From positions 62,001-126,000 of the forward strand of contig MCFE01000065.1 in assembly GCA_002104905.1 (NCBI GenBank): a stretch of DNA of 64,000 bases. The letters are read 5' to 3'. The notes beneath the pieces are model-generated. The model was not told the origin of the DNA, ran no database searches, and saw only the letters and a list, made by a program, of their open reading frames with translations. The stretch comes from Basidiobolus meristosporus CBS 931.73 (lineage: Eukaryota > Fungi > Basidiobolomycota). Below, one piece after another: positions 1-64,000 of the stretch (position 1 is its first letter; every line of letters begins with the position of its first letter). Made by a program: the position numbers and the translations under genes.

Positions 1-285
1 CATGGCCGTGGCCAAGCTGCCCAATTGAACTACCTTATCGAGAAGGGTGGATTCAAATACGATGCCACCGCCGACAAGTTCAGCGTTGACTTCACCAAGA
101 TCGAGGAGTCTGTCTCTTCTCTAGTTAAGGAGATCATGACCATTCAAGGCGATGGTGATAAGGCCAAGGCCACCACCTTCTTGAACACCTATGGTGTTAT
201 TAAGGACCACACCGCCAAGGCGCTCGAAAAGTTGAAGAGTGTTCCAACTGATATCCAACCTATCTGGGGCCTTGACAAAAAATAA
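1..285 (+). CDS. 3' end of a peptidase M49 (dipeptidyl-peptidase III-like) protein of the plant NUDT3/bacterial type; 5' part lies outside the window
   Basis: Frame 1 from base 1 reads HGRGQAAQLNYLIEKGGFKYDATADKFSVDFTKIEESVSSLVKEIMTIQGDGDK...VPTDIQPIW, stop TAA at 283-285. This resembles the C-terminal M49 region of plant Nudix hydrolase 3 and bacterial DPP III as I recall them. Confidence 0.75.
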   Translation, partial: HGRGQAAQLNYLIEKGGFKYDATADKFSVDFTKIEESVSSLVKEIMTIQGDGDKAKATTFLNTYGVIKDHTAKALEKLKSVPTDIQPIWGLDKK

Positions 286-1422
286 TTGCATAATATAAAA
301 CGCACCACTGTATAATTCACTGATCATGTTGCGAAGGGATCGTACTTGGGTAAACCTCCCGCTAATAAACCTTTTTGTTCTACATATCAACCATATTATA
401 TTACTTGTTATGAAAGCGATCGATTAATCTCCATCCAGCATGGTGTTAGTATATAGGTAGACACCCTATGTTCAACTCCCGTCACATAGGTTCCATGACG
501 CAGGCCATATTCAGAGTACTAAAGGAACTCAACAGTCGTCGGTTCTGTTCCAACGAAAAGTGCTTTGTAGTCAAGAGTTGGTGTTTGAAGAACGTTCAAT
601 CCAACAGTGGCAACTCCTCTGTGCTGGTCGCTACGTTTCTATAAAGGGAAAAACAGACGTGCACCAACCTGGCTGAGATTTGGCAAATCCCAAGGTTGAC
701 AAAGCCCTCATGAATCTCACGTGCACGCCGTAGGTGAAACTGCAAAATGGGCGCTTAAGGTATGACATATCGGCGGCTCTGTTATTTCTTTAGCTCTTCG
801 GACAACTTCCAGAAGTATGGGTCCCTGGCTGTTGCATATGAACAGATGCCAAATTAGTTGTACGTCCGCCTGGCAATCACCCCTGACGTAATCGTTTAAG
901 GGATGGTTTTAAGATTGGATTGCATAGATATATTTATATTAGACAATAGTACAGTGCCATCTATTCTGTTTACCCTGAACTTATTACAAAATGCAGCTTG
1001 CTGTACAAACAAATGACAACAAGACCAGCCCCGTTACCTGCCATGATGGCGTAAGCTCATTATGACTTGCCTAGTAGGAAGGCTAGCTTATTTGAGAGAG
1101 CTCGATTAGATTGCAGACCAATCAGGACGCCATCTGCAGGATCACTCAATCAGCATTCACGCTGTTGTCATTAGCACCCTGTGGTGAGGCTTCAAGTGTA
1201 CACACGTAATGGAAGATCCCAGTATGAACCGGATAAAAAGGGAAAATACAAGAGATATCTTGAATGCTAATTATAGTAAACTACGGACACAATGCTTACA
1301 TTCATGATGTTGAATGAAAATGGGATATTTTGTGAGACAGGGGCTTGAGGAGTGGCTTAGAATATATAAGTATTCATATCCGCCCATCTGTGGGATCAAA
1401 CACTCTCTGCTTTCCTTACAAG

Positions 1423-1855
1423 ATGTCCGCACAAGTTACCGTTAGTAAGTCCATTTCACTGTGATATATGATAACATTGTACCTCCTGTACTTACACATC
1501 ACTAGTTGAAGGTCGTAATTTGAAGAACAACGATCTGTTCGACAAAATTGATCCTATCTTCAAGCTCTATACTGGACATGGATTCACCTCCAAGGAGAAG
1601 ACCAGTTCCAAGAGAAATGATGCCAACCCTGTCTACAACGAGACATTCAACCTGAAGTACGACAACAGCCATAACGAGCTCCACGTTGAGCTTTTGGATC
1701 GCGAAATGATGGGCCTCGACACCGACAAGGTTGGCTCTACCATCGTCTCCTTGCAGGAAGTTGCTAGCTTGGGGTCTGTAGACAGATGGTACACTCTTCA
1801 GAACAAGCACGGAAAATCCGTAGGTGAGGTTCATCTGAGAATTAGTATTATGTAA
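1423..1855 (+). CDS. Small single C2-domain protein (~124 aa, 2 exons)
   Basis: ATG at 1423, GT-AG intron 1445-1505. Spliced product MSAQVTVIEGRNLKNNDLFDKIDP...NPVYNETF...DKVG...WYTL...GEVHLRI has the C2 strand pattern with Ca-ligand-type Asp residues. TATA-like aatatataag at about 1361. Confidence 0.9.
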
Positions 1856-2166
1856 ATGCCCTTTTAGTACAAAGAATAACTTGGATAATAAATCCGTAAG
1901 ATGTTACCACAGATTTGTTTATGGTCTTTCTGATAGGTGGGCTAACTCGTAGCTCTGATTATGAGGAAGGTATCTAGGTTACATCCCTTTCCTTATCATC
2001 TAGATGGATAACGGGAAATATACGGCGAATGTCACACATACAAATGAATTAGAGCACTCCCGTCTATATCGGTGCAATCCAATCATAGCGACGGATAATA
2101 TTATGGCAATCTGTGCACTCCATTTCACCTGAATATATCTCCATTGGCTGTTATATCAGGATAGTG

Positions 2167-2176
2167 TTTTCACATG
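2167..2176. promoter_or_regulatory. ICRE/UAS-INO-like element upstream of CHO2
   Basis: TTTTCACATG fits WYTTCAYRTG. A one-mismatch copy ATTTCACCTG lies at 2122-2131. Confidence 0.4.
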
Positions 2177-2321
2177 ATTTAGTGAACTCCAACAAATATA
2201 TACGAAGTGGATTCGAATTTGGAGTAGAATGCTTCCTAGTCTTGGACCCTTGCTGAGCAACATCAGTAGTTTAACTGGTCTGTTTGTGGAGTTCGTTTTT
2301 CATTCACGTCTAAGATAGAGT

Positions 2322-5300
2322 ATGAACATGAGACAGCGAGATTCGATAGCCTCGGATTCCGAGAGCTTCACCTCGGGCTCTGGGTTTAGTGAGGTTGAAC
2401 AGGATCCATTTAAATCTCAGGTCACCTACGGAAAAACATTTTCTGGGAAAAGTATGTAGTTAACCATGCATCCAAAGCAATTTTGTGGCAAGTGGTGCCC
2501 TTGCACCACTAAACCAACAATGAACAGTATCTAACCTTCAATTTGCTCACTACAACCCCTTTCGCCGCGAATGTAGTATTCAAGGTGCCGACCACTTCAG
2601 ATATGTTGACTACCTTATTCGATCCCATTGTTGAGAAATCGGCGTTTGATTATTTCACCCTGGGCGTTCTCTGTTTCCAAGCAGCGCTTTTCTTCGTGCT
2701 CCCAAGCGACTTTCGGAAGCACTTTTTCCTAGGGTGTTTTCTACTTTGGCGAACGACTTACAATCTTGGACTGGGGCTACTGTTGAAGTACCAAAGTAAC
2801 AAGCGAGGCTTGGTCGCTTTGGCTCGAAAGACCAGAATATTTGACCAGAATAAAGGTGGCAAATATCACTCATGGCTTAAGAATGTGTTGACCGCGAAAA
2901 TGGAAAAAGACTACGATTTTGAGGTGTTTCCAAGTCAAGCTGGCTCAGCATATAATCAGCCAACTAACCCCTATCTTGACATATATGTTTAGTCAGTGCC
3001 CATCGAGTTTAATACGTGGCTTCTCTTCCGACAAGTGGTAGATCTTATCCTTGTGAATGATTTCACATCTTATGTCTGCTTCGCCTTTTCGTTCATGCAG
3101 ACCCACGAAACCCATGGGTTCGCCTTCAACCTGCTACGGTGGGTTGGAGGCATTTTCCTTGTGACATTCAATCTATGGGTGAAGATAGATGCACATCGAG
3201 TGGTGAAGGACTTTGCTTGGTGTACGTACAGGATTCATTCTAGCGCAAATCCCAGATCCATCCAACTAATGCTTCTTGGCCGCTTCAGACTGGGGCGATT
3301 TTTTCTTCCTCCTCGAGCAACCACCGACATTTGATGGCGTGTTTGAGATGGCACCACAACCGATGTACTCTGTTGGCTATGTAGGCCTCTACGGAATCTC
3401 ATTAATGACCGCTAGCTACACTGTGCTATACATCAGTCTTTTGGCGCATGCCGCCCAATTCGCATTTCTTTGCTTTGTGGAAAATCCTCGTATGTCTTGA
3501 TTTTCAAATTTGGCAAGAGCATCGATGCTGACATTGATCTAGATATTGACAAGGTCTACGGCGCGCCACAGCCCCCTAAACGTTATCGAGTACCCCCCGA
3601 GCACAACGCCGAGAACAAGGAGCATTGTGGCTCTCCCCTCAAGCAATATGCCGCTAGAGACATTCACAACTCTTACTTTCGCCGGGATTTAATCGTCTTC
3701 AAAAATTTCGACTTCTTCCGCTCCAACGACCTGTTTCTTGTTCTGATTATGCTCTATGGTGGGGTTGTCATCCCATTACTGGCCAACAGGAGTGAGCGCA
3801 CTTTCACATGGTTCCTGATAGGCCAATGCCTTGTGTGGCGATTGATCCACAATTATGTTTTGGGAGCAGTGTTGTATTTTCAAAGCATCGCGAAGTTCTG
3901 GACCAAGCACTTTATAAAGCATGGAAGTACAAACAAAGAGGCCTTTGAGAGCTGGAAGAGGCAAGCTACCAGTCTCACATGTGGCTGTTGGTCATTCCCT
4001 AACTTTTTCTCCGTAGCATTTTCAACCTTTCTCTGAGTATGACCTATGTATCTTTCCTTGCCGTAGCCATCAAGACCTATAACTTGCCGCCTGATTGGAC
4101 ATATGGTACAGTGTTGTTACGGCACACGTTTGGGCTGCTGCTGATCGCGCTTCATATATGGAGCTCGGTTGCTGCGTTTGAGGTGCTTGGCGATTTCGGG
4201 TGGTTTTATGGGGATTTCTTCATTGACGAATATCCAGCTACGCTCAGCTACACAGGCATCTATAGATTCCTAAACAACCCAGAAAAGTTGATCGGCCACG
4301 CGGCGTTTTGGGGGATCACGCTGATGAGCAACAGTAGAGCTCTCTGTGCACTCACTTTGTTCTCACATGTTTCCAATTTCTTGTTCTTGCAGTATGTTGA
4401 GGGCCCACATATGCGCAGACTCTACGGAAGTGGGCTTCGTAAGGAAGCCGGGCTCTTACGATCTGTGAAGACCGCCAAGTTCATCCCTGAGCCGATCAAG
4501 GAAAAGTTGGAGGAAACCCCGGAGATTCAAATGCTTGTCATGAACACAAAAGCGGCCGAAAAGATTGTCGAGCGGGTTACGGAGTCTTTCGAAAAAGTGG
4601 CCGAAAGGGTGGTGGAAGAGACAACGGGCATCGTTGATAAAGCAAAACCAAAGCTGCAGGAGATCATCTCGGAAACCAAAAGCATCATCACCCAATCCCA
4701 CGCTATAATAGCAGAGGTTGGACTGATTTCGGAACAGAGCTTGGATTCATTGCAGTATTCACTGGACATCCAGCATTCTTGTTTGACATCTTCTCTCGCT
4801 TTCCCCCTTGGCGAACCTATTAGAGTGGTCTGGAATGCACCTAGTGAACACAGCAAAGAGGACTGGGTGGGGATTTACAAACTGGGAGCAAACGCCTCAA
4901 GTAAGATCACGTCCGTCCCCTCCAAAGGCCGCTATCTCTATGTTTCCAGCAGAAAGAGCGAAGAATATGAAGCGGAGTCCTCGGACTCTGATGACATTGG
5001 GCTTCCAACTAGCGGAGAGATGGTGTTCACAGTGGATAAGCTGCCGTGGGAGCCTGGGAGCTATGAGTTTAGATACCATCACAATGGCAAACACACAGTA
5101 TTGGCCTCAACTCAGCCATTCGAGATCTTTGTCGACGTTTTGAACCAGAACCCAACACAACAGGAGATTCAGGACTCTCTATTCCCGGTGATCCAACGCT
5201 GTTTAGCCCTTGACCCCGTACATTTCCCTGAATTACACAGGGATGAGTTCGACGGCCTCAAAGAGTCGGACGCCAAAAAAATAGTGTACGCGATCAGGCT

Positions 5301-5400
5301 GATGTACGGTGTAGAGTTTTCCTGGAAAGTGATCGATATGGATGCCAACGTTCACAGCCTCGCAGGCCGAATCCATCACGCATTGAAGGTCTTGCAGTAG
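2322..5400 (+). CDS. CHO2: Phosphatidylethanolamine N-methyltransferase (Cho2/Pem1), multi-exon
   Basis: Exons encode [39 protein letters not shown]...[56 protein letters not shown] and [10 protein letters not shown], all typical of fungal Cho2. The start could be 2322 or 2328. Confidence 0.93.
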
Positions 5401-5703
5401 AACGCTTTTCCCTGATCCGCCTATTCTTGTAAATCAACACAACGCTTTGAAACCCCATCCCGCTCATGTCAAATCCAATTATAGAATAATTACATAGCCA
5501 ATTACTAGAGATTAAAATAACGTGAATTGATGCACTATTTACAGTGATGATCAGGTGATCCCATTGGGCCGTTTCGAATTTCATAAATCTGCTCTTCCAC
5601 TGTCATTGGTTTTCGTGGTGCCCTATATAATAGGGGATTTTTCGCGTCCTTCCAGCAGATTGATTACAGCTCCAGTTTAGCAGTGCTGCCTAGTCCCCCG
5701 CCC

Positions 5704-6512
5704 ATGGACGACTTTGAGAAAGACGAAGTCCCAAAAACCGAGCTCTCCTCCGAATTGTCCGATTCCGAGAGGTTCGTGTGGCTTCCACAGATGGAAATTG
5801 CCCTTTTTCAAGCGATGGGAAGAAACAAACCTGTCGGTAAGTAGGCAAGAAGCGGTCTTCTACCTACACCCTTCTCACACTTATTTCTACCCGAAACATT
5901 CAGGCATTCACAAACACTTTCGAATGGCCAATATTGTTCGACTGTACAACGCAAATAGTCCGGTGAAATGTACCGCCTCAGACATTTGGGAGTACCTTGG
6001 GGAATTGTTTAACCTCGATTTCCTGGATGAACTGGTGGGTTTCGTATTGTGCAGAGCTGCTCCCTCTTTGCCAGCAACAGCAACTTACAGGGTTTCTTTA
6101 GGAGGATGAGAGTGAGGAAGGGCATTATTATAACGGGGCGCCGGATCCCTTTGCTGAGAATGAGTTTTCCCTTGATTCATACGAGTTCAACGATCCACCA
6201 CAGGAGGAAGTAAAGCTAGAAACCGAAAACTTGGAGAAGGAGCACTCGCCTACTCCCTCTTCGGCAGATACTTCCGCCGTCTCCACCCCTGAGCCAGAAG
6301 GTAACTATAGCGCTTCGCTCATATTTTCTCCCTCCGCCTGCCACATCTTCCGAACGCTCATTTTTAACGCACCTCAAGGGTTAGTCAAGCGTAATCGGCG
6401 GCGAGTCCGATCCGACTCTAAACCTTCCACGCCGAGTGTGTCCACCCGAAGACGAACCCGAGCTGCATCCCCGATCTCGACGAGAATCACTCGAGCCTCA
6501 GCGAAGCGATAA
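5704..6512 (+). CDS. EAF7: Chromatin modification-related protein Eaf7 (MRG-binding, NuA4 subunit), multi-exon
   Basis: Spliced product W..QMEIALFQAMGRNKPVGIHKHFRM...IWEYLGELFNLDFLDEL...NEFSL is the Eaf7 N-terminal signature. It is followed by an S/T/P/R-rich tail ending at TAA 6510-6512. Confidence 0.85.
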
Positions 6513-6907
6513 CTTTTTTGTATAAAGTAGCATAGATCTTGTACAGCATACTAAGGGAGTTATTTTAATCACGTCCCTGCTTTTAGCTCCACCACATGTA
6601 TCATCTTGAATAAACACTCTCATGACCCCAACACGTGACTACCCGAACATCCATTGCACGCACTCGTTGGATGTGGGCCTGCTTGGCTCTACACCAGGAT
6701 GATGATTAATCGTTTGAGATGAGAAAATCACTTGACTTGGATGGCAATATAGGTTAACCAGTTGGGAAATTTCTGCTTTCTCCCCTCCAAGGACTTCCTT
6801 AGTGTACGTTTCCGTTTCGATTTCGCCAGCAAACCTAGACCGGTGTTCTTTTTTGTAGACATATTCACATATTTCCATACATTCCAATTCAATACTCGAT
6901 AACTAAG

Positions 6908-7445
6908 ATGGCCTCCAACCTCTCTCCCAACGTCTCGGTCGCTAGAGATATACCCATTGTTAGAAGAGCTGAGCCTGGGACCCCACTACCTGCCGACTAC
7001 AGTACCACTCCTCATGGCACCATCTTCTCGACTACTCCTGGGGGTAAGAACTTTTCGTCAGCTTCTTGATCTATTTCATACATTGATTCCTTCGATCAAA
7101 CAAAGGAACCAAGATCATTTACGATCGCAACACCCTCCTTCAACTACGCAATTCCCCTCTTTCTAGAACCCCACCTACCAACCTGCCCTTCATCCCTGGA
7201 GTGACCCGAGCCTCAGTAGGCGCCACCACCGGAACCTCCCATCTTCAGCATTCCTTCACCCCCGCTTCCTTGTTGGAAACCACCCACGAAAGTAGTGAAG
7301 GGGAGGAAGAGGAGGAAGAGGAAGAACAGCCCAACGAAGGTTGGTTCCAGAACATTTCTACTCTCATAAACACCACCACTAACCCCCGTCCTCTCAAGCA
7401 GAACAACATAAGGATGCCGATATGTTCGACATGGAGATGGAATAG
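6908..7445 (+). CDS. 4E-BP: eIF4E-binding protein (4E-BP, animal-type), 3 exons
   Basis: ATG at 6908; introns 7044-7105 and 7340-7398. Product [20 protein letters not shown]...[50 protein letters not shown]...ADMFDMEME*. None of the ORF-track entries shows this reading. Confidence 0.92.
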
Positions 7446-8059
7446 AAGCAGCTTCGTATGTAGTAGAGTAGTTCTGGCCATGTTTGATTCTTTCAATTAC
7501 TGCATTGTTTTGTTGGATAGTGAGCATCACATTGTCCGAACCCGAAAAGTAAAGGAAGTTTCGTTCAAAATTTCTCTGCCCCTGTTTCTGTCTCTATCCT
7601 TATTTCTTCACCTCATCATCTCGTTTAATGAGTGGTTGTTCCATTGCTGGGTGGACACCGTGACGAACTGGTGTTGATTCGCCACTCGACCACCTCGAGC
7701 TTAGGAGCCACCTCCAAACATCGTCATTTGATTTGTTTCACCTTGGCATTGCTCATATATCTTTCGGTTAGTTTTCATTTGACGATTCAGAAAGCGAAAG
7801 TTCCCTAGCCTCGGAAAGGAAACATCTCGAATATCACGTGACATCTCCCGCAATCCCAACCCTTCCTATAGAAACGGTTGTAAGAAATAGCTTATCTATG
7901 TTTATTGATGCCAACTGATGGAAGGTCAGTGAACTCTCGGACTTACATATGGCCGACGCATTCATAAGCCGACCAATCTACTGAGGCGCGAAATTCCGAT
8001 ATAAGGTGGGGCCGGGTAGTCGGGGTCGCACAATTCTCTTGATCAACAACAGCATCGAC

Positions 8060-9202
8060 ATGTCTAATAAGGGGCCATTACCCTCCGGATGGGAGGAGAA
8101 GTTCACTCCAGAAGGAAGAGCATACTGTAAAGTGACATTTGACCTAGCCTAGATGCGAATGGTTACCCAGATCGGCTAAACTTGCTTTGCTTTTCTAGAT
8201 GTCGACCACAACCGTCAAATCAGCACCTGGGTCGATCCCCGAGAGGAGCGTTACGACTCTCCCCCGCCGTACAACCCGGTTGAATCGCAAACCTCCCAAA
8301 ACTCCATGCCAATGCCAGCACCCATGGGTATGTCCGCCCAACCCGAACTTCCGCAGCGTCGTCCCGAGTACGGGGACAACAAAGCCCCCTCCCCTTCCCC
8401 ATACCCACCCAACCAAGCGCCGTATCGCGAAAATGACCATGTCAGCCCCCCTCCCTCTTCCCCTTCAGCTCGTTCATATGACTCTCCGGCCACGCGCGCC
8501 CCCTACGGCCAACCCCCTCAAAACTCGTATGGTCCACCGCCGCCAAATGGACCATATGGTCGACCCCCACAGAACAACTATGGGCCACCACCTCAGAACC
8601 AATATGGACCACCCTCTCAAAATCCCTATGGCCAGCCACCTCAGAACCCATACGGGCCACCACCTCAAAACCCCTATGGCCGGCCACCTCAGAACCCATA
8701 CGGGCCACCACCCCAAAACCCCTATGGCCAGCCACCTCAGAACCCATACGGACCACCACCACAAAACTCCCCCTACGGTGCTCCACCTCCGAATGCTGCT
8801 TACCGACCACCGGTACAGAATCCATACAACGCACCTCCCCAAAATGCCACCTACCTGAACCGACCCCCACAGAACGGTAATGGGTACAACAACCCACCCA
8901 GTAACGGCTACTCCGCGCCCGCCCCGGCCCAATCCACGACCACAAAGCCGGCCACCAGCACCAAGAAGATCTCCAACAAGAAATTGTTGGGCGGGATCGC
9001 GGGAGGCGCATTGGCAGGCCTGCTGGTGGGTGACCTGATCTCGGACGAACGCCGTTACGACGATTATGGTGGCTACGGGGATGGGTATTACGGTGGGGGC
9101 GAAACGGTCATCGTGAACGAGGATAACACTTTCGTGGATGACGGTTTCGGTGGGGGATACGACGATTTTGGTGGAGATGGTTTCGGCGACAACTTCTTTT
9201 AA
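8060..9202 (+). CDS. WW-domain protein with a Pro/Gln/Asn/Tyr octapeptide repeat region and Gly/Asp-rich tail (Wwm1-like)
   Basis: ATG at 8060, intron about 8128-8198. [32 protein letters not shown] is a WW domain. It is followed by PPQNPYG repeats and an LLGGIAGGALAGLLVGD segment. Confidence 0.88.
8500..8850 (+). repeat. Coding minisatellite, ~24-bp unit encoding xPPQNPYG, about 12-14 units
   Basis: Repeated ccaccacctcagaacccatacgg-type units are directly visible. Confidence 0.9.
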
Positions 9203-9435
9203 TCACTCGTCCCCCTCGCCATCCAACCACTCCTGGCATGGCATGGCATTGCATCCCGTCTCCCCCCACCCTCTTCCCAATGTGTAAACCTCTTATAGAG
9301 TAATGAAGATCAATGTCAAATAGCTTGTGTTCAATAAATCTCTGCGTCATATTAGACAATTAGAATCTATATTATACAATGGTTTACATGGGGTTATATG
9401 CTTGTATATCGCGTGGTTCGAGGAAATTTTCCGTC

Positions 9436-12400
9436 TTAGAGGATGCGTGAGGGGTGCTGCTCCTTGGAATCGGCGATCTTTTGGAAATCCTCAGCAAGGT
9501 CGTAGATGATCCTTCGGATATACTCCCGTTTCCTGGCGATCTCTTTGTGGGAGAACCAAGCGATAGTATCATCCACCTGATTCTGGATTTGGTTGGAACC
9601 TCAGCGACCATCTCAAATTATGTCTCTCGCTCTGCAAGGAAATCAACTTACCACCGTAAGATCCAGATATCGACTGGTATCGCTGAGAAAGGTTTCGATG
9701 TACTGTAGCAGGTACACTCCGCAGTCACAATGATTAGTTTGACAGGGAACCTATGCCGACTAATGTAAGTGTGGGTTGCATTAAAGAGAGAGAAGATGGG
9801 TCAACTTTAGCATAAATTCCTTTTGCCTTGTGGTGAATCTGGGTATTCTTTTTCTCCTTGGCCTCGTGGTATAGATATGTGTTAAGCACCTCGAACACAC
9901 TATCATGACGAGAATTAAGCGAGTCAAAGACGATGATCCAAGGCCTAGTTGAACGCCGTTAGTAGGTTGCCTTCATTAGCTAGTGTACTGGTTACGCATG
10001 TGAACTAACCTATTCGGTGTCTCCGCAATTGTCTCTTCATCTGAAATGTTTGGTGTAGCATCTTCGATTATATGAAAGTCGGGGTCGTCCACTTTGTTGA
10101 TAAGTTCGAGGCTGTTAGATGTCGGTGTTCAAAGGTAATCGTGTAATTAGCAAGAAAGCTTACAATCTTGAACCTTTGGACTCGGTTTCGATTGATCCAT
10201 TTGAGCTTTGTCATCCAACAATAGTGCAGGGAAACATATCAGAGCGAGATACCAGTGAAGGCTATGATAAAGAATAGTTGGTTAGTAGAGGTAGCTCCAT
10301 CGGAAATAGGGAGTTGAACAATTACTTCTCATTAATTGGAACAAATATGTAGTTTTTCTCGAAGAGGTCGATTTTGGAGGTCCATTTCTTGACTCTTTCA
10401 TAGGCGTTGCTAGAAGGACAGTGTAAGGACAAATTTAAGAGCAATCTTTCAGTTGGAGCAAACCTGGAGGAATCCTTCTGAGTCAGGCGATGATAGAAAA
10501 ATGGATTGAAAAAATGAACTTTGTTTGCTAGCATTGGGTTCTTTCTGGTCAATTCGTTTTGCATGTATCTAATGTGATATTTCATTGAGCATTGTATTTG
10601 AAGGCGCTTTGGTAGAAACCGCATACCTCATGTAGAACTCCACAAGTGTGTCGTTCAGAAACTCCCCCTCCGAGAGCCGAGAAACGTCATCATTCGTAAT
10701 CGATAAAGCATTTACTCGATCGAATGGATACACGAAAAGTCTAGAAGAGGGTTAGCTTTGACAATTAGCGGAGGTTGCTTAATTAAGCATCTGCACTTAC
10801 TCGAAAGATCTCTTGTTCCTCAATGTGGCTTTTCGAGTATAAGTTCGTGGAGTTCTTGCAGGTGAGCTATATTTCACAAAGGGGATACGCTGTTTACTAA
10901 AGCAGTCTAGCGAGCGATATTGTAGCTATTCGGTTACCGCTGTAAAGACGCATTCCGGTGACTTAGTCCATCTTGCTCGCTTTCACGCATAGATGGTGAA
11001 TATTCTTTGTTGCCGAAGTAATGACGAAGATTAAGATCCTTTCCCTTGTTTTTCGTAGGAGTTAATTCTGGCGAGGAGTTATTGCACAACCTGTCCCATT
11101 CAAGTTTGCTACATAATCCAGGTTTAGTGGCAATCCTCCATTTCTGGGTATCGGTTCTTCCACTTACGATAGTGGCTCACAGGGAAATCGCAAGTTTCGC
11201 TCAAAGTATTCTACTATTTTGTCTGGTGGATTTTTGAAAAAGCACAAAATATGTGTTTTCTTGGGAGTAAGCGAAGCTATTTAGCGAAGCGTGTGTGTCA
11301 GCCAATAGTAAATCTTTGGAGATTACAATGTCGATTTTCAATACCTGGATCATAATATTCGGCAAACCTTTCGTTTGGTAACTGACGGCTGGTTCGCAGT
11401 ACAACCAGATATGGATGCGCCTCGCTGTAATACTGAGAAGCACATTAGTCGTGTAACTCCAACGCTGGTTATTAACGAGAGTTACTTTTAGCGTGGTAAT
11501 CAGACGAAAGGGAATGGCGGCAAGCTGGTCACAGCCAAGATAAAGCTCTATTGCGTCTTTACCCTGACTCAGCTGAATGCGCTCGGTGACACCGTTATAA
11601 TGCTTACACCCAATCAAAAGACATTCTAGATTCATCATGAGCTTCTGAGCACAAGGTGTGTATTGGTTGGTGATGGTTGTTCTTGCTGATTTTGCTTTAG
11701 ATGGTGTAGAGAAAAGCTGATCCATAGGCTTCAATTAGTGGATTTCTTATGCTGAGATGCAGTGTGATATATGAATACCTCTGGAGATACGCTACGCCTA
11801 ATTGGGCTTTGCGCTTTTGTACTGCCGTCCTGGTCTTCGGGGGTTTCGATCAAAATGGCAGCTTCTGAAGGCTAGGATCTAGTGTCAACATATGAGTGAA
11901 GAAAACGGGCCAAATAGGTATGTACCTTCATCGCCGGTGTATCGTGTATGCGAGAGACATCTTTATCTTTCGAATTATCGTCAGCGCTGAACGGTATTTG
12001 ACCTATCTGTTTCTGTTGAGATGCTTTTGAAGAGTTGTCACCACCAAATACATCTTCAGGAGTTCCGATGATTATGGGCTTTTCGGACTTTCCGATATCT
12101 TCGGCTGCACAGAATATTTCCAAGTTAATTTCTACTCCATATCATTGAAAATAGCGAACTTTTAAATCGTACCAGGCTCTTCATCACTCACCCACACGCA
12201 GGAGCGATTCCGTTCAGGTATAGGAATAGGTGATGCCTTTCCTTTTTCAACCTAGCAAGTAAAGGCTTTAGAATAAATACGGTATGAGTACCTGAAAATG
12301 GTTGACAAACCTTGGGCGAACTATGTTTGTGCTTTATCGGTGAAGTGGAACTGTTCTGAAAGCTCAGCTCCTTTCTGTATAGTTTTTTGCGAGGGCTAAT

Positions 12401-12816
12401 AACCATTTGCTTTCTGTCCCTTTCGGTGTCTATTATCTCCACAACCTGCTGAGCATTCTTTTTGCAAGCCGGATCTTCTTGAGCTGAAAAGAGACGGTTA
12501 TCCATTATTCATAGTGACGTACTATATTGTGATTACATACCAAAGTCCAACTCGTTGTAATAAGGCTTTTTGCACTTTTCCAACGTGGCAGCGCTCGGTT
12601 TGTTCTCTCGCTCCTGTTTATAGAGTTTCGTAGATAATCTCCTCTTTTTCCGTGTCTTGATGTGGTTAACGTATTAACGACGGCCCAAAATACTGAAAAG
12701 GAAACCAAACAGCAATGCAAGACCATACGTACGGGTGAATCGAAGGTAGAAAAGGGACCAGAAGAGCTAGCATCAGTCGAGGATTGGTAACTAATGGCGA
12801 TTGAGATTTTAGTCAC
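9436..12816 (-). CDS. ULP2: Ulp2/SENP-type SUMO protease (peptidase C48), many exons; 5' end not resolved
   Basis: Minus-strand exons encode HFFNPFFYHRL...RVKKWTSKIDLFEKNYIFVPINE, LHWYLALICFP, WIIVFDSLNSRH and VPCQTNHCDCGVYLLQYIE, giving the His-Asp-Cys triad and oxyanion Gln. Stop at 9436-9438. Confidence 0.82.
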
Positions 12817-13584
12817 AAAGCAAATGGAAGTAAATATCTAATCATTACAATCGGTTGGCAGGAATGGTTCGGTCGTGAAGTGCTTGCTCAATCAATTTAC
12901 TAGGATCCAATCCCTTCTTCCTAATAAAACTCTGTGGGTGCATATGAGGATTTGCACTTGCTTACGTTGTCTTTATTGTGGTTCGGAACAGTAGATCAAG
13001 ACTGTCCACAGCTAAGTCACACTGTAGTATCCTTTGAGTTGTCAGTTTTGATATATGCGAATATGCTTACACAGAATATTGATTTAAGTTCCAAGATTGA
13101 CTAAGGAAATTAGATGTTGATCTGTAAAATCATTTACATGAGTAGTTATTAGTGGATATTCCGCAATAAACAATCTCTGAGGGGCATAAGCTAGAGAAAA
13201 CAAAGAGGGCATTCAATGAGAAAATACCAGTTTGTCACAACGATATCCTTCACCATATGGGATGTGTTGACAGCTTGCAACAAACAAAATTTATTAATAC
13301 ACAGTTTCTGGTAAACAAAATCTTATATACAATAGTCAAATGCATAACGACGTATCCCTCCAGCTGGGCGTCACTACTGACTGTTTGGATTAGTGCGTTT
13401 TACAAAAGTTGACTGAAGGATGGTATCTATTAATTGCTATTGGTATTCTTGTCAAAAGTGAATTCAGGGAGATAGATGCTGACTGATAATGATTTACATC
13501 TCCAGACGTTCCTTGATATCCATGTGAAGCAACACAGTTTGTTAAACATATATAGTGTCTGCAATCTAGAACTTTGACCAAGTG

Positions 13585-15590
13585 TTAATTGACTCCTTCA
13601 GGAGCATTCAGAAAATCACGGCTTACTCTTCTATGTAGGTGCGAGTCTCCGGGAGAAGGCGGAGCAGAGTGAGTGTTGCTTAATGCGGCCAATTCGTTCC
13701 GCAGCTGTATTCTGGAATTCTTATTTCTAAAACCCTAGATAAAGCCTAGTTACAAGCAATTCCCATGATAGGAGAGATTGTGTACGTTACCTGCTCTGAT
13801 GTATTCATACTCTTTCTATATTCATCATACAATTCTCGTTCTAGAGTCTTAATCTTAGCTTCTGCGGCCATTCGATTGAGCATTTCCTGTGAGACCTGAG
13901 CTTTTAGAGATTTCGATCGTGCTATGTTGTCCTCAGCTTGGCTGCGAAGATATTGTAGCTCAGTAATCACATCGACCATAGAAGGGGTTTTGGAGCAAAG
14001 ATGATCCATAGTCATGGAAAGCGTCTAAATCGACGAAATGTGAATGTGTGACCCACTCAATAGTACTCTCAGGTAAACTACCTCTTCTAATCTTAACACC
14101 TCTTTCTTGAGAGAACGCTCAGTCTCTGAGCTTCCACGTGTATTGTTATCCAACTCCTCTTCTAGCCTCTGCAGATGCTCGGATACATAATAATACATAT
14201 CCTCGGCTTCAGCCAGCCTCTCCTTCAGCTTATCGAATAAACATGTGTTAGCATCGTCAAATGGAGGCAGAAGTCGAGTGGAAACAATACCGTATATATT
14301 TCATTATCCAATACTCCGATCTGGTTCTCAGACTTGATATAAGAGAGCTTGTACTGGATTACTTGCATATTCAGCTCTGCGATTTGATCTTTATACAATT
14401 CGCAGTCCTGTTTGCGTTCAGTAATTATTTTTGTATGCCAACCACCTGTAAGCTAAATCTTACCTTCATCAATTTACAGTGAGCATAATGTTCAGTGTGA
14501 ATATTTTTCGGACTGGATATAGACTCCCCTTGAGGCTTTGTTTCAGACGAGGGAGTCATCTGCTCACGTTCGATTAGAATCGTAGCAATCCATTTCTCTT
14601 GAGCAGAAAGTTGACGTTGAACTTCTGCTAATTTTTGGTGGCATCTTTCGCATTCCTCTAAAGCATCATCACGCATTTCTTGCAAAGCTATTATCTCCTC
14701 GCTTGTGTCTGGTATGCTGTTAACAACTTCGTTGTATTGATTCTGTAACTGGTCAAAATCTTTTTGAATTTTTGCTTTCAGGGAACTGACATCGTTGATT
14801 CGCCTTTCTGAATCCTCTTTGTATGCAGTAAACTCATTCTGTAGAATACTGTACGCATCGCGCCCATGCTGTAACTCTTCTCTCAATGCTTTGAGATCAT
14901 TGTTACTATTTCCAAGCCTTTCCTTTAAAGCACCCACCTCCCTGCGAAGCGCTTTCTCTTCTTTAAGGGCTAACTTATACGTATTCCGCTCCTTTTCTGA
15001 CATTCCGTGTTGTAAGGAACATGGCTTCTTCAACCTTTCTCTAAGTTGCGTGATCTCTTCCTGATAATCCTTTATAGTTCTACTTTGTTTTTCCTTTTCT
15101 TCATTCAATCTGGTTATCAACTCCTTATCAGCGTAATACTGTTATTGGGATATTAAATTTGTCAGTTAGGAATCAGACAGCACATCTCTCAGTCAGTGAT
15201 ACCTCTTTCATGAGCTCTCTAACATTATCTGCACGAGAGCGGAACAATTGTTCTTGCATAACTAAATTACGAAGCTCCAAGTCGAAATTTCGTTTTTGAA
15301 GCATAGTACATTCCTGGAGATCAAAAGACGCAAAAAGTTGAGCTCACCAGATTTGGAGTAAGAAATCTGCGAAAAAATCTCACCTTAATGAGACGATCCC
15401 ATGACCACTCTTTCTGTGAAAAATGGTTGTACTCGTTAAAAAGTCTCTGTTCTTTCTGTACCCTTTGTCTATCAGTGTCCCAACTTTCATACAAAGGATC
15501 TGGAGATCCAGGCGGGCTCAAATCTTCTGGTTTAAACTCACGTAGATCTACCTGAACAATCGGCTCTCCTTCCCATTGATCTAAACTCAT
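13585..15590 (-). CDS. Uncharacterised long coiled-coil protein, multi-exon
   Basis: ORFs 15321-15590, 14425-15120 and 13746-14015 plus linking exons are E/K/Q/L-rich heptad sequence. The last exon ends ...RDFLNAPEGVN* at 13585. No family was recognised. Confidence 0.65.
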
Positions 15591-16450
15591 GTTTAGAGCT
15601 CTATATATGTATTGCAGAGTGGCAAGCTATTATGAACAACAATCGGTTCGACAAGTGCCTTTTACCAAAAGGGGGGGGGTAAAATAAAGAAGTGAAATAT
15701 GACAGTGAAAGACAGTTTGAAACCTGTATTTGTAGGGCTATTAGGTTGTTTGCCAAAGCACAGAGATGTTGAGCATTTATCAACACAAAAAGTATTGTAA
15801 TGTCGAACAGCGATGATTTTTGAAAGGGGATTATTACCCTCAAATCAAAATTACCTCATCATGCGGAATCGAAAGTTTGTTGCTGCTCCTGAATGTATGC
15901 GGTGTCTTGGTTGAACTTTAATTTGACCATCAAATCTTATTTGAATATCGCATGTTGAATCTGCTCCAGCGCTTCGATGTAGTGTTTACATAATATTAAC
16001 TTTGGGCTAAGCCACATTCAGAATCTCTAGCATATGAAGATGAGCTGCATTCTGGGAGGGCAAGGAAATTGAGTGTGGCCATTGAATGACTCGTCTTGAT
16101 TTTTGATGAAATAGGTGTGGATGCACCAGTAGAATCATGACTATTGTCTTTTTTCTTCACTTAATCAAACTCGTTAATTATGTTTATCATCAATTCAGTT
16201 CATACTGATTTGATGAGCCTTTCCTTTTTTAGGCCTCTTGCGACTTGGTGTCCCAGTCGTTTGGGGATGGGCTGTAGGATAAATTATAAAAAGTATGATG
16301 GTTTGATTCATCATTGGTTTAACTGCTCTTCTGCTGCTATAGTTTGTTGTGTACATCTTCTAGTTTTTGAAGCGACATTTTGCCCCGTTTTGCCCTTTTG
16401 TCGTGTTTTTGTCGACTTTTCCGTTTTGTTGCATTTTTGTTGTAAACATT

Positions 16451-17041
16451 ATGAATTGTGATTTGGGTTCAACACTTCCTGTACAAAATTATTACACCTG
16501 GTTTCGTTCTTCATTCTTCATTAGTACTGACCCTCGTCGGCTGGATCTCTCTTTCATATACAACCTTGTAGTCAAGTCCAATTCGAACAGTTCAGGCCTA
16601 GCTTTTCAAGATTTCAAGCGTGTACTTGAGCATTCACTTTGTTTTGGTCTTTATATTTTACTCCCTAGCTCGTCGCCTGACAGTAATAATCCGGAGTCCA
16701 AGTATACCGCACGACAAATTGGATTCGCCCGGGTTGTGACAGACCAAATAAGACTTGCTTATTTGTGCAATCTGAGTATTGTTGAGGAATACAAAGGGCT
16801 GCACGAATGGATGTTCGACTGTGTATTGAGTTTTCCTGAAGTTCCAAAGGTAAAATGGATCGTAAGAACAACTGATCTTAACCATCCTATTTCCTTCTTT
16901 GCTCCCCTGACCCCGCCGCCTACCAGTGATGAAGCTGCCTCTCGCAAACATAAATCCGAAGGGACACCCGACTCTGCGTGTACCCGTAAGCGAAAGCACT
17001 TGGCTGACTCTGCTACGCCCTCTGTAGAAACATGTTTATAA
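16451..17041 (+). CDS. Intronless GNAT-fold protein resembling bacterial small N-acetyltransferases; acetyl-CoA motif degenerate
   Basis: FISTDPRRLDLSFIY...LEHSLCFGLY...RQIGFARVVTD...LAYL matches the common bacterial pattern ISTDKxRLD...SLCFGxY...QVGFARVVTD...AYL. First ATG at 16451. Confidence 0.72.
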   Translation: MNCDLGSTLPVQNYYTWFRSSFFISTDPRRLDLSFIYNLVVKSNSNSSGLAFQDFKRVLEHSLCFGLYILLPSSSPDSNNPESKYTARQIGFARVVTDQIRLAYLCNLSIVEEYKGLHEWMFDCVLSFPEVPKVKWIVRTTDLNHPISFFAPLTPPPTSDEAASRKHKSEGTPDSACTRKRKHLADSATPSVETCL

Positions 17042-17589
17042 GATTTTGACGTTTTTCTCACCGTTTCACATTGTACTCTTTATTTCCACACCATATAGAA
17101 CAGTCACGCAAAGAATGAACCATCTTAATATTAATCTTCGCACATACTATACCACACAGTCATACTGTTCGTCTTTAAATTGCGCTTGTATACTACGCTA
17201 TCATGGATGCATCTCTGGAAGCACAGAATCAAAATTACGCCTTCATTTAAGAAGTAATGACCTTATCCTTAAATCACCACACCCCAATGTAAGCTCGAGA
17301 TAGTTGGGATCTTATTTTGGAATAACACAAAATCTACTTGCACAATTTGCTGCGCACTTTGTCTTGCTTTTTCATACATTTTCTATCGGCGGCCCTGACC
17401 AGATTTGGCCGAATAGTCGCCCTGGTTGATGCCCATTCATTGGAGTAACTCTAATCAGCTTTTGGCAGTACCGCTTTATTAAGAGGGCAGCATATATCGA
17501 AATAACTAGCCAAATTTGAATTTTTTAGGTACAAAATTCACAAGCGTGGGTAATGAAGTATATATATGGAAATTGGCAGGCCGGCTCGT

Positions 17590-19384
17590 TCAGTTAATTC
17601 TATTTTGACCATGATGTTCCCACTCCCTGGCACGAAGAGCAAACTTCTGGATCTTTCCAGTACTTGTCTTGGGGAAATCCTGGACCACCTCTACCCTAGC
17701 GGGACATTTGTAGCCGGCCATGGATTTCTTACAAAACGAGATGATTTCCTCTTCAGTGACCTGTATCCCATCGCGTACTCGGATAAACGCCTTGGGTCTT
17801 TCTCCCCATTTCTCATCAGGTATGGCCACCACAGCAACCTCAAGCACTGCTGGGTGCTCGTTGATGATCTGCTCCACTTCAATTGTCGATATGTTTTCGC
17901 CCCCACTGATGATGATATCCTTCTTACGGTCTCTCAGCTGAATGTAGCCGTCTGGATGCCGCACAGCAATATCTCCAGAGTGGAACCATCCTCCTTTGAA
18001 CGCTTCCTCGGTAGAGGCTGGATCATTGTAGTAGCCCTTCATTACCATTGATCCTCGCATCACAACTTCACCCAGCGTTTTACCATCGAATGGAACATCC
18101 TCCATCTTCGAATTCACCACCCGCGTTTCTTCCGAAACGCAGTAGCTATGCCCTTGACGAGCCAGGATTATGGCCTGCTCATGCTCTGGTAATGACTCCC
18201 ATTCTGGCTTCCAGCGAGATACCAGCGAAGGCCCATAGGTCTCGGTCAATCCGTAGGTGTGTACGGGTATAAGATTTAGCTGCTTCATCCTCCCAATGAG
18301 GTTGGGTGAAGGTGGGGATCCGGCGACGGTAACCTTGACCGGATTCGGTAGTTTGCGAGCCAACGGATGATTCACGATGGATATTTGAACAGTCGGCGCG
18401 CCATTGTAATGGGTCACTTTGTCATTCACTAGTACATTCCATATGTATCCATAGTCGATCTTCTTCACCATCACGTTAGTCCCACCAACGGCAGTCACCG
18501 CCCAGGGGAAAGTCCACCCATTGCAATGAAATAGTGGCAGTGTCCACATCATTACCGATTCGGAGTTCAACTCCGCTTCAATGGAATTGCCCAAAGCGCT
18601 GATATATACCCCGCGATAAGTCAGCATCACGCCCTTTGGACGGCCGGTAGTGCCACTGGTGTACGAAATACTTATGGTGTCGTCCTCGTCGCCAAACAGA
18701 TTCAACTCCTTCCAGCCACGGTTCAACGAGCGGCCCTTCGCAAGAAATTGCTCATAAGGGTCGTCTTGTTTGCCGCTGCTATATACACATATAATCTTCA
18801 ATTTATCTTTCAAGTGCGCAACCAAGTCGTAAGATTCATAGTCCACAAACAGCAGCTTGCTTCCAGAATGATCCAAGATGTACTCAATCTCACTGGGCTT
18901 GAGGCGATAGTTGATCGCCACCATGATCGCTCTCAAACAAGGTATGCCAAAATGCCCCTCAAACAATGCAGGGATATTTGGGGATAGATAGGCTACTCTA
19001 TCACCTGGCTGAATCCCCTCCGCACGTAGTGCGTAGGCCAAGTTATGGACTCTGTCGAGTAGCTCGGTGTATGTGTATGTTAGATCGTCCATTTTTACGG
19101 CAACCTTGTCCGGAAATACGTTCGAGCTACGTTGAAGGAAGTACACAGGGTTCATCTGGGTCTTATTGACCTCTTGCTGCTTGTCGCAAGGAATCACTGT
19201 TTGGTAGGCAAAGGGGTTTAGATATCCAGCGGCACATCGAGCTCATTAACAAAAGGAATTTACCATTGCTAGGAGTATTGGGTTTTACGGGCTCTCCAAC
19301 ACTGGTGCCCAGAGTATTGTGAAGATTCTGGAGACGACGACGGGCAGTGGTTAGTTGGTTATTAGAGCTGAGGGTGTCAGACAT
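17590..19384 (-). CDS. Acyl-CoA synthetase / AMP-binding enzyme, 2 exons
   Basis: ATG at 19384, intron 19197-19263. Motifs SYTSGTTGRPKG, PLFHCNGWTFPW, YGLTETYGP, WFHSGD, DRKKDIIISGGENIS and PKTSTGKIQK are present. Confidence 0.93.
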
Positions 19385-21474
19385 TATGTGGTATTCACAA
19401 GTTGGCGAGAAACGAAAGAGGTGGATATGGATACAGAGAAGAAAGCAAAGGGACCTATGGCTATGCAGTGAGGAACGTCACACTTTTAAACTAGATCCTG
19501 AGAGCGTATTGGTGGTAGTGTGTGAATAGGGTAACTTGATGACACACGCCGATATTTTTAAGGCTAAAATAGCTAGCTTAAAACTAACGCTCCGGTGAGT
19601 AGGAGGGAGAGTGGGAAAGGGCCGTATCAGTGAGAAACAATGTAATGCTGGTATTGAAAGTGCAAGCGATTCTCTATTCCCACACTATCTAATCCAATCA
19701 AGAGGGAATAGCCATCACAGCCTTGTGCATGTCCAACCGACCCTCTATACTCAACAAACCTCACTGATCCGCTTATGTACACTTATGCTTGCCTAAGCTC
19801 TGGCTCACACCCTCCCTAATTGGTGCATGCAATGGATTTCTGAATGCTGGTCACAGGATCACATACCAAGGTGAGTTGGAAGGACGGTGATTCACATGGG
19901 ATTTCCTTGAAATCAGGTTTCATTCCAAATTAGGCGAATGACCCAGCCTCTCTTGAGAACACCGCTTGTATTAATCACAAGGATGGGAGCCCAATGGTAT
20001 ATACTACGACGCTTGTTTCATCCCACCGTTATCGACTATTCCACAGTCATCTCACAGCAGTAAAATCGAATTCTATCGTTTGGCTTCCATCCCCTACTCG
20101 ACCCACATTGTTCAACCATTCCCCTATTTTGCCACTCCATCGAGATCAAGGGGGCCTACGGGGCGCCTTTGCTCCAATTTGGTCTGCTGCCCAATCCATT
20201 TCAGACAACTATATTGCTTCATGCACCACACTCGCTTCTGACGAAGTTCATGAATCTCGGAGTTCCAAACGAACTTTGGTGGAGACGTGCGAGTGGAGTG
20301 GTAATAAATATAAGTGCACTTTACGATAAATGAAAATAAACAGCTTGCCCAAAAATAGATCCCTCCATAAGCAAGGTCTTTGAAGCTTAATAGACTTATC
20401 CTGTGGGATCTGCTATCTTTTCATATACGCACCCATCTAGAATCATCCCATCTATGGCGTGGGTTGGCTCTCTATTATTAGGGTTAGAATCTTTGCTGGC
20501 GTTGCACTGCGATATGAGAATATCATGAAATCACTATCTGATGGCAGTAGGAATGTTCTCATTATCGAGTTGAAGAACTGCCGTTATCAAGAATTTTGAC
20601 TGGTTCCTGGTCTCAGATTTCTATGGCCCCGGACTTAGAGGAGACCCCCTGATTCCGTTCGGGATGCCAATGATGACTTAGCATTCATCAGTTATTAACA
20701 TTCACACTACGAATCAAGCCCATGCTTCTCCCAAGCTCAACACTATATCAGTACTATCTCGGGTATGCGCACCCTTTGATCAACCAGCCTGATACCTAGA
20801 ACCCCAACAAACAAATTTATTAGCAAGCGGCTCTAATCGCTCGCCGTCAATCATCTCTAATAAAGGTCATTTGACGAATGTGGTTCTGGCATTGCATGAA
20901 TCTCTGCATGTGTCCTCTCATCAACCAACTGCTCATATAGAGATCAAATCAATTGGCCAGAATATGGACCAGTGACATACGCCGTCACCTTTGTGTGGTT
21001 CATTTGTTCGGTTATTTTTAGCACGCTCATCCTTCGCCTTTTCTGGAAGATGCAAATCGCAGGAATAACTTGAAAGAGGCAGCCATCAATTTCAAGTATT
21101 CAAGCTTCAAGCCAACTAAACTACATTGGTATCACTCGGATTGAAATTCATCAATCTTAATCAACTCTAAATTGGTAGATTGGTCGATCAATTGTAATGC
21201 AATTCTCAATGTAGTCATTTTGGCGCGGATATATTCATATCATACGTCAACGATCAACCAACGCCAAAAATTCAAAGAAACGAGCACGTCAAACGTGAGC
21301 TAATGAGCAGTGTTTGTTCACCCATGTAATCAAGAATGGATGTTCTCCTACTAGGTGGAGTAATTGAAATTTTCCCAGCCAAGGAGTTTCTGTATAAATA
21401 CCCTGCTTACTTATGGATATGAGCATTAAATTATCTTCAGAATTTTCATTCCAACCAATTTGTAAACCCTTGCA

Positions 21475-22536
21475 ATGAGGTTCGACATCCGAGTGTTACT
21501 TCTGGCTGCTTGTGCTTCTAGCGGGTTAGCTCAGGATAGTGGTGTCTCAGGGGACCTACACCCAATTAACCCAGCATGGACGAAGCAATATGATTTATCC
21601 AAAGTTCCCAAGAAACCGCTGAGGGCTGTTGGATCTGGTGTGTGCAAAAATTCGAATTGTGGGCCTGACGATTGTGACAAGTGCTTCGAATCCTGTGGCA
21701 ACTGCCCAGTTGAGGAGGATGTCTACGGGTGCGGCGCTGGCCAGTGGGCCTTGACATTTGATGACGGTCCATCAGATTACACTGCTCAGCTCCTTGATAT
21801 CCTTGGTGCCGCTAAGGTGAAAGCTACCTTCCTGATGGTCGGCCAGAACGTTGTCAAGTACCCAGAGGTGGTCAAGCGGGCATTCGATGAGGGCCATCAG
21901 ATCTCACAGCACACCTGGTCACACCCGCACTTGATGAGCATCTCCAATGAGCAGATCGTGGCCGAGGTCCGAGCCACCGAGGAAGCCATTTTCAACATCA
22001 CCGGTGCACGAACAGCTTTTATTCGACCCCCTTACGGAGAGGCTGATGATCGAGTCAAAGGAGTGTTCAAGGCCATGGGCTATTACAACTTGCTCTGGAA
22101 CATGGACACCCTGGATTGGGATATTGTTGAGAAGAAGGAAAACCCTGATAATATCATCAGCTCATTCAAAAACGTCTTAGCTAAAGGAACAGACTTGAAT
22201 CCATTCAATAACCCTGGTTACATATCACTTCAGCATGACCTTTATGTCGAAACCGTCAAGCGTGTTCCTTCCATTGAGAAACTTTTGGGGCAGAAAAATT
22301 TCCATTTTGTACTTGCGCACGAATGTATCAATGCATCACCTTACCAGAATAGCGCTCAGGAGGATACAAAAACCGCAACGCCGACAACTAAGCCTCAGCC
22401 ATCCAGCTCGAAGACTGCCTCAGCAACACATGATACTGTCTCTATTCAAGGAGAATCTGGAGCACCAAGACTATCAAAGCCAGGCGCCATGGTCGCGCTC
22501 ATATTATTCATCTATTCTGCTATCTTTTCTTTTTAA
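21475..22536 (+). CDS. CDA: Chitin deacetylase (CE4/NodB), signal peptide, Cys-rich N-module, probable GPI tail; array copy 1
   Basis: Motifs TFDDGP, HTWSHP, RPPYG, DTLDW and LQHD. N-terminal hydrophobic signal, S/T-rich linker and C-terminal hydrophobic stretch. Intronless. Confidence 0.93.
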   Translation: MRFDIRVLLLAACASSGLAQDSGVSGDLHPINPAWTKQYDLSKVPKKPLRAVGSGVCKNSNCGPDDCDKCFESCGNCPVEEDVYGCGAGQWALTFDDGPSDYTAQLLDILGAAKVKATFLMVGQNVVKYPEVVKRAFDEGHQISQHTWSHPHLMSISNEQIVAEVRATEEAIFNITGARTAFIRPPYGEADDRVKGVFKAMGYYNLLWNMDTLDWDIVEKKENPDNIISSFKNVLAKGTDLNPFNNPGYISLQHDLYVETVKRVPSIEKLLGQKNFHFVLAHECINASPYQNSAQEDTKTATPTTKPQPSSSKTASATHDTVSIQGESGAPRLSKPGAMVALILFIYSAIFSF

Positions 22537-22997
22537 ATTGTAATACTTTCACTGGCTAATTATTATTTCGGATACCTATAATTGTACATCCAATATATTA
22601 CTTCTTATAGCCGATTTTAATATATACATAAAGGAGTGTTGCATGAGAAATTTACACTGAGCTGTAGAGTACGAAGTGTACAATGATTAATTGATATACT
22701 TGTCTTCGATAATTAACCAATTGAACAGGAATGGATAGATTGAAATCCTGGAATCTCTTAATCCGGTTTGGATTGTATGCCAAAATGAAGCTTGATCTAT
22801 ACTGAGTTCACAATACCATCTGTGAAATAAATAATTATCTGGGGATGCTCCGAGCCTTAACTTAACACATACAACCGATAGAATCAATATCACTACGTAT
22901 GTTTCGAGCCTCATTAATTTGTACATTTCCCCATTACACTTTCCGGAATATGAGTCTTGATCTGCGTTATTTCTGATGACCAAGCCAAAGAAGTGCT

Positions 22998-23487
22998 TGG
23001 GCCATCACACCCTACTCTGAAACATGATCACCCTGAATTGGGCTAATGTTGAGAAGAAGCAATGCCCGGGCAAGGTCGATGACTCTTCAAAAAGGTATTG
23101 AGTAAGGGGACACACCTGAGCCCATATGAGAGTGTGGGATACATTTCCCCTAACACGATCTTTACATGGAAACCGTCAAACGTGTTCCGAAAATCGAGTT
23201 GCTTTTGGCTCAACATGGGTTCCATTTTGTTCTTGTTCATGGGTGTACCAAGGTACCAAAACGCGCCCGTCAATAACTCAACCAAGGCTTCGCCCAATGC
23301 CCCCACCAGTGCTGCTTCCAAAAATCCTTTCACTAAAGCATCGATATCCATAACCCAGGCAAGAGCTTCTTCACCATCGACTGGGCCAAATTCAAATGCG
23401 CGTATAGCACCTGGTGCCACAAACCTAGAGGAATCCGGCATTGTTGTCAGGCTCACGATTTCTATGGCACTTGGTCTATTAATATAA
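22998..23487 (+). pseudogene. 3'-half chitin deacetylase pseudogene
   Basis: The LLWNMDTLDW region is degraded to ctactcTGAaacatgatcaccctgaattggg, with a frameshift at the LQHD motif. It is followed by a S/T/A-rich, hydrophobic GPI-like tail ending LALGLLI-type ...MALGLLI*. Confidence 0.8.
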
Positions 23488-23754
23488 CCCAATCATAGCT
23501 TCCCAATAGGATTCAAAACGAATTTATCAGATTTATTCACCAGAAACAATAAACCCTGAAAATCAAGAATTAGTAATACACCCAAAATGCTTATTGTTAA
23601 TCACTAGACAAATGTAATTCAGCTCGATGTGCATTGTAAAAGGCAATTTGAGATATGATTCCATGAAGAGTTGGGCATTAACAATTGAGCGCCTAATCGT
23701 ACTTAAACTAGATGTTTCTGAGTCATTCGTTCATCCGAGTCTCCTACTAACCAG

Positions 23755-24828
23755 ATGAAATTCTCCACTATCTCACTCTTATTAACAGTTTGGTGTTCGG
23801 ATGCCTTAACACAAGGGAACTTGAATGACAATTTACTTTACCCCATAAATCCTGACTGGACCGAGCAATATGACCTTTCCGCAGTCCCAAATAAACCTTT
23901 AAGATTGGTTGGGTCTGGGATTTGCAAGAATGCCACTTGTGATGCAGACGATTGCGATCGTTGTTATGAAAGCTGTGGTAACTGTCCGCTTAAAAACGAT
24001 ATTTACGGATGCGAGGCTGGTGAGTGGGCTTTGACCTTTGATGATGGGCCTTCTCCATTTACTGGGGAACTCTTGGATATATTGGCTGCAGCAAAAGTGA
24101 AAGCTACCTTCCTGATGGTCGGCCAGAACGTTGTCAAGTACCCAGAGGTGGTCAAGCGGGCATTCGATGAGGGCCATCAGATCTCACAGCACACCTGGTC
24201 ACACCCGCACTTGATGAGCATCTCCAATGAGCAGATCGTGGCCGAGGTCCGAGCCACCGAGGAAGCCATTTTCAACATCACCGGTGCACGAACAGCTTTT
24301 ATTCGACCCCCTTACGGAGAGGCTGATGATCGAGTCAAAGGAGTGTTCAAGGCCATGGGCTATTACAACTTGCTCTGGAACATGGACACCCTGGACTGGG
24401 ATATTGTTGCCAAGAAACAAGATCCAGACAAGATCATTAGTTCATTCGAAAGCGCACTAACTAAAGGAACTAGCCTAAACCCATTCAGCGACCCAGGCTA
24501 CATCTCACTCCAGCATGATCTTTACGTAGAAACCGTCAAACGTGTTCCGAAAATTGGGGAGCTTCTAGCACAACATAACTTTCACTTTGTACTGGCCCAT
24601 GACTGCATTAATGTTGCGCCATATCAAAGTAACCTCGATGACAACAAGCTCACGAAAATCACTCCACACGAAGCTGGAGAAGACGAAACATCAGTAGCTC
24701 AAGCGAACGGCAATCCAGGATCTAAACCTCCCATTGACGTTCTATCAGCTGCGGTCGATAGCCGGGTAGCACTTGCTGCTCTTAATTGCTTACTTGTAAC
24801 CATCGCTTATGCGCTATTATCCCTTTAA
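23755..24828 (+). CDS. CDA: Chitin deacetylase (CE4), signal peptide plus probable GPI tail; array copy 2
   Basis: The same five CE4 motifs and the CxNxxCxxxDCDxCxESCGNC module. Intronless. Confidence 0.93.
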   Translation: MKFSTISLLLTVWCSDALTQGNLNDNLLYPINPDWTEQYDLSAVPNKPLRLVGSGICKNATCDADDCDRCYESCGNCPLKNDIYGCEAGEWALTFDDGPSPFTGELLDILAAAKVKATFLMVGQNVVKYPEVVKRAFDEGHQISQHTWSHPHLMSISNEQIVAEVRATEEAIFNITGARTAFIRPPYGEADDRVKGVFKAMGYYNLLWNMDTLDWDIVAKKQDPDKIISSFESALTKGTSLNPFSDPGYISLQHDLYVETVKRVPKIGELLAQHNFHFVLAHDCINVAPYQSNLDDNKLTKITPHEAGEDETSVAQANGNPGSKPPIDVLSAAVDSRVALAALNCLLVTIAYALLSL

Positions 24829-25139
24829 TCAGCTCCCTTGGACTATATTTGCAGGTATCAGTTTGAATCGGGAGTAGTTAGAACTGCCGACCCCTTGGGG
24901 ATTGGCAATATTGTTTCATAAAATGATAGATTATATGTTGATTTAAATAAATTGCCAGGTGCCTCATTAGACTACCACGCGAGTTATATCCCATATAGAG
25001 TACTTTTATCATACACACTACTCCTCATCATAGTTAGGCAACTTAGTTGAGACAGTGTAATCTCACTGAATAGGCACTAAATAGAAATATGAGGAATCCA
25101 CAATCGATGTATGCTGTTGTCGATTAAACTCCAGTTTGA

Positions 25140-25720
25140 ACGTCACTTATGGCACCGTTCCAGTTGAACTCAGCCTTGATATTTGATGATCTTCACATGA
25201 TACTTACTAGCTTCTTGACATTCTGGGCGCTGCTAAAGTCATGGACAGCTTCCTGACGGTCGGTCAGAATGCTGTCAAGTATCCAGAGGCGGTCAAGCGG
25301 GCATTTGATGAGGGCCATCAGATCTCACAGCACATCTGGTCATGCCCGCATTTGATGAGGAGATCGTGTCCGAGGTCCGAGCCACCAAAGAAGGCATTTT
25401 CAATTTCACAGGTGCATAGCAGCCTTCATTGGATCCTCTTACGGAGAGGCTGATGACAGAGTCAAAGGAGCGTTCAAGGAGTGTTCAAGGCCATGGGCCA
25501 TTACACCCTACTCTGAAACATGATCACCCTGAATTGGGTTAATGTTGAGAAGAAGCAATGCCCGGGCAAGGTCGATGACTCTTCAAAAAGGTATTGAGTA
25601 AGGGGACACACCTGAGCCCATATGAGAGTGTGGGATACATTTCCCCTAACACGATCTTTACATGGAAACCGTCAAACGTGTTCCGAAAATCGAGTTGTTT
25701 TTGGTTCAATGTAATTTTTG
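25140..25720 (+). pseudogene. Chitin deacetylase pseudogene (catalytic core, many stops and indels)
   Basis: Recognisable LDILGAAKV..FL.VGQN.VKYPE.VKRAFDEGHQISQH. It carries a deletion after HLM, an 11-bp tandem duplication (gagcgttcaag/gagtgttcaag), a TGA replacing Trp and a frameshift at LQHD. Confidence 0.85.
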
Positions 25721-26670
25721 TACATTTGCGTTAATCTTCCACCTCTCAAAAATCGCAGCCAGTAGTGAACTCTATACTTATTCCACCATGGTATCAAAAA
25801 GTACAGCTGTCACCAGGAGCCAGGAACCTATTTACAATACGAGCAACGACGGCTAAGCTAACATAGAGGCCGCCTACAAGTGGGTCAAATTACCCTTCGA
25901 TTGGCATTACAGTGGTCTGCTTGGAATGTAGTTAATAGTGAACCACGCATCAAGAATAAATCATTTCTTTCGACAGCTACATTACCATGCATTCAATGCT
26001 CCAAAGGTCCTGAGAATTCATGCAATGGACTACCAGAGTTATTTGGTCTCATCACGAAGTAAATATGGGGATGAGCTGACTGGTATGACGTAGTAGCCAT
26101 GAGACTCTTGTCGAGGGAAGGTCAGGAGGATGTGACAGAGTTTGATTAGCAAGCAACCAGGTAGTTCCCCTTAATTTAGCTATGCACAGATACGCTTACA
26201 GCTGTCGATCAATGAAACCGGCGTTAAGGCTAAGAATTCAAGTAGCGGTCACACCTAGCCCAGAATAGAACACTGAAATATCTCCGATTAACATCGATGT
26301 ACCCTTACATGTGTGAGATGCCCCAATTTTCATTGGAAAGCAGGAGTGAATATAGTTGGGCAGAAGAGCTCGGTTGGACAGTTAGAAATTAATATTTGAC
26401 ACATCCTCACTTGGTGGCTGGTAATGTACCCCTCAAGATAGGTTGCGTCCCAGCCTCGCGCGTGAATTCTCTATGCCGACTCGGTGGAAGGAATTCTTGA
26501 GCATGCAGGCAATCAAGTATAGAAACATTAATTTGGTCTGTTTCTCAGCGCAACGATCCCCCCAACAAGTAACTCGAATAAAAGAGGCGAAGCTGTCACT
26601 GCTCCTCATCATTCAGTGTCTTCATCTAGATTTTCTACTCTTTCGCACTTCTGTAAATCACGGTCGTAAT

Positions 26671-27732
26671 ATGAGATTTCTTTCCCTTAGATGGTCTCTT
26701 ACCTTGCTCAGCCTCGCACGATTCACTCGATCCCAGGAGGCTCCTTCGAGTGAGTTGGCCAAAGTAAATCCCCAATGGATACAACAGTACGATTTCTCCA
26801 AGGTGCCGAACATCGCGCCCAAAAAAGTGGGCTCAGGCATTTGTTCCAACAGCGCTTGTGGTCCTGGCGATTGCGATAAATGCTGGGAAAGCTGTGGCAA
26901 CTGTGCATTGTCGGATGACGTCTACGGTTGCACGGCTGGTAAATGGGCATTGTCATTCGATGATGGCCCATCAAACTACACAATGCAACTTCTGGATATC
27001 CTTGCTGCAGCACAGGTGAAAGCTACTTTCCTAATGATTGGCTCGCAAGTAGTCCAGTTCCCGGATGCAGTGAAGAGGGCTTTCAACGAGGGCCACCAGA
27101 TCGCTTCGCACTCATGGTCTCATCCGCACTTGATGTCGCTCACCAATGAGCAAATTGTGGCAGAGGTCAAAACTACCGAGGATGCTATCATGAACATTAC
27201 TGGTGTCAAGCCCGCGTACATCCGACCACCATATGGCGAAGCTGATGACCGTGTCAAGGCAATTTTTAAGGCTATGGGGTACAGTAACTTGCTATGGAAC
27301 ATGGATACCTTGGACTGGGACATTGTGGCCAAAAAGGAGAGCCCAACCTTAATCCTCAACTCGTTCTCTGCAGCACTGGCCAACGGTACATCGTTGAACG
27401 CACACAACGACCCCGGGTTTATCTCGTTGCAACATGATATTTACATAGACACTGTCAAGGAAGTGCCATCGATCGAAAAATTGTTACTAGCACATAACTT
27501 CAAGTTTGTACTTGCCCATGAATGCAACAATCTATCTCCATATCAAGGGAACATTACTTCCACCAATACCACATCAAGCGCCGCAAATAGCACAAGCTCC
27601 GGTTCAGCCGCCTCAACGAGCCTGCCAGTCTCCGCCGTCGCTTTACCGGCCACTTCTGACTCCACTACGGCATATCAATGCTCTTTAGTTTCAATTATAA
27701 TTACATTGGGTGTCATTTTATCTGGTATATAA
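26671..27732 (+). CDS. CDA: Chitin deacetylase (CE4), signal peptide plus probable GPI tail; array copy 3
   Basis: Likely start ATG 26671 (MRFLSLRWSLTLLSLARF). Motifs SFDDGP, HSWSHP, RPPYG, DTLDW and LQHD, then a S/T-rich and hydrophobic C-terminus. Confidence 0.92.
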   Translation: MRFLSLRWSLTLLSLARFTRSQEAPSSELAKVNPQWIQQYDFSKVPNIAPKKVGSGICSNSACGPGDCDKCWESCGNCALSDDVYGCTAGKWALSFDDGPSNYTMQLLDILAAAQVKATFLMIGSQVVQFPDAVKRAFNEGHQIASHSWSHPHLMSLTNEQIVAEVKTTEDAIMNITGVKPAYIRPPYGEADDRVKAIFKAMGYSNLLWNMDTLDWDIVAKKESPTLILNSFSAALANGTSLNAHNDPGFISLQHDIYIDTVKEVPSIEKLLLAHNFKFVLAHECNNLSPYQGNITSTNTTSSAANSTSSGSAASTSLPVSAVALPATSDSTTAYQCSLVSIIITLGVILSGI

Positions 27733-27944
27733 TTGCGCCGTATAATAACATTAGTCCTTAATAAATTCCATTATCTCCAGCAACTGGCACGGCTCTCAAA
27801 CATTGTACATCTAGGCATACTATATCAAGACTAACAGTAAGGAATTTATTTCTATCTTTGATTTAGACGGTATTCTAAGTAGGCGGGGTACTTTCGTATG
27901 GACTATGGTATCATGATGTGTAAAGGGGATATGCCAAGGCCAAT

Positions 27945-28711
27945 CTATGCATAAAGCCCGTTATCCTGTAGGCACTGGGGTACAGTTACAACTCTGTATC
28001 CAGAATTTCTGACTTTCCTGAGGATACCTCTAACCGCTTTGACTGTAGGCTCATGAACATCGTGTTGCAGTGAGATGAAGTTGCTACTATTGGGTGGATT
28101 ATCATCCAAGGTGTTGTACGCGTCGATCGTAGCCTGAGTGTTTCTTGTTTGCCAGTCCAAAGTATCCAAATTCCAATATATCACCTTGTATCTTAGTCTT
28201 TTCAACACTGCAAGAACTCTGTCATCACATTCACCATAAGGGCAACGCATATACCTTGGGCGAACTCCAATGGCTCTATGAATGGCATTCGAAGCGCTAT
28301 TCATTTCACGCTCAATCTCAGCGGTATTTAGCTCATTGAGGTTGGCATGCGAATACGTATGAGAGGCAATATGATGTCCGCGTCGATACATCTCACGTAC
28401 AATTCCAGGATTGTTGTCTACATCTAGAAGAGATTCAAGAAGTCAGTATTTATATATCAGGCCGGTTTAATCATCTTCTTACTTTCTCCAACTAAAAAGA
28501 ATGTTACTTTAATATCCCCCAGGATGTCAAGCAGCCCCTGAGTAAAATTTCCCGGCCCATCGTCAAACGTGACTGCTACCACACCATTCCTAGAACATTC
28601 GCTGATCTGAACACCAAGTGGGGCGGCGCGCTTCCAAACACCTGCGGCAACAACCTGCGAAGCACTAGCGAGCCCAAGAACCAGGATGGAGATATTTGTG
28701 GAAAAACGCAT
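27945..28711 (-). CDS. CDA: Secreted minimal polysaccharide/chitin deacetylase (CE4), 2 exons, no GPI tail
   Basis: Intron 28424-28482 joins TFDDGP...TFFLVGEN to HTYSHA, RCPYG, DTLDW and LQHD. Signal peptide MRFSTNISILVLGLASAS. Confidence 0.9.
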
Positions 28712-30594
28712 AGCGAAGCTTACTGTTATACAGAGTTGAAAAGTAATGGCTATGGTTTGGGGAAACTTCTACTGGGTATATATATTCCTACCATGAGCAT
28801 CAATGGAGGGTAAAGGATTTTTCATAGCATGAGCGTGCATATTTAACAATTGCCCATATCTTTCGTACATACATACTAGTGATCCTTCAACTGTGTATCC
28901 ACCCAACCGTACCACTAATCTGAAGTTCGAATCGGCTTTCAACTGGCATAAGCTACATATGGCTGCATTGCCATCAGAATACATAGGAATATTACTGGAA
29001 AATCAACGTTTGCTCCCAAATAAACCAAAAGTATAATCCTAATCAGAAGGGACACAGTTTATTCATGTTGCACTATACTAACCTTGGGAAAGATAATGCA
29101 TTACTTATAATGAGCAGTGAACTGGATATAATGAAGGAATTATCCGGATAAATCTAACATTATCAAAAAGCCAAGCCAGATTATTTTAATGATAATATAT
29201 TCATCTTCGAGCATCTCGAACCTGATCTCCATCTCCTCGATGTGGTCGTTTAGATTGGTGTGCAACGTTGTGTACATCAGTCACAACTAATGGACGCTTA
29301 TGCAGACAACCCATCTGGGATTCGATTATAAGAGCTACAGGTTAATTCTGGATCGAGTAATTCTTGTTGAATACCTTGCACAACAGAATTGGATCTATAT
29401 AGTATCGGATTATAATGAACACTTGGATAATAATATGGACGTTCAGGATGGAATTGTGGCTACTTTCTTAAAAATGTACTTATACATAGCAACTTGGCTC
29501 AGCTTCCACTGGAACTTGCTCACAAACACCCTTAGTCCCCGGAGAATTCCGCGCTGAGGCCATGATCCGGTAAATCCCACGATCTAAACGCATTTGAATA
29601 AGCAGGGTACTTAATGGCCATGACACCTCCATTGATACTCAAAGCTATCGATGAAATTGAAGAGACTCTGTCGAATTGAGCCAGTTGTGTACACACTCCG
29701 CCATCTATTCCTGTTGTGGCTACCAATTGTCGCTTGTTTGTCTTGATATATTCTGGTTTTTTGTCTCTTCCGAATCCTCATCTGCACTCTCTATTTAAAT
29801 CAGGCTTTTTCTTTTGACAAATTGTAGGCTGTGCCTCTGCTGAGAACTACTGGTAGCTTTTTAGGATGCGAGTAGGAACCAATGCGAAGTGTGAATGGAT
29901 ACAATGTAATCTGTGGGATCAGAGTGTACGTAGAAATAGAAAGGAATTTTCCGCGGATAATGAAAGAAGTATTGAGTATAAGGTAAGGGCTCTGAAAAGC
30001 GGTGTGTTAGCAATACAAAAAGATACATAAAGATGTTTGTCTTAAGGTCACCTCGACGGCAACATGAAGGAACAAATAGCTACTTTGGAAGTGTGCAACC
30101 ATAAATAATGAAATTGACACAGCAATCCAACCACTTCCATCTATCATACAGTTAGAAATTGGAAATGACCATTTATAAATTCCCTCATAAAATCGTAGAT
30201 ATAGCATAACTTTACATCAAATTCACATATAATATGCAACATGGTCAGATTTCCTAGAAGTCATTAAAGTGTACAGATAAGTATTTCGGCAAACGTATAT
30301 GCAAATATAATATATATATTGACCACAACAGTTTACATGATGTTAGCATACACTCAGTATTTTAATACAAAATGGATGATTCATCCTACTCTATGATAAA
30401 ACAGGTAATTGGTTGTTCTCTACTACAAAATGGGTGACTTAATCTATGGGCCAATACGGCCATGGTATTATATGCACCAAGTATTAACCACACCATCAAA
30501 GATCAGCCCTAAAGTAGGATACACCCGAGTGGATCAAAGCTAGAATGTTTCATCTGAAATAGTTCATTAGACATGGCGGGATACGGGCAGTCCC

Positions 30595-31811
30595 TCAAGA
30601 AAGTATCGCTGGTGGACGTAGAGGGCAACCGCCGCCTGGGGCTCCAGACAGGCGCCACTTCAGCAGTTGTATGGAGAGTTGGTAATGTACTAAAATTCCG
30701 AGTAGAATCATGGTGTGCCAGATTTGATGAGAGTGGAAGAAAAGATCACATTTTCCTGGAAAAAAACTGAGATGCGTGTTACAAAATAACCCAATTTAAC
30801 AACTCAATGTTTTTGGAGCCTACCATTCAGGGAATCTCCATGCGTATATCACTACCGCAGATATCCAAATGGACATTTCCAAGGCTAAGAGTCCTCCCCA
30901 ACTAAGGCCCAATACATTGTTTACGTAGGAACTGTTCATGTCCGAGGGAAAGCCGTGCTTAATAAGCCAGTACAGGATCGGTATTGTGCTTACAGCTCCA
31001 CTAGTTATATAGATCCCAGCCCGGATTAAACGAAACCATGGTTCGGACCATACAGATGTTTGTGGCCCAATGATTCCAGTCAAATTGACCGTGACAACAA
31101 TTCCAAGGAATACATCACGCAACACTGGTTGGCAATAGAAACACTACGATCAACCTTTCAAATTAGAAACAAACAAATACTATGAGTATGTAGACGAGAG
31201 CTTACATAATATATAGCAATACAGTAGCATCCGCAGATCAGGGTACTAATCCCGCTGTAGTCCCAGCAGCCCCATTTTCGAAACGCCTTTCTGGAGCACC
31301 CAATGAACAAGTGAAATAGCGATGAACATATCAGACACTGGGCCGCACAGAGCAGAAGCAACGCGAAAAGCCCCTTGTCTAAGGAGCTTGCTTCCTTTGG
31401 CAAAAAGTAGCTGTACTGTACGGGAAGAATCACCAGCAAAATTACAATAAATCCACCAAAATGTGTCCATATGTTTCCTAGGGAATCCAGTTCAATAGCT
31501 TAGAGTCAACCCCATGATGAATAAACAGGTTTCCCATTTACCTGTCTCGTTGTGGATCCGAAACAAGCTTCCAAGCGCCTCTCTGTAACTGTAATATGCA
31601 CGATATCTAAACAAGGTTGGACAAACTGGCATTATGAGACCTTGAATGCAAACGATCTAGCGAGTGGACAATGAGAGTTTTACCCAGTTTGAATGAACGG
31701 ATTGTCTTTCAGATATTCAGGGATGTCTTCAAAGTTGTATAACTGATACATCTGGCGAGGAACTGCTTTTTTTTCCTCAAGACTGTAGACATTGCTTCCT
31801 AGTTCACCCAT
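30595..31811 (-). CDS. PAQR/adiponectin-receptor-like (Izh family) membrane protein with an apparent +1 frameshift in the last exon
   Basis: Spliced motifs DNPFIQTGYR, HNETGNIWTH, SSLFHLF, DYSGIS, RFPECFFPGKCD and (shifted frame) HSHQIWH...HY. Confidence 0.85.
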
Positions 31812-34272
31812 GGCGGCTAGCAGGACCGAGATATTTGAAATTATATAAAGCAATATACACAGGCGCAAGGAATAATTACAAGTAGTTGGAAAATATAGAC
31901 AAGGCAAACACAGAAAGATTAATGAGGCAACGCAGTGGACCGATAATCTACGTATATATATATATATATCCATGTCGGTGTGCGAGAGTGGGTGTTGTCA
32001 CAGGAGCACAGATTTCATGGATACGCAACCTGAAAGTCAATATCGCGTATTCCTAATTCCATCTTCATCTACAATTCCGTCTTGTCAGAAATAGTCTCCA
32101 CAAATGCCACTCCTATTGGCCATATGGTTGGTGTCTCTTCACGGCGATCGGTCACGGCCAATTCCATCAACATGAACTGACCAATGAAGATGAAGTCAAG
32201 GAAGGAAATGAGCATGGAAGACCTAGTTTCGGACTAATTAGCGTTCAGTAGCAGGTGGTTTTCGGTACAATTTTGGTACAATTTTGGTATCTGGAGAAAG
32301 CGACATGTGTTGACTTGAGCCGACCATTCCTGCAATGATATAACCCAACCGCACGGAGAGCCCAGTCTCTCGATTCTTGTCTAGCCAACAATAACAACTT
32401 GGTATAGATAGATAGTGCAATGCACAAATACTCACGGGGTTTTCTCTATGCTTTGGTTTCCTTATTGATGGTTGATTGTCATAAACATTTGAGATTTCGT
32501 CCAAATTGAAGCAAAGATACCCTCGGATGGTAATCATTGATGGATCACGTGCGTCGCTCTTTCTATGGCAGTAGCTGGATTCCCGGGATGTTTCTCTAAA
32601 TGGATATTCCATGAGATGCCTCATTTTCTTAGATCCGGCCTTTAGCCAATGATGCTCTCAAAAGGAATATCATCCAGTAAGCTAAAATGTTGTGGCAAAT
32701 AGAGTGGTTGGATTTGCTATTGAACACAAGCAATTGAATGACAGTAATGGATTTATATTCAACAGTGATAAGCCAACGTTGGAAAATCTTTTTCCCGGAT
32801 TGGGTACCCACCCCAGATTAAGGACTGCCATACAAGTAACTCCATTATTTAATACATGGTACTGGCAACAAGAACCCAGATCTCTTCGCTAGGGTGAAGT
32901 TGATCACAATAAAGTTAACACTCCAGCTGATCTGTGAGAGACAGACGGCGTTTTTCAACTATTTATCTGGTCACGCATAAACCCGCCAAGACTAATATCA
33001 ATTGTACTTCACACGGACATTTGAGTTCAGCCCCGGCTAGGTGATTGACCAATAAAATTGTCGGAATATAGAGATTATTTCCTAACCAGGCAATCCTGCA
33101 ACAAGTACTTATTTTCTTTACAAACACAACCTGCCAGGCTTATATATAAAGGAGACGAGCAGCTGCTCTGCCAGACAGCTACTGTTTTTATCTACACCCT
33201 TCTTTGAATCTCGCGTCACCGTCCTCTGTTCACACTAACTTATATTTGCACTACGAAAGTGGTAAAGTACAACCTTAATGATTATTGCGCTAACAGAAAA
33301 GTCCTCAACCTAACCTAAAACACATACATAAAACACCCCAACCTCTTAACCATGTACATCTTAATCAACTACCTCCCTCTGTTATCTGCAAATCCAATTC
33401 CAAGCAGGGCAGTGACCGAAGAAAGCAAAACACCCATTCAAAGAGAATGGATTCGTATGCGTCGATTTAGACAATTCCGCCCGAAACTAATGATTGATAC
33501 TGCCAAAGTATCCAATCAATGTGGTAACATGTCTGAACACAATTCGCCAAGCGCGCTTAACTCCCCTATTTCATGTGCTTGCTGACTTTTACCGAGGTGT
33601 ATTATTAACAGTAACTGTATGATTGTAGTAACATCTAATGTACAATATTTGTGTCATGTATGCATAATAGCCAGTGCCATCTTGGTTCATACCGGCCTCT
33701 GGTCTGCTTATTCAGACTGTGTTGGCGGCAGTGTTAAATATTTTGTATAGGCTAAATTCTCGCATCAATTTAAGCATGGGTAAAGTAATTAATGGATTAA
33801 AGCCAATACCAACCAATATATTCGCCATACCTGATGCCTGGCAGTGGGATTTGCCATGAAACTTCGCTTTCACATGATCTGATGGCTTCCAATGAACCAT
33901 CTGGGAGTCTTGTAGGTTGAGATTAAAAGGCTGAGAACTACAATTCTCGCTCAAGATTGGTTAATTATTTTGTACTCGGGAACGTATTGGTTCTAGAATA
34001 TCCTTAATTTTGTGACCGTTCACCAGAACTTCGAAATGCAGTCACGTTTCACACGTGCTCATTATTTTCTGCTATAGAGATTAAAGTGATTACTATACGT
34101 TGAGCAATGTACATGCCAATATATGTATGCAAGCGTCCGTTCTACTCACCACGGTAAATATTTTGACCGTTATTTGCTTCCAAAAATACGGATCGATATT
34201 TCCTGCATATGCATTAAACGGATTTAAAAATGTGATATACACATATATATATTCATACTATATAGAGGCAAT

Positions 34273-35346
34273 TTACGCCTTTGAGGAGGTCCTATAGATA
34301 CATGGGTGGCTTTGATCCGAACTACACTGCTCACACAGAACATATTGGCATTTGTTGCAAGAAAGTAGTTCCACAGGAACAGTGCATCCTTGATCACAAA
34401 AGATTCGTATTTTGCAGGAATCACAGCGGACAGCTTCGGGGTCATCTTCTAGACAACGCGAACAAAAGGTTTTAGAGCAACTGTTGCAGAAGATGCTTTC
34501 GACACAGGAGGTGCAATAGTGGTGGTAGCATTTACGGCAAACGTAGGATTTCAACTCTGCTTTCTCATGCGATATGCAGTAGTAGTGTCCGCAATCCAAG
34601 CATGAGTATTCTTGTTGACAAGACTCGCACACCAACTCGACACTCTGACAAGCCTGACACCATACCTTTACGATGGATTCATGCGAATCGTAGCAATCAC
34701 GGCATCTCCCTTCCCCGCAGGATGAGCAATATGCCGTGTTCCTTTCCAAGGCTTTGTGATTGGGAAGGATATCCAAATGAAACCCTGGATTGTTTGTGAA
34801 TTTCAATATTCCTGCGCGTAAGCGCGGAAGGAGCCAACTGATGGTGCCCTTGTAAGTTTCGTGTAGTTCATTTTCTGTCGGGTGCCCAAAGTACTGAAGC
34901 CTTGCAAGAGTGCGAGGGTATTCTGCGGTTTCAATGTTAGCCAATTTTTCGAAAAAGCAAACCAGGCTGACAAACTCGATATTGTTGCAGTGGCGTATGG
35001 ACAATGAATGAAGCTGAGGGCAGAGCCGTAATATGTAATCAATACTTTTAGTAGTAATATTTGTATAATCCAGTACGAGCTCTCGTATGGAGGATCTAGT
35101 GGCAGCAACCAATCCTCGTAAAAACACATTCTCCAATACGAGATCAGCGGGGGATGAGTAGACTTCAATAGCGCCTTTTTTCAGGCTCGGCACGCATGAG
35201 AAGTCCACCCGTTTCCAGCAATCGCCGGTCAAAATTAGCTGATAGAATCGATGGTTGGTAGTGGCTAGATGCACCAGATCAATGGCTGCTAGATATGTAT
35301 ATACTTGATCCAGAACTTCAAGTGGTAATGTAGTGAGCGTGGGCAT
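34273..35346 (-). CDS. Intronless F-box protein with LRR-like repeats and a long C-terminal CxxC (putative Zn-knuckle) array
   Basis: MPTLTTLPLEVLDQVYTYL..IDL.HL..TNHRFY is an F-box. IRELVLDYT.ITTKSI..IL..CPQLHSLSIRHC is LRR-like. More than a dozen CxxC pairs follow. Confidence 0.8.
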   Translation of the reverse strand: MPTLTTLPLEVLDQVYTYLAAIDLVHLATTNHRFYQLILTGDCWKRVDFSCVPSLKKGAIEVYSSPADLVLENVFLRGLVAATRSSIRELVLDYTNITTKSIDYILRLCPQLHSLSIRHCNNIEFVSLVCFFEKLANIETAEYPRTLARLQYFGHPTENELHETYKGTISWLLPRLRAGILKFTNNPGFHLDILPNHKALERNTAYCSSCGEGRCRDCYDSHESIVKVWCQACQSVELVCESCQQEYSCLDCGHYYCISHEKAELKSYVCRKCYHHYCTSCVESIFCNSCSKTFCSRCLEDDPEAVRCDSCKIRIFCDQGCTVPVELLSCNKCQYVLCEQCSSDQSHPCIYRTSSKA

Positions 35347-36407
35347 ACTGTGATGCGGTGGAAGAAATGATAGTGGGATGAGAGTGTAAGGTATTGTGAG
35401 TCGCATCTGCAGAGCCTGCATTTATACTCGGGGTTTCAACCACTTGGGCTGGCTATACAATCTAGACAAATATCAACCACACTAGTCAATAAAAAGAATG
35501 TTACACTCTAATTATCGGGGGGTTTTGGCGAAATGAAGAACTATCTTGGAAGAGAGTGACCTGTCTTGGCTTATATTGCAAAAGACCTCTGAGCTCATAT
35601 ATTTGGAAGGGCACTTCCAAAATAGGCACTTGACTAGCGCTCAATCTTGTAGCAAAGCCTCGATCAACACGTGATAGAGGATGGTGGGAATATCCCTGCT
35701 AGGCCATTACCATCAGTGAGGAGGACGAGTAGAACCTTAACATGTTGGATAGACGCTCACAGTTAGTCGCGATGCACCCCACCGACACGATTTCAGATGA
35801 ACCGTCTAGATTCTCCACTAGTTATTAATATCGGCTGTGAGAAAAGTTCCCACTTTGAGCTTCTTTAGAAACTTCATTCGATGGACAAATCACATCGCCT
35901 CCCTCGAAATTGGCATTAATTTGTAGATTAATGGCTATCCATGATTTCTTTAATTTGAAGCTTGTTCCTACTTCAGTCTATAAAACTTCAAGCCTGCAGA
36001 GCGTTGACTAACTAGATACTCGTATCCATGTGCATATCCAATACTAGGGCCAAACTGCAACAGTGCGTACTACAAAGGTGTTAGCACCTTCCACAACTAG
36101 GCCTGACGTAGAGACAGCGTAATGCTATACAAAGAGCAGAAACACTTCAGTAGTTCAATGATTTATTTGAATGGGCTGTTTTTTAATGTTCAGCTGATTA
36201 TTAACAGTTTCTCCAGATGCCTTAGCTCCAATAGCTACGACATAGTATATACATGCTAAGTCCACATCTGGTTTGCTTTTTCAAAAGTTACTGACTAACA
36301 GGTGGGTAATACCGGAAATTCTATAAATATATCTAGTTACAAGCACACTAATACGGCCAAGTTTAGTCATTTTTGTAAAACCGATTGTTGCTATTGAAAG
36401 ATTCATT

Positions 36408-38126
36408 CTACTGCTGGCCATGATAGGTTTCCGGCACCGGCATAGGATAGTGTACCTGATGCTGAGAGGAGCTACTATCTTCAGGGCGAGTCGGTAGTGT
36501 AGGAGCTTCTTGGTGTTGAGTGTTGCTCTCATAGCGGGTTGGCAATGGTGGCCCAAGGTTTGGAGAATATTGATCCGGTATCTCTACCATAGGGTAGATT
36601 TCGCTGCTGTCGCTGTAGCTAGGCCTTTCCGTTTCCGTAGGTTGTGTAGTAAGAAGATGGGTGTTTCCTCCTGAATTCATTTCCTGCTTCTTCCGGGATC
36701 TGAGCTCCACTCGTTTGCGTGCAAGGCGGCAAGAATCAACGCCACAACAGAGCACGCCATACAGGAATTCGGGAATATAGGTAACATAGCCATCGATTAA
36801 GGCCTTTGATGGAGTCATCCGTACAGTGTCCAGCTGACCGTTTTCATGCTTGGCTACTACATCTTGAGGTCCATAGTACTTGGCCATCAAAATGATGATA
36901 AATGCCATCACCACGCATATAATAATAACGTAAAGCCCGTTTTTGACTGCTGCCGCGGGCCAAGCAATTGAATCACTCGAATTGGTTCCATCCGTACCCT
37001 TAATCACACCAGCCGTGGTAAGGGCAGTTAGGAGAATATCACCAATGTAGAAGATAAACATGATAGGGCCCTTGACACACCAAAACATTCCATGGGCATG
37101 AATCTTGCCCCGCTTCCATTCCTCATGGAACACCGCGAGATAAGTGAAGAGGGCGGAGAGAATGACAGAGAGAGAAACAAAATCGATAATCGTAAGGTAG
37201 ACGTAAGCACCGTGGAAATTATAGCTGCCTTCACAGTAATATCCTCGAAGTTCAGCGAAAATAGAGATAAACGCATCTATGATTGACCTGATAAGAAGAC
37301 GTTAGTAGAGTGCCCTCATGCAAGCTAACCCTATGCAACTTACCATATCGGATACTGGAAAACCAGAATATTCGTGATAGTGTTGTAATGGAGTCCCCAT
37401 TTAGATTTTCTATATAACTCGAAGGTCAGGACACGGCGCGTGAATGGCATGAACAAAATGAGGACTTACATGTGGATTTTGAAAAAGTAAAACAATTTAA
37501 CTGTAATGTCTTCCTTCCTCTGGCCAGCTTCGTCTCGAAATGGCTGTAGATACGATTGAAGGCACATGTAGAGGTTGTATACGGCAAAAGACTCGAACAA
37601 GGTTGCGAAAAACATGATAGTTGTTGAATAGTCGTAACGCAAGTATGAAAACCAGGCTAAAGTTGCATAAACGGGAGGATATAGCAACACTCTCAATTTG
37701 TGTCTTTGCACATGCGAATCACTACACGGTAAGGTGGTTTACGTTAGAGAATGCACCAGTGAGTACAGCATAACAAAATACTCTTACTAATAATTTCTAG
37801 CGTGGCGGGCTATAATTATGAAGGCATAGACCCAGGTGAAAGCTATCAAAACACAGCAGAACAACCAACCGATAACATGCCAGTTTTGACTAGATAAACG
37901 AAAGGCTCCGTAAGTACAGAGGCTAAACTACATTCGTTCTGTATACAACGAAAATACCTTGGGTGTTGGAAAAGAGAACCTAGGTGGAAACCTGGCTGGG
38001 TCCTAGACAGAGAGGGTCAACTTATGCACTATTGAATATACAGAGTTCGGGCAATACGTACAAACCACCTGCTTGACGTAGACCGCCAGGACTGGGGCAC
38101 TGGTTAGCGCTGTGGGAAGTATCCAT
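36408..38126 (-). CDS. OST-alpha / TMEM184-family multipass membrane protein, multi-exon
   Basis: Exons encode WHVIGWLFCCVLIAFTWV..II.RHARNY, QRHKLRVLLYPPVYA..AWFSY, FESFAVYNLYMCL, FQYPIWSII and KIHAHGMFWCVKGPI. The start at 38126 is inferred from splice signals. Confidence 0.8.
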
Positions 38127-40509
38127 GTATTTACAATATGAGAGGTAAATAGGGAAGAGAAGACGAAGGGGATACAATTATATACTGGCAATTATATACA
38201 GGTGACTAACGGATTATTTGTTGGATACCCTCCAGTTAGGTATGGAATCGATCTATCATCAGGAAAACGATCGTATCTGACCCTATTACCATATATGAGT
38301 GCCGAATTCCATGGCGGAAAATCTTTTGTTTCGAGGAATAATCCAAGTCACAGGCTGGGATTCACTGAATTAAATCCGTAATCGGTGTTGAAATTAGCCG
38401 TGAGGAAAAGCACTTTCTGCTGATTCATATCCAACGTCTGCTTTGCACCTACTTATTTGAATTGCTGGAGTGTTTGGTTTGACCAAGGAGGGACCACCGT
38501 ATGGTGTGGTAGTAGGCTTAGTCTTTGAAACGATGTAGGGCTTGGTTGCGGAGTGGGCATTTCATGGTCATGAATGTCGCATACGACGCGTATGCATTGA
38601 TGGAGAATTTGCCTCCGAAATCCAAGCAGAAATTACCAGTTGAAATTCATCAGATTTTTCAAATATGGAAAATGTTGGGTGGACGAAGTAAAAAAATCTT
38701 GGTAATGCCGATAGGGTGATTCGATGATTTGTTTGGAAGAGTGGCTATCCTACCCCATCAATATTAACTAAACCATACAGAGGATAACCTAGCGCAACCA
38801 TCTTGCCTTCTGGAAGACCAGGCATTCACACATTTTCTCATGTAATCTGGCGTATCTTTGATGGCAGTGTCGCGAAACTTTGTTTGTGACATGATATTGG
38901 TATTGAGTGAGCAAATTTTGCCAAGATTGAAGTCATATCGCTACGTAATGATCACTTAAGAGTCAGCACTGGCACATGTGAAAAGTCCTACTTTGGGATA
39001 GCTTCCATTTTGGTGTAATTCTAGTGATGGTTTCACTGGAATTCGATACAATACATGATGATCTGTACTGGGGATCTTCACTTCTCTAATTGGATAATAT
39101 TTGCTGTATCGAAGGGTGGATTGGCCATAACATTCTTATGAGAACCGTGCATGGACAAAGTGGTTACTCCGGCTATAGAACAGTGCACAGTTGAGTGAAG
39201 AAGGCCAATGATGCCAATTTAGAAATACCACGCGTACTTATCACACTTGGCATCGGCGGTATGGAATGCTACCTTAGATGCCTGCTTTCAACTGCCATGT
39301 TCAATTTGGAGAATACAGTTTTTGGATTCTTGGTTAAACTATTCGAAGCATGCATAAACGTACCTTGGTGCTTTGATCATATTGTGAGAGCTCATTGGAG
39401 TACAGTAGCATATTTAACTGATGACAGCGCCTGAAACACTTACGTGTTTGACACAATTTATGCCATGAAGTTGGCAAGGGAAGCGTTGCCTCACAAACAT
39501 TACTCGAGAATGCTGTGTTACAGGAGCACAACGCCCATTACGGCTAGCCCAACAAATACCCCGCAAAATTTACATTCACTTTGATGTAACAGTGCGATAT
39601 TGATGCCAGATCAAGATATCCTTTTCTAGTGGCAATTACAGGAAACAACGTACCCAGATACACAAGAATACTGAATATTGAAATTTGGTTATCAAAACGA
39701 TCAATAAAGGATTAGTAACAACTTCTGATAATCATAAGCAATATGCAAATATCCGTTTTTAGAATAACCCTATGGTCACCATGTTGAGAATGATTAGTAC
39801 TATTTCGGATGATACTTCGATTGCATAGCAAATCAATCTGTTAGAAATTGACAGGTTGGTCCAAGTATTTGTTGGAATAATTCGAACACAAAAGATATTC
39901 AGCAACTTCTAATAGATCTCAGGCCAACTTTAAAGGATAACGGTGAAACTAAAGAATCAAAGCTTGAAAAGCAGGAGCAATAGTAATACTAGGCGTAAAT
40001 GTGCATCGCCTTATCCAAAACCTTCACAACGGATCTGAGATACAGAAGTTTGATAATGTAGGGAAGAAACATGGGTACACTCAAGAGAGCATGCCTGTAG
40101 GGAGCTGGAGGAAGGCCTGAAGCCATAGAGTCAAATTAGTAAGCAACAAACTTATCAAGCATGGTGTGGTCTCATGAGAGCTGTAGTCATGATGTTCTTA
40201 ACTTTACACTCAATATGCTACATACATCAAGCACATTGACTTAATAAATCAAATAGTGGAAACATCAGTTATTCTATATCAAAGTAAGTCATTTCCAAAT
40301 CCCTACTTCATTAGCTTTTTATACACAGATAGACAATAATGTGCATACTAATACAAGAGTAATGAGGTTTTGGATGCTTAGGAATGCTCTATCAATTCTA
40401 GTATTTAGTTGAGCACCTAATTACTCATGTATCTTTCATAAAGCTCTATATGATATTCATTAATTTTTGGATCGATGAGAGTGCTTGAAGTTATCAAACC
40501 TGTCCAAAA

Positions 40510-40858
40510 TGTTGTAAGAGTTTTGGAGATATTGGAAGTGACTGGGAGAACAAGTGGATTATGTGGTTTTCAATTGATGATTTATTGAATGTAAAAGTAG
40601 TATTTATACTTTTGCATGGTCTTGGAGAAACAAACACGTAGAGCATGTTTAGGAAGGTCCCAAGAACATGTGTGCAAAGTTTGGGGCCGTTTGGACAACT
40701 TTGAGATATTTCATGTTCTGGGTGCCTGATGTTTTGGTGAAAGTATTCGAAGTAAATCCCCGACAAGGAATTTGGCCAGAATTCGGTAAGAGTTGTAGAC
40801 TATGATCTGAGTGGCTAAGTTAGGTGAATATTTGGGTGCAATTACGAAATTTACAACA
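40510..40858 (-). mobile_element. Solo LTR (349 bp) of an integrase-type LTR retrotransposon
   Basis: Termini TGTTGTAA (40510-17) and TTACAACA (40851-58); flanking 5-mers CAAAA/CAAAG. TATAAATA and AATAAA lie on the minus strand. It is the reverse complement of 50400-50747 at roughly 85-90% identity. Confidence 0.85.
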
Positions 40859-41039
40859 CAAAGACCCCAGGCAGTGCACGCAACTTTCTGAGACCTTCCT
40901 CAAAGTATCCATACAATTTTTACAAAGTTTACACAAGTACGAATACATTGTGTACATTCAACAAATCAGTAAGTGAAAAACCACACTTCTAAATACTTCC
41001 ACTTTCTTCTCATTATCACGATAATCCATTCAGATCACA
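40859..41039 (+). mobile_element. 3' half of an older diverged LTR of the same family, hosting the 40510-40858 insertion (5' part about 40480-40509)
   Basis: gaccttcctcaaagtatccatac and tacattcaacaaatcagtaagtgaaaaaccaca align collinearly with the young LTR (gaccttcctaaacatgctctac; tacattcaataaatcatcaattgaaaaccaca). Confidence 0.7.
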
Positions 41040-42488
41040 GTCTTACTTTCTGCATTTGATTCCTGTAGGTGGCCCATCCAGTAGAACGATGTTTTCCAAA
41101 GGTTACGTTGCAAAATAAGAGTACTTATTTTTGTCATCCTCAAATTCAAAACCTTCAGCTCCCTCGTTGGCTTGTTTCCTGATGTAAGCCTTTACGGAAA
41201 TAGGATTATTATTGCTGGTGTAAGCGGACTTGGTACTACGGTAAGAGAATAATAACAGACATGATGGTGCTTTGTAATTTCGTGATTCTTACTCCATAAT
41301 GATATGTGACACTTCACCTGTTTGTCAATCTTGATAGAATGATTTCCAATAGTACGTTACAATATGAGCCTAATGGAACTTTTCAAGTGGGGAAGCATTT
41401 TTGCATGATTCCCTATGGACTGGGCTGGGGTCTACCTGTAATATCAACACATCAAAATTATGATCCAAGTTGTAAGCAGAGAGCTCCTTGAAGCAATATA
41501 CAAGCGAGCTATTGGTCAGCATGGTGTACCTTGAATAAGGCTTGTAGGAGTGAGCCTTACCGCCTCGGTTGCAGATAGCTCGATGCTGTACAGTTAGCGT
41601 AATACATATCGAAAACCCTACGCTGCCACGGGCTACTGTCATAACCCTGGTACCTCTTTCTGTTAGTGGGGCTAATTACGCCAACCTAAGTTTAATGCTA
41701 TTGTAGAGTACAAGTTGATGGGATGGCCTGCTCTTGTCTTGCTTCCAAGTCAATGACGTCGTCATGTGAGCGAGAGTGCTCGTTAAACTGTGTATATATG
41801 TACAAATGAAGTTTCTCGATGTAATCCAAGTAAAAAGTGGATGTGGGAATAAACCAATCCTCAGAAACATCAACAACACCAGCGGTATTACTAATCTATT
41901 GCTCACATACAAAACTCCATCTAGTTAAATTGACTTTCATTCGATTGCATGTTATCTATTGCCCCAAGTAAAATAAGCTAACTGTTTTATTCTTAGATTT
42001 GCGACCGTGGTTTAAGCTACGTACGCTTTCCAAAACCGTATCTGACTAAGGAAATGTGGCTTCTTATGAGGAAGGATACGGATCAAAGATAGACTCAGAA
42101 AGCTTGTTTTACCTATACATCTAGTACATTTACGCACTATTTCGTAAAAACAAGCTCGATCTCATGCGTTGTGCATTCATTGATGACTGTAGTCTAGAGT
42201 TTACACGGCTCATGGTGTATAACAAAGCCTATAGCCCCCAAGCCTCGGTCTGCTTGGTAGTAGCCTAATTTAAAGACGATACGTGGCAGTAGCCAAGCTA
42301 AAAGCCAGATGATGTCACTCAGAAGGTCCCCTTTATACTTTACTCTGGAAAACCCACCACTGGAAACCGATATTGTTAGTGACAGGCGATGTATGGCGAG
42401 AATTAGCCACGTTATAAATACCTTGGCCCGCATGGGAGATCAAGTATTCCAAGTTTTCGACATAGGCTACAATTTACTATCTACTTAA

Positions 42489-42950
42489 TTGAATATGAGA
42501 TTTTCTCTTCTCACAATAGTGTTGATTGGCTGTGCTATCTCTACAGCCCAGGGAGCTATAAGTCACGATGGTAGTTGTGGAAAAGGAAATGAATGCGCTT
42601 CCGGCTCTTGTTGCTCGGAGTGGGGCTACTGTGGAACAGGACCAGCATTCTGCAACTCCAATTCTAAAGGCGGAGGTGAAGAACCCGACAGCGAACATTC
42701 TGATGAACATCAGCCCACCAAGGCTCCTGGAGGGGACAACTCTGGAAGCAACCCACAGCAGGCAACGGCAACGGCAACCTCCACCACCTCCACATCGACC
42801 GCTGGCTCAAAAACCACCTCCGAAAACAAACCGACTGGTACCAACACCGGGGGTCATGCAAGTGAAGTCTCGTCCATCTCCCCAGTTTCGGCATACCTGA
42901 TCGCTCTTGGGCTTACTTTGCACCTGGTTGGCCAAACCTATTATGGATGA
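42489..42950 (+). CDS. Small secreted chitin-binding (hevein/CBM18) protein with S/T-rich stalk and probable GPI signal
   Basis: Signal peptide, then SHDGSCGKGNECASGSCCSEWGYCGTGPAFC (hevein consensus CCSxxGYCG), a low-complexity stalk and a hydrophobic C-terminus. Confidence 0.88.
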   Translation: MNMRFSLLTIVLIGCAISTAQGAISHDGSCGKGNECASGSCCSEWGYCGTGPAFCNSNSKGGGEEPDSEHSDEHQPTKAPGGDNSGSNPQQATATATSTTSTSTAGSKTTSENKPTGTNTGGHASEVSSISPVSAYLIALGLTLHLVGQTYYG

Positions 42951-43389
42951 ACATACGACAATGTCGAGAGACTACCACTTGCATGAATACAGGATATTTT
43001 GATTGCCAGCCAAAATCAGGGCTGCCCGCATTGCAGGAACCAGGGCAGAATAAAAGTCAGACTAACCATTAGATAGATGAAACAACTTGCTAGATGAATT
43101 GCTTTCCCATCATCAAGTAACCAGCTATTTGTGGCTCATTATATGCTAAATATCTGAAATAAACCCACAGTTACAGGAATTCATCTGGATCGCGCTACTT
43201 ACAACCGACTTCGGCACACCAAATTGCGAAGGATCAACATACAAACTAAAGTAATTATTTTTATTACATTGTCGGTCCTATGAATCACCGCTCAGCCTTA
43301 ATGTGGTTTAGATGGCATTACTACTGTCCTTCAAATATGGAAAATGTGTTTTGATGCAGCAAACCTCAAAAACCCCCTTGGCGATGGAA

Positions 43390-45175
43390 TTAGAGCTTTG
43401 ACTTGGCCATCTTGTCCCTGGCCTCCTGGGCTTCCTTCAAAAGTCTCCTCTGAATCTTCCCGGCGGGGCTTTTGGGTATAACGTTGGTGAATTCAATACC
43501 TCCCCTTATCTTTTTGTGTGGTGCCACTTGGCTATTTACAAAGTCGAGGATTTCAGACTTGAGTTTTTCTGATGGTTCAACATTTACTTGAAGGACGACG
43601 AAAGCCTTTGGCACCTCAGTGGCTTGACTAGGGTCTTGAATACCTATCACGGCTGCATCAGCTACACAGTTGTGGTCCACTAGCTTCGCCTCCAACTCCG
43701 CAGGTGCAACCTGGAATCCCTTATACTTTATCAACTCCTTCAAGCGGTCAGTAATATACCAGAAGCCGTTGGGATCGACCTTTCCAACATCTCCGGTGTG
43801 GAAAAACCCATCCTTGTCGATAGAGTCTGCCGTAGCTTTTGCGTTTTTGTAGTATCCACGCATGATGTCGGGTCCTCTCAGCCATATCTCTCCCTCTTGA
43901 TTATAGCCTAACATCTTTCCGGTATTCGGATCGACGACCTTCGCCTCCATTCCTGGCATTAGTTGACCCACAGAGCCATAATGAATGCAACCATGTGGGA
44001 ATGAAAATCCTGTCGGTGAGGTTTCGGTCAGTCCATACCCCTCAACGATAGTTATCTTGTATTTTCGGAACAACCCTTCGGTAAGTTCCTTTCCCAAGGG
44101 TGCTGCGCCGGAGTTCATTTTCTTTAAGCTGCTCAGATCGAACTTAGCCACAAGTGGATGTTTCAGCAGCCCTAATGCAATAGGTGGCACAATGACCAAT
44201 TTGGTAATCTTGTACCTCTCAATGGCGTATAGGAATTTCTCCATGTCGAATCGACTTAGAATTACGATCTTCGATCCCTCCTGAGTTAGGGGTGCATGAA
44301 GGCAGCAACACAATCCATACATATGGTAAAACGGCAGTACCCCAGACAAGGTACTTATATCAGGCTCAAGGAATTGTATCTGTTGACAAACGCTGGAAAT
44401 GATGTTTCTGTGGGTTGTTTCAACGCCTTTCGGGTGTCCTATACAGTGGATGAGATTAGAATAGCTCATAATATACAAACACCATTTTCGGCTACCTGAT
44501 GTCCCTGATGAATAGCATATGTAAGCTGTACTCTCCGGGTTCACTTTTGGTCTTTGGAATGGTGTCTTCTCAAACATCTGGTTGATTGTGTGAATACCAG
44601 GATCTGCTTGGTCCTCGAAGACAACCAGGTTACAGGTTTTTTCCAGGTTTGCTAGCTTGATTGCCGCTATCGCTGTGGGAAGCAAAACAACACTTGTTAC
44701 CATAACTTTGGGCTCCGTCTGGGATATCTGGCGAGCAAGCTCAGTAGCCGTATAGTTTGGATTGGCTGTCGTAACAGCTCCGCCTTGTGATAGAAGGTTA
44801 GTCTGCGCTTGGTGAACAAGGCAATAGAAGCATCGACTTACCAGTGACAATCGTTCCAAATAGCACGGTCGAGTATAGAATCTACAGAGCATACGTGTTA
44901 TTGCACTGTATTACGAACACCTTGCATCGAATAATACGTACGTGATTTGGAGAGAATAGAGCTAGTCGATCGCCGGCTTTGAAGTGAAATAGTTTCGTCA
45001 AGTTACCGGCAAATCTTAGGGAATTCTCCTGGATGTCACCAAACGTTATGCGTTTATCGGTCTCCGCATCAATTATGACAACCTGATCTCTTGGTACTCT
45101 TGGGTTGTCAAAGAGGAAAGTGTAGATATCTTCACGAGGAATTTCGTTTGGAGTATACAAGGATTTAAAAAGCAT
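43390..45175 (-). CDS. 4-coumarate:CoA ligase-like / luciferase-like acyl-CoA synthetase, peroxisomal (PTS1), multi-exon
   Basis: Motifs CYSSGTSG..KGV, LPFYHMYGL, GYGLTETSP, GEIWLRGPDIMRGY, FHTGD and DRLKELIKYKGFQVAPAELE. C-terminal SKL*. Exon 1 spans 45175-44942. Confidence 0.93.
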
Positions 45176-47018
45176 CTTCAGAGAGGAAGAGGAATAATGT
45201 TGATAAGATCGGATGGCCAGTGTTTATTTATATATATTGGCCGGTTGACCCCTTACGATCAATCATTCACTCCAGTACTCTAATCGGTGAGGAGTTGGTT
45301 TAAATTCCCACTATTCCCACTCAATTGACCACAGACGTTTCATATTAGTAAGAAGGTATTTCATTATTCACATACTCAACAATCTCTCTCAAGATCAAAA
45401 GATAACTTCGTAGGCGCAGATAACAACCCAGATATCCCAATGATCATTTTCATCCTTTTAGTACCACGAGCACACCATGCTATTTAGTGGGTGTTCACAC
45501 ATCAAGTGGGCAATATAGTCATTTGTGGTAGGTTTCCAACGTATCTTCAGATTTCCAGATTGCTCATGCATCATGGTAGATTTGGTATAGTTGATCTACT
45601 TGACCATAACGCGCTTGATATGACCTACCCAACCAAAGGCCGTGTGACCGTCTCGTGATGTTCTTGAGATGACATCCTCCATCGCGGGCCAATTGGACAA
45701 ATGATTTCCAGGCAAGAATATGACGAAGCTGATGACCAGTACGAGGGATGATTAGCTGCATGATAATCCTTCCATAGCTGCCGTTTGCAGTGTCTAGCTA
45801 TGTCGACCATGACCGGCATTCCTCAACAACTGGAGTGTTGTGAAAAGTCGCATCTTAAGTCGCCACACACATCGCCGGATAGTAATTATTGTGAACAACG
45901 CATCCACTATGCAGTTACAGCGAAAGATCACACCTGAAAGAAAAGATTGGATGCCTGCCGCTGCCTGCAGATCGGTAGTGTTTTGGGATCAATAGCTGTG
46001 AGAGTTTGCGTACGCGCCATGTGTAATTGACATGAAACAATGGTAATCCCTAGGACTCGAGACCATTGTGCTGTTTTCATGGTCTAAATCACAGCGATTT
46101 CCGTATCTTACTACCGGGTAATATGCCCCACCAATACTCCAGCTTTTGAGGTATGATTAATTACATGATAAAATCTAATTAATCAGCAGAATTTGGGTCG
46201 TAAATGCTCATATGAAGCCATATTATGGATAAATATCTTCCGTCCGGATTTTTATATACCCATCAGTGCATTAGGAATGTTGCGTGAATTACTCATTCCT
46301 CTCTCAACACTGCTGTTTGCGCCACTTTACTAGACAAATAAGCAGACTTCGTGGGACCAACCTGGTCTCTGTCTACTTGAATATCGAACAATGTGTTTCA
46401 TTAATCCTTTGTTAAAATGCTGTCTCTATTCAGCGGGGAACAATAACAACATATCTCACAAAAATGAGCTTTGATTGGCCAAGGTTCCATCCTCTGCTCC
46501 AACTTTACCTCAATAGCGCCAATCGTTTTTTAGAACTCCGTTCCCCGGTACTTCCTACATGGTTTCGTTGTCAGCTCACTTCATGTTTGACTATACACTA
46601 ACTGCTACATTACTCCGTTTCTCGGCATTGGCGAAACCGACTGGATAGGTACATCTTTGTTTCACAAGTCACTTTGCACTGAAGTCAGAAGTATTTACGT
46701 GAAATTTTATTATGTGGGATATATATACCCAATTGCAATCTACTAGTGTGATAATCGTAAGTTCAAGAGAAATCGACAGCCACAGACTGCCTCCCGGGGG
46801 CCTCCATTCGCCGATTTTTGGCCGAAATGAGAGGATTCACTTGGGAGCAAACCGGGAGGGTGCGTAGAAATTAAAATGCAGCTTTAGATGAAAAGATTGG
46901 TCAAAAATATTGATGGATTAGGCTTTAGCTTGAACAGGACTCGGCTGGAACAAAATATATGAATACGCAGATGTAGAAAACTACAAGACAGGTCGTGCAA
47001 AATGGCTGCAGTACCAAT

Positions 47019-48689
47019 CTACTTCGAGTAGCTCTTATCCAAGGCATCTCGGTTGAGCAAAGTTTGACGCTCGCTATCTTCGTTCAATGTTGAATCGCTA
47101 TCAAGAACCTCTTCCTCTACAGATCTGTGCGAGTTGACATATGAAATGAGATTGAGTGTTAAGCCACCAATAAACCCAATCAGTGCAAGCGAAAGGAAGA
47201 ACATCTCCATGGCGGTATAGCTCCGGGTAATAATCTGGATCTTGCCCACAATGAGAGGAACTCCGGAAATGGAGAGATTGAAGAAAATCCCTGCGATTCC
47301 AAATGCTGTGCCCAATTGCTTCTCCTTGACAATGCACGGAATACAAGGCCAGACTGCAGACGCGAATAATGAATATGTGATTCCTAGAATGGTGTATCCA
47401 AGGACTGGAGTAATCTCTGTAAGCCCTAGAATAGCATGCACAATAACGATCAAAGCTGCACTAAATGTCATTATAGGCCCATGGTATCCGATACGGTCTA
47501 CAAGCAAACCACAAAGTGGTGAGCCAATAGAAGATATAATGTTGGGTATGGACATGACTACAGAGTATGCGTTAGAGAATATGCGGTGAAGAAAGCCTAT
47601 AGCGTGTCACTTACCTGCCCCAGCACTCTGGGAGTCTCCAGGATACCATTTGTACTGAAGGAAATCAGATGAAATGTACAAGAAAGGTTGAACAGAGCCT
47701 AATAACGATAATTAATATCATAAGGGAAGAATGCGAATGGTGTTTGATATCGCAAATACGTACCATACAAAGCGACGATGAGCAGACAAATTAACCAGAA
47801 AGAGAGGCGCAATTTCAATATGTCTTTAACAGATAGCTCGTCCTCACCGCTGCAAGCTTCCAGAGGAACACCAGCCCGTTGCCGTGCTTGAGGAGTATCG
47901 AGACGGATCAACACAAATGCGCAAAATCCAGAGAATAGGCAAACAAGGAATCCTATCCAGCTCACTGTGATAACATCTGTAAGATTGCAAATCCAAGGGG
48001 ATAGTAGTGCGTCGGCTGCTGAGCCCCATCTTCCGACCGTCAAATTCAGAGCCAGGGCAAATGCAAGTAAGGAGCCACGGAACCAATCAGTAGTAACCTT
48101 CCCTTGAACAATCTCTAAACTACCACAACCAATTCCCAAAAAACAGCGGCCCACGCACATAAGCCAAAATGCGCGAGCTGTTACGCCAATGGAAAATAGA
48201 GCTTGCCCCAGGCACATGAGGATAGAAAAGAGGACCAACGCAAAGGAAGACCCGTACTTATCCAAAAGTAGACCACCAAAGATGGGAAATACTACGTTAG
48301 GCAAGGAAGTAACCATGAACAACACGCTCACTTGATATTGCCAGTTTACAGGATCGGCACCGAGGTGATCGCGCAATTGTATGCTCAAAACCTAACATGA
48401 AGAACATTCATGAGCATTTTAGTGAACATTACACCATGTATGCGAATTTTGACTTACCCCGGGAATTTCATAGCTGGAGATGATTCGCGGATAAGTGAAG
48501 AACCGGTCAGTATTAAAAAGATAAATGGCCCAGGAGAAAGCAATCTCACCAAAAGTACTGCCCAAGCATGAAAGCGCAAGCTAAAAACAGGATTACCCAG
48601 CTGTACGCAGATTGCTTTGGCCTTTGTGACATTTCAGTTTGCGAGTCATTTGGAGCAGTGCTCGTAACAATATCCTCGTTGGGAGACAT
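47019..48689 (-). CDS. Major facilitator superfamily transporter, MFSD1-like, multi-exon
   Basis: Motifs SLPNVVFPIFGGLLLDKYG, GRCFLGIG.GSLEI....TTDWF, GLLVDRIG and WPCIPCIVKEKQLGTAFG. Likely start MSPNEDI at 48689. Confidence 0.88.
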
Positions 48690-50399
48690 GTGAGCGCGGT
48701 TGACAGGATCTGTTGAAAAGGAATGAGATATAGCAGAGCCAACAACTAGTAAAGTAGAATTCGAACGGTCGAAGGTTCCAAAGAAGGTAAATAAAAGAAT
48801 GGTAAATCCAAGGAATAGAATGAACGCCAATGAACAATTTAACAAGATAGGCCAATAAAGTATAAATGGGTGAGATCTGGTTGGATTTTAAATTTTTGAA
48901 TCACCACTTGAAAAAAATGGCAAACAGTGCGTCAAAATGTTGATCGATCGAATGAAAAGTGTGTGGATGGGAATAACCTGGCTTGGTGCAGCGTTGAGTA
49001 GCAAGATAAAGTAAAGATCACTCATTGATCTGAGATTCAAGGGTAATGGTTTCATTGATCAACAGCCACCTGTCTGAGCAAGCTGAAACCCACAGAGGAT
49101 ACTGAGAGTCGAAGTAAAAGACGTAATCGACACAACCTCCCTAAAGTATCCAGAGCCTCTATCAACCACAGTATGCGTCAGAGTTGCTCTATCGAGTCTG
49201 CAAGGCAGCCGTTACACCAGAGGTTTCCGTTAGTTGGGAATTCAGGTTCACCCAGCATCAGCCTAGTAAAGCCTTTCAGCTTCATTTGTATGGTCACATT
49301 TATTTTTAAACTCTAGCAATGGCCCATTTTGGTAAAAGCAACCCCTTCGATAGATCATAACGTCAACTAAGTAGATCGCATCTTTACTATCTAGACATGT
49401 CTATAGATATATTTGGAGAGGCATACGCTATGAGTCAGATTATTGAGTAACGATGATTCTTTGGTTTCATTCAAAAGACGTGGGCCTGATTATTTTGTGC
49501 CCTAGCAATTGAAGGGCTCTTTCTGACAGAAAACAAGAGTCACCGCTTTGAATATATTAAGAAGTGTAGCCGAAATGGAGGGGCCTAGCCTGTAGCCATC
49601 TTGTAATGATCGACTGGGCATCATTATGGACGTTGGCAAGTCTGGCAATATATGGAAACGGTATACATTGGATGCTGGGAGCAGCTTAAGGGGTACAACT
49701 GTGTACTCCACCAGAGTAACACTCTCTGTTACCGCCAATGCATGAATAATGAGGCACAGAACATATATCGTACCCAAGCACCTCATCGTAGTATTCAGTC
49801 ATTCTTACTAAGCACTTTAAACATTCATCAATATGATACAACGCCAGCAAAGGCAAATTTGGTACTACGGTCAGTCAGGTTTGTATGGGGATCATCTCAC
49901 GAGCCACGCGTATTCGATTATGTGGGCTTGACCCTGAAATAGATAACAAATGATATCCAATACCTTCAAAAAGTTTATGGTGCTCGTAAATGTTGCAATA
50001 AAATTTAGCGCCCTGTAATCTCTATCAAGGGTACTTGAATATCAATTTTCTGTGTGGAGCAACATAACATTTCAGAATGCTGAGAACAGCTACATGCGAA
50101 ACCTGGACCATCCAAATACCTTGGAGATGTGAATTCAAATGCTCAGTTTGAGTCTGGCCCAACATTGTAAAGATAGCCAGTAGCCAATGATCACTACATT
50201 CCTAAATGAATTTCCAACACCATAATGAGAGTATTTACGTGATATTGGTCATTTTAGCTTGGGACCAGATTAAGTTATGATTTCAGAGTAGATGGAGTGT
50301 TTTGGTTTTCGCAAGAGACCTTAGTAAAGGGTTCCCTACCTAAATTTCTATGCTTAAGAAGGCCTGGAAGTTATCAAGATTTTTCGAACTCGTCCAATA

Positions 50400-50747
50400 T
50401 GTTGTAAATTTCTTAAATACACCTAAATATTCACTTAACTTAGTCACTTAGATCATAGTCTACAACTCTTACAGAATTCGGGCTAAATTCCTTGTCGGGA
50501 TTTACTTAAAGATTTTTCATGTTTTAGGTACCTGGTGTTTTGGTGAAAATATTTCAAATTGTCCAAACAGCCCCAAGCTTTGTACATATGGTCTTGGGAC
50601 CCTCCTAAACATGTTCTACGTGTTTATTTTGCCAAGACCATGCAAAAGTATAAATACTACTTTTACATTCAATAAATCATCAAGTGAGAACCACATAATC
50701 TACTTGCTCTCCCAGTCACTTCCAATATCTCCAAAACTCTTACAGCA
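50400..50747 (+). mobile_element. Solo LTR (348 bp), same family as 40510-40858
   Basis: Termini TGTTGTAA (50400-07) and TTACAGCA (50740-47); flanking 5-mers CAATA/CAAAA. Internal TATAAATA (about 50648) and AATAAA (about 50671). Confidence 0.85.
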
Positions 50748-50932
50748 CAAAAGTCCCTAAGCTTTGCACACCGCTTCCTGGGATCTTTATTAAAGCATTC
50801 TTATCATTAGTTTCATGAAGTTCTCCTGAAAGTACAAATACTTGATTTGAACACAATAAATTAACAAGTGAATATGATGCAATTCTTCTAGCTCTCCAAA
50901 TCATTTCCAATACTCCCTAGAATCCTGGAGCA
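50748..50932 (+). mobile_element. 3' half of an older diverged LTR of the same family, hosting the 50400-50747 insertion (5' part about 50340-50399)
   Basis: caaaagtccctaagctttgcaca, gaaagtacaaatact, caataaattaacaagtga and gctctccaaatcatttccaatactcc align in order with the second half of the young LTR. Confidence 0.72.
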
Positions 50933-53631
50933 GTTTCCAGCCTAAACATCGAATTTTAAAAATGTGATAGAGTGCATTCAAAAATGACCAAAGATGCTAC
51001 CGCTAGATGATGAACCAAATCTATGCCAAGGCTAGGTTTGCCCTACATCACCAGTTATGGTTCAAAAGGTACCCATTAGCAATACCAATTCTTGGATATT
51101 GTGGATTTAGGTCACCACACACATCTCACTGAAAATTTTGCAAATTTATTTTCCGAACCAAGGGTACAGATGAAATCAGGAAATCTATCTTTCAAAATCT
51201 TGTTTACGTAGTGATACCAAGGTATGCACTCGACAATGTAGAACGGGCCAAGAGTCCACTTTGTGAAAGAATGATACATTGAGTCACCCAAGGATTCGAG
51301 TGAGTAGTATTGAAATACCGACTTCGCCATTGTCAATGGTCTCCTCAGGCTCGGACGGAGAGGCTTGTAGACAATAAGCCACGTTACCTAGGAATTCACT
51401 ATCTATTACGTCCTCCGCGGTCCTCTCAAAAATCTCACGTAATACCCATCACCTTCTATGAGTTGTCAATTACACATGAGGAAGCTGAAATATAAATGCA
51501 TGGCGCTGGTGAACAACCAATAGAAGGCTTTATTCTTCAGCAATATACATCCATGCACACTAATCATGGATAGCCATCTAAGAAGCACTGGTAGACACAC
51601 AGCACAGAAGGTCGAGTACTTGCATACTAATAGTGGTAGGCCTAAAAGGGTAAAGCCTCTATTAGCAGTCAAAACAAACCACAGGTAATCTGCGATTTAG
51701 ACACACCTTGTGCTGCGTTTGCTACAGAGGTGAACCAAGATTGCATCTTGATCACTAGACCATGTGATAAGCAGTCGATTTGTCACCAGCCGAAGTGCCA
51801 CGTCACCCTAGGTCTCATCACCATGCACTGATACTATATTTCCTTCGGTGTCTGAGATGCGACTCATCCTTGAGAAAATTCATCACAGCCCTTAAACATT
51901 CCAGACCTGGGAATTTCAAATAGGATTATTACCTCCAAGAAAATCAAGTCTACTGTGGTTTGGGAGTGGCTTGATCACTAGTTCTTAGAGGGGATGCTAA
52001 AGTTGGCCCTAATTCACCGACACTTGATAACCAGTATCGACCACTTGAATCAGACACGGTAAATGGTTAATAAAACCTCAGCACCTTAAATTGCACATCG
52101 AATGAGGGGATGAAGGTCTCTTTTGCTGCGTCCCGCCGACAATCTGTAAGCAACCGAAGTTGCGATAGCGAGTAGGGTCGATCCATTACCTAGGCAATAA
52201 GCATAAGGAAAATACCCATGGCGTCCTATCGAAGCGGTGCATGCCGTGTCTCTTACCATGCACCAGTTGGCTTGTGATTTCCTCAGCTGCTGTTTGATGA
52301 GAATTCAAGTAGCTTGATTTCAACGAAAATTGCCAGGCCACATGTATGGGAGCTCCAAAAAAGGAAAGTGATGGATCCAACTTAATAGTTCAATCTAAAC
52401 CATTACTACAATAAGAAAGTCTTAATTATCGATACCCACCATTTCAGACCGTCAAACAAATTGACACTTCTCCGTCATCGTTTCCCCGGAATCCAAGTTC
52501 CCAGTCCAGGCGTCTTGCAATAGGAGGTCAAGCCATTTCTTTTTCGACATCTTCCTGGGTGAGAAAGCTCAGTGTTACTTGGAAATGGGCCGCAAAATAG
52601 TCAGGCCACCAGCACCACATACCATATCTTAACGATCCAATCTTAATTAGGGATATTTTATTCCCCATTTTCCGCTGGAGCCAACAGCGGTAATCGATAT
52701 TTATACTCCTGCTATTTTGATGGGGGTAGCTAATATTAAGGAAATAAAGGCCCGTAGTAAGATTTGCTTCCAAATTTATACCATGCAATTTCATCTATTT
52801 CAGCTCATATTAAACGAGCCTCCAAAAAAGGCTACTTTTACCCATCAGCTACACAGATCGTGGACCTTTGTATATTAGCGAGTACTGAAGCTGGTTTCCA
52901 CTCCATCTGAGTATTTTTGCCCAAAGATCCCAATTGGCATTTGCCATCCTTATCTGGTCAGGGTACATTCCCTAATGCCAATACACTACGTCAGTTGGGC
53001 AATTTCTACAAGATTTTTGGCTGGTATCAGCTTCAGATTCCGGCCAACTCTGAGTTTCCCTTGGGTCAATTGTGGTTCCCCTGCTTAAACTACAAATGTG
53101 GCAAACCAGGACGGCTCCCTACACCACAAGTTCCAAAGGCCGAAATGCTCATTTATTTTAATTTTACATCAGTGATGTTCAAATCAACTTTCCTGATTAG
53201 GCTTATTACCATTTCTCATCCGTTCTCGTCCATTACCCGAGTCGTTCAGTTCTTCTACTCAATCAGTTGCCAGTACCACCGAAACTTGGCAACAGTAACC
53301 TGGGTTCCCATATTTAGCTAGGAAAGTTTGTCTTATATTCTTGAGGGCATTTCGTTTGCATCTCTTCTTCATCAAATATCTTCTCCTTTATAACCTGTGA
53401 TATTTTCCCTTCCACCTTCTTATATTTCGTACCTTTCTTAACCTCACTTTCGCACGTTGTGGGTTCTCTTAACCTAACTTCCACGTGCTTGTAACAAGTG
53501 TCCTTTCCAAAATCTCCTCCTGGGATTCGCACATTCCAGCTGTTATCTGAAGTGTTCTCTCTTCCAACTGTGAATACATCAAAATTAGCTATCCACTGTT
53601 GCACCTCTCTCCAAGTGCTTCACAGCTTCAT

Positions 53632-54844
53632 ATGTCGAAGTTTACTTACAATCGGAGGCGCCTTGGCATCTCAATTGTTCGACCGATCTTTCTTGTACTT
53701 GTTTTTTTAGAGCTGGTAAGTCCATTTCGTTGTTATTGGAGTGATGTAGCTTGCGGAGCGGTATTCAACTTTACCTCTTGTATCCTCTCTAGTTCACATA
53801 TTCGTTCTTGTTGTATTTCGATCTGGTACAACTGCGCTCACGGATTCTTTATATCCCCCTCATCACAAACGGAGTGTTTATCTTGGTAGGACTCGTCGCA
53901 ATTCTGGGTACTCTCCGTTATGTGAAAAAGATTCTTCTATTGGTAAGCGTTTCGATAGAAGTTGAGCACATATATGGCATAGCCAGTCGTCTAGGATTAA
54001 GGAATCTCACTTCGCATATTTATTTTCAGTATTTTATATGGTGTCTACTTCATATCATATGGATTATACTGTGCCTTCTCACAAGCCTGCATATGATAAA
54101 GCTTGATCATGGGGTCTCTTACGATGATGGACTGGACGCAACCGATTCATCCTCCGAAATCTTACCCGAAATTGCTCAGTGGTTCCTGTCCACACCCATA
54201 CCGTATGCGTATTCAATGGGCTGGCAACTTGGTCAAGTGTTAGGCGTTGAAGCCCATACGTTGGTTTTAATCATCCTGGTGTGGCAATTCGTCATCATTG
54301 TAAGTACCTTACTAACATCCTCGAGGAATGTTTCCGAACTGAACCCATTCTTTATGATAGACGCTATCCGGGATATTTTCCCTTTTAGTTAGAAGAGCAT
54401 ATTTGGCAGAACAACGCAACTGGGATGATCTGGATAACTGGGCGGTGTGAGGCTACACTTCCATGGAGCCCCCTCACAGATGCACTTCCTATTCCATGTC
54501 TATTCGCCTTTCAATTGTACATTTTCATCAAATCCACCGCATCTAAAAGTGGGATGCCAACTTTTCATCGTCTTTGGCTTAGAAATCTTTCTCAATTGGC
54601 CAATGTAGATTCATACGGAACGCCACCGAAAGCAGCGAGCAACCTTTTCCATTCTACACATCCCACTGCAATGTCAAATAGTCCAACTGTCATTCAAAGA
54701 AGAAGGGCTTTGCAAAGTATACATCCCCAAACAACTGATTACACGACGCAAAACCCACGCCCCCCTTTGCACAAGTCTGTATTCATCCACCATTTCTCTG
54801 ATTCACATCTTTCAACGTTATCATTTTATCTCAATGTAATATAA
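53632..54844 (+). CDS. Uncharacterised multipass (tetraspan-like) membrane protein, multi-exon
   Basis: ATG at 53632; GT-AG introns at about 53716-53791, 53942-54028 and 54300-54387 join 3-4 hydrophobic segments. The 3' end is uncertain. Confidence 0.6.
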
Positions 54845-56659
54845 ACTTTCGTCATTCCTTATCCCATTCATGATTTTGTTGTTACTCAAAATTTCATCTT
54901 TACCGCCCTCTGCATCATCTTATGCGCTAAATAATCGAACATCTCGGGAATCGGTTCCATCCTGCCAAGAGGGATTCATTTGGTCTCTCTGACCCACGCT
55001 TTCGCCCAAAATTCCTCATCAGTGCTGCCAAGCGTGTGGCGTAAGTTGGGTCAAGAATCCGAATGCCATCCTCAGGGCCATTCACAAGAAGTCCATTCCA
55101 TATATTTTTCCAATGCCCATGGCGTACACCCAAGCGTGTTGGTGGAACGCTTTGGCAAAATTCTAAATAAATAAGGTTTCATGTCAAAATCGGCCAACCC
55201 CTCGCCTTGATTAGAAATCACTGATATGAGCTGGATCCTGGATCAGGTCCTTGATGGTACAAAGGAAAATTCCACGAAGCGCGGTTTTCATTTTGGCTGA
55301 CTGTCTCTAACCTGATTAGCTTAGCAATGACCTCACAACCGGCTGGGTTTGTAGTGGTGTGATTATTTGATGTGGTGATTGAAGGAAGGCCCTGTGATTG
55401 CTAATGCAGGTTTCAAGACCAGACTGGATCGCAATAGTGATTCCCCTCTTGGCAGTGCGAAAAATCCACAGACAGATCTCGTACTAGCCAGGTGGTCGCT
55501 AGATGGAGTGATTATTTTGATCAGTTCGACGTAAACTGAGGTAGCACCTATTTTTCCCACTCCCTTGAATTCGGTTTCTTTTGTCATGGCCATCACAAGG
55601 CTCCCTCCATTATGGGCACACATGTGTAGCATTCATACGTTTTCGTAGCCCGCTCTATTAATAGAAGCAATATGTGGTTCACTTTACTACCCTAACCCGG
55701 TTCTCTGCTGTTGGCCGATGAAGCCACAGGAGTCTCTGAACGTTCAGTAATAGCATAGGACAGGTTGGTCAGATTGCTGTAATGTAGAGTTGGTAAGATA
55801 TCGCTGAGACCAACGCTATAATGCACTCATGAAGATAAGATTGATGTCGCGCATGAGGCAGGCATGGAGTGAAAATGGGCCAATCCCGATTTTAGAAGGA
55901 ACCAATCTTACCGTGTAACTCGATATTAATACTACCTTCTTTCCACCCTATGCTGGCCAAAGTATTGTTTGGCATAGTTGAGTACTTTGCATAATTATGC
56001 ACATACAAAAGAATCATGGATTTTCAATTCTTCATAATTAGTCATGGTGAGTTCGAAGGTCTCACAACGGTGAGAGGCTTCGTGCTCCGATATACTTTCC
56101 AATTCTTGGGAGAACGCCGCGAAAACGCTATACAGGTATGTGGTTGAGGCATGACTTAATCATTGACTCTGAGACAGTACAAGCGCTTGAACCACTCGCT
56201 ACCTTCTATATTTATCATCAGCGCTTGCAGTTTTTTGTGGGGCCTGATGTTGGAGCACCTATACATAACTAATACCTTGAGAGTAATCCACTGAGGGCCC
56301 AATTCAATTAGGAACCCAGCGAGTTGGATTAAATAATGATTAATTCATGCCAGATTTTAATCCACATCCGCAAAGCCTAATCATCAAACGAGCGTTGGTT
56401 GGTGTATTGCCATGTTCAATATGATCATGCGTAAACAATTCATGACAGGTTGAACTCCATACTGATAATATCGATATTTGGTCCGCCACTCTGGAATTCC
56501 CTTATTTCCCACTAGCCCTATTGTTTGTTTTCCTCAGATACGAATAATTATTTGGATTTCGCGGGTGAAGCATTATGATTGGGCTCTTGTTTAGGAGCGA
56601 ACCTGAGTAGCTTGTATTTCTTGAAAACAGGCCCACTGAACTTGGTAAGCTTTATTGAC

Positions 56660-58416
56660 ATGAACGAAGAGGACGTTACTACTGCGGTAGAATTCTTGGA
56701 ACATCAATCTGCGTTGGAGGCAGAGGCCAGAGAGCAGTATCCCGGTAAATTCGAGCGCTGCACACATAGTTTAGGCTATCTGTACCAAGAACTGTACGTA
56801 TGTAAGACATGTACTCCAGACCTAAGTGTATTTGAAAAGTCCGACCAGAAGGATTTTGGTATAAACTGCGAGTCCGATTGGTATCCGGGTGCGATTTGTT
56901 ACGCTTGTAGTATAGCCTGCCACGCAGATCATGAGCTTCTCGAACTGTGGAGCAAACGTGGCTTTAGATGCGATTGTGGACTAGAAAACAAATATCCAAC
57001 CAAGCAATGCAGTTTACAACCGAAAGATTTAAAGACCGATAAGAACATATTGAACAAGTATACTCACAACTTTGTTGGGCGTTATTGTTGGTAGGGAAGC
57101 ACAGGTTCTCTTCCTTTGAGGAAACAACTTGCCTCAACTAAATCATTTTGTTATCTACTGATCAGGTGTAATGCAATATACGATCCCGACTCTGATGATT
57201 CATATATGGCGCAATGCAGCGTCTGCTGTGACTGGTTTCATGATAAGTGTATAGGAATAGAGGTACGCGTTTACCGCTGATGTGTCGTTGTAGGCACTGT
57301 ATAACCAAGCTACTTGACGCGTAGAGGGAGATGCTGGATAGCTGCGAGGGATTCATATGCCGTGATTGTACTGAAAAACACGCCTGGCTTCGAAAGGTCG
57401 GTGCTTGGGCACTGCAAGAGCGTCAAAGTATTGAGGAAGCGGCAGGTTCCACTGGTCCCACACAAACAGGCTCTTTGATCAAGCCCATCATAGTAGACAA
57501 ATTGAAGTTGAACGAAGCAGCGGAGTCCCAGGGTAAGGACACTTTTGTGCGAACTTTCATTGATCAGCCATTAATGCTGGATTATTACGCGTTATTTAGG
57601 CAAAAATGCCTCTATCGTGCAAACCAAGCGCCAGCCTGAGGAAACGGTGGATATTGAAACGGTCACCAAGAAATCGAAACTTGAGAGCGGAGCTGATCAA
57701 AAGAAGGTTGTTGAGAAAACAAAAGCGGAGTGCAAATTTAAAGGTATATCCGAAGAGTAAGCCATTACTGTGAAGCGCCAAACTTATGAAGTTTCTATTG
57801 TAATGTAGATATTGAACCAATATCCCCAGGTGCTTGTCTCCATTTGCTTTGCAATGCTGGCTGGAAGAAGAGCCTATGTCAATGCCAAGAGGTAACGATC
57901 AACTCTCCTTTCATCTAGTCGTCGAATAATGTCTGAAAGTCGGTTGAAGTGTCAGGATACTCTAAAACAATCCGATTTGAAGTTTCTCCTGGAAGCGGAC
58001 GAATTATATGAGCCGGAGAAGGATGCTGATGCAGGTTATACACCGGAATCCACTTATTTCAATGAGGGCTTTGTATTGAGAATTGATATTCCTTTAGGAA
58101 AGTCGCTCTTCGAGTGTGGCATGGAGCGATTGTTATCTATGAATCGCAACGATGCAGTTGATGGTTTGCAAGCATATAACCGATTTCGGTAAGATGAATA
58201 TATAGCAGTGTCTTGCTGCTACCTTGACATTAACACTTTATAGTGACGAAATTAAGGCATTTTTGGAGCCCTACGCTGCTTCTGGTAAGGTCGTGACGGC
58301 AAATGATATCGAGAAATTCTTCCAAGTAAGATACTTCACCTTTCATTTCCTACACTAAGAATCGTTAACATATCGTTACGCATAAGGAGAAGCAATTGGA
58401 AAGAGTAACTCAATAA
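56660..58416 (+). CDS. UBR7: UBR7/Mlo2-like protein (UBR-box zinc finger plus PHD-like finger), multi-exon
   Basis: CTHSLGYLYQELYVCKTC...ICYACSIACHADHELLELWSKRGFRCDCG is a UBR box. NKYTHNFVGRYCWC...MAQCSVCCDWFHDKC follows, then C-terminal SLFECGME.LLSMNR..AV.GL.AY. Confidence 0.92.
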
Positions 58417-58999
58417 GCGGTGATATACATCATACTGGCTGTTTGCCTCATGCCGAAATGACTGTTCTTTGGACAACCCTCTCCCACCCCTTCCACACCC
58501 ACGCACACAGGAATAACTGAAGCTGGCACTGATTTCGTAAATCTGAAGGATAGATCTATTGATTTAAATAAAGTCATCTAAAACCCACATTCCAAAGGGT
58601 TCTTTGTGTTATGCTGGCCACTTCGAACAGTACAAATCAGTGAGCACAAGATAGAGCTAGGTTGGTGATGGCTTTATTGGAGGGGACTAAATGGAACCCG
58701 CACAAAGAGTGTTTGGTGAAAATTCCTAGCCCTACTTTCAAAAGCCGTCTTGGGTGATGCTCCGATCAGATACGAATAACATGAAAAAAGCCGCACAAGA
58801 ATTCACCGACTAACTGACATTAATTGTATAATCAATCTTAAAAACAATCCCAGTTCAAAGTATTATTTGAAGCATTAACAAAAGGTCAGATTTGTTTACA
58901 TTAACTGGGAAAACAAATTAAAATTCAATACTCTATTGCCTTTTCTCGTTTCGTGATAGTTTCTTTTCAAAGCTAGCAACGAGGGTAGATTCTTCGAAC

Positions 59000-61920
59000 A
59001 TGTCTAGAAGACTCTCAGATGCTTCAACCGCGATCTCTTCCTCTCTCAAAGAAGAGCGTCCTATATGTAATGTTTGGGCTTTTTGCAATTTCGACGGGGG
59101 CATCTTTCATTAATTTTACGGAATAACATATATCTAGTTCGGCAAAATTATCCTTCCACCCCTTTTCTTGAGCCTAATCCGCTGTTCTTGGAAGCACAGG
59201 TACTCATAAATGGTTGAAATAGACACAAATCGAAACAAGGTGCTAAATAGGTTTGACAGTCTATAGAAAATGTTGATATAAGTCAGTACCAACCTGAGCT
59301 ACAAGAACATCTAATCATTCAAGATCTGCTATTTGTCTTAATGGTAAGTTTATACGAAACAGTTCTACATATCGTTCCTTACTTTAATATAACTTGGGCA
59401 TATTTAGGGTGTTGATGGAAAGTATATCCGTTTGGTGGAGCACAATCCAGTTGAGATCAACCAGCTCCCCCTTGTAGAATGCCATATTGAGAAATCTTTA
59501 GGTAATTCATTTTAGAGTACCCAATATTTCAGCTCGGTAACTGATTTTCAGTAGATTCTTCTTTGAGTAATCTTGTCAAAGAGATCACGCCTTTGGTTAT
59601 CTACCATTACGCTATCAACAGTTTCCTTGAAATTTACTCTGAGTTTGAGAGAGGGCGTATCAACCACGCATTGTGCGCAGTAATCCGAAATCTATTGAAG
59701 GTTAAATAGTTTATTCTATGATGACCTGAAAATGTAATTAATGATTTTTACCAGGAATACTCCCTTTTGATCGTTCAACTTGAGCATCAATCCCGTGCCT
59801 CACCTTCTTTCACCCTTCAGAAGCTCCGCTCTCATATTTTCCCCAGCATTCAAACCATGGCAACCCTCCACGCTTTGGTGGTAAAGATCCATTCAGAAGT
59901 TAAGAAAAAGAGTAATGGGTCCCTGGTGTATCCGAAAGGACACACCGTCCTTGATATCATTGCGAAAAGAATGCTAAGTACAAGCGGGTATTTGGAATGT
60001 TGATTTCTGAAATTTGTTGGCGAGGCGGCTAAAAACTTGTTGCCATAGTGACCCAGGTGCCAAGCAGCTTATTGCTCATCTACTTGCCAAGGCATCTGTG
60101 CCATATTTTGAGATGTTGCTTTCTTGGATCAATTCAGGAAGCCTCCGTGATCCGTACGGCGAGTTTATGGTTAAAATCCGCGATGCTAAACAACTGGACT
60201 GGAAATATGACGTGAACGACACATATCCTTTTTCGAGATACCTCGAAGCCCTACACCACCACATTTCGCAAGCTAAACCCTTAACTCTTATGTACGCTAT
60301 GGGAGAAGCAATATGTGTTCAGAGAAGGAAGAATCCCGACCTTCCTGGAGCCCTATAAGGAGAAGATCTTGCTGGCGGGTAAATACTTGAACATTATCAA
60401 GCGGTGCAATATTTCTGTCGACAAATCCCAACGACACGAAATCCCGAAGAATCAACAGGTTGAGTTTATTGAGGGCTTGAGCGATACATTGCGTGCTATG
60501 GGTGGTGGAAAGTAAGATATCAACTGGATTTGAACCAATCCTTTCATGAGCTCACCATTTACTTTAGATATGTTCGCGACATCGAAGATGCCTATCAATA
60601 CTCAAATAGACTTTTGCTAAATTATCTGACAGAAGACAAGAATCTTCTGAGCCGCTTAAGGTATCAGGGACATTCCGGGCTCTACTGGAAATAATGCTAA
60701 TTCATTTCTTGATTCCAGATCCATCAAGCGCTATTTCTTCCTGGATCAAGCCGATTTTCTCACTCATTTCTTGGATTTGGCAGCTGATGAGCTGAAGAAG
60801 ACTCATCGGGAGGTGTCCTTCTCGAAGCTCCAAGTTCTATTAGATTTGGTGCTCCGCAACCCCTCGTCGACGGCATCCAGTGATCCATTCAAAGAGAAGC
60901 TAAAGGTGATAAAGTTGGGCCATATCTCGACGCCTAATTTAAGCGACCTCAAGCAGTCTGGAGATGTCGAGAGTGATCTCCAGAAACAGGTTGTAGGCAT
61001 GACCGAAGACGCTACCAGTAAGTCTTTCTTGTTTCGGTTAGAGACTTCTTTACTCACTGTGAGATTTACCCCAAAAGAAACCGGCTATGACGTCCTTACA
61101 TTTGGATATGAAGTGGATTTCCCATTCTCGTTGGTCATTACGCCACGCACCATAGCCAAATATCAGCAGGTTTTCAGGCATCTGTTGAAACTGAAAAGGG
61201 TTGAACAACTGCTCTCTCGAACTTGGGGACTCTCACGTCAAATGTGGAAGACCATTCCGTCCAACGAGTACGCCCTTTTGATGAGAATATATGCGCAATG
61301 CGGAAAGATGCTATGTTTTGTTCAGCAAGTGATCTACTTTCTGGCCATTGAGGTTCTGGAGCCAAACTGGCAAGCATTGGAACAGCAACTCTCAAAGGTA
61401 GATGCTGAACTTTTAAGACAACCCTGCACCGCACAGGCTGGTGAATGCTAACCGCTATCACTATTCTAAGGTTGCAACAATCGATGAGGTGCTTCAGTGT
61501 CACAATGACTATGTTGAAACCTGTGTCCGTGAATGTATGGTGGACAGCTCTAACCCTAGCCACAGTGAAGTAAGTTCAAATTGACCCACATTTACTTCAA
61601 CCAAGCAGATAATTTAACCATCACATCACGTGAACATCCAGTTGCTGTATAAAACGTTGGATATTTGCACCAGGTTCACCATCTCGGCAAACCGGATTAT
61701 TAGACGCTTCAAGAACCCGGCAAGACGTGCCGAGCCTTTAGAAAAGGTCCAGATTCCTAAAGACGTTCAGTCATTGAATAATTCGGAGAAATTATTCCAC
61801 ATCCACTTGGGAAAATTCTTGGATAGCCTCGATGTTCATGGCTCTGGAACTGCCAAACTACAAGCTCTAGCCGTACGACTAGATTACAACATGTACTATT
61901 CCAAATCAGCAAGCGCGTGA
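59000..61920 (+). CDS. SPC97: Gamma-tubulin complex component 2 (Spc97/GCP2), many exons
   Basis: Exons encode LQEHLIIQDLLFVLMGVDGKYI, RGRINHALCA.IR.LL.EY.LLIVQLEHQ, ASVPYFEML..WI..G.L.DPYGEFMV, IPTFLE...KILLAGKYLN, SIKRYFFLDQADFL.HF and VLEPNW. Confidence 0.93.
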
Positions 61921-63511
61921 ATTAGACTCCTTCATCTCGTATAAATACGTTTCTCCCACTCTCCACGTGAGAATTGTGGCTATCTTATTCTCATTCCACC
62001 TAGTCAGACAATCATTTTTCCTGTTTCTGTACAATAAAATGACTCCACCCATTAGCCTCTGATATGCATACATGGGCTGGTTGCGAGAGATTTTCGATCA
62101 ACCAAGCTAAATACATCGTGTAGACCCACTTCCTATAAATACGAACCAGGAAATTTGTTGGCGCCGGAAGGGTCTTACGATTGGTCACTTGGCAGAGATA
62201 TCCCTTATTCAACCTACTGCGAAGATTACTCCGAATACTCGGGAATTTCTTCTATTCCATGAACCTGTTTATGTGTCCAGGGGTAACTGATGAACTAGCC
62301 CGTATATTGCTTGGCCAAAAGAGGCTCAGTTGCAATCCGTTGCACCTCTGCAGCCACTGCTCTGGCAATGTCTGGATGCATATGCCTTTGAGTTCAGCGA
62401 GTTTGATTTTGTATCCAGAATCAGGGGGGGTCCGGGGATTTTGTGCGGAAGCACCTCGCTTACCACTCTAATATAGATTAAGTGATGCGCAGGCCATAGT
62501 GGAAATAACAACACACAGAGAAATCCCACCCGAAGTGGCGAAATAGGAGGCTATCGGCCACAAATATAAGAACCTTACCCAGCGGTTGTATTTGAGCGAA
62601 GGAGCTTTTTGGTTGACTTTCACCAAGTCCATTAACTTCAGTATTTTGAGATGTGGCGAACACTGATCATGATCCTTGGAATTTACTCCGCTACTGTTCA
62701 TTCAAGTCTAATTTTGCAGGACATGTTGCATCATAGGATCTGGGGTTCTGCTTCTCTGGGTGTGTATATTGAGGTGTTTGTTGGCGTTGCAGGCTATTTA
62801 CATTCCTATGTTCGTAAGGTGTTTGCGCCGGACCAAGCAAAATTAAGTGGTATTCCCGAACCAAACCTATTTTCCCAAAGTATGTCCCTTTCATAACCCA
62901 TTTCTAGTTCACCATCTTTAGAGTGCGTAAGACGGATCGGGTACGAAGCGAATGAATTCGGCTTGTGCCGCGAAGCAGGTGAGGTAGGTGCGTTTAGCGG
63001 GCAGAAACTCTGTTGAACCGGGGTTCACTTTGACTCTTGCCTGTTTAGCTCGGCACCTCTTGTGGGGGTGTAAGGATAAACCCAAAGACATTAGGTGTCT
63101 ATCGAGGGTCGACAAAATGTAAACTGGGATTATCTTGCAAACAAAGTCGCCGCTTTCCAAACATCCCAGGAAAATGCCTGCCCGTCCTATAATCCCATAA
63201 ACCCGACTCACCACCACGGGCTGTAATCGAAAGCAGCGGCCCTGCTCTTCTAGATTCTCGTAACCCAGTCGTAACAAATGTTGGAGATCCTCCTTGTAAA
63301 TACATAGCTATATATATATACAGATGTATTCAAAGATTTCGTTGATTTTGGTTTGCTGTTCTATTCCCTGCCATGCCTGACGATTTTATCAACCACAAAA
63401 TCTAATCAATCCCATTAAAGACTCAATGTGAATAACCTTTGCTCATACAAATCCTCGGATAAACTCGCTTGCTAGTCAATAGTAGGCTAAGGTTGGTGAT
63501 TAGAGTCAAAC

Positions 63512-63651
63512 TGAGTCATGTGATCCTTGAGTCCTTGTTGCACAAACTGTAACAATAGCACTTGGATAGGTGGTTGTAGCTAGAGCTCAACCATTCTGTA
63601 CCTTCCAATTCCTAGCGTGATACTACGCTTGCTCTGACGCAAGATGAGTCA
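63512..63651. promoter_or_regulatory. Two perfect Gcn4/CpcA-type AP-1 sites (TGAGTCA) upstream of HOM2
   Basis: TGAGTCA at 63512-63518 and 63645-63651, 174-313 bp upstream of the ATG. Confidence 0.55.
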
Positions 63652-63824
63652 CATCATGATTTCGGGAGCTTCTTTTGGATAGCGATAATCCTCTGCCATG
63701 ATTTTTGGCGATATTTTGCTACATAAATATGTGGGCTTCACAAACCGGCAGTGATTTGTTTGATCATTGGTGTAGTTTATTACTACTCTTTTCACTTGCT
63801 GTACCTCTACTTCACTCGTTGAAC

Positions 63825-64000
63825 ATGTCTTCCGGAAAATCTTACAACGTAGGCATTTTGGGTGCCACCGGTACCGTCGGACAGCGCTTCATCTCGCTTT
63901 TGGCCACTCACCCTGAATTCAAAGTCCATGCTCTTGGCGCGTCTGCTCGCTCGGCTGGAAAGCCATATCCCTCAGCAGTAAAGTGGAAGATGAGCTCCCC
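63825..64000 (+). CDS. HOM2: Aspartate-semialdehyde dehydrogenase, 5' part (runs off the window)
   Basis: [55 protein letters not shown] is the fungal ASADH Rossmann N-terminus. Confidence 0.93.

Follow-up and report, generated by a model that had tools for sequence, protein, structure and literature searches.

Inserts A and B, two solo long terminal repeats (LTRs) of an abundant Basidiobolus retrotransposon assigned by its sequence to Ty1/copia, occupy the same five bases of two older, diverged LTR-like hosts within the window, the 64,000-nt stretch of B. meristosporus DNA analysed here, and the alignments indicate that they arrived there independently. The position concerned, 165-169 of the LTR, has been hit repeatedly and is a true integration hot spot of the family; it is a preference rather than a rule, set within a broader nesting into copia sequence. 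Taken as a whole, the explanation we favour combines Ty1/copia solo LTRs, independent insertions at one site and a recurrent hot spot in U3 to which a local feature would guide the integrase; we put its probability at about 0.7.

Read directly from the sequence, the termini of both inserts are TGTTGTAA..TTACA(A/G)CA and each insert is bracketed by a 5-bp target duplication in which four of the five bases agree (Table 1), much as the first-pass annotation had described them: two solo LTRs of about 349 bp on opposite strands with near-perfect 5-bp duplications. Short inverted TG..CA ends and 5-bp duplications with 4/5 matches are found both at the window copies and at a further copy at locus L004 (see below). 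Each insert results from an integrase-type insertion, recognised by the TG..CA ends and the 5-bp duplication, followed by LTR-LTR recombination that deleted the internal part. The arms of inserts A and B are complementary, with identities of 92% (192 nt) and 90% (100 nt), and overall BLAST identity is 84%; AATAAA is present in insert B at 50671-50676. The central 56-57 bp are oppositely oriented in the two inserts, the orientation in insert B being the rarer form among copies. This segment is flanked by inverted repeats and has flipped more than once in the family; the 56-bp internal inversion of insert B was absent from the first-pass annotation.

Table 1. Inserts, target duplications, host sequences and landmarks at the two window loci, with the third same-site event (profile, LTR profile positions; TSD, target duplication).
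Feature	Position	Strand	Description
Host A, left	40475..40509	plus	Short LTR-like stretch, ends GTCCAAAA, profile ~144-169; weak alone, collinear across the junction after insert removal
Left TSD, insert A	40505..40509		CAAAA; counterpart is the single CAAAC at profile 165-169 of intact LTRs
Insert A	40510..40858	minus	349-bp solo LTR, copia family; nhmmer profile 1-348, E 4e-116; central segment type I (common)
Central segment, insert A	40702..40758		Common orientation; imperfect inverted repeat at its borders
Right TSD, insert A	40859..40863		CAAAG; right-flank LTR alignment starts here
Host A, right	40859..41033	plus	Diverged LTR 3' half, profile 165 to ~346; 58-60% identity to young copies
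Host B, left	50377..50399	plus	LTR-like, profile 147-169
Left TSD, insert B	50395..50399		CAATA
Insert B	50400..50747	plus	348-bp solo LTR, same family as insert A; central segment type II (inverted)
Internal inversion, insert B	50500..50555		56 bp, relative to insert A and most other copies; direct repeat (84%) within the otherwise inverted pair
Uninterrupted hot-spot pentamer, insert B	50564..50568	plus	CAAAC, profile 165-169; insert A equivalent at 40689-40693, other strand
TATA box, insert B	50649..50656	plus	TATAAATA; conserved block among LTRs
Right TSD, insert B	50748..50752		CAAAA; right-flank LTR alignment starts here
Host B, right	50748..50932	plus	Diverged LTR 3' half, end ..GGAGCA; 59-67% identity to young copies
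Third same-site event	L004:18766-19114	minus	Solo LTR; host 18613-18765 and 19115-19298; duplications CAAGC/CAAAC

The reading of the inserts as solo LTRs of an LTR retrotransposon holds, and the superfamily can now be named. Assignment to Ty1/copia is indicated by the following: (i), the same LTR forms the terminal repeat of coding elements, with 5' LTRs at L001:17304, L002:18799, L007:7682(-) and L009:11400/12142, and element X at L004:17039-19298 retains both LTRs. (ii), copies in the B. meristosporus assembly GCA_002104905.1 carry a PBS-like sequence and a copia gag: the conserved, PBS-like GGTTATGAGCCCC directly follows the 5' LTRs and is itself followed by gag (Pfam Retrotran_gag_2, E 7e-23, and DUF4219 at L007:6915-7478(-)). 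(iii), the Pfam domain series runs Retrotran_gag_2, Pol_BBD, gag_pre-integrs, SH3_retrovirus and then RVT_2. The copia gag-PR-IN-RVT_2 order, with integrase upstream of reverse transcriptase, is taken from L008, a related metagenome contig in which the rve core is not captured in an intact ORF; there a 570-aa product holds gag, Pol_BBD and gag_pre-integrs, and the following ORF SH3_retrovirus then RVT_2. RVT_2 adjoins the 3' LTR in L011. (iv), a 5-bp target duplication, typical of Ty1/copia, is present at the window copies and at L004. In addition, a purine-rich GAGTGGGAG stands ahead of the 3' LTR. Between the SH3-like domain of the integrase and the reverse transcriptase lies a linker of about 120 aa which, by analogy with Ty1 and Ty5, could serve host-protein binding. 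Word-indexed protein searches for other copies, through ORFs within the LTR or through gag, returned none, and a conserved 29-nt stretch of the LTR, used as a pattern against metagenomes, gave 0 matches.

The sequences into which inserts A and B fell are themselves related to LTRs. Their right flanks are homologous to LTR 165-348 at an identity of ~62% (A, z=13.6; B, z=23.9), and each alignment begins exactly with the CAAA of the target duplication. When the inserts are removed in silico, both hosts align through the junction to an LTR profile built from 15 other LTR copies, excised host B covering profile positions 147-347 (E 1e-28) and excised host A 149-293 (E 7e-15). The flank homology reported by the first-pass annotation, collinear once each insert is taken out, is borne out by profile alignment, and its claim that the hosts are far more diverged than the inserts by pairwise identities: hosts A and B are 59% identical vs 92% for inserts A and B (3' halves compared). 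To the left, LTR homology is real yet short, about 25-60 nt (anchored test, z 2.3-4.2, empirical p <3e-4 to 0.016 against 3000 random window 60-mers), and LTR 1-140 has no significant match in the left flanks of either insert. Searches for the host 5' halves with the young LTR, a second family, fam2 (L011:14240-14587), and the 15-copy profile likewise gave nothing significant beyond these ~25-60 nt; a possible extra 5' block of host B near 50321-50354 was not significant. Because the left homology is short and LTR 1-140 finds no match, the window hosts can be called LTR-related, a complete 5' half not being demonstrable. With an identity of only ~60% to the young LTR and no recognisable 5' half, they may come from a sister LTR family or an older one. 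The earlier description of them as older copies of the element's own LTR therefore stands as regards older, LTR-related hosts, but the word 'own' was an overstatement.

A survey of ~218 kb, part of it selected through a gag protein, from a genome that we take to be ~89 Mb in size, yielded 16 complete LTRs and, among the insertions, 7 cases of one LTR within another (LTR-in-LTR events). Of these, three (3/7 of the nested ones, 3/16 of the complete LTRs) lie at the same site, GTC^CAAAC at LTR position 165-169, where inserts A and B each split an older LTR-like sequence; in longer form the motif has been written as GTCCAAAC then CCCCAAACTTTGCACA. The third, at L004, interrupts the 3' LTR of its host element and leaves the 5' LTR (17039-17385) intact. 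Insert B has the orientation of its host while insert A and the L004 insert are opposite to theirs: independent insertions recur at profile 165-169 in both orientations. The hot spot is in U3, since the TATA box lies ~80 bp downstream of it, and intact, uninterrupted copies of the site are present in old and young LTRs. The other nested events fall at ~140, 198, 221 and 274, all seven thus lying within positions ~140-274, and 7/16 insertions are in LTR sequence, which accounts for 3.7% of the DNA surveyed. Further copies are found within copia coding sequence (gag, IN or RT), within a different repeat or in unrelated DNA, and most copies are off the site. The first-pass proposal of two independent integrations at identical nucleotides within older, related LTRs is therefore supported and gains a third case; its 'self-targeting' survives as a recurrent hot spot but not as a rule. 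What is new is the Ty1/copia identity, the third same-site case, the status of the hot spot as a preference and the inversion in insert B. In B. ranarum, synteny with the L004 locus stops before the nest and provides no clean empty site.

How might an integrase return to one position? We propose that a feature of U3 would guide it there in either orientation. Directly 3' of the site lies the conserved block CCCCAAACTTTGCACACATG, and a host DNA-binding protein on it would be the likeliest candidate guide, in the manner of Sap1 for Tf1; positions 171-195 rank with the most conserved parts of diverged LTRs, with a modest conservation peak beside the site. On this view, self-targeting could be a side effect of the guide site being carried in the LTR. 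A fuller version, in which the copia integrase is steered to one LTR nucleotide by a U3-bound host protein or by an LTR-end-like sequence, so that each LTR would become a landing pad and a self-renewing safe haven, is tentative, and we give it somewhat worse than even odds. The hot spot might instead be intrinsic to the DNA and need no protein tether, the integrase preferring a local structure or a sequence that resembles an LTR end. The inverted repeat that bounds the flip-prone central segment lies ~10 bp 5' of the site, and the site itself is in the loop of a 7-bp palindrome (CAAAGTT..AACTTTG on either side). The sequence next to the cut, GTTGTC, is similar to the TGTTGTA of the LTR terminus, GTTGT being common to the LTR 5' end; a weak palindrome preference has been described for plant LTR elements (PMC6911290). 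However, the predicted DNA fold or hairpin at the site is no better than in shuffled sequences (z 0.43), the small palindrome is not kept in window hosts A and B, and the non-LTR targets, as far as their flanks were recovered, have no clear common motif. We consider this alternative unlikely.

Still less probable is an absence of any site specificity, copies simply accumulating in their own LTRs by neutral survival or through heterochromatin or open U3 chromatin, with the three same-position events a product of coincidence and ascertainment. Nesting is indeed widespread, four LTR-in-LTR events lie elsewhere, and insertions also occur within copia coding sequence. The hot spot is defined by three events, each duplication with one mismatch, and the first two events were noticed through their coincidence. 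Against this reading, the chance of 3/7 events at one position is 2.9e-4 if insertions are uniform over the LTR and 1.9e-3 within positions 140-274, the third, independent case turned up once the site was already fixed (p ~0.014-0.036), and the three events are nucleotide-exact despite hosts that are only ~60% alike.

A single nested ancestor that was duplicated or spread as a composite LTR, by retrotransposition or gene conversion, its insert later inverted through the 8-bp terminal inverted repeats, is very improbable: short inverted repeats do cause inversions in the family (the 56-bp flip) and inserts A and B are mutual closest relatives ~10 kb apart, but across the three events the hosts are 58-62% and the inserts 89-92% alike, which refutes it and excludes the equal, congruent divergence that the first-pass annotation had named as its refuting case, the flanks outside hosts A and B are unrelated (left-flank comparison, z 0.9), the L004 element has its insert in the 3' LTR and none in the 5' LTR, and gene conversion requires far higher host identity and cannot alter orientation. 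Nor are inserts A and B the two ends of one element, since the interval between them holds ordinary genes (AMP-binding, MFS transporter, chitin-binding); a single 10-kb DIRS-like element bounded by inverted repeats was rejected, the interval containing these genes and no reverse transcriptase, integrase or recombinase. An exact look-up of six window ORFs found none. Targeting of Pol III genes or tRNAs was also set aside, with no tRNA or Rfam match in the window and no tRNA in eight longer Basidiobolus loci (tRNA scan only), as was a second repeat with a poly-G end that would target the copia LTR specifically: only 1 of ~6 distinct B. meristosporus termini of this repeat lies in the LTR.

Targeted integration is a survival route of retrotransposons in compact genomes and, to our knowledge, the cases studied in depth are those of two yeasts and a slime mould. 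In budding yeast, the integrase is tethered by a short stretch of its C terminus to a host protein, Sir4 for Ty5 and AC40 for Ty1. Both belong to the same superfamily, Ty1/copia, as the Basidiobolus element; unlike it, Ty1 integrates over a broad, periodic window and Ty5 at a regional scale, and neither is known to have a single-site hot spot in its own LTR. The nucleotide-precise, repeated landing in either orientation, which builds up stacks of solo LTRs, is shared with Ty3 (TFIIIB), and in both cases it can be read as a safe-haven habit; the reference point in Basidiobolus is the U3 of an LTR and not a Pol III start site. In Schizosaccharomyces pombe, the DNA-binding protein Sap1 favours LTRs for its binding and steers Tf1 to specific nucleotides next to the Sap1 site, and Tf1 targets Pol II promoter-proximal regions (PMC7175516). 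Nucleotide-specific integration, the involvement of LTRs and a promoter-proximal target are common to the two systems, the guiding factor in Basidiobolus being a candidate only; Tf1 differs in being a Ty3/gypsy element that integrates mainly at gene promoters, while the recurrent Basidiobolus site is inside resident LTRs. A short C-terminal region of the Ty1 integrase binds a host protein for targeting (PMC7459421). In plants, some LTR retrotransposon families make 'autoinsertions' (Jedlicka et al. 2019), nesting preferentially into older members of the same family; this occurs more in gypsy than in copia, the 3' UTR is favoured and LTRs are not commonly targeted (PMC6911290). The Basidiobolus copia element resembles them in a non-random target choice and in nesting into related elements; it differs in its hot spot, the abstract of the plant study reporting none at single-nucleotide level (PMC6911290).

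Recurrent nesting explains the LTR stacks that trouble the assembly and annotation of the Basidiobolus genome. If the hot spot holds genome-wide, the conserved block by the site becomes a concrete candidate binding site, and a copia element of an early-diverging fungus that reuses one nucleotide position of the LTR would constitute a new model of integrase guidance.

The two LTR copies that the first-pass annotation had placed on opposite strands of the window, with near-perfect 5-bp target site duplications (TSDs), are seen directly in the sequence (inserts A and B in the table): both begin with TGTTGTAA and end with TTACA(A/G)CA, each TSD pair contains one mismatch and the arms of the two copies are complementary at 92% and 90%. 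We ruled out that A and B are the ends of a single element: the 9.5 kb separating them codes for an AMP-binding enzyme, an MFS transporter and a chitin-binding protein and, because ordinary protein genes fill this interval, the inserts are separate loci. The best protein matches of the AMP-binding ORF are Basidiobolus paralogues.

The same LTR is present in all B. meristosporus loci fetched except L005 and, compared over its full length, is 77-87% identical to the window copies. In GCA_002104905.1 it serves as the 5' LTR of elements in which GGTTATGAGCCCC follows directly, and then a copia gag. Pfam recognises Retrotran_gag_2, DUF4219, Pol_BBD, gag_pre-integrs, an integrase SH3-like domain and then RVT_2, the domain order being read from the related metagenome contig L008. 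Because copia gag follows the LTR and the domains end with SH3-like before RVT_2, an earlier choice between gypsy and copia is settled on coding content: the family is assigned to Ty1/copia and the window copies are its solo LTRs. In a metagenome contig (L008:1-720, ENA assembly ERZ27274739), a copia pol 3' end is followed by one LTR and then by gag, which would reflect an element in tandem or circular form, or else a collapsed assembly; this gag is 85% identical, so the family or a close relative is present in an environmental sample.

Both inserts split older LTR-like sequences (hosts A and B). Their right flanks are homologous to LTR positions 165-348 (~62% identity; z 13.6 and 23.9), the homology opening exactly at the TSD CAAA and extending to an LTR-like end, in agreement with the collinear homology described earlier. 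When each insert was removed in silico, one TSD copy being retained, and the locus aligned to a profile (alignment model) of 15 other LTR copies, the alignment was continuous across the junction in B (profile 147-347, E 1e-28) and in A (149-293, E 7e-15). Left-flank homology is short (~25-60 nt) and significant in the anchored test only (z 2.3-4.2), and the 5' half of the hosts was not demonstrable, comparison with the second LTR family (fam2, L011:14240-14587) included. On these alignments the hosts are classed as LTR-related sequences, ~60% identical to the young LTR, and could represent either ancient copies or a sister family; their earlier description as older copies of the element's own LTR thus holds for the relatedness, but the low identity, the lack of a recognisable 5' half and a possible sister family weigh against the rest. 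Upstream of host A (region ~40200-40330), positions 40240-40267 match profile 269-296 without significance (E 1.5); they are possibly a further LTR 3'-end relic and, if real, locus A would be an older LTR pile.

Our survey covered ~218 kb of non-redundant DNA, namely the window, ~151 kb of B. meristosporus obtained via paralogous genes and one gag protein, and the 3.3-kb metagenome contig L008; with a genome that we take to be ~89 Mb, the surveyed share is then only ~0.25%. Outside this survey, we analysed two B. ranarum loci. The survey contains 16 complete LTRs; LTR-in-LTR interruptions number seven, and all seven lie within profile 140-274, from U3 to slightly beyond the TATA box. Three of the seven fall at one U3 position, GTC^CAAAC (profile 165-169). 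The third, besides A and B, interrupts element X, a copia element of locus L004, in its 3' LTR, whose two parts are 18613-18765 and 19115-19298, and the 5' LTR of X is unbroken at the same site (..ATCCAAGCAGCCC..).

Coordinates of LTR inserts, LTR-in-LTR interruptions and U3 segments (window positions unless an L number, denoting another compared locus, is given)
Feature	Location	Strand	Profile position	TSD or remark
Insert A, ~349-bp element	40510-40858	minus	165-169	CAAAA/CAAAG
Insert B, ~349-bp element	50400-50747	plus	165-169	CAATA/CAAAA
TATA box, insert B	50649-50656			3' third of element
AATAAA, insert B	50671-50676			3' third of element
Third same-site solo LTR	L004:18766-19114	minus	165-169	CAAGC/CAAAC
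Off-site interruption	L011:15222-15570		~140	
Off-site interruption, fam2 LTR	L011		~194-198	roughly GTTGG
Off-site interruption	L006:2639		~221	one side only
Off-site interruption, element X in older LTR	L004:17039-19298		~274	one side only
Central U3 segment, insert A	40702-40758			
Inverted central segment, insert B	50500-50555			
Copy with inverted segment	L006:3469-3815			
Copy with inverted segment	L009:12142-12478			

In simulations, three of seven events sharing one position had p=2.9e-4 for insertion uniform over the LTR and 1.9e-3 when confined to 140-274; for five further events to include at least one new hit at the site specified beforehand, p was ~0.014-0.036. LTR sequence, 3.7% of the DNA surveyed, received 7 of 16 insertions (p 8e-7; 5e-4 at a 10% neutral fraction), an enrichment that is soft because part of the sample was picked through a TE protein. 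The proposed self-targeting at GTC^CAAAN is borne out by three of the seven nested events, but the other four lie elsewhere in the LTR and further copies sit outside LTRs: inside copia gag, integrase and RT sequence, inside another repeat or inside unrelated DNA.

Among the three same-site cases, pairwise identity is 58-62% for hosts and 89-92% for inserts, the insert has the orientation of its host in B and the opposite one in A and L004, and the DNA beyond the hosts shows no relatedness between loci. This evidence excludes both the duplication of a single nested ancestor with later inversion of its insert and the spread of a composite LTR through retrotransposition or gene conversion. The first-pass annotation had proposed independent integrations at the same nucleotides, which we confirm; congruent, equal divergence of hosts and inserts, which it had named as the contrary pattern, was looked for, and hosts are far more diverged.

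What the first-pass annotation overlooked is an internal inversion of the central 56-57 bp: a ~50-57-bp U3 segment is a direct repeat within the otherwise inverted A/B pair, therefore one of the two is internally inverted. The segment occurs in both orientations, and the inverted repeat that bounds it is imperfect (AGAATATTTTCA..TGAAAATTCT). In a tree built from the rest of the LTR (moderate supports), the three inverted copies are not grouped and B is sister to A; because they are not mutual closest relatives, the data suggest recurrent, inverted-repeat-mediated flips rather than one subfamily. A ~16-bp deletion within the segment, shared by two LTRs (L007:7351-7682 and L004:18613-18765), marks a subfamily.

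Other repeats and genes were encountered. In the window, 21475-27732 holds gene-sized tandem direct repeats (2.3-2.9 kb spacing, units 67-100% identical) with three long plus-strand ORFs (353-429 aa), and at 8552-8791 a 24-bp period repeated seven times in register within an ORF yields a proline/glutamine/tyrosine-rich peptide repeat. Another repeat family (L007:50-4686; L003:5860-6600; L011:14650-15080) has an end that opens with a G run, after which comes AGACA.TCACCA.CAGGTGAAATC; one copy adjoins the copia LTR at profile ~137 (L011:14649), a related junction occurs at ~140 in B. ranarum (L012:18661), and two long RVT_1 ORFs, which may belong to another element, are situated close by in L007. 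A 153-aa annotated protein (L003:2984-3445 and L002:21089-21550; 95% identity), a few kb from copia LTRs and with no Pfam match, is probably part of another repeat, and L009:19318-19968 encodes a DDE_Tnp_4 transposase. The orthologous loci B. ranarum L012:14080-18884 and B. meristosporus L004:14142-20194 share the order INTS7, prefoldin, trypsin, AMP-binding, SSF; synteny holds to the gene preceding the copia nest, and all similarity is gone where the nest begins.

The insertions are of the integrase type: the element ends are complete, and a pentamer present once in intact LTRs is duplicated as the 5-bp TSD. Hot-spot insertion is orientation-independent and nucleotide-exact even in ~60%-alike hosts. 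A scan of the window and of eight loci found no tRNA genes. On a less likely reading, the hot spot would be intrinsic to the DNA itself: an inverted repeat neighbours it, a small palindrome surrounds it and the adjacent GTTGTC resembles the LTR terminus; however, the predicted fold of the region is unremarkable. More probably, a conserved feature in this part of U3 positions the integrase. When diverged LTRs are compared, the block directly 3' of the hot spot (profile 171-195, CCCCAAACTTTGCACACATG) ranks with the most conserved stretches, albeit as a modest peak.

Our literature search gave no report, in early-diverging fungi or any other organism, of a copia family whose hot spot within related LTRs is precise to the nucleotide. 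Tethered integration is known for Ty1, Ty3, Ty5 and Tf1. In plants, self-nesting is mostly a gypsy trait and LTRs are reported not to be common targets (PMC6911290). The closest worked precedent, by analogy, is Tf1, whose integration is steered to single nucleotides by Sap1, a preferential binder within LTRs (PMC7175516). Under a model of this type, self-targeting may be a by-product, the LTR happening to bear the site of the factor.
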